DNA of 56,027 nt, counting the filler, from Sphacelaria rigidula (taxonomy: Eukaryota): the NCBI GenBank assembly GCA_964200075.2. It is 5 parts of 5 records of this genome, joined end to end, with 100 filler letters (N's around TTAATTAATTAA, not from the genome) between each part and the next. Parts side by side here need not be neighbours in the genome. Positions count along the whole stretch, not along the records: positions 1 to 11,127 come from CAXNAA020005350.1; 4 more parts are not named here. One strand, given 5' to 3'. Positions 1-56,027 of this stretch are shown here, piece by piece; the stretch's first letter is position 1, and every line of letters begins with the position of its first letter. A program made the position numbers and the translations under genes. The notes beneath the pieces are model-generated. The model made no database searches, was not told the DNA's origin, and saw only the letters and a program-made list of their open reading frames with translations.

Positions 1-1
1 A

Positions 2-65
2 CTTTCAGATGCATGATCCCTGAGCGAGCTGGGGTATCTTCATCTCGACGACAACCTGCTCACGG
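2..65 (+). pseudogene. Degenerate LRR exon relic upstream of the ROC exon
   Basis: Frame 2 reads LSDA*SLSELGYLHLDDNLLTG (LxxLxxLxLxxNxLxG). It has an in-frame TGA at 14-16, and the expected phase-1 donor reads G|GG instead of G|GT. Confidence 0.6.
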
Positions 66-271
66 GGATGTGAGGTTGTCTGGGCATCTTCGGCGGAGCA
101 CTCAGCATGATGGTCGGTCGTTTGACTTTTTTTTTTGCACGCTCTATTTATTCCCTAGGATCCTGTTAGGATCTGGGAACTGTTTACAGGCGGATAATAC
201 GACACAATGACTCAAGCCCTTTTATGCCCGACCTGATCCCACCGTTGCACTTCGGCCTGTACTCTCACCAG

Positions 272-3200
272 GGACCGGTGAAGCAGAATATGCATTGCGA
301 CTGATGGACAGACATTTCTGGCATATAATGAAGAACAACCCGTGGATCATGCCGCCGGAGGCCGTGGTGGAGGCGGGGCTCGAGGCCGTGAGAGCGTACC
401 TCGTGGACGTCCAAGCGGCCAAGAATGCCGGGGCTGATGTCACGTCCCTCAATCTTCTGAAAGTTGTCTTGGTGGGATCGGCTTCGGCTGGAAAGACTAG
501 GTGAGTCACTCTGCGAGACAAATGCCCGCTGGTACGCAGCTTGATATAACGGATGGATAGCTGCACAACTCCACTTTTTCTGAATGTATTAGAATATGGG
601 GGTACTCGATTTCATGACAAGACTGCGTAGGCAACGACTTGCGACATGTGCCAGTCCGGTTGCGGCCTGGTGCCACGGCGTGAAGATGGAGGCTGGCTGA
701 CGGAGATGTATCCCGTACAAAGATGGGCGCGGATGCGGAAATTTTGTTGCAGATACTTGGAGGAAGCACAGTGCTTTGACCACATGCTGGATGGGGTTTT
801 TCTTTGCGCTGTTGGGGACATTTCGTATACCACCACCATATCCCACGCTCGTGAAAGCACCGTCCCATCGCACCCCCCTCGTGTCGCCGTGTTGAACGGT
901 TGCAGTTTGATGCAAAGCATTATCGCGGGTTGTGGCTCCCCAACGATGGGGACAAAAGCAGATCCAAGTACAGTTGGGGTGGAACTACACCCTCACCAGC
1001 TCGAGGACACAGCAGTTGAGTTCTTTGACTGCGCTGGGCAGGTCGACTACGCCGGAATGCATCAGACATTTCTTACCCGACGAGCTGTGTACCTGCTCGT
1101 GGTGGATGTCACGAAGTTCACCGTGGGGATTCCCGATGAGGTGGGCTGACCGAATTCTGATGCGTGGTGGACCGTAATCTTTGATGCTCGTAATTCTCCT
1201 TGGATGGTGTCGTGACGTTATACTGCTGTTCCAAGTGTCACTGCAGACCTTTTAGATGAACGAATGTGCCACGTCCCAGACGCTTCAAGGTATCATATGA
1301 AGAACATGGGAACGCTTGGCCGAGGAAGGTAGACTTGGCGTGAAGACTAATGCCCGTCAAATACCTGTTGGTGCAGGTAATCCACGAAGACATCATGCGG
1401 TGGCTGTACTACCTATACCTTCGGGCGCCAGGGTCCACCGTGATCCTCGTGGCCAACAAGTGTGACGGCTCGGTCGATGATTTCGCCGACAAGGTGAAAA
1501 TGGTCCACATCAGGGTACGGGATCTGTTGGATGAATGGCACGAGAACCGTGGTCTTGGAGGCCAGTGCAAGGGCCGTGTGACGGACTTGAATATTCTTCC
1601 ACACATGAGTCGTGTGAGCTGCGACGACAAAGGCTCCCCGGAGGCTTCGGGTCTCCCCGTGCTGGTAGATCTGATTTTGAAGCAGGCTGCTACGTCCATC
1701 CGCGTGCCTCCCGCGTGGGACCTTGCACTCGGAATGATCAAGGACCTGAGAGCTAGTCGCGATCCAGTACGGGCTGCTCGGGAGAAGCTGGGGTTGTCGA
1801 ACACGCACTCGACCGACGGCATCGGGAATTCGCACGCTTCACCCTTCATCTCGAAGGACGAGCTTTCCCTACAGTGGAAACACGTCGTGGAAAATGTTCG
1901 AGGCGATGTACCGAAGGCGACTGTTTCTAACTGGGATAGTGCTCTCAACGGTGCACTATGGATAAGGTGTGTCCATTGTAGGTTGGTGGAGAACTGTTAG
2001 TTGTTTCCCAACCCAGACCGGAAGCCAGTTTTGGTGCAAGTAGCTTGATTGGAACGAGGTTTTCACCTTGAATTTTTTGTATTGTTTTCCTTTGCTCACA
2101 CATGTACCACGTCTGCTTTTCCGTCCACACAAACATGCCCTCTCCGCTCTATCCTGCTTTTGTCTGCTTTCGACTGCTGTCGTCTGCTTTTGTCTTCAGT
2201 GATTTCGCGGGGCACACACTCCGCATTGATGGTGGTGACGGCATCTTCCTGGACGTGCTATGGCTTTCGAAGGTCTTGAACCCTATCGTGAGCCACAAGT
2301 TGAGGAATAGACGGTTCGACCACGAGCGGCTGCCAATGAAACGGAAGCTGGTCGACGACAAGATTTTGCAACCCAAGTTCGCCCTTCACCTTTGGGACAT
2401 GGACACCGATCGTGTAACGCTGCGGCCGGAGGTCAAGAGAGCACTCTTTCGCACCCTCGTCAAGCTAGGTGTTGCTCTCCCCCTCGGGTGCTCAGCCTAC
2501 GGGGACAGCAATGAACCGGGAGATATGCTGGTTATCATGAGGCTCGAAGAAAAGTGCGATGGTGATAAGCAAAGGATGTTTGAACAAAGCCTTGCCGAAA
2601 ATAGGCAACCAGGTGACAGCGAAGTGACTCTAAAGTGGGAATTCGACAAGGCGGGCCCCCCGCAGGGGTTAGTAGAGCGGTTAATAGCCTCCTGCCATGT
2701 TCTCGGCGAGGTCGACGCGAAAGTGTGCTGGAGATATGGAGCTGCATTTAAATGTCGCCGCAAGGAAAGTAGTGCCGCAGGGAAACGTTCGTTATTCACG
2801 GTTGCCCTCAGCATGGCGAGCTACAACGGTCATGAGCTAGAGTTCACGGCGAGGGTGGTCGGGCCGCTTGAAAATGCGAGGGTCTGGGCAGCAATCCGCT
2901 ACGTGGCATCTGGCATGCTCACCTTGTCCAAGGAGTGGCCTGGAGTACTGTGGGAGGCATGGCCAGTGTGTACGGAGGCCCACGCCAAGAAAGTGTACCT
3001 GGCGTCGTCGGTACGAATATTCAGTGTCGCTATGACAGTTTGTGTTGTTATTCCCCGCTCTTCGGGTATAATACCGGAGATCAATTTACTCATCGTCGCA
3101 CTTGGACTGACCCTCACGCGGGGATCCCAACGGTGGTCACACCATGTATGTAGCCGAGGCAGTGAAATCTAAACACCCGCCGCAAAATTCAGGAGTGAAA

Positions 3201-4084
3201 GAAATACACGATGCAGAGTGAACTGTGGAAACGAGAAGGAACGAGAAAAACATGACGAGAAGGAGGAAATAACCAAGCATGTCCGCTCTCTGCCTTGTGT
3301 GATAACAACTCCCTTTTGCCTGGCGGGTGTTCGCAGGCCGAGCTCGGCGACCTCCTGCTTCCCGCTGCAGCCCCAGATGCGATAAGCGACGAGTGGTGCG
3401 AGTGCTTGCTGGAGTCGAGAGGTGTGCTCGCGCATGTTCGCGAAAAACTGGGCGTCGTAGTTGACACAAGAGAAGGTGTGGGCAAAGTTGGTGTTGGCTT
3501 GATTCGCTTTGAGTGTGGTATGGCAACGACGAAACAAATACAAAAGTGCTTTCTGATATGACGAAAGCGTATGTTTGTGTAAAACGGGTCCGTACGAATA
3601 TCGTCACCAACCACGCATCTCGTTCGCCGCTCATCTTTTTTTACTGTTCCGTGTGGCAGAAGTGACTGAAGTTCACTGCACGTTTCACCGAATGATCACA
3701 CCCCGCTTGCTGTCCTCAATAGATCCATTCGATGGCGAACAAGACGAGCCGGGGGAACCTCGAGAGGGCGATGGGACCGGTGCGACGAACACCTGCGCGG
3801 ACGAAGCGTTCGAACGATGGGTGCCGCACGCGTGGGATACCGCAAAAGGGCTCTTTGGCCTTGCCGTGACAGTGTTCTTGGGAGCAGTCGTGGTGGGCAT
3901 AGTGGAAGATGAGAATACGCTGTGGAAGACTTGTTTGGCGGTTATGGTTCTTCTGGTCGTATTGGCTGTATGCGCTGCAGCTATCTCGTGCAAATTCCCG
4001 AGCCGGCGAGAGGCTTGTGACGAGGAACGGCGAAGGGGAGGCCAGCAGGGAAGGTCCGAGAACGATGCTGCCGCCATGGCATGA
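272..4084 (+). CDS. ROCO-family LRR-GTPase (ROC-COR, C-terminal transmembrane hairpin), 5'-partial
   Basis: Spliced model with GT-AG introns: exons 272-500, 906-1140, 1377-1966, 2200-3010, 3337-3475, 3723-4084, phases consistent. LRR C-cap NNPWIMPPEAVV; G1 GSASAGKT|S (split by intron 501-905); G2 STVG; G3 DCAGQ; G4 NKCD; G5 VSC. COR motifs IFLDVLWLSKVL and PQGLVERLIASCH...WRYGA. Two hydrophobic helices in the last exon. The last two exons are less certain. Confidence 0.9.
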
Positions 4085-4284
4085 CCTCTGACGCCTCATT
4101 GAATGCACGGTACAGCTGTATGTTTCACTGGGAGCTATTTTTCTCAGTGCTTTCCGTTGTGCGGTCAAGTCATATGGCGATGCAGCCGCTGGGGCAAAAG
4201 TGCGCACTTAGTAGCCCATTTGGAATGGGAGGCGCAATCACAGCGAATTTGTAGTACTGGTTTGTAGGGACAGATTCGAGGGAC

Positions 4285-4527
4285 GGGTGATGGTGTGTGC
4301 GTTTACAGGAAGCGCACCCCGAATATGCCACTTTAGCAAATGCGTTCGGCTATAGTCAAGACGCCCTGGAACATGGCAGCGAAGAGTCACAACGTATGCT
4401 GCGCCGGGGTGATTGTGTGCACGCGTTCACAGAAAGCGCACCCCGAATGTTCCACTTTGGCAAATGCGTTCGACTATAGTCAGGACGCCCTGGAACATGG
4501 CAGCGATGAGTACACGTATGCTGCGCC
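4285..4527. repeat. Tandem duplication, about 122-bp unit, 2 copies
   Basis: gggtga...aagcgcaccccgaat...gcaaatgcgttcg...gacgccctggaacatggcagcga...acgtatgctgcgcc starts at 4285 and again at 4407. Confidence 0.85.
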
Positions 4528-5899
4528 CGATAGTATTCCTTTTGACACGCAACCAAGATTCGTGGAGTGCGTTCGGTGGAGCATGGCTGATGTAAATTCG
4601 ATAAACATGGAAGTATAAGACGTGGCATCATACATTGAAGTAGGGATAACTGTCACAGTCTGTGAAATGATGTAGTGTGTCGCGTAGAGGGTTCATCAGT
4701 GGACAGATGTGCCACAATTTGCACTCACCTTCTAGCACCTTGATTTTCACGTGCGAAAATCAATCATCAATCACGGCTGGTATACACCCGGCGAGGCGAA
4801 TGTGCGGTTTTTCAGTCTCCGGTGCGCAGTTTCTGTAGAGCATCTCTTTCAACATGTACTCCAAAATTTGAAGAATATATAAGTGATCCTTTGGTCCCTG
4901 TGTGAACAGGACTCCAGACGGTAGATCCACTTTGGGACTGATTTCTGCTTTACGCAACAGTGCCGATTATTGGCCCACTCGTTGTTACTACTTCGTGTAT
5001 ACACCAGTACGTGGCGAAGTGGTGGGAGAGGTCATACGCGAGGACTGATTCCAACACAAATAGGTCTCCCCTAGTTCAACCAGTCTCAAACGGATATATT
5101 GTGGCGCGGGTGGCCTTTTCTCGTGTAGATGTTTGTTTCTTGCTTTTTCCTGCGGACTACGGGTATATTGGTGGTATGGTCCTCGCACTCTGTGACCACG
5201 CGTTCGAGAGATCGAGCTAATGTGATTAATAAAATGATGATAATCATGATGATTAACTTCCAACATAGTACAACATAAGCTGTTCAAAACCTGTCCTCGC
5301 TTTGCCTAATTCCCAACATCAGGCATGGGAAAAAAATGGATAATTTCAAAACGGCCTCTGCGGTACAAATATCATACATTGGCGATATAGAATACATTAT
5401 GTGGGATTCGTCCAAAACTGAGATGAATCTTCGTTTTGCCCAATTTATGCGATTGTACACAACGAGAATCAAGGTCGAACGGTCGCTGCTCTTCATGTCC
5501 GATATACTGGATATTGGGCAATCATGAAACGTCGCGAGTGAAGGCTGGGTAAGTGGCCGTAGGTGGGTGTCGAAGCGACAAGTCCCGTGTCGTCAGGTGC
5601 TCGGGGCGCTGCATGGAAAAACCGGTAGTGAAAAGCATGACCGGATGGTCATCAAATTCCACCCACCAATCTCAACAACGGGGAGGACGATATCAAACCG
5701 AGAGGGGGATGAGCCACTGCCATCTGTCACAAAGTGCCCTGCTTGCGCAGTTGATCTAAGTGAGTCGAGGGGTACATAAGGATTGGGAATGACGAACCCC
5801 AACCCCCCACGACCCCTTTTTTGGGCTGATTTTTTGGACAAAAAAACGGGAAATTCTTCAGATGTTGCCACTGTGTGCCGCGTTCGTGTTCGGGACTTG

Positions 5900-7550
5900 G
5901 TCTTGATGTGCCAAACACCTTCGTGCGCTGGAAGGCGACACTAACAGTGTGTTCGCACGATGAAGAAACGTAAAGGGGGACAGCGGGGTAGGCGCCTCTT
6001 GGCAATATTGCGCTGACCCGATTCACTTTCGACAAACGCAGGAAAACGTTTTTTGCCGGGGATTTGTGCCACTTGATCGCAATATGTCTCGCACTCTCGT
6101 CCATGTTTCTCCGCGCCCGACTCAGCGTAATCATGACACAAGCCTTGGGCTTGTCGATTCTGGAGCAGGGCGCACTCTCGTCTGCGTTGTCCACAGCGAT
6201 GTGATCGTCCATACCATACTTGCAGACATGTACTGTGGCTGCACACAAAACTTACACAGCATGGGCAGGTTGGTGCAGGGAGTTGACCTGGTCGACATTT
6301 TCGCCGAAAAAAAAATCCAGTTGTACCTCCTCGACCCGCATGTGTGCCCTGGGCGCGCAACGGCAGTTGGACAGTACTGTTCCGATCTGGTCACGCTTGG
6401 TTGGAACCTGGACGGAAGACCGGTACTGTTTCAAGCAACGCTGAAAAGGACCCCACGCTAAATGGTGCACAAACGGTACTGGTGGATGTCCAGCTTGGGC
6501 ACGTGTTGTTGTTTGACCTCGCTCCAGCGTCTGTACAATCATCAACGGTTTTACAACGGTACACTGCGATGAAGTATTTCACCACCACAGTACTTTCAGA
6601 TAGTTGATGGCGAAACTGAATTCGAGTAATAAGCACGGACTTGACGCCCGGCGCCCAACCCCGCCGATTTTTTTTTATTTTGTGTTTTTCAACGTCTTGG
6701 GGTCTTCTTCATTATCATTCACGGTACCCGTGATGAATCGATACGGATTGTTTCGGAGTTCCGGAGCAACTTGTAGTCCGTCGAGCTGCTGCGGAGTTTT
6801 TCCACGCCTGGCACCAGTGACATGTAAAGCGCAGGTGTGGACAGAGAGACACCCGTACCTCTCGGAAAACAGCAACGGTCTGGCCGTGAAGTCCGGCACT
6901 GAGACACGCTTGGAGTAGCAACCCCTTGCGATATTTTGCTGTGTCACGTTCCTCGTGCGCCGCGCTAATTCCTACACGGAGGATCCCTGCCTGAAGGGGT
7001 TTCAAGGAACTACACCAGTCCTGCGCCAAAATTGAAAGAAGACAATCCACTACCGGCATGCCCGCATAGAAGTAGCATTTGCAGCGGCCCCGACACAATG
7101 GAGCATCGCCCCAGCACCGGTATCGCTCGCAAGCCTAGCACATGAAGTAATAATTTTCCGCGTGGGGTGGTATGAATTATGGTGCTCTTCGCTGGTGCAT
7201 GTCGTGCACAACGCAACGAATTCTATGAAAAAAAGGTTCAAGTCTGAAACATAACTTTTCCACCCTTTGAGCAGTGGTCCCCAAACACTTTTTTGTCGAG
7301 CTAATGCCCCTCGATCGCGTAGACACTTTTTCACGGTTGGGACGAATCATCGACTCCAAATCACCGAATTCCCGATTTTCGACCTGATTGCTCGTAAGGG
7401 AGAGGAAGGTTGATCGCTGGTACAAGGTGTATCCACGCAACCTTTGCACACCCTGGACAGTGGACACAATGATAGTTCTTTGCTGCAGCCACAGACACGG
7501 GGGAAAATCTACCGATATATATTTTTCGAACACAAGAAATGGTGAAAGAC
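5900..7550 (-). pseudogene. Decayed Cys/His-rich coding sequence, probably a DNA-transposon remnant
   Basis: Frameshifted minus-strand fragments: VSTVQGVQRLRGY, LSNCRC, STPCTNLPMLCKFC, then in a shifted frame VCKYGMDDH, suggesting a zinc-binding C-terminal module. No intact ORF, and no termini found. Confidence 0.3.
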
Positions 7551-8754
7551 TTCATTAATTAGCATTGCAAGGAATGAGGGATGTTGCAATAGTCGATTGA
7601 TAGCCTGTGGCAATTATTAAAAATGACGATCACTCGCCATCGATGGAAATGGTGTACCGCATACCGCATATGAACACCCGCCGTTATCAAATGGTATGGT
7701 AAGGCATCCATCAGTAGCGATTGCCTTCAACAGATCAAGTGAGTCATCCATCAGTAGCTATTACCGCCAACAAAAGATTCGGTGAGCCGTCTATCGGTCG
7801 CCTCTCCCGCCAAAAAATGCCAGTGCATCTTTTGGTATATACCGATATGGGCGTTGGTCAACAATCGATTGCTCTCCGGAGCACCCATCGATAGCCAGTG
7901 ACGCCAACGATCGGTTTTGAAAAACAGATTGCTCACTGCAGTGGTCTCATGATACCAACGGCAACACGCAACGACCTGAAGCGAACTCTGGCCATGGTTT
8001 CTGTGGAATGAGGCGAAAACACACCCAAGAATGTGCGTACATGGCGTCAGTGATCGACGCCATTCAGCTACCCTTGTGGTCAACAATAAATAATGAAGGC
8101 CGCAATTTCAAATTGCATCTCCACGAGCGATATACATTGGCGGGCGCGATTCAGACTCTATCGTGGACCTAAATAGACACTGTGCGCAATGAGTATCCCA
8201 ATGTGACCACCAAAATGTATTGGTGACATAAATTCAGAGCCTTTTGCAACAAATTGAATGTACGGTAGACAACTTGACCCTTATATTCTCACGGCCGCGT
8301 GGTAACTATCATGTCCCCTGTCCCGAATCTTGTTCGTATACAAGCTCTCGATAGGCTTTGATGCCAGTGGATGATGACGGACAAGAAATATTGAAGCTCG
8401 AATTTTTGGGGGTCATTGCGGCGCCGATTTCCTATTACATAGTCCATTGTCCAGGGTAAAAGCAAATCTCATCCACTCACAACAGTATTGTAAGCACTCA
8501 TGTCTATGAGAGGGACAACCATGAATATCAACACCTCGCTAACAACAATAGCTGCAAACTTTTGCCTACACATGTTGCGGCTTCCTACAAAATACTACCG
8601 TTCCACAGTCGTAGAAAGGTGGGCGAAAATATTCACATATCGTACCACTGTATACCCATTGCATGTTTACCTGCGGCTTCTCTACCATACCTTGACGGAG
8701 TATAATATTCATTATGCACCACGGTTGATTCTGGTATGTATCTATCGTTAGTCA

Positions 8755-9007
8755 TTGCCGCCACGCATAGGATTATACGCAATCCATCAAAATTTATTGC
8801 CGTCATCAAAAGATGTGGTTTGCAATCTGTCAGGAGCCATCGTCGTCATGAGTAGGTTTTACACGCGTTCTGTCGATAGCCGTTGCCGCCATGCATAGAT
8901 TTTTACGCAATCCATCAAAAACTATTGCCGTCATCGAAAGATTTGGTATGCGATCTGTCAAGAGCAATCGTCATGGGTAAATTCCACACGCGTTCTGTCG
9001 ATAGCCA
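8755..9007. repeat. Tandem repeat, about 128-bp unit, 2 copies
   Basis: ttgccgcca(c/t)gcatag...acgcaatccatcaaaa...attgccgtcatc(a/g)aaagat...acacgcgttctgtcgatagcc occurs twice. Confidence 0.8.
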
Positions 9008-10766
9008 TGGCCGTCACCAATAGATTTCAAAAGCCATCGATCGACGCATTTAGTCGGCCGCAAAAGATTTCGGTGTTGGGCGATAGCAGACTGCTGCCCA
9101 GACACAAGTGTGGGAAACTGGTCTATCGATAGACAAAACAATAGGAATATATACCTGCCGACCGATGGCTATTAGAGATGGCAGTATTGGCATTTATTGC
9201 AGCGGATTCCGCCTATTATCCAGGGTGTGAACTTTTGCACCCTTCTAAGCGTCTGGGCTGCGTGTACATAGATGGCAACGCTGGAATGGAGCCTAGGGAT
9301 CGATTCGTCACGAGTCATCTCATTATACTAGAACCAAGTGAATCCCAGACGGATCAAAATTTGTCCGACCCTTGTATTCTTTTCAGCGTATTTTACCGAA
9401 CCAGTGAGCTTACAGCCCTGACCACAACTGCTGTTTTCCATGATATCCCCCCACACACCACACACTCCCCACCCCCTACCCCCCATATAATTGAGTGGAA
9501 ACGGCGGTTTCGTTCAGCGATCGAGGATTAGACCGAGGCGAGGAGGGCGCGATCCGGCTAGTACACGACGAAATCAATCCGTCATTATTTTCAAGTCCAT
9601 TTTTCTCCTCAAGACAGTATATGGTCGAAACAGTGACAATCACTTTTCACGAGTGTCGGTGTATCCACCCGTCGTCAATGGGAGGAGAAATGAGTATTGC
9701 TTGATGATTCCCTCCTTCTAAGTATTTCCGATTGTAATGATTCGGGTGTAACGATGAGACTGGAGATATTTCTGCCAGGCGGGCGGGTGGTGTCTCAACA
9801 ACTGACTATTTCGTCTCTGTTTTTCAGTGATGAACAGGGGATGGAAATGAAGCGAGGAGAGTGGCCGATATATTAGAGACCTCCCTTTCTCATCCCTAAT
9901 ACTAATCGAATTTACCCCCAACCAATTTTTATTAATCATAAACCTTTTTGGGACCGCATCCCCACTAACACAGGGTTAACCCCGTCTTGGTGGAATGATC
10001 AAAAATATGTCTTGAAGCGACCTACCTAAACACAGTAGGGCGAAAGTCATCGACGAGAGCGGAACGACCAGCACGAGGATTATTGTCGGATGTGATTCCA
10101 CTGCAAATATCGTGTGGGGCCCTATCCCTGGCCCAGATGAGCTTTCCCAGTTTTCCAAATGCAGGGTGGTTGCAGCTTGCATTTATGGTATTACTTGCAC
10201 TCGGTGTACCGCTCCCGAGTTTTTCCAGAGCTTTTTTTGGGTCCCAGATCTATACTAAAACGTAAGTATTTACGCGAACACAGGGTGGGCCATTTTCACG
10301 AGGCATGAAATCCAGGGGGGCTGTGGAGAGACAGAAGGAGCTACCGTCATGGATTCTGCGCATCCCTATGCCGATGACTTGCAGTTTGCAGTCAACGTGT
10401 ACGTAGCGGGCGGGGATGAGAAAGCGGTATAAAGGCAGCTAGTATCGGTAGCTGAGAATTACCCGAAACGTGCGAGGTAGTATGCAGCGGCAGCTGCTGC
10501 TTCACTTGGAGAGGCGTACTACAGTGTACTGTACTATTCTGTTGTATGTATGCGCACCGCAGCGCTGATACCCTTCGAAGAGAATTTTCCACACGCAACA
10601 AACGGGGCGAGGCGGCGCGCCCCGACCACAAAGGGCTGTATGACGAGGTGATGAGGACAAAGGGCGGCCCGCCGGTCGGGTATCTTGTTGGAAGCTTGTT
10701 ACTTGAAATGTACGATATAGCAGACATGATGCGATATGATCCACGCTCCTTTCGCCCAACATGCAG

Positions 10767-10838
10767 GCGAAATACCGTCGTCGCTGAATCAGCTAAAGAA
10801 CCTGCAGGAGCTTTCTCTCAGCGACAACCAGCTCAGCG
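10767..10838 (+). CDS. LRR exon 1 of a second LRR/ROCO-type gene (one 24-aa repeat per exon)
   Basis: tgcag|GC...AGC G|gtaagt; exactly 72 nt, phase 1-1; GEIPSSLNQLKNLQELSLSDNQLS(G). Confidence 0.92.
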
Positions 10839-11030
10839 GTAAGTCTCTTAAACGCGTCCTAGTGTGCGTAAGCAGGGCCGATAGCCGGACTCCCTCTGAT
10901 GGTGCCAGTCCGGGTCCCGTTGATGTCCTGCGGCACTGTGTTCCGTCCACGTGCGGGCGAAACACAGTTGTAGAAACGATATAGCAGACATGATGCGATA
11001 TGATCCACGCTCCCTTTGCCAAACATGCAG

Positions 11031-11102
11031 GCGAGATACCGTCGTCGCTGGGACAGCTGGAGAACCTGCAGCATCTTTTCCTCAACGACAACCAGCTCAG
11101 CG
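11031..11102 (+). CDS. LRR exon 2 of the same array (gene truncated by contig end)
   Basis: tgcag|GC...AGC G|gtgagt; 72 nt, phase 1-1; GEIPSSLGQLENLQHLFLNDNQLS(G); 264 bp after exon 1. Confidence 0.92.
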
Positions 11103-11127
11103 GTGAGTCTCTCAAACGCGTCCTAGT

Positions 11128-11227
11128 NNNNNNNNNNNNNNNNNNNNNNNNNNNNNNNNNNNNNNNNNNNNTTAATTAATTAANNNNNNNNNNNNNNNNN
11201 NNNNNNNNNNNNNNNNNNNNNNNNNNN
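11128..11227. other. Artificial contig linker
   Basis: N44-TTAATTAATTAA-N44; stop codons in all six frames. Confidence 0.97.
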
Positions 11228-11275
11228 AGAGAAGAAAAAAATGCGTACCTCCCCCCCCCCCCCCCCCCTCTTCCC

Positions 11276-11349
11276 GCTCCGTCTCAAAAGGGACGCATGA
11301 TCAATGGTCAAACGACGAAGGCAAGCAACAGATGAGTATGCCCCCCCCC
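11276..11349 (+). repeat. Short interspersed repeat family A (about 75-bp core ending in poly-C); at least 8 copies in the window
   Basis: Consensus GCTCCGTCTCGAAAGGGATGCGTGGTCAATGGTCAAACGACTAAGGCAAGCAAGAAATGAGTACGCCCCC. Other copies at about 12938-13005(-), 15667-15737(+), 16905-16978(-), 22230-22310(+), 33749-33824(-), 34203-34278(-), and partial 37862-37888(-). Confidence 0.85.
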
Positions 11350-11397
11350 TTCCCTCGACCCCGTCTCCATCGACTGCTCATGTCGCCAACAACACAG

Positions 11398-11952
11398 GAG
11401 TTGTACGAAGCTCTCGAGGCACCGCTGCTCAGCGTGGAAGAGCGGCTGGACGTTCTGCTCCATCTCAAATGGACCGTGAGCGCCTTTGACTGCAGGCTGA
11501 CCCGCGATATCACCGAACTCGTTGACAGGTACGGTGTACCGTGCTACGAGATGACCAGCCGCCCTTCGGCTGCGTTTCACGGTCGACCACCCCATGTGCC
11601 CCCCCCTACCCCATCCCCTCTGCCCCCCCCCCTCTGTTGACCAACCCACGTCGTTGCGTGACGACAATCCACAAGAACAAATTTCACCAGATTTCTCGCT
11701 GAAGCATGAAATCCCCCAATATAAGTCCGCACGCGTTGCTTTTCCTCCCTTTTTCAACCCCTCCCCTTCCTCGAGACGAGTTCGTGGTCTCAGGGGACCA
11801 ATCCACCGCTCCCCCGGTACACGCCTCCCATGTCGGTGTAAATTCGGATTGAACCCAGCACCCCCGGACTGCGTCAACTCTCCTCACAACAAACTTCCCT
11901 TGCTACTCACGCTCTCACGTCTTCAACGACATAAATCATGTTGATATTCCTG

Positions 11953-12006
<54 letters not shown>

Positions 12007-12605
12007 TGCATCTGCCGGAATTCGAAACTCCATCATTTTTGTATCTACCTGCTCTCAGTGGTACCAATTGGATCACAGGGGGGCGCGATGGCCCTCATTG
12101 TACAGTACAAAACTCCTTCCTTGCAGGCCTGCTGTTTTCTGTGATCATCAGACGGGAAAACTCTGCTTTCGACTTTCAACATCGCTGAGAAACATATGTG
12201 CTTCTTATTATTCCAGACGCGCCGAACGTCACCCTCCCCACCCCGTCCCACCGACCGTAATCACCTACTACACATCATTACACATGCCGCGTGGGTGCTG
12301 CGCAGCACTCTATATACACCCTAGTGGGTACCTAATCGCTACAAGTTCACCGACCCCAACATGACCACACACGCATACATGCATACATGCATCATAAAAC
12401 ACACAGGGAGGCGGACTTGCTGAGTCGAGGGAGGGGCGAGGCAAGCCTCCGACCGCTGCGTCAGAGGATCCGCAACCTGTTCTTGCGGTTCACGGAGACG
12501 CCTGACTTCAACCCGGAAGCCACGCGTTTCTTGCGCGTGCCGCCCAAGTACGCAAAGCTCACGGAACAGGGGGCGGCGGAACTCACCACCGTTTCTTCTT
12601 GTTGA
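11398..12605 (+). CDS. IQUB: IQ and ubiquitin-like domain-containing protein (flagellar radial-spoke protein), last two exons
   Basis: Exons 11398-11528 and 12407-12605 (GT-AG, phase 2) give ERLDVLLHLKWTVSAFDCRLTRDITELVDR|EADLLSRG...LRQRIRNLFLRFTETPDFNPEATRFLRVP, matching the conserved IQUB C-terminus. Confidence 0.88.
11955..12004. repeat. (CA)n microsatellite in the IQUB intron
   Basis: About 25 perfect CA units. Confidence 0.95.
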
Positions 12606-12715
12606 TGACCTTCCGTAGTTTCCATCATAGTATTTTTTTTTTCCCAAAAGTGAATGCTCACTGCACTGCACTGATCGAAATTGACGTGAAATGATATGTA
12701 GCACCTTGACAACAG

Positions 12716-12717
12716 CG

Positions 12718-12760
<43 letters not shown>

Positions 12761-12762
12761 AC
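12716..12762. repeat. (CAA)n microsatellite
   Basis: About 14 CAA units downstream of the IQUB stop. Confidence 0.9.
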
Positions 12763-13050
12763 AAGCATTTCGAACTACAGTACCCGTCTGAGAACGCATC
12801 CAGAACGCACTTAACATAATTTTGCGGGGGTGGGGGGGGGTGGGGGGGGTGAATCTGCAATGTTTTGTGTGTGCACGCCTTTGCATGCGTGCTTTGCCAA
12901 AAACTAGAGTTTGCGGATGCCGTCGGAGAGAGGGGAGGGGTGTACTCATTTGTTGTTGCCTCAAGTCATTTGGCCATTGGCCATGCATCCTTTTCGAGAC
13001 GGAGCTCGGGGGGAAGGAGGCTGGGTGTCTTGAGCTTCTCTGCTATGAGG

Positions 13051-13277
13051 GAGTGATGCTACGGTAGGGTTGCAATTTTTGAGCGGAAATGTTTCTCGGG
13101 GTGTTACAGGGATCATTTCAAGACTGAAAATGATGCCGATTCACGAAAAGGCCCCCGTGTGCATCTCCATGTCCTGTCCCCGGAGATTTGAGTTGCACAG
13201 TAAGCCCCATATATTTGGGCTCCTACAAGAAACGATACCCAGAAACAAAAAGTGCAACCCCTATCGTGGCATTGCTC
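13051..13277. mobile_element. MITE with GAG...CTC termini and 4-bp TSD (Sola2-like)
   Basis: TIR GAGTGATGCTACGGTAGGGTTGCA / TGCAACCCCTATCGTGGCATTGCTC; flanked by GAGG at 13047-13050 and 13278-13281. Confidence 0.75.
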
Positions 13278-14139
13278 GAGGATGGTTGGCCATGAGGATT
13301 ATTGGCCATGAGGATTGTTGGCCATTGTTGCCGCAGTGCCGAAGGTATTCAAGGATGATGCCCATTCTCGTCGTATTTCCTCGGACAAGGTGATGCTCAG
13401 ACTGCTTGTGTTCTCATGCGCAAGTGGTCCAAAGGGGGCTCCTTAGACGAGAGATAACTCTCTTGACCCCGCTCAAGTGCCAACTTCGACTATTGGGCAC
13501 CCCATAGGTCGCCAAAGAGCACATCTTGGTATATTTTAACTGATGAATGTGTGTGTCGATATGTCGATACTGCCACTTAGGCGGGGGGGGGGGGCGGGGT
13601 GGAAGTCAACCAACCCCACCATAGTACATGAATGTGCGACCGTACCTTGAGCGGCTATTTGTCAATGATACCTCCCAAAATCAAACCAGTTTGTCATCGT
13701 TTCTTGAGGCGAGAGTACAAACATAGTAGTTCGTACTTCCTCTGCGCCACAAGCAACGTCCGTTGTAGGGTGAAGATCGTACCTCACCAGCGGAGGTGCT
13801 CACGGTACTATAACTAGGTTTGTTGTTGTAAATATACGGTTATGGATATGCCCATTGAAAAAAGATATAAACATAGTCATGCTGAGAAATTTTAGCACGA
13901 ACTAGCCCATGTTTTGAATTTTTTGCAGATTTTTGTTTTCGTAGAATTATTCATTTTGTTTTAGAATCTTGATCTTTAATCGCCCATTACCCACCAAAAA
14001 AAACGATGGACTCTCCCGTGCAAACCTCTCCACGTCTTAAACGGAGAGGGCACCAGCAATCCTGCCAGGCAACTCAAGGGTGCCAAAGGACATTCTAGGA
14101 GGAGCGTTCTTGGCTCTATGGGCTTATCGAGCCACGCAA

Positions 14140-15157
14140 AGCGTGTGCTACGGTAGGGGTGCACAAATATTTTTTGAGGTTCGAAATATTAGAAGCCGGC
14201 TTTCTCACCCAAAAACACGACTAATGAAATATGAGAGAGCACACTGCGAGTAGGATTCCAGTGAGCTAGAGATACACGGAATTAATGTTCAAACGGCGAT
14301 GTCCTGATCCATATTCTTGTAAATCTCCCAATTCTAGACCATCTTCTATTATAGCAACAAATTCTCGATTTGTACAAATATGAGGATTTTCAGTCTACAG
14401 GCGATTTTCTTCCGTGGATTGATTTTTCGGACCCCAGTCCGTTGGGCAATATTTTTCGGTTAGCTCTGAGAAAACTCGATCAATCCTCCGATTCTCTCGA
14501 CGTTCACCTTCGGTCTATCACCTTCCTGCTCAAATCAGGACACTCCCGCATGACGCTTTATACGATGCCCCCCCCCCCGCCCCCCCTCGCCCGCTAAACC
14601 AGCCAAAAACTGTCACGAAGAAAATGGTCACACTGTACAGCGCCTGATGTTTGGTTCCAGGCTGGATGAAGCGCCTCATATAAGCGACATTGGCGGCATC
14701 GAACCCGAGCGTGGGAATGCCCAGCTGCTCGTTGTGCTCGGCTTTCTTCATTTCGATTTGAGTGTAAACTTTGCCGCCCCAAACCAGCCACTTTTTCGTG
14801 TAAATCTTGCTATTATCGTAGAAAGTGTTGCATCCCCCCCGATTTTCTCCCGATTAAAAGAAAAATCAGAGGAGATGCAGGAGTGTCCCGATTTGAGCTG
14901 GAAGGTGATGTATCGCAAGTCAACGTCCAGAGAACCGGAGAGTTGATCTGGTTCTCCCACAGCTAGCCGGAAAACATTGCCCAACGGACTGGAGCCCGAA
15001 AAATCAATCCACGGCAGAAAATCGCCTGTAGACGGACCGAAATCCCCACACTTGTACAAATCGAGATTCGTTGCCATAAAAGATGATCTTAGAATAGAAG
15101 CTCCTGAGTGAGAAAGATCTGGGGCCCGAATGTACAACGCCTACCGTAGCATGACTA
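14140..15157. mobile_element. About 1-kb non-autonomous element of the same TIR family, with a long internal inverted repeat
   Basis: Ends TGCTACGGTAGGGGTGCACA / TGTACAACGCCTACCGTAGCATGAC. Internal arms at about 14330-14550 and 14875-15095 are reverse complements. TSD not recognisable. Confidence 0.65.
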
Positions 15158-16246
15158 CGGTGTTGGTCCAGAGTACCCAACAAAACTGTGGAAAAACTGC
15201 AAAGCTCAGACAAACAAAGCCGGGGAGCTCCACTGTTGAAACGGACGTCGGAGTGACCGACCGTCGCTTCTTACCCCAACAAAGGCCGCGGCGCGCCGGA
15301 CGGTCAACAAGCAAAATCGGTCATTTTCTCACTCTCGGCCCCCCGGAAAGAAATATGTGTACCAGTAGTCGAGTGGAGGAGAGAGTAGATGCACATAATT
15401 ACCCCTGTGGCAAAACCATAGAGAGTAGAACGCATATAGTGGCAGAATGTTGTGAACTATACAAGGAGAAACGGGACGTGTTAGAGTGGGAAATGTGGGA
15501 AGTGAGCAAATGTGGCATGAAATCCATTTGAATCGTGGGGGACAAAAACGAGAAAGTGATCGCATCACTGGGAGATAGATGATGACCACAGACGCGCAAG
15601 AGGAAGGGGATAAGATATGTAAAAAGCTTTTGTGTAATGTAGGACTCGACTAGGAGTAGATACGGCGCTCCGCCTCGAAAGGGTTGCGCGGTCAATGGTC
15701 AAACGACTGAGGCAAGCAACCAGTGAGTACGCCCCTCCGGAAAAGGGACGAAATATTGTTGGGTCGAATGACCTTTTCTCGGCCGTTCGCCAAAGCAGGG
15801 TAATGAACGAGAGGACTAAGAGCACATAACGCAAGAAACACCAAAATATTTCAAAGGTACTATCCCCTACGGCATCGGACATCTTAAAGCGCCTGTGTAA
15901 GCAGGACCCACTGTACATGTGGTGCATCAAAAGTATGAAAGTTTCTGATCTTTTTTTGTCACACGCACAAACTGTGCGACAGCCGTTTTACATATATTCA
16001 TCCTGTAAAGGGGGGGAGGGGGGAAGGTTAACGTTGATCAATCCCATCACCATGACGTGTGTTGAGCGACTATTCTTCAACCCAACATGCATAAAATCAA
16101 AATCAAACAAGTGAAATAGTATTTTTTTGAGGCAAGAATACAGACAAATCTCGATTCATACGAAGTGTGTAATTCAAGGGAAAAGGCTGGGCAGGATTGG
16201 TCGGAGGGGGCATCATCGGTCGATCAACTTACCACACCCAAGGTTC

Positions 16247-16486
16247 CACACGTTGGACAAATCATGATCCATCTGAAAATCACTTCCTCTCAGTATACCG
16301 ATCCGAATCATGATCCAGATCATTTGCCCCCCCCTTTTCCATGTTTTTTTCCGTCCAGCGCCGGACGCCGGGCACGCCGAGTCGCGCAAAGGTTGCGCTT
16401 TGGCTGTTCTGACTCCGCGGTGAAATATATCCAACAGTCTTATTTCATTAGTCATTTCACATGGATCATGATTTGTCCGACGTGTG
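16247..16486. mobile_element. 240-bp MITE with 8-bp TSD
   Basis: TIR CACACGTTGGACAAATCATGATCCAT / ATGGATCATGATTTGTCCGACGTGTG; flanks CAAGGTTC / CAAGATTC (7/8). Confidence 0.8.
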
Positions 16487-17493
16487 CAAGATTCTTCTTG
16501 CATATCTCGCAGCAAGTCGTTCAATACGCAGCAATGCTCAGCAATCCTTCAAAAGGAATGCTCCAAGACAGAAGACGCGCGCTGAAAATACAAAAAAACT
16601 ACAAAGTGCGTTGTGCTTGTTGAGGGCTTCGGGTTGCCTGTCTACAATTCCTCTCGAAGGCCTACGGTGCTCTCCATCAACGAAAAACAAATATTAGTTG
16701 GACGAAGTCAACACTGGCGGTTGTTGTTGTCATTGCTGTGGTTCTTGTTATTGTCTTGTCATTAAAAAGACGTTCCAATATTAGCGTAGTACTTCTCTTG
16801 TATTCCCGTACTGGGCATCTGATGCGGAGACCCTCCATGGTCACAGGCTGACAACCCAAAACATGGCGTAAGTAAATAAAGATAATAAAATCGGACCTAG
16901 AACGGGGGGGGGGGGTACTCATTTCTTGCTTGCCTTCGTCGTTTGACCATTGACCACGCACCCCTTTCGAGACGGAGCAAGGGGGGCAGGGGGGGTAGCA
17001 ATAACAATACATCTATCGGCTTCCCTAGTATCACCAAGTAAAAAAACTCGTAGATGGAAGACGAAATCAGGTTGCACCGTTCACGTCGTCCATGTATCTT
17101 CACCCTGACATGGATGACGCTGAATCTCGTGCCGTTTTCCGGGGGCAAGGGCAACACACCCTCGTGGCTTCCAATTGGGCTTCTTTTTTTCTCGTTAAAG
17201 TTGACAAAACAAAATACGAACCCTGATGAGTTGGCAGCCCCCAAGCCTCCTCCCAACCACATAACCACGGCGAGCAACACCGAGAAACGTGCAATGAAAA
17301 ATGCCCCCCCCATCCCCCAAAGGAAAGCAACATAATCTCGCATTCCGCACAAGCAAGTGCGTGCACGCTCCATCGCGCAATTTCTGCTGATCTTTCATGA
17401 GGCGACAACTGAATGGCGTTCACACAAGAGTAGTATACAACCAAGCAATACAGTACAAACATCTCCTTCAACGAACATTCATACAAAAAAGAC

Positions 17494-19329
17494 CTATATC
17501 CGGCCGTCCGAGGACGCCTCCGCCAGGATCTTCAGCACTCGGCGAGGCAACACGCCGCTGGCAACGAACGCATTCCCGGCGGCTCCCCCGGGAGAAGCCT
17601 CGATCGCTCGCGCGCACTCCAAGCACCATTGCCATATCGCCCCTTCCTCATAACTCGCTTCCTCGTCCTCGAACCCGCCCCTCCCTCCGATCAGCCCCAA
17701 TCCCGGCGCCGCGCTCAGCGAGCCCAACGCTTCGTCGACGGCGCGCACCATCGCCGCCCAAACAGTCTCCGCATCACCACCGCTGGCAGCGGCGCCACCG
17801 TCGCCCCATCGGGCCCTGCGGGCGGCGAGATCACGTGCCGGCGCTAACCCGTTCTCTGGGCTCGAAGCACGCGCAACCGTCATCACCACCAGAGTGGCGT
17901 GGGCGGCGAGAAGCCGCCCGCGGGGACCGCCTCGCGTGGGCCTCCGTCGAGCGGCGCCGGCCAACCCCGCGACCTCCGCAAGCGACGCCAAACACTCCCC
18001 CAGCGTCGGATGCGCCAGCACGGGATACGACGGTGGTGGCCGTCCCCCGGTGGCACGCCATGATGCCGCCGCCTCCGCATCACTGATAGGCTCTGGCCAC
18101 GCTAGGTGACCCGCCGAGGTAAGAATATTGGTCAGCAAGCTGCAGGCGGTTATGAGGGGCGACCGCAAGGCCTCGGCGGCCTGCTCCACGAACTCGGGGG
18201 GCAACGAAGAAGGACCGTCGGCTGACGTTTGTCCCGCCGCCGCCGCCGCCGCCGGTACTGCGTCGGCGAAGAGAGACAGGAGAGCGGCAATCGCGGGTGC
18301 TCCCGCGGCGGCCACGTTACAGATTCGCGCCGTCACCCCTTCCTCGACCATCGCCGCGAGCGGCGCGGGCTCGTACGACAACGCTAGCATCGCGCGGAGG
18401 ATGTTGTGTAACGCCTCGTCGACCGCCGTCGCCGTTGCCACTTGCGCGCCGTCCCCGCTGGTAGTTTTAGCCTGCTGGTGGATGCTATCATCGTCGGCGT
18501 CGCGCATAGACAACGCAGCAAGCTGGCCGCCGACTCCCGGGAATGCGCGAAGGGCGGCGGTGGCGGAGGAGGGAGGGGGGGACGCCGTCGACGGCGGTGA
18601 AAAATAGGGAGTGCTGTCGTTCTCTAGCTCGCCGTCACTGTCCTCATCGTCGGAGTCGGGTGGCTGCAAGGTAACACAGTCGGACATTAAAGGTCGGGAA
18701 GGGAGGTGCGATGTCAGCGATGGTGGGGTAAGAGAGGTGAGGATTTCAACCAGAGCCATGTGAATAAAGCTGAAGAGAGCCATATTCTGTAGGGCGGCGG
18801 CTGTCGTACACCGAATAACTGCAACTTTGAGCTTTCTCCGCGTAAATACGTCGCCATACGGATGTATGCTGACCACGATCACCTCCTCAGAATAACAACT
18901 GGCGGTTGGTTGCCCAGATAAGAGACTCCATAAAATAGCCAGTCCCTGACAAAGCCGGCCGTTCAGGGAAAGGAAGCCAGTTCATAGTGGATCAGCTAGG
19001 CGATGGTTATTCAGTCTCTAAGGCGAAACGTAAAACAAAACACCCGACAAAACTCCAAGCATAATCCCCACCTCAGGTCTCGCGTTGAGCGCCAACAACG
19101 TCGGTAGAGCCTCCAAGAATCTCTGCGGCAGCGACTCAGGATCTTCGGCCATCCACACACCGAGAGCCCGCGAGCACTCCAGTCCCAGGCGGCGCAGCCT
19201 CCACAGGTCCAACGGAGACGGCGCGGCGGCAAGTGCCGCCGTGCTCTTGGCACCGCCCACGTCCGGCAACATACATGGTCGGAGCTCTGATATGAAATCC
19301 AACACACAGCCGAAAAGGCTGACCAACGT
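17494..19329 (-). CDS. Neurochondrin-like helical-repeat protein, last two exons (5'-partial)
   Basis: Exons 19329-19072 and 18663-17494 (GT-AG, phase 0, TAG stop); GC-rich coding composition. RALGVWMAEDPESLPQRFLEALPTLL resembles the neurochondrin motif R.LGAWLAEE...L....LPFL. The gene is well supported; the family call is moderate. Confidence 0.65.
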
Positions 19330-19495
19330 CTGCGTGCACGCATAGCCCCGTGAGGAAGGAGAGGAGGGGGGAGGGAGAGGAGATTTTCAATGGTACGGAG
19401 TGGGGGAGGGAGCGGCGGAGTAAGCCTTTGCTACGTCGAACGGACTGGACATTTTAAGACTCAGCCTAGTTCTCAAAACAGAATCGACAATTAAA

Positions 19496-21481
19496 CAGAG
19501 CTGTGAATTCTTTTGGCCAACCAGTTAATAGGTTGCAAAAAATTACAACCAGTTACAGAAATCAGTTAAAACTGGAAGCCGCCCCGCGACGCCGCCCAGC
19601 GTTGCCTGGCAATGCAACGCGTCGGAGTCGCGTGAACGGCCCCGGCGGGTGAGGGGGGCCCATCGGCGCCGCCGGAGGCAAGAAAATTACGCCATTTGGC
19701 TTCACATCTCTTCAAAATCGCGGTAAATTATTGTCGCCTGGCGCCAGCAATTCGAGCACATAATCGGTGCACATATATATATATATACATACAAGGATTG
19801 GACGGGGCCGCCTTGACGGCGGCCCCGTCCTCAAGTAGAGGCGTCCCGACCTCAAGTACAGGATGAGAAAATGCCATGAAAGAAGAGGTATACGCGTTGG
19901 TGTATGTAATGGCATCGGGGGATACCAAGAGAGTGAAGCTGTGGTGGTTGAGCGACACGTACAGGGATGCCGCAACGCACTTTGTTGGTGAGGTAGAAGA
20001 TGGTGATGAATATTACATTCACCGGTCAGCGCGAGCGATGAAGAGGCATATAGGGGTGAGGGGTGAGCTTGGAAGACAAAAAATGACGCGTAGAAAACAT
20101 GAAGGACATAACATTAACCGCACGACACGCAGCATGATACGTGACTATGTGGCAAATAGCAGGCAGATCGTAAGCCCGCCCAGCTGGACACGAAAGCAGG
20201 AAGGACAGCTGCTTACTTTGAAGGTGGAGACGGCCTACACTTGCCAACAGCAAAAGTCCTTCCATTTATCCAACCTTCAAACGAGAGGGTCAATCGGGTC
20301 AATGTACTTCGGCAACCTCCGGTAAAAAGTTTAATTCACCGATTCACCGATTCACCGACGCGCATTTGACCAAGGTGAACGAAAAGTTCAAACTTAGAAA
20401 TCTTCACTGGTGATGGGAGTTCCAGCGCTAGTAGACAAAAGCCGACTCTATAACTCTGAGATTATTGGACTCTCTCACTCTGCAGAACACGTGTGCTGTA
20501 CGCGCTCAAGCTAGCTTCGCCTTGCACTCTTCCATGCCATATTTTGATGTTTGAAACAACCATTGCTGATGCCACATGTCAGAGACTGTGGTGATGCCCC
20601 TTTACGATGGCCAAAGCGAACACATACTTTGGTTAGTGGTAACTATGCTTGTACACCTACGTTTCGCGTGCTTGAACACCGTGCTGTGATGGGAAAACTT
20701 TGTAGAGCATCCCTAGCTTTTTCAAAACGTCCCAACTTGTAAGGTTACGTGGAGGTGAAGGGTTGCTTAAAGTGTACTGTTTTCAGAGTAGTTCGAGTTG
20801 CCCCGCTTCGCTCTTGTGAGCCCGGTTCTCGTCAGTCGTGCGCCTAGAGCTCAGAACGTAATCCTAGGTACCCATAATGGGGGAAAAGAAAAATCACTGA
20901 ACTTTGCGACGTGAATTCAAATTGGAGCGGTGAGACAGTAGTGCAGCATACAGAGCGTTCCGCGTGTACCACTCAAGCGCCAGGAACTGCTAGTAGCACG
21001 ACAACTTGGTAACGTTATTGGGTGTGACTCCATCAGCCAGGAAAAATTAGCAGAAATCTCGACTCTTCCTCATGCTTCGGTATAACATAGTCTAGCCACC
21101 ACTGAACGCTAGTAACGCTTGATGCTGACAGAATAAAGCAAAGCACACACAACAACGCCACAAAACGCAGTTTTGCTTTCAGATCCGCTCAATTGACAGC
21201 TTTCCGTGCCCAATCTCTTTTTTTTTATTGTAATAGAATAAATTGCCTGCGATACTCATGTCTTCATCAATAAGGTGTGTGCGCTGTGCGGTCGTGTGCT
21301 CGCCTCTGAAATAACAGCATCCCCACGGTCATTGTAATAGAACAATACTTGATAAATATTGACTTGAGTATGGCACATATGTCGGGTGAAATAACTGGTG
21401 CAACTGGTTACAAAACCAATCAGTTAACCAGTTGCATCAGTTATCTATAACAGTTAAACCGGCAGCCAGTTCACATCTCTA
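19496..21481 (-). mobile_element. Non-autonomous hAT transposon (about 2 kb)
   Basis: TIR CAGAGCTGTGAA / TTCACATCTCTA; 8-bp TSD CAATTAAA / CAAGTAAA; subterminal (AC)CAGTTA repeats at both ends; minus-strand relic LLAVPGA*VVHAERSV (about 20945-21000) of the hAT dimerisation motif. Confidence 0.8.
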
Positions 21482-22084
21482 CAAGTAAACCTTTGGAGGT
21501 GTCGTTGTACATCTATTGGACTGTGTCAAATCGGTTCATGTACGAGATGGTGCGACAACCCAACTTCAGAGTGGTAAAAAGCCGAGTCATCGCAGCGCTC
21601 CCTTAAGTACCTGGGCGCCAAATCCTCTCCGATGCACCCTACGTTGACTGCTGGAAATATGTGGAAATTACCGTTATGGCACAACAAAATGCATGAGCCA
21701 CGACTCAGGGACCATGGTATACGGCATATTGTCTTGGAGAACGATACTCGCATACAGAGATGAGTAGCTCATCTGTAGCGTCGGGGTTATACCGGCATTG
21801 AAGTCAAGCTGGTGACAAGTGTGCCGGAAACGAGTCCAGCGGCCAAGCTGAACACATTCTGTAATTCATTGCAATCTATACCGGCGGCTGAACCAGCATT
21901 AAGTTATGAAGAAAAACGAGACGGGAGTATCGTCGTGTCCATCATGCGCAAGACCTTGTACACCGAAGCCAAGTGGCAGAGACCGGCCTTTTTTTTTTTT
22001 CACGTCTTAGATTCCTAGGCTGGTTTGCTCTGCCCTTTCTGTTTCTTCTTTTTCTTCAGCGAGTGTTTCCGCTTTGTTTTTTCT

Positions 22085-22180
22085 TGGGTACGTCTATCAT
22101 GTGACCACGGCTCGATCCCTGGGGGTCAGTTAAAGTGTGACAATCAATCAATCGAATCAACCAATCAAATCAATCAACAT
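22085..22180 (+). repeat. Interspersed repeat family B with (CAAT)n tail (LINE/SINE 3' end-like)
   Basis: gggtacgtctatcatgtg...gaccac...tccctg(g/t)gg(g/a)tcagt...gacaatcaatcaatc; also at about 39330-39420(-) and 42174-42250(+). Confidence 0.7.
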
Positions 22181-22354
22181 GGAACCAATTCTGACCGCCG
22201 TACCCCCTTGTAGCCTCCACAATGTGGAGTGCTCCGTCTCGAAAGGGATGCGTGGTCGACGGTCAAACCGCCATGGCAAGAAACAAATGAGTACACCCCC
22301 TGCCCCCCCCCCCACCCCGGTGGCCTCCACTAACCAACCATACCTTCTGGAGAT

Positions 22355-22454
22355 NNNNNNNNNNNNNNNNNNNNNNNNNNNNNNNNNNNNNNNNNNNNTT
22401 AATTAATTAANNNNNNNNNNNNNNNNNNNNNNNNNNNNNNNNNNNNNNNNNNNN
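22355..22454. other. Artificial contig linker
   Basis: N44-TTAATTAATTAA-N44. Confidence 0.97.
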
Positions 22455-24872
22455 TAGAGAGTTTATTTTTTATGATCTGCAACCACACAATTGAAAGGGT
22501 TCTCAAAACACGAGGGTGGCCGCTCTCCCTCCTGCCACTCTCCCCCCTACATACGGTTGATATAAAAACGTACTCGTGGCAGGAGGGAAACCAGGTCGAG
22601 TCGCGGCACCACGAGCCGGAGGTGCGCACAACTCGATCTCCGCCAACCAACATGCTGGCCCGCGGGGTAGCGCAGGGCAGCCAAACACTGACGCACCAGC
22701 GCCCCCACAACCCCCGCTCGGACCCCCACCTGGCCCAAGCCAGCCGTCAGACATTCTGGCTCAAATCCTGCACAGGTAAAAACAGGCACCAACATGGAGC
22801 AGCAACACCAGCAAAACCTCCACAGACAGCAGCAGCAGAACCAAGCGATGTCGACCCTTCAACAGCAGGTACATTTCTCCAGTACGGGTTACCACAACCG
22901 CAAGGCGGGGCCGGCCGTCAGCCGGCGAGCGCCGCACAGCAACAGCAGATGGCGGGGGGAAGAGCAGACGGGCTCCCTCTGCTCGCACCCAACGGCCCAC
23001 TCCCGCCACCCATCGGAGGGCCGCTACCGCATCACCAACACCAACAGCCGCAGCCACATCACCATCATCAACAACCGCAACAGAAGCAGCAACATGAACA
23101 ACCTCAGCAGCACCAGCAACAACAACAGCCACAGCAGCACCATCAGCAACCGCAGCCGGACCAGAACCACGTACAACAACACGAACAACAACAACAGCAC
23201 CAACCACAGTAATACTGCCAAGCATAGCCGCAATCCCAGGTCCACCGACTCCTCCAGCTTCTCAATGCGGGGGAGGGGGACAGATTAAACAGCTCATTCA
23301 CGCAATGGGAGCGGCCAACACCGCCCCCGCCAGTAGAAAGAAGGCAAAAGCAATGTAGGGAGAGCGGGAAATCAACAGCTGGCTGTTGGACGAAAATACA
23401 GCACTTCACCACATTCTCAGGGGCGAGGTCTCCATTTCCATTCCCATGTCGGATGCAAACCTAAAGCTTCAACTCCGCGACGTGGCAGACAACAACCGCG
23501 ACATGCTCATCAACCTTCAGACGTTAACCGATGTAGACGTCGCCAACTTTCACTCCCCGGTGTCCCTTGGCATAAGACAATCATACTTCTGCGCCAAGGT
23601 TCACGTCACCACTTACACCAAGGCGCTGGCGATTATCATCAACTTGGGCACCAACAACAACGACGGCGGGCGAAATAAGAGAGCTTTAATCACGGGGGAG
23701 CTGACGAGGGTGGCGTCGGCGCTGGACGCGTACACTGGGAAAAACTACGCCGCTCTACACAGAGACGAGACGGCCGTAAAAACCCGCATAATTACCGACT
23801 TCAATAACGACGTCAACGGGTGGTTGACAGACTGCAGGGACGCCGGGCTGAATCTGCGCATGGAGTCACCCGCCGCCCCACCCACCAACGGGCAGGGGCC
23901 CACAGCGCCGGTACCAACGTTCATTCGCGTCAAAACGCTCACCGCTGATGGCCACCTCAGCAGCCTCATTGGACGCCAGAATCCCGGCCTCATCGTAGCA
24001 GGCTCACCCGCGCAGCCCGCCTACAAGACAGCCGTCAACTGGAGGGCACTCCCAGACGGAGGCACGAGCAACGCGGTAAAACGCGTCGCCCCCCACCCTC
24101 CGTCGTACCCGGCCTAGTGGCTACACATCATCCCACCAAACACGGACTTCAACACAGAACTGGCGTCATGGTCCCCGCCGGCGGGCGTCTGCTTACGGGA
24201 TGGCAGGGCCCCACGTGCCCACGCATGCGGTCAAGACAACACCAACAGCCCCGACTGCGGCGACGGCAAAACCACCAGCACCAGCGGCACCGGCGGCCGC
24301 AGCGAGTACAGTGACGCGGTTTTCCCACAACTTCGGCGGAAATGGCGGAGCTGGGCGGGGGACCTGAGGTTGCGGGCTCCGCTATTTGGCGGGGCCTTCC
24401 AGTCTGGGGGGAGGAGGAGCACCGTTCACGGACTCAGCGAGATCAGTGGGTATCGCCTAGCCCCCCCAACTGGTGTCGGTGGCGGCAAGCTTCTTTTCAC
24501 GGTAAGAGCAGAGATACCGACGCATGTAGCAACCCCACCAAGACGTAAAGCTCAGAGATACCGACGCATGTAACATGCAAATGTCGGCAGGGTACATTAG
24601 ATTGGACGGTAAAGCTCACACGCATGAAATATTCGATGAGATGACCTCCCCGCGCAATAACATGAAACACATCAAACACGCGAACAACGACCCGAACGGC
24701 CAGAGTAACCGGTCGACTCTGACGTACAACGAAATGCACGAGCGTGCACAGGTAAGTCAGCAATAAGATCAGGTAATCGACTCCTCCATGGCTAACGAGG
24801 ACAGCAGCAGTACACGCAGACACCACGCCAAAACCACTTCGCACATCCCCACAGACAGCAGACGTGTAGAAG

Positions 24873-25500
24873 CAGATCCGGCGGTCGGCAGTTACGCACA
24901 GGCAACCCTAAACGTCGGTAGATCAGACAATAACAGAACTCATGCTCCCCATGAAATTCGAACCGTACCCAGTGCAGAAGACTGGGCGTTCCGCAGTTCC
25001 GAGGGAACCCTGAACAACGGAGCGTGCAAACTCAGTAGCCAGCAACATAAAGCGAGCAAACGAATATGGAGGTGCAGAAGAAGAACCGTTGTCTGGCAGT
25101 TCCAAGGGAACCCTGGACAACGACACGTCCATGTTGACGAGCGAAAAGCATGCAAGAGTTCGAACCAACCATCATCGCACAGATGAAGACCCGGCGTTCG
25201 GCAGTTACGCACAGGTAACCCTGAACATCGGTAGACCAGACAATAGCAGAACTCATGCTTCCCGTGAAATTCGAACCACACCCAGTGCAGAAGAAGACCC
25301 GGCGTGCGTCAGTTCCGAGGGAACCCTGAACAACGGCACGTCCACGTTGACGAGCGCAAAGCGTGCAAACTCAATATCCAGTAACATAAGGCGAGCAAAA
25401 TATCATAAAGGTGCAGAAGAATAACTGCTGTCTGACAGTGCCGAGGGAACCCTGGACGACGGCACGTCCATGTTGACAAGCGAAAAGCATGTAAGAGTTC
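24873..25500. repeat. Internal tandem repeat of the Ngaro element (about 314-bp unit x2, with 4 GGGAACCCTG sub-repeats)
   Basis: ccggcg(g/t)tcggcagttacgcacagg(c/t)aaccct...gaaattcgaacc...cccagtgcagaaga at about 24873 and 25187. Confidence 0.8.
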
Positions 25501-25780
25501 AAAACAGCACCTGGTGCACTAAAACAAACCGCTGACCAATAGTGACACACAGGTAGCCCCAGACAACGGCTTGTACACATTGACGAGCGAGGAGCTAGCA
25601 GAACAAAAAAACAACCCAGACAGTAAGGAGACCATCGATAGGCGAAAGTTTGGGTCGGTGAGAGACTTACCTCCAGTTGGGACCACAGGCCACCGAAGCC
25701 CAAATGTACACACATACCACCCAAGCAAAAACCTCAATATCCGGTGGAAACAGCAACAGCAAGAAATATCGAATACCTAC

Positions 25781-27786
25781 ATGGATCCAACAGAAATGAA
25801 GCACATCATCACAGACCCAGCCGCCACCTGCACAAGTCTCGTCCGACTCAGCTACGGAAGAATCGGAGACGTAGCAAAGGGATTCGGCGGCACTTTGGTG
25901 TCACCGCCGATAAACCTGAGAGACACCCACGAGTATTTCGGAAACCAAAAACACTTCCCTCGGATACGAGAACTCCTGCGCATGATAGAGTACGGAGTGC
26001 CAATGAACACATCGTCCCGCGGCCCCGATCTTCGAGGAGCGCTATACTACGGTATTCACCGCAGTATCGACGAACATATGCCTCAAGCCTGGGAGAGATC
26101 GGTAGAGAATGTACGGAGGAACAGATGCCTGGTGTTTGAAAGAAGGGCAGCGCTCGAAATCGGCGGTCTCAGAGTGGCCCCGCTTGGGGTAGTAGTAACT
26201 AGCAAAGTCAGGATTATCAACGATTTTCGTTTGACCCCAGCGTCCTGGAAAGAGAGAAAAGCGGCCTCAACCAGGACACGATTGCGGAGGAGGTGCCGCA
26301 ATGCCTATGCGGAGAAGCACTCCCAAAACTACTGAATGAACTCTTGAAGTTATGAGTCAAGTTTTTGGATAGCAGAATCCTACTGTCAAAGGCGGACGTC
26401 TCGGATGCATTCAGAAATGTCAGGATCGCGCCCGACCAGGCGCAAACCCGCTGCTACGTGGTAAGCGACGTTTTAGTAGCAGACTTTCGGCTCACGTTTG
26501 GATGTACGGCATTCCCCGGCTACTGGGGACTCTTATCACAGGCCACTGAACACGCACACTGCAATACCACAATACTCGACGCCGCAATACTCGAAGAAGA
26601 TAGAAAGATGATGAAACACGTAACCATAGTCGAGCCCTGGGAAAAAGGGCCACCTACACAGGTCCCGCCCGACGCTGCTATTCCCCCAGCAAACGGAGGG
26701 GGGACTACACGAATCCTTTCTTCGTTAGTGTGTACGTGGATGACTACATCCTAGCAAGGGTACAGCACGGCGCGCAAGATAAATCGGCGCTAGTCGCCTC
26801 AGCTTCGCTAGCCTCGGATCACATCAGACTGTTCGGTCCCGGAGAGCCAGGCGAGGTACCCATTCTCGCACCTAAAAAGAGTACAAACGGGGACACCAGC
26901 GTAAACTCGTTGGGATTCACGATCGACACACACACCGTGAGGATAGCGGTCACTCGAGAAAAATTCGAAGCTATCAAAGAAATGGGGAGCGCGACTGGCC
27001 CGCGGACAAGACACGCGCGACCGCGCAAGACGTACCAAACATATGTGGAAAACTCTGAAACCTCACGTTTGCAGTAAGACCCGGAAAATACTTCGTATGG
27101 CAACCACCACGCCTCACGACCTGCACGTAGCTGCAAAAAAGAAACGTAAGGTGAGATGGACAGTGAACCCTGGCTGGGAGTTTCACGAGGAACTCTCTTT
27201 TTGGAAATGGGCTATCGCAGAGAACCTAGTGCATCGCGGTGAAACACTTAGCGCCCCATGTTTTCCCCACACCAAACGCACCGCATCTCGTAAATACGTC
27301 TCCGACGCGAGCCTGGAAGCGGTAGGAGGGTACTGCCCAGAGCTCGGGTTATTCTGGCGGTACTCTTTACCGCATGAGCTCACATGCGAACAGGAGAGAA
27401 AAGCAAGAAATAGGAGAACCTGCGCGATCACGACCAATCTACTAGAACTGTGTGGAATGTTCATGGCCGCCTGCGCTACCCAGATGTTTGAGGGCGAAAG
27501 GCCCATAGAGAGAGGAGATCCAATCCTGATGCGCGGCGACAACTCGTCGGCCCTATACTGGGTAAATAAATGCGGGGGCTCGAAAGACAGACGCGCCACC
27601 CTCCTGATGAGAATGATGGCTCGCATGGAAGCCGCCACCAGGTGGTGTGTCATAGCCAAACACATACCCGGCGTCGAAAACGAACCAGCAGACGGCATCT
27701 CGAGATGGCCGGAGTCGGAGGTGGCCGAGAGGGTAGCACGGTTATCAGGAAATCTCAATTGGAAGCAGCAAGATCTAGGGAATTAA
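25781..27786 (+). pseudogene. Reverse transcriptase and RNase H of the DIRS/Ngaro element (frameshifted)
   Basis: RT: APLGVVVTSKVRIINDF, KADVSDAFRNV, RLTFG, YVDD, LGFTID. RNase H: SDAS...GG, NLLEL, GDNSSA, HIPGVENEPADGISR. Confidence 0.9.
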
Positions 27787-27929
27787 GGCAGAGAGATACT
27801 CGAAATGATTCTGCAAGAAAACCCTTGGACCACAGCCTAAACGAACAGATTTGGAACATAACGTCCCGACAAGAAGGCTGAACCCGCGCTGAACTCGTGA
27901 TAAAATTGCAGGGCAAAAGGGAGGCCCCG

Positions 27930-28991
27930 CCAGAGACGAGAAGGGCGTTGCAAAGCCAGTAGAACTGCTAGCCCGCGCGTCAATCAACGCCAGCACAAGA
28001 AACGGGTACGAGAAAAAGTTCGAAACGTGGTCCGAGCGGAGGGCTCGCCGAGAAAAGTCCGCATATGTGTCAAGGACCGACGGCGAGGCTAGCGCGGTAA
28101 TCGATATCACTAAATTTATTGCGTGGCGTCTTGTCACCCACAAAAGCCAGAGAGGGTCAGTGCGGGAGTATTTGTCAGCGATAAGCTTTTACCACACAAG
28201 ATGTATACCGGTTGGGAGATATCCACGAAATACTGTATGATAGCGGCCGTGCTCAAGGGAGCTGATCGAGCAAACGGAATATCGGAAGTAAGACCCTGCG
28301 TGCGAAAACCGCTGACGCTATTGCTGTTGGTAAAAGGAAGCATACCAGAGATGAATACGACACAGAGCCGAGTCACATGGATAGGACTAGCCCTATCGTA
28401 TTTTTTCTGTGTAGAGCCCCCGAAATCTGGTCATACAACGATCGTTCGGTACATCCAGGTGTTTGCCTCCAGAGGGAAGACCCTAACTTCTCCAGAGAAA
28501 ACGCCCAACTGATCTGGTCAGACAGGGACATGGCTGATAGGGTCACGGTGCGTTTGAGAGCCTCCAAGGCGGACGAAAAACGACTAGGGGCGGTGGTAAC
28601 TCGAACAAGAGTAGGGGGAAGTGCGCGGGGCACCGAAATATCTGAAGACATCAAGGCGCTAGAGCTCCTAACCAAACTGTTTGACTATCAATCACAGTTG
28701 GGGGCAGAAACTCCACTGACGCAGACAGTAGGTAAGACCGGATGGGTAGCAGTCACTCGGGTGCGCGCGAAGAGCGCGCTTAGGTAATTAACTTCCAGTA
28801 CAAGGAGGGATCCGACGCAGTACGCGCTGCACTTCGGTAGGATCGGAGGGGCGACACATCTAGCAGCGCAGGGGGCGTCGCAACTGCAGATTCAGAGGGC
28901 GGGGAGGTGGAAATCGCTGGCCTTCATGACGTACGTAACAGCGGGGGGCGAGGGAGCGAAATTCGTATCGCAGGCACTCGCTGAGGAGTAA
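27930..28991 (+). pseudogene. Tyrosine recombinase of the DIRS/Ngaro element (frameshifted)
   Basis: LALSYFFLCRAPE (box I, across a frameshift); RASKAD; HFGRIGGATHLAAQGASQLQIQRAGRWKSLAFMTYV (H-x-x-R, W, Y). Confidence 0.9.
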
Positions 28992-30139
28992 AGTGCAAAC
29001 AAAGAAAAAGTGAAACGTGAAGTGAAAAAAAAGAGGAGAAGGAAAGAGGGAACAGATCGGGCTGCCCAACGGGGTAAGGTTGTCCTACCGCAAGGGCGGG
29101 CCAATATCGAGTACAGTAGTCTCGGTTTAGCTCGATAGTTTCCCAGCTGCGAGAACGCGCTTTTTGTCTCGCAGTTTTGTTCATGTTAGTTTTCCGTATT
29201 TTCTATATATCAAATAATCCATAATAATTAAGTCGAAAGCAAATCGACAGACCCTTCGTTGGACCCTAACACTTGGTATGAACGATGAATAGGGCACAAT
29301 GAAAACATTTCGTTCATGCTTTTCCTCCGGCCTCGGCCGGAGCGCTGAGGCCGGGTTGGGCTGGCTGACGGCAGCAACCCAAGGAACGACGCAGCAATTT
29401 GGCTAGTACGGAGTATCTGTGACATCTACTGTCAATCCACTTCGTACGACGCTCGTGCGGCAGCTGGGTTACGCCTCATGCCACGTACCCTTGCTCGTGC
29501 AAGGCATACGGTGGTTATCACCGTGATACAGTCGGTACCTTTCCCCGATCGTAGATCCGAACCGCCGTCACCGGGTATAGGCAAGCTAAGGCAGCGACTC
29601 TTGGAAGAGTACAACACTCGGCTTGTGCGGATATTACCTCCTACTACCTAAGTGCTACGCACCACAGTGGGGTGGGTTTGAATGACCATTGCGCCAGCGC
29701 CCCAGATTGCACCATACGGTGTTTACACCTGTAAACGTGCTGCTACATGGTGATGATATCGGAACACGCCCTACTCCTGCCGGAAAGGACCGCTAATCCA
29801 ACTACTCATCGCCACCGCCGAAAGCATTGTTGCCGTAGCTCTGAGAGCGGACAACGGCGTGCGTGTAAGCATAAAGGTCGGCTTGATGGAGGTCGACGTA
29901 CGCGAGGTCCGCTGCATCTCACGCAGGAACAGATGGACATGAACCCGCGTGGGCAGAAGAGTGCGTGGAAACGGAGAACACACAAACGCTGGATCATTCA
30001 CCAGAGAGAAAGGGGCAGAGAAAAACGAAGGATAAAAAAGAGGGAACAACCAGCTCGGCGAGCCGACAAAGCTCAGGCTCACACCAATCGTACTGCCGCA
30101 AGGGCGGAGACTCGATCCAAAGAGCTGGTGGTGGCCACG

Positions 30140-32010
30140 TGAAATGTACGCACCGTGGCCAAGAGAGGTTCCAACGGCACAGGGCACGTAAACGACCTAC
30201 TGTTTTTCGCGTCCAAGTACAACTGGGATTTTGTCGCCCTCCAAGAAACCCGTCGCGATGGACGAACAACCTTCCACGCACCGGCAGCAGGCTACATAGC
30301 TCACTGCAGCGGCCACTGCCATGGTGACGGGGGGAAACTGGCAATGCTCGGAGTCGGCCTTGCCATCAAGGAGTCTATCGTCAACACACTGGGTACAGAT
30401 GCCATCACTCCCGAACACGTGAGTGCCAGGGTCCTGAAGGCACGAGTAGCTTTCCGGCATAGAGTTGCCACGACCTTTACTGTAGGGTATGCTCCTTCTG
30501 AGACACCACAAGGTTCTGATAAGACCACGTTCTGGAAAAATCTCTGTAGTTCCATCGTTGAAGTGCCCACCAACGAGCACCTAGTACAAATAATGGATGC
30601 CAATGCTCGTACTGGAAAGAGAGAAGTAGGAGGCATGGATGACGCTCGGGTTTTGGGAGAGTATGACGGAAACACCCGGAACGATGATGGTAGACGCCTT
30701 CTGAAATGCGCCGCGGAAAATAACATGGCCATCACCAACGCAGCTTTTCGAACACCAATTTGCGGGGAAAGCTCGACCGCGTACACATATGCGGGGCCGA
30801 AGGTTGAACACCGCTGGCGCCTGGACTACATCCTCGTACGTCAGCAAGACCGCAGACTCGTCCGAAATGTCATTGTGCACCCCGAGATGAAATCGGACCA
30901 TCGTCTGGTCTCTGTCGCCATCCGTCTCCTTGGACGGAACGCCCCCAACCGCCGACCGCGGCCGAGAGGCGGCGATAGGGGAATGCGTTTCGGCCGCCAA
31001 GCCCTCGCATCCAACCGAAGCTGGAGAGATACTGTTGCACAGGCCATTGTCGTTAAGCTCCCCAATGCCACTGATTCCCCCGCAATAATGGACGTCAACC
31101 ACATGGCATCTACCTTCGCCAACGCCCTGTGACAGACGGCCGCGGATACACTCCATCGATGCCCCAAGAAGACCCCATCTAGAAGTTTCAGTGAGCCATC
31201 TCTAGCTCAGGACCGCCACCAAAAGGCATGGGATCTCCGGGAAAGTGTATGGAAAAAACGAGCAAACCCCGAAGACACTGTCCTGAAGAAGGCGCTGAAG
31301 GTGACGGACAAGGCGTTTAAGCGGGTAAAGAACGCTGAGCTGCAGACCTTCGTCCACGAGTTCACAGTCCGGACCGCGGACTTTGTTCGCAAGAAGGATC
31401 AAGCAGGGCTGTACCAGCATATCAAGTCCTTGGAACTGGACGGGAAGAAGCAAAGCGACTCAACCTACGTCCGGAGCGCGACTGGTGAGCTGTTGCGAGA
31501 CAAGCAAGCTATCCCACAACGATGAAAGGAATGGTTTGACACACTGCTGACCGTAACCTCACCTACAATTGATTACTTTATCATCGATCTCATTGAACAG
31601 CTGCCAGAGCACACACCGCTCGCGGCGGAGCCCTCGATGGCAGAAGTGAAGCAAGCGGTGGGCGAACTGGCGAACGGTAAGGCCGTTGGGACGGACGACA
31701 TCTGTGGTGAACTGTTAAAGCTCGGTCGCAACGAAGACTCTGCCATCCTGAAGTGCCTCCACGACATGGTGCTCACCAGGAACTTGTACCGCAAGAGTGG
31801 AAAGACGCTATCATCAAGGTGCTCTTCGAGAAACAAGACCCGTACGAATGCGGCAACTACCGCGGTATTTCTCGCGGGTCCCACGCGGGCAATGTGGTGC
31901 TCAAGATAGTTGCGACTCGCCAAAGTGCCTTTTGCGAGTGGAAGGGAATCCTCCCAGAAACGCAATGCGGTTTCCGACCTGGCCGTTCCGCAGTCGACCT
32001 GGCCTTCGTG
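30140..32010 (+). mobile_element. RTE-like LINE fragment (AP endonuclease and N-terminal RT), inactive
   Basis: Endonuclease: LQETR, GVGLAI, YAP, DANARTG, LDYILV, SDHRLV (30155-31132). RT start: [39 protein letters not shown]. Contains stops and frameshifts and is truncated at about 32010. Confidence 0.92.
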
Positions 32011-33579
32011 GAGACGTGGTCGATGATGATCTTGTCGTCGGTGATCCAACCGCGAAGGCCAGCGAACCTGATCGCGAGGTGTTTGCTCCTGCTGCTGTAC
32101 GAGCCTTGTCCCGCGAGTAGCAGGGCGCCTTTGTTGTCGCAAAATATGCGGGCGCTGCGGAAGGTCCTCCATCCGAGCTCTCCGAGGATGCCACAGAGGT
32201 AAATGCCTTGTTTTGCGCAAGAGCTCATGGCAATCAGCTCCGCTTCGGTGGTAGATTGGGCTGAGATTTTCTGAACGCTAGCCGAGAAGTGTATGACACC
32301 CCCAGCAAGGAAGTAGATGCTCCCCGATGTAGATCTAGCCTTCTCCGGGTTGCCCGTGCCGTAAGAGGCGTCACAGAAGCCAGTGAGCTCGAAGCTGCTG
32401 TTCCGGCTGTAGGTGATGCGAATGTCAGGGGCCTATCGCAGAATGCGTTTCACGGCCCCCATGTGTACTGAGGTTGGCTTGCTCGTGAACCGTGCCGCCT
32501 GTGACACTGCAAAGCAGATGTCCACGCGGGTACACTGGCACAGGAAGATGAGGGACCCCACGATGCTCTGGTAGTCGAGAATGTCATCCTTGTCGAGCGG
32601 TACGCTGCCTTCGGGCTCCGCGGTCAGCTCGTTGCCGATTCCAGGTGTGTGTACTGCGTGGCAGTCGGACATGCCGCACTTTTGCAGTAGCGACATTACG
32701 TAGGGCCTTTGGCTGATGCTGATGGTGCCTAGCTGCTTGTCCTGGATGATGTCGATCCCCAAGATTTTAGTGGCGTCGCCAAAATCCGTCATAGAAAACT
32801 TGTCCATGAGTGCTTTCCGGAGTTTGGCCACGACTGCTGGGTTGGGTCCCGTGATGAGGAGGTCGTCCACGTACAGAGTGAGCATGATGTAGTCGTCTCC
32901 GCTGCCCTTGACGTATACGCACGCGTCGCTCACGATCGGTTCGAAGCCGGGTGCTCGCAGATCGCCGTCGATGGTGCTGTTCCATGCTTTTGGTGACTGC
33001 CGCAGCCCGTAGATGGACTTGGGCAGCTTCATGATGAACGGTCGCCCCCGCGAGTTCTTCTTTTCGAACCCCGGCGCCTGCCGTATGTAGACTTCTTCCT
33101 CGAGCTTCCCGTTGAGAAATACTGTTGAGAAGTCCATGGCTGAGACGCTCCATCCGTTGGCAGCGGCGATGGCAAGAAGGAGGCGTTGACTCTCGATCCG
33201 GCAGACCGGCGCAAACGTGCTGCCGCAGTCTATGCCGTGCCTCTGCGACCAGCCCGTTCCGACGACTCTGCCTTTGAATCGCCCATCCGTTTTTACCTTG
33301 AACACCCAGCGTGAGCCGATGATGTTATGGCCTGGAGGAACTGCTTCCGGAGGGACCAACTCGAAAACCTGGAGGTCGATGAGGCTCTGGTGCTCCTTCC
33401 GGGCGGCCGTCAGCCATTCCGCAGAATGAGGCGAGGCCATTGCCTCCTTGAAGGTGTTGGGTACAGGGATGGCCCCTGGAGTAGTGACCTTGTGTAGCCC
33501 CACAACGCCGATGTAGTGACTCACTTGTTGCATAAGCGAGTACGACTCTTGGCGTGCAGCGAAGTCCACGGCAAGCGCC
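32003..33579 (-). mobile_element. Ty1/copia pol fragment (RT and RNase H)
   Basis: RT (32433-33569): PNTFKEAM, IGSRWVFKVK, TFAPV, FLNGKLEEEVY, KSIYGLRQSP, YVDDLL. RNase [23 protein letters not shown]. Confidence 0.95.
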
Positions 33580-33679
33580 NNNNNNNNNNNNNNNNNNNNN
33601 NNNNNNNNNNNNNNNNNNNNNNNTTAATTAATTAANNNNNNNNNNNNNNNNNNNNNNNNNNNNNNNNNNNNNNNNNNNN
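33580..33679. other. Artificial contig linker
   Basis: N44-TTAATTAATTAA-N44. Confidence 0.97.
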
Positions 33680-34988
33680 CACATCCCGTTCCTCCTTGTA
33701 TAGTTTACATTCTGCCACTATATGACTTCTGCTCTCTGTTGCTATGTAGGGGGGGGGGGGGTACTCATTTTTGGCTTGCCTTAGTCATTTGACCGTTGAC
33801 CACGCATCCCTTTCGAGATGGAGCATGTACCGGGGGGGAAATTAATTGATCCCTGATGGAGCATGACCACGGAATCGTCTCGAGGAACGGGAGGCGTTGA
33901 AACTGTGCCAAAACAAATATTCAGTGAAACGCATGGGCATACGTATGTATACATCCTCACATTAGATGGGTGGTCACCGCTGCGCGGAGATCGAGCCAGT
34001 GCATCATCTGCCTGTTTGGTCGGAGCAATGGTTACGAATCTCGACGGTTATGGCTTACGGTACTTGACTGCATTCCATCATCGAAAGCGGAAAGTGGCTT
34101 CATGCGACGACCAATCTGGGTCAACAATGCATCGCAAGACAGGTACCAAGGAAGAGGAACGGGTCAATCTCTTTAGATTACCGATCATCCAGAGGAGAGT
34201 ATGGGGGGGGGGGCGTACTCATTTTTTGCTCGCTTTAGTCGTTTGACCATTGACCACGCATCCCTTTCGAGACGGAGCACCGATCCTACTCCTCTTAGAA
34301 ACACCTTCAACATTCCGGCGCTCATTACGTTTCTTCCATTACGGGTTCCGTTGTGGAAAGCGCGAGAACGAGGTGATCCATTCCTCATTCGTCATGCTTT
34401 GAGCCCCTCTCCCTCCTCGGGACGACTCCGCAGTCTCAAGGGATCAACACATCTCTCTTTTGGTATCTGCCTGATATTTTGGTATCCTATTCTCAGTGAT
34501 GAACTGCAGGGTAGGGTGTGTAAGTACCGGTAGGTACCGAGGGAGAGCAGAAGGTTGGTTGATTCTTCGAGACGGTAAACTCGTCCCGGGAGGAACGGGG
34601 AGAGAGGAAAGTACGACGAAATATATGGGTAAGTGTGAGGAATATATATACACGGAGTGTGCACACATATGTAAAACCGGTTAGGCACGGCTTGCGGGTT
34701 ACCTCGGAGTTCCGTTACCCTATGGTGCTAGTATTTCCCCCTCATATATATAGATATGTAGATACATTGCGTACGTTTATGTACATCCATACAGACACCC
34801 ATAATCGGAAGAAACGTTGCAAGAACGGTCGTGTACGCGTAGTCAGATTGACGACAGTAATTTTCGATCAGGATACAAACATAGACTAGTCCGGACGAAC
34901 TGAAACTGTTACGTAATGCGCCGTAGAAAGATTGAAACTGTGGCCAACAAAAATGCCAGTGTTTGTTTTCATGACCCTCATCACCACA

Positions 34989-37900
34989 TCAGTCGTGCGG
35001 GTCCGGAATATTTACTATCGCTGACCAGGGTCCGAGATCACCCCTCCCCGCAGCATTAACTCCCGCAACTCGAAACACGTACTCGCCGTGCACAGCAAGG
35101 TCTTCGATCGCCATCACTCTCATAGTCGCTCCGATCGTCCGGACTACCGTCTCTATTTCCTCTCTCCTTTGCCCATCGTGCCCTGACGGAGCGATAATCG
35201 TTGTTCGAGAGGGTGGCGAAACGGTAGGCTGAGGGGAGGATTCGCCGGTCGCCCCCTCAGGCCATTCGAAGCCCGTCGATAATTTCTCCCCGACGATGCG
35301 CTGGTCCCCAGCTGCGGCCAGCACGGGTGGTACGACGAGGGCAATGTCCACGAGGTTCTCCACGTCTACTACCGCGCCCAGCCTAGTGCATTCGACCTGA
35401 TACGATTCAATCGGGGCGCCGTTGTCGTGGGGCTCTTCCCACGCGACGGAGCAAGCTCCATGGCCTGAGAGGATGGCCCGAGGTGGAGCTGGCCCTAGTC
35501 CATAATCATCATCTTCACTTTTCGATCCGTTCCGCGCACCACTCACGTTCTTCGCCTCAATATTTGCCAATATTTTTGGTGTATTTGCCGACGCCAGTGC
35601 TTTCATATCTATGGGTGACCATGTCGGTGGACGCGGAAGCGAAGTTCTCACTCGGCGGCACGGCGGGCCGGGATCCCCCGAACCTTTACCGTTCACAGCT
35701 GACGCTCGGAATGAGTAGTGGGTCCGAGGTTTCAGCCCGTCGACGTGCACGATAAGTTCACGCATCGGAGCACCAGGGTCTGTTCTTGCAGTGCTGCAAC
35801 CTGATTCTCCGCCGAGGGTGGTATTCCCGCCGACACTTACACTACTACTACCACCAGTCGCACCACTGCCCATACTGCTGATAGTACTGCTGCCGACGCC
35901 AATAGCGCCCTCGAACTCTCCACTGGCGGCAATAAAGTGTTGCTGGTTTCCAGGCTGCAGGGGAACCGAATGTCGCTCACAGCGTGACCACTCAGGCGCC
36001 CGCGCGCCGCTATGCTCCCGCGTCTCCAGGAGCACCGCGGATACTGGATCCCCCCCATCATCGTTTGGTAAAAAGATTGATAGCCACAGCGAGAGCGGTC
36101 CTGGCGGGGGGCGAGACGAAGCTAGTCGGGGTGCAGGTGGTGGCCCTGGATTCGTCGTTAGGGTTCTTACGGGCGTGCTAGGAGCCGACCACGGACCGAG
36201 ACCTTCGCTGTTGGAAGCTCTCACTTGGAAGACGTAGGGTTGGCCTCGTAGGAGATCTTCGAACCTGTATGACCACTTCGTGCGACCAAATCGCACCTGG
36301 GTTTATTGGTGGTGGGTCCACCGGCAGTTTGTGATGTATGAGCGAGAGGGAGTGTTCTTCGACGTGAGTCGTGGCGTATGTATTCGTGCTAGTGTAATCA
36401 GCGCACAGTATTGATCTTAAATGGGGGTTGATCGTACGCCGTGCATTCATTGCTTGACAACTCTGCTTTCATCTTCGGCTGCTGCGTAACGACTACACAA
36501 GGTACAACGTACAAGGTGCAAGATACATGATACGAGCTCGCAGTTAGCGCATATCCTGGAACTGTGCGCAATGAAATAATGAGAGCGTAATCGGACGGAT
36601 TATTACATTGACGTGCACGAACCATGCGTTGATTGTCACCGTAGAGTCTGCGACAGCTCAACGAAGCGGGCAACCTGGCCACCATCTCGAGCAGTGCATG
36701 CCAATCTCGACGTATCATATCGAGGACAATTTGACTAGGAAAGCTGTTGCCCCATACTACATAAGAGGGCTTGTTTAATCGTCCACCGCTTCAATTATTG
36801 CACACACAGACTGCATCGATCGATGAAAAGGGGTCGCTGAAGCGAGAGTAGCTCTTCCTGCATTCCACCTATTAGCTATGTAAGCTAGGTTTTGGGGTAT
36901 AAGTGATGAGCCCAAAATACTAGGTGAGGCATGTACTCCATAAAATCAGGTCGACAGTTCTTGGCAGCGACTGGATTCGTGGCGAATTGCCGCAGCTAAT
37001 GTGCGATACTCCATCAACCAACCAATCAGTCAACCTTCACTTGCAAGTGTGCCTAGTGATTATTATTTCAGCATTGACCGAAATGTTAATTTTTTCACTT
37101 CTCGACATATATAATGAGCAGCTCTCCTTTTGTCTGTGGGGCGTGAGTCGCAGCGAGAACGATATTTGTCCACATCTATTTTTTACGTTACGTCATGAAC
37201 GACGATCTACTACGAGTATGGTTTCTTCTCTCCAAGAATCTATCTACAATACGATCTTTCTCGCCCCCTGTCCACGCAGACTCGGATTGTCGAACAAATC
37301 CGGGAATGCTGGAACGTCATCCTTGAGGGCACTGCTTCGTGGGACAGCCCAGCAGATTGAGACACCTTCATCAATGAGCAACTCCCCCTTTCTCCTTTCT
37401 CGCTTCTTTCACCATCCCCCCTGCTCTTTCCCTGAACGAGTCCGTGGTCTCAAAGAATCTCAACACATTTCCCCCCCCTATTAAATATCAAACTTGCCCG
37501 TTTATCACCGAGCATTGACTTAGCATTCTCGCAGTCCGTCGACTTCTTTGATCGTCGAAATAACCCTGTATTTTTGCCTACACACATTACATCTCGTTTC
37601 GACTGTTGAACTCCGCACCTCGATCGTCTCCCCACCTCCCGAACGGCGCACGACAAAAGCAGTAACTGCGGATCCGCCATCGTCCCCCTCTGCCCAGGTG
37701 ATACTGATCGCCGTGAGCAAAACTTCCGAAGCTCGAGGTGGTGGGCAGGGACCAGGAGGAACGGCCGGGGTACGCGCGGAGTAGGTGGGGAGGGAAAATC
37801 CGCCCTGGAGAAGGGATGATTAGCCGGGTGGGAAGGGGGTGTCAGTCACTTCACCACTGACTACGCGTCCCTTTCGAGACGGTGCTCCGTCCCTACCCCT

Positions 37901-38851
37901 AATGGAGACGCTTCCAATATTTGGGTGCCACAAAGGGGTGGAGGGGGAGGGGGGGTATACTTTTGATGGTTGCATGTCCTCGATAGGATAAATGCTGTGA
38001 TAGTAGTGCAGAGAGGAGTGATCAAAACGTGAATTTTTTTAAACACGTCCAACGTAGTACTGGTTATGGTATGCATTATCAGGGGCCAAAAGAACAAATG
38101 GTCTATGGATGATGACTATACATAAAAGCCTACTGAGAAAGGGGCGACACAAGTTGTCGACTTTACCCCTGTTGTTACGTACAAATTGCGGTGGGTGCAG
38201 ACTTCAGCTCCGGAAAATGCCGAGATTCCTCTGTAGTGCACGGCAGTGAGTGCATCTTGAGCACAGAAGCATGGAGAGGGTAATGGGGGTACGGTTGACT
38301 GACTGTCAATTTACTTTGTTGTGCTGATATACTATCATTCAGCTGAAATGGGGAGGACATCCACCATCACCAGGCCATGTGAGGTCTTGTGTGCACAGCG
38401 GGAGTTGCTTTTGCTTGTACGTGCGGGGTTACTTCGCAACGGGTTTTTATGCGCATGGCATGCGACACCACTTGCGTGTGTGCTGGGATAGGTTATCTAC
38501 GGTGTTGTGTGGAGCAGAGGCACTAGCAGAAGGGCATGGATAACAAGTGGACCGTCCCCACCTGAAGCAGCACCAGACGACGTACATAAATTTAATGAAT
38601 ACCATTGCAGGCGAAGACACAGCAACAAGACAAACGATATTCATGTATACAGCAGCAGCCCGTGCCTGTCCTTTGCTGTTGATCCCCGCTATGCGGAAGT
38701 GATAGTTTGTCCCGGGTTGGAGACCGGAGCATTTGACAACCATGAAATGGTGGTGCGCCTTGCGCCGAAAGGCCCGCGTGGTGCGTTTAATCTTGTCTCC
38801 AGTCGGTCCCCCGCCTGCATCTCGTGACCTCCGGTGCTTTTTCTCCAATGC
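34989..38851 (-). CDS. Fibronectin type III repeat protein, last three exons (5'-partial)
   Basis: Exons 38851-38666, 37804-37619, 36296-34989, all phase 0. FN3 signatures: GLQPGTNYHFRIAGINSKGQ|GGFS, W..GDDGGSAVTAF, DLLRGQPYVFQVRASNSEGLGPWS, GLKPRTHYSFRASAVNGKG, WEEPHDNGAPIESY, YVFRVAGVNAAGRG. Confidence 0.9.
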
Positions 38852-40050
38852 CTGTCGCGCGGCGAGTGGGTACATGTCATAGTAGTGGTTCCACATTATT
38901 AGCGCTGGGAGATGTAATGTGGTAGGAGACCGCATCGAAAGCAGTCAATCCGTGCTGAAATTGATAACCTGCATCTAAAGACAGTGGGATTATGTTTGAT
39001 TTATTTTCGTACTCTTTAACCTCTGCCCCGCCTCGCCCCTTCCGCGGAGAGATCAGGTAGTCTCAAGGGATCCCAATCCGTCCACCCGGTACCTGTCTTA
39101 AACATCATTATATAATAGGTATTGCATGGTGACCATCGGCATTTTCGCAGTCCGTCGACGAGCATCGAGATATCTTTGCCAACTTTCGTTTTCCAGTTTC
39201 GAACAACGGAAGCGAGAAGAAAAAAAGAAATCCATGCTGTCGGCATTCGAATCCGCAGAATCCGCCTGATTTGCGTTGATGCGACGGTTTGACTACCGAA
39301 GCCCGGCGACAAAGATACGTGAGTTGATTAAATTGATTGTTTGATCGATTGTTGAACATCAACTGATCCCCGAGGGATCCGGTCGTGATTGGTCACTATC
39401 CACAAGATAGACGTACCCGAGACGAACGAAACGCAACCACTCGCTGGAGGAAGACGAACAACGAGAAGATAGAACAGGCGGGGTGAAAACTACTGAACGG
39501 TTGGCCCAAACAATGGAGAATGACTGAGCCGGCGCCAGGCGAGTGTTAGTGCTTCGGACGCGTGGGAATAAAAGCAGCGACAAACAGGGGCACAAATCGA
39601 GGCTGGCACACAGCACGCGGGGTACGCCAACAATAATAAATACAGAGGAGAATAAAAGCAATATTAAGCTGAAAGGGAAAACTTAACGCCAAGACCTAGC
39701 ACTCCAGTACCGCGACCACACGAGAAAACCGACAGGCCGTCTTTAAAAGGCTTTAGGTCAGGAGGCCGTACAAAGCACAAACTTGTGTAATTAGGCTGCG
39801 ACTCAGCATTCTGAGGATCGCACTCTCTGCGCGGGAAATGTCGCCCATCAGCTCTGCAGGGCCAAGATTCAAACACCACGGTACTCTTATACGGATCAGA
39901 GAAAGAAAAATCAAGAGAAGAGATAAGATAAGAACTAATTGTGTTCGCAAATTAGGAATCCTCCCCAATTATCATCGTGTGGTGGGCTGTGAATCACACG
40001 GGACCAGATTACACACAGCAGTGGTTGCAGACAGTTCATTTTGGCAAATA

Positions 40051-40299
40051 GAGTCATGCCACGGTAGGGGTTGCACATTCATCCTCAAGTGTTTCTCATT
40101 CAATGGTTCCTAAAGCTAGGGCAGGACATTCCCGTTGTAAACTTCATTCGAGGTATACCAACGGTAGTAGCTCGTTGGAATGGCAATCGTGAGAGTGCTC
40201 TTACATATTACATACGCCGTTTTTTGGATGGGATACCGGGAACGTCACAACTCAAACCTGGGAGATATTTGGTGCGCTACCGCTACCGTGAGATGACTC
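40051..40299. mobile_element. MITE with GAG...CTC termini and 4-bp TSD (same family as 13051-13277)
   Basis: TIR GAGTCATGCCACGGTAGGGGTTGCAC / GTGCGCTACCGCTACCGTGAGATGACTC; AATA on both sides (40047-40050 and 40300-40303). Confidence 0.75.
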
Positions 40300-42961
40300 A
40301 ATAGAAATTAAGGCTCAGACGTCAGGCCGTTTCCTATGGCCCGAAAAAGACATCCATCGGACAAATGCCTTTTTTATCCTGCCGAGATGTTTTCGCCCGA
40401 AAAAAGGGCTAGACGGATTTAGCCACCTCGTAATGATTCCATCCACTATCCGACGGGATTTTGACACACTTTTGCGCTTAACGGTGCACGCCGTTCGCCC
40501 TTGGCGAGGGTTCGGGATTTTTTTCGTCAATCCCCGTAAACGCCATGTGCGCGGAAACGACTTTTGTTCTTCTCAATTTCTACTGTATGTCCGAGAAATT
40601 GCAAGTCTGGTCGAAACGCGCCCTACGGTCACCGGGACTCGCGAAGGCGCGATTAAACCGTCTCACAGACGAGTATAGCAGGCTATTCCAAGCTGTCGAA
40701 ATCCGCCTAGGCCTCGTTAGGGTGTAAAACGACGCAGAAAGACCATGACGGCAGTTTTTCCAGAAGATTTTTCTTGGAGCCAAAAGATCTGGCTTTAACT
40801 GAAAAGAAAAAATGGCAATAGTTCTTCGGTGTTGGTGATGTTCGAAAACCCTACCTTCAAGTCGTGTGCCCCTTGTAACGCCTCTTCCCATGAGAACTTC
40901 CAAGCCGGGCCTTTCCCGAAATTAAGGCCGCGACCTTTAGCCTGTGATAGCAACGGCATCCCGATAAGTAGGGTGGGCTTTATGGTAGAGTCGTCCGTGG
41001 ATGTTGGGTTCTTTCGGAGGTAGGTGAGTAGCTGCGACCACACTTGCGCAGTCCCGCCTTTTGCGGCGTTTGTATTTTTCAAGTATGTGCCTACCGTTGT
41101 GTTGCTTGAACGGTGGGGTTTCGGAACACCTGGTTGTTCCTTTGGTGTTGGATACCATGTTCCGTGTCTGCCATGTATCACGTGTGGTGTGCACCGTGTG
41201 TGTCATGTACCATATGTGATACGCACCGTGTGTGTTATGTAACGGATGATGTGTTACGCAGCGTGTGTGTGATGTACCATGTACGTGTGTCACGTAACAT
41301 GCGTCCCATGAACCAGATAAAAAGCCACTGCTCGTTGTGTTGCTGTTCTTCGACCAGCTGTTATACGTATTGCGAGTACCTGAACGATGAATTGCTTTAT
41401 CTTCATCTTGGGTAGAGTTGGCCGCGGCGCGAAGAATGTAATCCGAATGGCAGTTGGCAGGAGCTCGTCCGTAAGAGGCCGCTCTAAGGGAAGGGGGGTG
41501 TCCATTTCTGTGTCAATCTGGTACAGGACCGCAAAAATATACCAAAAATCAAGGAAACACAGCGCAAAATCGCCAGCCGAGGGAACCAGACGTTATGGTG
41601 GCGTGTTCCTGCAGTGAATTCTGCAGTTGATCAATTGATCGTCGCACGCTAACATTCACCGATCTGCTGCTGCGAATCCAAGCGTGGTCACAACATGTAC
41701 ATGCTCGAAGTAAATGAGCGGGAAAACTCGAAACTCGAGAGACTCTGGATGGAATACGGGAAACAAACGAGCAAAACATGAACAAAATTCACAACAAGAG
41801 GAGGGGAAAGGAACGGAGAAGCAGCGCAAACTAGAAAGACGAAAAGAAAAAAAGGGAAAGGAAAACAAAACAAAAACAAAACAAAACAAAACAGAAACAG
41901 AAAAAAGAAAAGAAAGAGGGAAGAAAAGCGCCAGGTCAAGAACTAGCACCGGTGCCGAGAAAATTACGTGGCAGTTCCATCTGCGTAGGCCAACAAAATG
42001 ATCTACCTGAACGTATGTCTCACCTCTATGACTTTTCTCGTCTCATTTTTAGCTTTTTGATTTCATCGGCCCATCTAGTGGTCTCAAGGGAACACATTAC
42101 CCATCCCCACATATTATGTGGCCGCAAAGTCATCATATATGTATCTAGTAAGTTCTTCTTTGTAGTACCTACTGGGTACGTCTATCATGTGGATAATGAC
42201 CACTGCTGGGTCCCTGTGGATCAGTGAACGTGCGACAACCAGTCAATCAAGTACCGCATAGTAGACGATACTTGTACTGTAGACCAATTTGTTCAGCGAT
42301 TCTGTGTTTTTTGTTCTAGCCGCATAGTGTGACCGAACGGTGTGTTCTTTTTCCGCGCTTCCCTCTTGGAAAGATGTTGCGAAGTAAACCCCGCTGTGCG
42401 TCCATGACAGTAGTCCAGCACATGCCCAGTCCGAGTCTAGTTGATTTAAACCAGCAAATATCGTCAGGAATGGTTTCGCCCCCAAAAAACTGCGATATAT
42501 TGCGTTAGACAAGTTTTTTCGAGGAAGCGCCATCGAACTATTATCAATGCTACAAGTCACGATAACAATGTCGTCATTGTGCTGCATTTTCCGCCGCAGC
42601 GATCCTCCTACCGGCGGCGTGTCGACACATCAACAATCGACCCTCTTCAATCAGTTCAATACCTCAGTTCAATACCTCAGATATAAATGATCCGATGACA
42701 ACGGCGAGCAACGGGAGTGGCGATCCGTCAATGCTCGATCGATGATGGAGTGTAAGGCAAGCGCCGGGGGAGAAGTGAGTTGATCCCAGGAAACAATGGC
42801 GGAATAGTCCCGTGGGCGGGGGGGGGGGGGGGGGGGGGAGGGGAATAAAAAAAAAAGAAAAAAAAAAGGGAAAAAATCANNNNNNNNNNGAGGAGTAGGG
42901 GAGGGGGAGGGGAGGGGGGGGGGGGAGGGGGGGGGAGGGGGAGGGGAGAGAAGGGAGAAGG

Positions 42962-42996
<35 letters not shown>

Positions 42997-43694
42997 GGGA
43001 TGCGATTGAAGAAAAACGAAAATCAGATGCGACACATCTCATGAAGAAATCGTTTATGTGGCCGGTTGACACACATTAACTGATTCGCCACCAAGCTAAC
43101 TGTGGTCATACGTTTGAGACATTTAAGGAAAATGAACAGAAATACAGAGGAACGCTTGGCAAGAGGAAACTCGAGAAGAAGAGCCATGCTACGGTCTAGC
43201 ACCGGTCTCGAGAACGACCCCAACACGCTCCTTCCACGGCTTCAGGTGAGTAGAACACAGAGAGAGCAATGCCGTGGAAGCACGTTGCGAAGCAGCTACG
43301 CACCTGGAGAGCGTATACTGTTAGACAGGGCTTCTCAGCCGCCGTCTCTACGGGAAGGTGACACAAAAGGTGACACTTGCGAACTGCGGCAAGGCTCAAC
43401 AAAAAAACGAAAATGACGTGCCGGGGTGAAAATGGTCCGCGCAAAGCGAGAAGTAAAACTTCTGCGCCTGTCGCCCGTCGTAGAATACGTCCCGTGCACG
43501 TTACGCATAGCTGCAGACGCGAGGCGGGAGCCGCTGTCCTACGAAACATCTTGGGATTTTGTTGTAGCTAAAGCGCGCTTCACAAGAGAAGAAGCGGTAC
43601 ACGCCCCGGACTTGACTTGTTCGAGAGCCAATGTCCTCTAAAGCGTGTTGAAAGCCAGTCGGATAAGGGGGTGTGAGGAGGTGTTATCGATTAA

Positions 43695-43852
43695 TTTCCA
43701 TTCCCATGCCCATGCCCATGCCCATGCCCATTCCCGTCTCTATTTCCATTTCCATTCCCTTTTCCATTTCCATTTCCATTTCCATTTCCATTTCTATTTC
43801 CATTTTTTTTTCCTTTCCGTTTCTATTTTCATTTTCATTTCCATTTCCATTT
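43695..43852. repeat. Compound (CCATGC)n/(TTTCCA)n microsatellite
   Basis: Hexamer tandem array visible directly. Confidence 0.9.
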
Positions 43853-44803
43853 GTCAGGATGAGCCTAATAACACATTATATAAACGATAAAAGCACCCAG
43901 GATGCCACCACAAGAACCAGAGTGAGATATTTTGATCAAGGAAAGCTAAGAGCCAGCATGAGTGGACTTTCCGGTTTGGGAATCTCAAACGCAGCCAACG
44001 TGGGGGCGAATCGAGGTTGTTTCGCCCGTGGCAGCATGTGGCAAAACGGGGAAAACAAAACAAAAAACTTAATCGCAACGGTGAGGTGCTGAGATTCACT
44101 TGAAGTGGGGTGAGCAGCCTGGAACGGGGCAACGATCGCTGGCCAAATCTCGCCGCATCTTTCCCACCTCCACGACCCCGAAGCCTTTGAGGAATGAAAC
44201 ATTCTTTTAAATGTAGCTCTTCTTCTGAAGCACGTCCTTAAGAGGGGGCGCAATTCTCCAAGAGCGAAACCCACCTGTTCTCTATGCAGAGGTTGATAAC
44301 GTTTTTAAAATAAAGTGAAAGATCGGAGCGTAGCGGGATCTACTGTTTGTGGAACGGGTACGAATGTGAATAACCCAGGCTAATGTGGGGGCAATTGTGG
44401 AACGGTCGATGCAAACGAATAGATCAGTCACGGAGGTTGAGGTTCAAGCTTGGAGCAACGGGGAAAGACGGGGCGGCAGTTTAGCTTGAATTATTTCTTT
44501 CCTATTTCCACCCACCAACCCGGGGTATGTTTAGGCGTATGGGCACGTTTTATGCTTATAATTTGGAAATGCTTGGTTCAAATCGTGTATTCACGACCGG
44601 GGTAAATAATACATCAATACCGTAGTCAGACCGGGAGGGATAGGCTTGGAGCATTGCGCATGACACGAGTTTCAGAGGAAATTAGAAGAGGCGTGTCGTA
44701 GGGAATGAGGTAGCAGGGATGAGCACATGCACAAATAACAGTGTTTTCGTGAAATTGAGAGTAGATGATACGATTGAGAGTGGCTTTGATCATTCGCTTT
44801 AAG

Positions 44804-44903
44804 NNNNNNNNNNNNNNNNNNNNNNNNNNNNNNNNNNNNNNNNNNNNTTAATTAATTAANNNNNNNNNNNNNNNNNNNNNNNNNNNNNNNNNNNNNNNNN
44901 NNN
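44804..44903. other. Artificial contig linker
   Basis: N44-TTAATTAATTAA-N44. Confidence 0.97.
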
Positions 44904-44924
44904 GGATTAGTATGCATGACTTGA

Positions 44925-45775
44925 ATAGTGGTTTGAGTCATGGCTTTCCTTTGTTTGTCATCATGAAATAATGGCAAGTTGAAGCATTGAAGCTTTGACG
45001 GCGGGGAGGCATGCGATGCATACGTTAATAAACGGTGTTGCAGAAGCAAGAGGCCAGGTGCGTTTTAGACGTGCTGGGTGCTTATTTCCTTCGAGCGTGA
45101 GGATGATGTATCATTTGGCTGTTGCACTCCATTGCGGAGGTGTTGAACGTACAATGAGCGCATTTGGTATGTTGAGAAGGACCTTGTCTCGGATGAGAGG
45201 GACGATGAGTCATGAAAGCTCTGGAGTTTGACGTTCGCTGACATTCCGGGTTTCGTGCCGATGAAGAGTCAAGAGACTTGTTTTGGGCGAAGATTTGAGG
45301 TTTTGGCGCTAGCTATCGCTTTGTAACTCGAAGTGGTGCAAGTAGCGTGATTGCATGTTCATGATGGACGATATTTCTAGGGATTTCTTGCGAGTTGTTC
45401 GGACGTGGGGCAAGCTTGTATGGAGCTGTGGTCGAAAGCAGCGGAAGAGATCTGTATTCTTTGCGGAAAACGACGGTACTATCAGGCACCAATGATGTCT
45501 GAGTTTGTCAAGTTCTGATGTAACTACTTGTTGGTAGTAGAGATCTTTGAGAGTGTGGTAGACTCTAGCCACCATTGTTACCTAAGGTTAGGGACATTGT
45601 GTAGATGGAGTTGCGGGTCTGCCTGCCGGACCCTGTGATGGGTAACCACCATGACGTGAGGCTTCTTTTTGCGACTCTGATAGAGAGAGGCTATGGTCCT
45701 GTTCTCCTGCACTATGCTGAAGTCTATGTGCCTGTGATGGGAGGAGTCCACATGGCGGTCTGATCTTGAGTGACA
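44925..45775 (-). mobile_element. LTR element family B fragment: 200-bp LTR (45775-45576), PBS-like site and non-coding internal region
   Basis: The minus strand reads TGTCAC...GTAACA, then A-TGGTGGCTAGAG. The LTR is homologous to 51317-51806 and the internal part to about 50180-50695 (+). Confidence 0.65.
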
Positions 45776-45786
45776 GAAGTCTATAG

Positions 45787-48700
45787 TACCGCAAGGGGTG
45801 TTGAATGCGACGGGGTATTTTCAAGGCCTCATGACAGGATTATTGACCGGACTTCAGTGCAAAGTATGGGTGGATGATATTTTGTGGTGGGTAAAGATGA
45901 GGATGATCTGTTGTGTACACTGGACGAGATTTTGGGCCGTTTGGAGGATGCTGGTCTTTTTGCGGCTGCGCACAAGTGCATGTTCTACGACACACAGATC
46001 ACTTGGTGCGGAAAGGTCTTTTCGGGTGGTCAAGTGGCTCATGACCGCGAGAGACTGAGCGGATTGGCCAATCTTGAAGCCCCTGCGCACAACAGGCGAG
46101 ATTCTGCACTTTCTGCAGGCGGTAAACTGGCTGAGAACGTCCCTGCCGCGTTTGGCGGAGGTGGTGGAGCCGCTGCGGGTATTACTCGAGGAACATGTGC
46201 AGGGAAACGTGCGCCGTACCAAGCGAGTGGGGTCAAACCGGACAATCGAGAAGTCGGCATGGACGTCCAGGCGTGCTCAGGCATGGCACGAGGCGCGAGA
46301 TTTGGTGGCACATGCTGTGGCTTTGTCATATCCCAAGCAGGGGTATGAGGTGGCCATGTTCCGAGACGCATCGGATCTACACTGGGGAAGTTTTCTTACG
46401 CAGGTGCCGGAGGATGAGCTGGGTGGTATATTGGCGGTGGAAGACATAAGCCATGAGCCGATGGGATTTTTTAGCGGAATTTTTCGTGGAGCGCAAGTTT
46501 GGTGGGCTACGGTGGACAAGGAAGGCTATGCAATCTTGAGTACTTTCCGTACGTTGGAGTATCTTCTTTGGGGCGGGGTACATATCTATACCGATCATCG
46601 TAACCTAGCATACGTTTTTAACCCCGAGGCGTGCGTTGCATCCGTGTTGTAGAGTAGCCCACCTCTAGTACACGTACGTGCAGGTTCATGATGATGTACA
46701 AATGGAACAATCTGCTCTAGGCTTTTTCTATTGGTTGACGGACTTGCGGGTCTTGATCGGCAGACTATGTGGATTTGAATATCACATGCTCCATGCATGT
46801 GCTTACTTCCGATAACGAAGGCTGTGTGTTTATGAATAACAACTGTCTTGAAGTCTCCATCCAGGCCCTAGTGAGGGAGGAAGACCTTGGAGCAATCTTG
46901 TGACCTTGTTCTGAGCCCAGGACCGCTCTATAAAAAACGTTTATTAAGAGGAAACCGCTGGTTTCTGGAAGAGGTTTGTCAGCTGTGGGCAGCTGCGGAG
47001 AAATCATATCAAAATTTGTACACAGTAATGTGCACTCTGTAACGTGAGGGAGCTCACTGACAACGGAGAGACGGGTAGGTTGGCTGGAACTGTTGCGTGC
47101 AGCTATGGCAATGCGCAAGAAAGTGGGTGACGACGATGCAGGCGAAGAGGTGAAGTTTAAGTTTACTGAGCTTATGCCTGCAGGATCGCTGAAAGACCCA
47201 GAGTACGGACGGCATTTCAGCGAAAATGCGTCCCGACGTTTTTATCAGAAATACGTCGAGCATGAAGAGGCGGTCAAAATGAACAACAAAGGACGTAGCA
47301 TGCAGGCCGTCTTACTGACTGTTATTGAACTGGTGCCGAGGCACATACGTGCGTGTTTGTCACGCGCGATTTTTGACGGATCCGTGCTTGACGAAGCTGA
47401 TCTCAAGGAGGCACTAGGCCAACACGCAAAATGTTGGGAGGATGAAGAGATTGATCCTTCAGTTGCTGCTGCTGGTGTGCGGAAAGCGTTGGCTGCTCGC
47501 AACAAGCAAACTGGGACGGCTCTGTAGTGTCTAAGACTGCTGCCCAGAGGCTCGAGCAATGGAGGGCTGCGCTCGGGTAGTACGATTACTCCATCAGGCA
47601 CATTGCTGGTGAGCGTAACTGCTGGGGAAATTTACTGTCAAGATGGGTGAACCATCCGGCGGTGTCTGTTCGTGCTGCGGCCGTGTTAGCTAGCGGGCAG
47701 CCTGATGAAACGCTGCTGTCCAAGAACGCTATTCGCGAGGCCCAAAAGCAGGCTCAAGCCGGATTCGGAGTGATGGTTGCTGGAGCCCCTACTTGTGCAG
47801 CAGCTGTTGGGCGAGTTTCGAAAGAAGGTGAGGGTTTATTTCGCGTGCATGTAGCAGGGCGGAATGTATTGTGGATCTCGCCGCAGGCAAAAGATCTGTA
47901 AACACGCTTTATGGTGTGTGCTCACATGAAGGTGGCGGGCCATCGGGGTGTTATGGCGACACTGCACCGGCTACAAGAGTATTGCTGTTGGTTTCTGATG
48001 GAAACTCATGTGACGGATTTTGTCAGGGAATGCTTGCATTATGTGGACTCGAAAGCAGGTGGGGACACTCCCGCGACCACTAGGGGAGACTGTGCATGCA
48101 CACGGCCCGGTGAGGTGATGCACTTTGATTATCTGTACGTCGGCGAAAGTGGGCCGGTGGGCGAGGGCGACCTGGATGAAGGCGACGGGTACAAGTACAT
48201 ATTTGTGATGATGGATGATCTGTGCAATTTCGCGTGGTTGGAGCCCACCGAGTCTTGTACAACTGCAGCGACGGTGCAGCATCTGTGGGCGTGTTGTAAG
48301 GCGTTGGGTCCGCCGGAGGTCTGGGTTCGTGACACCGCGTGGCAAATTAAGAACCGTGAGATGCGAACACTGGAAAAGGCGCTGACGCTGAACAGGAGAT
48401 TCACGGTTCCCAACTCGCCGTGATCAAATGGTACGTGTTAAAAGAATATGCGAGAGGTTGTCCGTACTTTGAAGGCCATGCTGCAAGAAGAGAGGTGCGA
48501 CGTTCATGATTGATTGGGACTTGTGGCTGCCGTACAGTGAGCACTGAACACGGCATTCTGCGAGCGCTACGCCAGTTCGCCATACAAAATGATGTTTGGA
48601 CGGGCGCCGCGCACGAGTTTTTCAATCCTGGCATCGTCGACCGGCGGCAAATGGCGACGTGATGTGCTGGATGAAGACATGCTGCGGGAGAGGGTGGTAT

Positions 48701-49251
48701 CAGTCGTGGAGGCACAGTAAGAGTTGCACAAGGAGGTGGCGCAGCTTGTTGAGAAGATTTGTGAACTGCAAGGACGTGTTGCTAGTAAGGAATAGTTGTC
48801 AGATTTCATGGTGGGTGATTGCGTGTTGGCTGCGCGGGTTAGGCGCCCAGGAACAACGCCGAAACTCGTAAGTACGTGGACAGCGGAGCAAAACCGTGTC
48901 TACGAGGTTCAGAATATCGTAAATGGCAAGGTAAAGGATGCGCATGTCGCACGTCTTCGGTAATATGCGAACAAACTGGAGATCACCGCGGATCTGAAGG
49001 AGGTGTTCCAGCATGCATATGCTCACGGAGAGCTCAAGATGGAGGCCATCGCAGGGATATCTGAGGCTCACAAACGAAATGGCTACGATGTACGTGTGGA
49101 ATGGGTAGGTTTCGACGAGGACGAAAGTTAATGGGAGCCGTTGGACGTCTTTGGAGAGGAGCGCCGCAGTTTGTTCGATCTGAACTGCGGGAGTTGAAAT
49201 TGAATAAGCAGGTACGGAAGCGTCTGAAGGCCAAGTATGGTATCAAGCTGT
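45787..49251 (+). mobile_element. Degenerate Ty3/gypsy chromovirus pol (RT, RNase H, integrase, chromodomain), interrupted by a nested insertion
   Basis: RT/RNase H: PQGVLNA, WVDD, DASDLHWG, DKEGYAI, YTDHRNL. It resumes at 47531 with SKTAAQRLEQW. Integrase: AH...GHRG, HFDYLY, MDD. C-terminal chromodomain-like YDVRVEWVGFDEDES*WEPL. Confidence 0.9.
46648..47526 (+). mobile_element. Nested truncated LTR retrotransposon (LTR-A 46648-46932 and gag fragment) with GTGT TSD
   Basis: Starts TGTAGAG; the LTR is homologous to 51436-51714; gag-like ORF at 47093-47527; GTGT at 46644-46647 and 47527-47530. The host reading frame is restored when the insert is removed. Confidence 0.85.
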
Positions 49252-50179
49252 GACTGGTTGTCTGGATACTTCGTCGATGGATTGTATCATGCGATTGGCC
49301 TTGACCGGACACACACTCTGTGCCCCTGCACTCGGTACAGACAAGTCGGCGAGACACCATCGTTCCTCTTTTTCTACGCGCATACCCTCAGATTAAAAAC
49401 CTGATACCCCACCCGGTTTAAGCGATCTCCACAACGACGTCGCCTCAGATGTCCAGCGCGGGACTGTTTCCCCTGTTTCCCCCGATACGGTCTGCTGTAC
49501 GCCACTAGTAGAAATGACCGGTTATGGCGGCAGCATCGCTCCACTGCTAGTAGCACCCCGTCCATTGGTTAAAAATACAGCCCTTGTAGCAGCAGGACTC
49601 TTGCCTCCTCCTCGGGGCGCCTGTCCAGGGCCCTGCGACAGCTGCTGCTGTTATTGCTGTGTGTCGCCGGCCTTCGACCGCCCACAATATGTTGTGGAGC
49701 AGCAGCTTGGCTTTGCTGCTTACAATCCTTCACGAAGTGGCCCTTGTCTCCACATGAGAAACAACCTGCATAGCTTGGGCCCGGTTTCCGAGTTTTCCCG
49801 GAACTGGCAGTCTCACTGCCAGTGGTCGCCTTTTTTTACACCATTCGGTTCGCGCTTGGATGCGGAGGTCACGCTGCCGCCCTTCTGCTTCAGCTGAGGC
49901 TGGTGACTGTAGGCTTCTCTGGAATCAGAACAAGGTCACAGTGCTGTTCCAGAGGCTTCCTCCCTGTCACGGGCTCCAGAGACTTCAAGACTCAAGCAGT
50001 TATACAAACAGCAGTCTTCGTTCAAACCAGAAGTGACCGGCGTACCTCGTTTGCAAACATCATACATCACGGAGTTCACCGATCATACTTTCAGATCCGT
50101 TTCCATCAACCAGCCGATATGCCTGCCATGCATTGTATCCACTGCAGTCATGTACCCAACCACGGTACCAATGCTGTCC

Positions 50180-51830
50180 GGAGTCTACAGCACCCCCAGA
50201 GCTTGCTTACCAGCAACAAGTAGTCAGCCTAGAGCTTACTCACACATCATTGTTGCCGAAGTCTACCGTCGACTTTCACCGAGAATGGCAGTCCCTACCG
50301 CAGCATACGATGACAGCCGTACAAGCTAGTCCAACCTCAAACAACTCGCACGAGACCCAAAGCGTCCATCATGAACACGCAATCACGCTACTTGCATCGC
50401 TCCGAGTCAAGAAGCGATAGCTGACGCCCAGTTCATAATACGCATGCCCCACACAAGTCTCTTGACTCCAAACCGGCAAAATCTCAGACGTCAAATGGAG
50501 TGAGTGCAACAGCCAAGCAATATACCTGAAACTAAAATCAAATAAGTATCCAACACGTCCAGGACGCAGCTGGTATTTTGCTTGTTCAACTCCGTGAAAT
50601 CGTATGCATCGTACACCTCTTCTTCGTAAAAGCTTCGAAGCTTCATGGCGCCACTCAACTCATGAGCATAATGAAAAGGAAGCTATGACTGACACTTTCT
50701 ACGACAGCCCCCCGCCAAAACCAGCTAAAAAGTGTCACGAAAAAAATAGGCATACAGCGCCTGATGTTCGGGCTCAGGCGTTCTCCTGTAACTCGTACAT
50801 TTTGGTCAGCAGTACAGCACTCCACACGCCTTTTTGAAAAAAAATGTCGCCTCTCACTCACAGGAACAACAACTCTTTCTTTACACAGAGACGCGCTGTA
50901 CCACCTTACAACGACAATGGCCACAGCGCCTCTTCCTCACGAAGGTCTCACCACGTGTTTGAAGTCCTTAGACTCCTCTTCGTGGCCGTACCTGGCCAAG
51001 CGTGGAACAAGCAACTCTCGCTGGCTCCACTAGGCAGTACGGTAATTGCGCCGCTTTTTCTGGAACGCGTACGGGCTCGCCAGCTGTCGGTACCCCCCGC
51101 ACCTCTCGCACGAGCGATACCACAGCCCACCCTAGCACTGCCTCAGAACCTCCTCGGCTCTACTTCTCCAACTCCTCGCGACGTTAACACGCCTTGAGCT
51201 GGTCTTGTTTGCTGCAAACTGATCGGGCCTGCAGACTTCCCTACCTTGAAGTGTCAGCTGCCTTTTAGCGGACCTACCGCCATCAGCGGACTTAATGAAC
51301 GTTCTGGGTGGACTTCTGTCACTCAAGATCAGATTTCCATGTGGACTCCTCCCATGACGGGCATATGGACTTCAGCAGCTTTAGTTATTCATGTATTAAC
51401 CCTCAGCATAGTACAGGAGAACAGGACCATAGCCTTGTAGAGGAGTCCACCTCCAGTACACGTACGTGCAGGTTCATGATGATCTACAAGTGGAACAATC
51501 TGCTGTAGGCGTTTTCTGTTGCTTGACGGACTTGCGGGTCTGATCGGCAGACTATGTGAATTTGAACATGACGTGCTCCACGCATGTGGTTACTTCCGAT
51601 AACGAAGGCTGTGTGTTTATGAATAACACTGTTTTGAAGTCTCCAGGCCCTAGTGAGGGAGGAAGCCCTTGGAGCAATCTTGTGACCTTGTTCTGAGTCC
51701 AGGAGGGCTCTATAGCCTCTATCCACCAGAGTAGCAAAACCGGCCCTACTCGTCATGGAGGTCACCATCACAGATTCCGGCAATCAGATCCTGACCTGAG
51801 GTAACAATGGTGGCTAGGTCTACAGAGACC
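50180..51830 (+). mobile_element. LTR element family B copy: decayed internal region, LTR 51317-51806 (split by a solo LTR) and PBS-like site
   Basis: Homology to 44925-45775(-); possible copia RNase H tail (PADF.T...DLMN) just before the LTR; TGTCAC...GTAACA-A-TGGTGGCTAG. Confidence 0.6.
51436..51714 (+). mobile_element. Solo LTR-A with 4-bp TSD
   Basis: TGTAGAG...CTCTATA flanked by GCCT (51432-51435 and 51715-51718); the empty site is visible in the 45576-45775 copy. Confidence 0.88.
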
Positions 51831-52682
51831 AGCTCAAGGCGTATAACGTCGCGAGGAGCTGGAGAAATAGATCCGAGGAGATTCCGAGGCAGTGCTGTTA
51901 CAAACAGAATCTGTAGAGTGTTGGGGTTCTCGGCATTGGGCGTCGCAACTGGCTTACAGATAGGCGATATGTCTCGTGGTCTCGAGCAAGCATCCAGTTG
52001 AGTCATTTCATGCGCATGCAAATACGTGATGACTAATATACCATGTTGATTATGCCGGAACATGCCTCAACTACACATCTGTTTGTGCACTGAATTCATT
52101 TATCATTATACTATCGTGACGACCATATTTCAAATACTGACGTACCGAGTATGGTTCAGGGATCCGTACTGTATTGTCTCACCGTGTTCAGCGACCAACC
52201 CTCAAAAGCGTAGCAAGAGGAAATACGTCCAACGCAGTACAGTGATTACAGCTCCAGAAGCGATTCAGTTTCTCTTTCATGGTGATGGTTTTGATAGCCT
52301 CATCAATCAGCTTCACATAAGCTCTTCGCTCGTTGTTTGCTCGTCTTCAAGAGACTAAAACCAAGGGTCGCAAAGGGTCATGAAAACCACGGTGCGCACG
52401 GAGGCGCATCTGTAACCGTTACAACGGACACCACTCCCTCTCCTCTGATTGGAATCCCCGTAGGTCACATCAACTAGCCCTCCGAGCCCAACAGTCGAAT
52501 AGCTGGGCTCATCATTGTACTGCCCTTCCTCCATGTATGCCGCGATCCATAACACCCCCCCTCAGACCTAGGGTTGACAAATCCTGAGGCTGAACGTGGT
52601 TCGACGATGGATCGCCGCGTTACCACATTCTTCGTCCTCGAGTATTCGACGTTGTTTTCGTGCAGCCATCGATCTTGGTAAC

Positions 52683-52868
52683 CGCTCTGCCGGGTTAGAC
52701 CGCGTAGGGGATTGAAACACCGTACAGAAACGATCCCATCCAGTCCGGAGGAGTCCTTGATCTTGTTGATCGCTCTGCCGGGTTAGTAGACCGCGTAGGG
52801 AATTGAAACACTGTACAGAAGCGATCCGATCCAGTCCGTAGAAGTCCTTGATCTTGTTGACCGCTCTG
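52683..52868. repeat. Tandem duplication, about 89-bp unit x2
   Basis: cgctctgccgggttag...accgcgtaggg...ttgaaacac...tacagaa...ccagtccg...agtccttgatcttgttga occurs twice. Confidence 0.85.
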
Positions 52869-53199
52869 GGCTGCTAGTGAAAGAGCAAAAAAAACTTGGT
52901 TGCTTGATCCATAACAACCAACAAGTATTGATTACCTGAAGTAGAAATCTGCTGTATGTCCGATATGTTCATCTACATCATCTCCCAGAACTACAAGAAG
53001 CGGGCGGGTCGCACCATTATGGTGCGAATACTAGTACGTTTGCGTTGGCGACATCCACAAGACAGCACGTGTTTGCGAGTATCGACGGAAAGACCGGGTC
53101 ACTCATAGCGTGCGTCGACCACTACATTCGTTTTCATCACTCAGGCGTCCCCTTGCGTAGTGTGCACCAACGCGAGCAGGCCAGGCACTATACTGCGTG

Positions 53200-55130
53200 G
53201 AATAGCCAACTTACTTGGTGCCCCACTGACCTGGCGCCCTAGGTGAGATATACCATAGAAGTCTGAGGTCTACCTTTACCTAGTATCCGTGGCTCCTCAG
53301 GTGGAGCTTCCCCCCCACCAAGATCTTGGTCTTACTTCTTTTCAGCCTCTTGAATCGACGAACGAGTTATAGCGGCTCCCCAAGCCTCTGGTAACTCTGC
53401 TTCGTCTCACATCGCAGCGAGCGTGCTCAAATCCTCATTCTCACCCTGGATATGAGTCAGGCTGAACAAAACTTCTGCTTCCACTTACTTGAGAGAACCG
53501 CCTTCATCATCCACGGGTGAACGAAATAGCCACAGTCGAGAGTAGTCGCAACTTTCACGAAATCGTCTCTTTCCAGCTCGACTGCATCTTCCTATCTGCC
53601 TGCGCCCGCCCCATGATGTCTGAATTCCCCGCGCCTTGGTTTCCCTTTCGTCTGGGCATCGGATTCTCGGAAGTGTGAATCGCCTCGCCCTGTGCTGTCG
53701 GAACCAGAAAAATAAATACTTGTCCACCCTAATCGCTAACCCAACGTGGGGCAGGCGACGGTGTGCGTTTCCACTCGCTGCTTCCACGCTCGTAGTTGTC
53801 CTTCCCTCCGACGATCAGCTTTCAAGGCGACTACATAGATCCGTCTCTTCCGATACGGTGCGCCCATCTGCGCGGCTGAGACTGAGGCCTGCTCAGTGAG
53901 ATAGATCCCCAGCTCCGCTCAACACGGAGCAACGAGCGCGTTCTCACCAGGAGAGCGCACCATCACAGCAGTACTTTCCGGGATCAGCGTTGTCACAGAG
54001 GTTGATGAGAGGAATGACTCGACCAACTTTTTTTGACGACACTGGCTGATGCTGACTCCGGCTCGGCCCATTCGATCGGTGCAACCCGACTTGTACTCCC
54101 TACCAACTCTTGTGGTTGCACTTCTTCCACAAGGTTGTGGAAAGAACCGCGCCCCGGATTCGTATGTACCAGTCTGACTCCCTTTCCAATCTGATTTACT
54201 CCAACAGAATCCAACGCCTTCCAGTCCGCATCAGCGTATCACTTCTACGAACTCTTTGGCTGCCAAAATATTTCCTCCACCTCCAACTGGAAAAATCCAT
54301 TCCTTAAATCAACACTCGTACAGTACTTGGACTCTGCTAGCCCACCATACACGGTCTGCATATCCCTCAAACCGCCACTGTATTACTCCAGAAGTTGGTT
54401 CAGTCCACGATAATCTTGACATAGTCGTAAACTACCGTCCGTCTTTCTTTCGAACCGTGACGCAGGCGGCTGCCCATGCTAGCGTCGATCGAACGTAGCC
54501 CGGGATTAGCTTGCTAGTGAAACCTTCTGAGCTTACGTCCTCCGTTAGATGCAGCAGCCACTGCAGCGTAGTATCGTCCTCCCACGTAACTCCACGATTT
54601 TTGCACACCTCATTTGATGCTGCCAGTTCGTTCCGACCAGACAACCTCCCCGTCGAGTCCTCACCGAGCGCGCTTGGCTTGACAGCACGGAAGAGGCCCA
54701 AAGTTGCCGAATTTCCTTGGCTGGTAAGGTGGTCGGTGTCAACAGCTCCGAGTTTTGGGGACTGTAGCCACGAACCATACTCACGGCGCCTCCGGCGAAG
54801 GCCGAAATCTCGATCGCCCTCCGAAAGATAACGTGCTCTTGTTTCTCCTGAAGAAGCTCGCTGCCGGAATAAATCCATATGGTAATCCATGGACCACCCG
54901 GACCCATACCTTCATTAACTTATCCTTTGCGCGAAAAAGAATAGTAATTATTGCTGACCCTAAAATTTTTATCAGAGGTATCTTACTGTTACTAGGGTTA
55001 GCGGACGTCAAAATTCCTAATCCCTGCCGTTGCAACTTAATTGCTATTTTACTCCACGTTACCAACAACCTCCACCACTGTTTCGATGCATAGTTCCCCC
55101 CCCCTGCCCCGGTGCCCAGTAACACCGTTA
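53200..55130 (-). mobile_element. Highly decayed Ty3/gypsy-like pol remnant (aspartic protease region)
   Basis: LLGTGAGGGNY (DTGA-like), SAN...IKILG, VVHGLPYGFI at 54781-55125; fragmented RT-like sequence further downstream. Confidence 0.5.
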
Positions 55131-56027
55131 CTGGTGAGCGGTGGCAACTACTCTTGCTGTGGTGCCAAACTTCAGCTTTTTCCCACAGCTGATGTGCATC
55201 GTTCCTACTTGCTTCGGCTAAAATGGCGTTCGAAGGAGGGGTAGTAGCCCCGCACGGGTGAAATATTTGTATGCGTACAATCGGGTTAGGTGGGACCTAG
55301 TCCCTAAATCGATGCTACAGAGGCGGCGGCAGCGGCGGCAGCAGCTGAGCATGGAATATGTACACTGCTGGTTGCGCTTGGCTTAAAATGAACGTGTCAA
55401 CGGAGAACCAGGTACTGGAAGTATCCGCTGAAGAAAAATGGAGGAAAGATCGGTTGTCCAAACCGTTCGTGAGGAGCACTAAGCAATTTCATTTGCTGCG
55501 CTTCAGGGGCGTTTTATTGTAAAGGCGCAAAAATACTACTGTGATCGTCGTGGCGCAAAACACTGCTGCAGTGGCGGACGCACAAAAGATTGATGCTGCT
55601 GAGGAGGTGCGGCAACCTTCTGCCGCGTGGGAGGGTGCATCAACCTGCCGCTGCATGGGAAGGTGCTTGCACGGGAGGCTGTTGGATGGATCCCGCCTAG
55701 TAGAAGGACTGGGCCCGAGGGTTCAAGGGGTTTCCACTCATTTTTCACCGATTTGGGGTTGACTATGTGATAATCGACAGGTTAAACCTGCACACACGTG
55801 CCACATAGATGTAAAACACCGATTGAACTAATTATGGATTATTCATTGCAGTGTATTACATTCTCCATGATTCGAGAGTCACGAGGGCGGTGTCTGGAAG
55901 AAACATTCTCAGTCATCAACGGCGTGAGAAACGATGGAACCAGTAATATGAATAGCAGCGCTTCACCAGCATAATGATAGCGAACAAACAAACAAAGAGT
56001 CATCCTACGATAGGGGGGGGGGTATTT

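What the first reader, a model, noticed from the sequence alone, without database searches (positions are those of the whole stretch)
10712..11127. LRR exon cassettes: hypervariable 72-nt exons inside conserved intron flanks
Seen: two phase-1/phase-1 exons, each exactly one 24-aa LRR, 264 bp apart. By hand count the exons differ at 11 of 72 nt, 9 of them in codons that change the residue (N/G, K/E, E/H, S/F, S/N); the last three changes fall on exposed x positions of LxxLxLxxN. The comparable intron flanks differ at only about 5 of 80 nt. Homology stops about 55 nt upstream of exon 1, defining a cassette edge. Established: brown algal ROCO genes are reported to diversify by LRR exon shuffling and alternative splicing and are candidate immune receptors. 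Inference: the conserved flanks act as recombination or conversion handles for interchangeable, frame-preserving specificity modules. Whether rearrangement is programmed or somatic is the open question. Only two units are visible, so the statistics are weak.
Basis: partly seen in the sequence, partly recalled or inferred. Interest (0 to 1): 0.78.

Follow-up and report, generated by a model that had tools for sequence, protein, structure and literature searches.

The report
Brown-algal LRR exon repeats, already described
These are two tandem copies of the one-repeat-per-exon LRR module already described in brown-algal ROCO candidate immune receptor genes, and the claimed contrast between variable exons and conserved intron flanks is not statistically supported here.

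Summary
Two 72-nt AG/GT-bounded, phase-1 exons (10767-10838, 11031-11102) sit in a 264-nt tandem unit. They differ at 11 of 72 nt, against 5 of 80 nt in the flanks.

It is the published "type I LRR exon" of brown-algal ROCO and LRR genes (Zambounis 2012). Three of the five residue changes fall on sites 15, 17 and 19, the sites that paper reports as positively selected. A Roc-COR-TM ROCO gene lies upstream at 272-4081, 81% identical to a Sphacelaria protein. Contigs from public runs cross exon-exon junctions at exactly the predicted borders.

The exon-versus-flank contrast is not significant (Fisher p=0.11; pN/pS 0.7). In the only multi-unit array I could fetch (L011, nine exons), introns diverge like synonymous sites. 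Only six x positions there show excess replacement.

The "cassette edge" is the left end of the tandem array, 34-52 nt from a truncated high-copy repeat. Only two units are visible because the window is a composite and its first piece ends at 11127.

Nothing here bears on programmed or somatic rearrangement. Verdict: a new member of a known kind, low interest.

The parts
10712..10975 (+). Tandem unit 1 (264 nt): 55 nt of upstream intron, exon 1, and 137 nt of downstream intron.
   Evidence: Direct repeat D1 with spacing 264; in-register comparison.
10767..10838 (+). LRR exon 1: 72 nt, AG/GT borders, phase 1-1, one 24-residue plant-specific-type LRR.
   Evidence: It matches the type I consensus quoted. 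In one search, contig loose ends at 10839 run on into the start of another LRR exon (X3, 2 records) or into a Roc-linker-like exon (X5, 2 records).
10839..11030 (+). 192-nt intron between the two exons. Only its first 25 and last 55 nt can be compared between units.
   Evidence: At sites 10841-10933, 1-18 distinct contigs per run carry a shared variant letter (table 3), so the intron belongs to a multi-copy family.
10976..11127 (+). Tandem unit 2, cut after 25 nt of its downstream intron by the end of window piece 1.
11031..11102 (+). LRR exon 2: 72 nt, AG/GT borders, phase 1-1.
   Evidence: In one search, the joint 'goes back 72' (11101 to 11030) appears in X3 (3 contigs) and X5 (1 contig). 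Loose ends before 11030 (11 and 6 records) end in the close of a preceding LRR exon. Loose ends behind 11107 (11 and 8 records) read into the next LRR exon.
11128..11227 (.). Artificial linker between window pieces (44 N, a 12-nt spacer, 44 N). It is not part of the genome.
   Evidence: The same structure recurs at 22355, 33580 and 44804.
9941..10678 (.). Diverged, truncated copy of a high-copy interspersed repeat (transposon-like, no coding hit), ending 34-52 nt before the array.
   Evidence: There are 20-91 distinct X1 contigs per variant site within 10097-10594, nearly all carrying a letter other than the window's. Loose ends before 9941 disagree with each other (agreement 0.38), as expected of diverse flanks. 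Loose ends behind 10660/10661 agree (0.70-0.86), so the family consensus continues where the window copy stops. No Pfam, tRNA or Rfam match.
272..4081 (+). Upstream ROCO gene: linker exon, Roc GTPase, COR, and a C-terminal stretch with two hydrophobic segments. Exons are about 272-504, 904-1143, 1365-1964, 2177-3031, 3307/3340-3480 and 3722-4081.
   Evidence: tblastn with nine brown-algal ROCO proteins; Pfam Roc E=5.8e-6; best named relative Sphacelaria rigidula at 81%.
1..68 (+). Degenerate LRR-like remnant (…LSELGYLHLDDNLLTG) with an in-frame stop and no canonical donor. It is probably the tail of the upstream gene's LRR array, or an inactivated exon.

Best explanation
This is the 5' end of an array of type I LRR exons of a brown-algal LRR gene, probably a second ROCO gene in tandem with the one at 272-4081. 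Each 72-nt exon encodes one complete 24-residue LRR and is flanked by phase-1 introns, so any number or order of exons keeps the reading frame.

The 264-nt unit of exon plus intron was duplicated in tandem, most likely by unequal crossing-over or replication slippage between similar introns in the germ line. That step is inferred. The copies then diverged.

Three of the five residue changes lie on the concave beta-strand positions 15, 17 and 19, which are known to be under diversifying selection in this family. The similarity of the intron flanks is what recent duplication within a multi-copy intron family would give. It makes further unequal recombination possible in a passive sense. Nothing shows that the flanks are dedicated recombination signals.

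Shown: the exon structure, the tandem repeat, LRR identity, the ROCO neighbour, splice junctions at family level, and the multi-copy intron. Inferred: the mode of duplication, selection acting on this pair, and that the array belongs to a ROCO gene.
For: The exon and repeat anatomy and all counts come. The exons fit the published type I consensus of a 72-nt exon per LRR (section 15 of PMC3341825). The published positively selected sites are 15, 17, 19 and, more weakly, 20. The corresponding sites in 23-residue numbering are 14, 16, 18 and 19 in Saccharina.

In 42 repeats that I extracted from six brown-algal ROCO proteins, entropy is highest at positions 15, 17, 19 and 20, at 3.2-3.6 bits.

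The upstream gene is a ROCO. Its relatives are brown-algal proteins: Sphacelaria 81%, Ectocarpus sp. 54%, Pylaiella 50%, and an Ectocarpus siliculosus 'LRR-GTPase of the ROCO family' 47%. Zambounis reports that 56% of ROCO loci lie in clusters.

laid 2104, 397, 289 and 2216 contigs of four runs at 85% likeness or more. It shows exon-exon junctions at 10838/10839, 11030/11031 and 11102/11103, and one LRR exon joined to a Roc-linker-like exon. It also shows tandem 'goes back' joints (10940 to 10716; 10964 to 10737 in three runs). All five flank differences are private to one unit, while the other contigs carry the other unit's letter (10841, 10849, 11014, 11017, 11021).
Against: The gene to which the two exons belong is not visible. 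No LRRNT-like first exon was found in 4000-10766; the best + strand tblastn hits have E=0.44 and 2.3. The downstream part is cut off at 11127. The exons could therefore belong to a non-ROCO LRR gene, or be an orphan or inactivated fragment beside a transposon-like repeat.

The junction-crossing contigs were laid at 85% likeness or more and may come from paralogues. No listed run is on record as RNA.

Exon divergence (0.153 overall, pS 0.20) is nominally higher than flank divergence (0.0625). If that holds with more units, plain neutral divergence after duplication would not explain it.
Confidence: 0.8

Rival explanations
1. The intron flanks are kept alike, by gene conversion or unequal crossing-over (concerted evolution) or by constraint on splicing signals, while selection diversifies the exon. 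The flanks would then serve as germ-line homology handles for exchanging cassettes within and between arrays.
For: Flank divergence is 5/80, against 11/72 for the exon and pS 0.20. The five flank differences are all private to one unit against a shared family letter carried by 1-12 contigs per run. Zambounis traces intra- and intergenic recombination inside LRR domains.
Against: The contrast is not significant: p=0.11 by nucleotide, p=0.55 by event, and p=0.14 for synonymous sites against intron. Contigs had to be at least 85% alike, so their agreement is partly by construction. In L011, introns (0.287 gapped; 15-nt flanks 0.24-0.26) diverge like synonymous sites (0.309).
Confidence: 0.2
2. 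There is programmed or somatic rearrangement of LRR cassettes, with the conserved flanks acting as recombination signals, as in vertebrate or lamprey antigen receptor assembly.
For: The hypothesis is in print (section 27 of PMC3341825). The modules preserve the reading frame. Variant joints among contigs of public runs exist, for example 10630 to 10960 in X1 and X5.
Against: Nothing in the sequence requires it. The variant joints come from contigs at 85% likeness or more and are what paralogous germ-line copies would give. The 2024 paper states that somatic recombinant ROCO loci, site-specific recombinases and clonal immune cells have not been reported, and it prefers alternative splicing. Zambounis found no RAG1 or RAG2.
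Confidence: 0.03
3. Transposon-mediated capture or transduction. The cassettes were carried to, or duplicated at, this place together with the adjacent high-copy repeat.
For: A truncated high-copy repeat ends 34-52 nt before the array. A second, different junction between that repeat and the cassette intron (10630 to 10960) is seen in one contig each of X1 and X5. In Tetrahymena, LRR exon/intron units associate with a LINE-like element.
Against: An abundant repeat will land in or near introns by chance. No target-site duplication, terminal repeat or coding capacity was found. Zambounis's initial observations did not support transposon involvement.
Confidence: 0.08
4. The two exons are an orphan or inactivated array fragment (a 'reservoir' LRR locus or pseudogene), not part of an expressed ROCO gene.
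For: No start or LRRNT exon was found upstream, and a transposon-like repeat abuts the array. Zambounis reports that at least half of ROCO loci are disrupted and that many non-ROCO loci carry type I exons.
Against: Both exons are intact, with canonical splice sites. The rest of the locus is simply not in the window.
Confidence: 0.2

Closest known systems
Type I LRR exons of Ectocarpus ROCO and other LRR genes (Zambounis et al. 2012, PMC3341825; I read the abstract, sections 12, 15, 22 and 27, and passages)
   Same: A 72-nt exon encodes each 24-residue LRR, with consensus GxxPxxLxxxxxLxxLxLxxNxLx and a repetitive intron-exon structure. ROCO genes occur in clusters. Variation falls at sites 15, 17 and 19. 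One group of these proteins has a C-terminus with one or two transmembrane segments, as does the upstream gene here.
   Different: This is another brown alga; the nearest named protein is from Sphacelaria at 81%. No reverse-strand or intronic LRR remnants are seen in the 192-nt intron.
ROCO genes of four brown algae (Front Plant Sci 2024, PMC11378527; I read the abstract, section 11 and passages)
   Same: 72-bp LRR exons, positive selection on the concave face, and exon-skipping isoforms proposed as the source of diversity.
   Different: That paper calls the exons 'phase 2', which I take to be the GFF sense of two bases completing a codon. Isoforms could not be examined here.
Tetrahymena 90-bp LRR exon arrays (PLoS Biol 2019, PMC6564038; passages only)
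   Same: Tandem intragenic repeat units of exon plus intron are detectable at nucleotide level. Exon length and intron phase are uniform. The arrays are associated with a repeated element, and unequal crossing-over is proposed as the mechanism.
   Different: Those exons are 90 bp with phase-2 introns, and three exons contribute to one 30-residue repeat. It is a ciliate lineage with an unrelated sequence family.
Lamprey VLR assembly from LRR cassettes
   Same: Interchangeable LRR modules form a diversity store for candidate immune receptors.
   Different: VLR cassettes are copied somatically into an incomplete germ-line gene. Here the modules are ordinary spliced exons, and no somatic step is shown.

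Membership tests
Brown-algal type I LRR exon (Zambounis 2012) | Each LRR is encoded by one 72-nt exon. | tested here: met
   10767-10838 and 11031-11102 are both 72 nt between AG and GT.
Brown-algal type I LRR exon (Zambounis 2012) | Exon register GxxPxxLxxxxxLxxLxLxxNxLx. | tested here: met
   Both translations fit at every fixed position (against the consensus).
Brown-algal type I LRR exon (Zambounis 2012) | Symmetrical intron phase, so that exons can be added, lost or skipped in frame. | tested here: met
   The codon is split after its first base at both ends. Contigs join exon to exon with a 72-nt period.
Brown-algal type I LRR exon (Zambounis 2012) | Variation is concentrated on concave-face sites 15, 17, 19 and 20. 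| tested here: inconclusive
   Three of five replacements fall on those sites (p=0.018 over all 24 positions, 0.12 over 13 variable ones). Only one pair is available, and pN/pS is 0.7.
Brown-algal type I LRR exon (Zambounis 2012) | The organism is a brown alga. | tested here: met
   All named relatives of the neighbouring gene are Phaeophyceae.
ROCO protein (LRR-Roc-COR), for the gene that owns the two exons | Roc GTPase and COR domains lie downstream of the LRR array in the same gene. | not testable with these tools
   The window piece ends at 11127 and no genome is held. There is indirect support only: a contig with an exon-1-like LRR exon reads on into a Roc-linker-like exon (X5 loose end at 10839).
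ROCO protein (LRR-Roc-COR), for the upstream gene at 272-4081 | Roc domain followed by COR. | tested here: met
   Pfam Roc scores 27 bits at a cut-off of 27, E=5.8e-6. tblastn aligns six exon blocks collinearly with ROCO proteins. Pfam COR was not hit, and the 2024 paper notes the same failure of InterProScan for brown algae.
ROCO protein (LRR-Roc-COR), for the upstream gene at 272-4081 | An N-terminal LRR array. | tested here: inconclusive
   Only a degenerate LRR remnant at 1-68 is inside the window. The array would lie before the window start.
Programmed antigen-receptor-type rearrangement (V(D)J or VLR-like) | Somatic variants of cassette order or number within one individual. | not testable with these tools
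   Only assembled contigs of public runs were available, and they cannot separate paralogues from somatic variants.
Programmed antigen-receptor-type rearrangement (V(D)J or VLR-like) | A dedicated recombinase or deaminase and defined signal sequences. | not tested
   No genome is held. The literature reports none.

The most novel reading that the evidence does not exclude
The intron of this cassette family is held nearly constant across many copies, while the exon's ligand-facing codons are replaced. On this reading the flanks act as signals for programmed, possibly somatic, exchange of LRR cassettes. That would be a third, independently evolved way of assembling receptor diversity, after V(D)J and lamprey VLR.
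Probability: 0.03. Interest if true: 0.9.

Novelty: new member of a known kind. Interest (0 to 1): 0.22.

Why it matters
If the exon-versus-intron contrast held up across a whole genome, it would give a concrete, testable handle on the long-standing question raised in 2012: are brown-algal LRR arrays remodelled by a targeted mechanism, or only by ordinary unequal recombination and selection? As it stands, the locus is a clean textbook example of a published architecture in another brown alga. It adds nothing new on mechanism. The practical lesson is that the test needs all cassettes of the family, collected independently of the flank. The neutral yardstick should be synonymous sites, not the exon as a whole.

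Tried and rejected
- **Flank search in collections:** a 23-nt part of the flank gave 0 hits in metagenome contigs, viral contigs and genome contigs.
- **Exon-end-plus-donor pattern in metagenome contigs:** it returned 20 loci. Eighteen are chance matches in unrelated sequence. Only L011 (nine exons plus one degenerate copy) and L018 (one exon) are real type I-like exons. Their organism is unknown, and their introns look unrelated to the window's (not aligned against it).
- **Open frame through cassette 1 (10736-10984) as a protein query:** it found no relatives among 5.8 billion clusters. In the 1.84 billion representatives, the best-scoring stretch of nearly all of the 150 listed hits covers only about query residues 2-40, the exon part. 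A few rows reach residues 46-65, and none reaches the last third of the query. These are ordinary long LRR proteins, so nothing was learned about the intron.
- **Sequencing runs:** no RNA holder is listed. All laid runs are contigs, so depth along the stretch cannot be used to compare exon and intron conservation. I do not use the lower summed depth over the variable half of exon 1 as evidence. Table 3 printed only 40 of 121 variant sites, none in the exons, so a per-site exon/intron comparison from that call was not possible.
- **First (LRRNT) exon upstream:** nothing convincing was found.
- **Nature of the high-copy repeat:** Rfam, tRNA and Pfam scans of 9000-11127 and of ORFs in 3716-10817 explain nothing about it. 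An inverted-repeat scan found only a 20-nt palindrome.
- **Earlier findings of this scan:** none by place, sequence or words.
- **Chance and assembly artefact, considered and rejected:** the repeat is exact over 37 nt twice, and independent contigs show the same tandem arrangement.

Full report
**What is there.** The window is a composite. It has five pieces of about 11.1 kb (1-11127, 11228-22354, 22455-33579, 33680-44803, 44904-56027), joined by linkers of 44 N, a 12-nt spacer and 44 N. The finding lies at the very end of piece 1.

The repeat finder reports one direct repeat, 10712-10863 and 10976-11127, 152 nt at 89% identity with spacing 264.

Within each copy there is a 72-nt segment, 10767-10838 and 11031-11102. 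Each is preceded by AG and followed by GT. Read with the last base of the preceding exon, each gives one 24-residue LRR of the plant-specific type.

The exons differ at 11 of 72 nt. Nine of those lie in five replaced codons (8 N/G, 11 K/E, 15 E/H, 17 S/F, 19 S/N) and two are synonymous. The flanks differ at 3 of 55 and 2 of 25 nt. Only two units are visible because the piece ends at 11127, and piece 2 does not continue the unit.

**Surroundings.** Upstream on the same strand lies a ROCO gene. tblastn with nine brown-algal ROCO proteins aligns collinear blocks at about 272-504, 904-1143, 1365-1964, 2177-3031, 3307/3340-3480 and 3722-4081. Pfam finds Roc (E=5.8e-6). The last block carries two hydrophobic segments, as in one of the two Ectocarpus ROCO groups.

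The named relatives of its COR region are all brown algae. These are Sphacelaria rigidula 81%, Ectocarpus sp. 54%, Pylaiella 50%, an Ectocarpus siliculosus 'LRR-GTPase of the ROCO family' 47%, Ascophyllum and Scytosiphon. A degenerate LRR remnant sits at 1-68.

Between this gene and the cassettes I found no recognisable domain and no LRRNT-like first exon.

**Public sequencing runs.** I laid contigs of four coded runs at 85% likeness or more: 2104, 397, 289 and 2216 contigs.

First, 9941-10678 is a diverged copy of a high-copy interspersed repeat.
- There are 20-91 distinct X1 contigs per variant site, nearly all carrying a letter other than the window's.
- Loose ends before 9941 disagree with each other.
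- Loose ends behind 10660/10661 agree with each other, so the family consensus runs on where the window copy stops.

The copy is therefore truncated 34-52 nt before the array begins. The sequence at 10400-10711 has no similarity to the unique intron part 10864-10975. The 'cassette edge' is thus the left end of the tandem array, lying beside a truncated repeat.

Second, contigs of X3 and X5 cross exon-exon junctions at exactly the predicted borders.
- A 'goes back 72' joint runs from 11101 to 11030 (3 contigs and 1 contig).
- Loose ends before 11030 (11 and 6 records) end with the close of a preceding LRR exon.
- Loose ends behind 11107 (11 and 8 records) and behind 10839 (2 records in X3) read into the start of the next LRR exon.
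- In X5, two records read from 10839 into a sequence resembling the Roc-linker exon at about 277-300.

These contigs may come from paralogues, and no run is on record as RNA. They therefore confirm the splice borders and the ROCO link for the family, not for this locus.

Third, the intron is multi-copy. At each of the five flank sites where the two units differ, the other contigs carry the letter of the other unit. Other joints (10940 to 10716; 10964 to 10737 in three runs) show the same tandem arrangement elsewhere.

**Is the exon hypervariable relative to the flanks?** For this pair, no.
- 11/72 against 5/80 gives Fisher p=0.11 two-sided and 0.06 one-sided.
- Counted as changed codons, 7 events against 5 gives p=0.55.
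- Nei-Gojobori gives pS 0.20 and pN 0.139, a ratio of 0.7.
- Differences are spread evenly over the two exon halves, 6/39 and 5/33.

The placement of replacements is suggestive. Three of five fall on sites 15, 17 and 19. That gives p=0.018 over all 24 positions, but 0.12 if only the 13 variable positions are eligible.

**An independent array.** I could not reach more copies of this family (see Tried and rejected). The one multi-unit array I obtained is a metagenome contig, L011, from an unidentified eukaryote. It has nine type I-like exons and introns of 59-253 nt.

In L011 the mean pairwise differences are:
- exons 0.229 (first 39 nt 0.142, last 33 nt 0.332);
- 15-nt flanks 0.263 and 0.244;
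- six of the eight introns, those of 82-114 nt, aligned with gaps, 0.287;
- synonymous sites 0.309.

pN/pS is 1.90 at positions 14, 15, 17, 19, 20 and 22, and 0.19 elsewhere. In that array, then, introns behave neutrally, the structural residues are constrained, and only the x positions are in excess.

**Comparison with what is known.** Zambounis et al. 2012 describe exactly this. Each LRR of Ectocarpus ROCO proteins is encoded by a 72-nt 'type I' exon with the consensus met here. ROCO loci are clustered and rapidly born and lost. Recombination is traceable inside LRR domains. Sites 15, 17 and 19, and more weakly 20, are under positive selection. The paper also proposes targeted somatic recombination.

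The 2024 paper extends the structure to four brown algae. It finds the same selected sites, notes that no somatic recombinant locus or recombinase has been reported, and favours alternative splicing.

In 42 repeats taken from six brown-algal ROCO proteins fetched here, positions 15, 17, 19 and 20 have the highest entropy.

Tetrahymena offers an analogous case of exon-plus-intron repeat units associated with a repeated element.

In the sections and passages I read, I saw no explicit comparison of intron and exon conservation.

**Verdict.** The structure is a new member, in another brown alga, of a published kind.

The most likely mechanism is germ-line tandem duplication of an exon-plus-intron unit, followed by divergence that includes the known ligand-facing sites. 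It is not supported by the one larger array available.

Noticed in passing
window 11128-11227, 22355-22454, 33580-33679, 44804-44903: The window is a composite of five pieces of about 11.1 kb, joined by identical linkers of 44 N, a 12-nt all-frame stop spacer and 44 N. Features must not be read across these joins.
   Followed up: yes
window 9941-10678: A diverged, 3'-truncated copy of a very abundant interspersed repeat with internal deletion variants in other copies. It has no coding, tRNA or Rfam match. A second, different junction of this repeat with the cassette intron (10630 to 10960) occurs in contigs of two runs.
   Followed up: partly
window 1-68: An LRR-like remnant with an in-frame stop and no canonical donor, just upstream of the Roc-linker exon of the ROCO gene. 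It is possibly an inactivated LRR exon of the kind Zambounis describes.
   Followed up: partly
window 8741-9027: Two to three imperfect direct repeats of about 104-128 nt (82-85% identity) in the intergenic stretch. They are unexplained.
   Followed up: no
window 30143-31132 (+), 32433-33578 (-), 46059-46652 (+): Retroelement remnants in other pieces: an endonuclease/exonuclease/phosphatase domain (E=1.2e-9), a copia-type reverse transcriptase RVT_2 (E=6.8e-66), and an RT-associated RNase H (E=9.8e-13).
   Followed up: no
window 34989-36302 (-): An open frame with fibronectin type III domains (E=1.2e-20).
   Followed up: no
window 42898-42994 and 23020-23157: A 97-nt G-rich homopolymer-like run next to a 10-N gap, and a CAG/CAA-rich repeat of period 9-27 nt inside an open frame.
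   Followed up: no
L011 847-865 (within the 253-nt intron at 696-948): A degenerate LRR copy lacking an AG acceptor at the expected place sits inside the longest intron of the metagenome array. It resembles the 'inactivated intronic LRRs' reported for Ectocarpus.
   Followed up: partly
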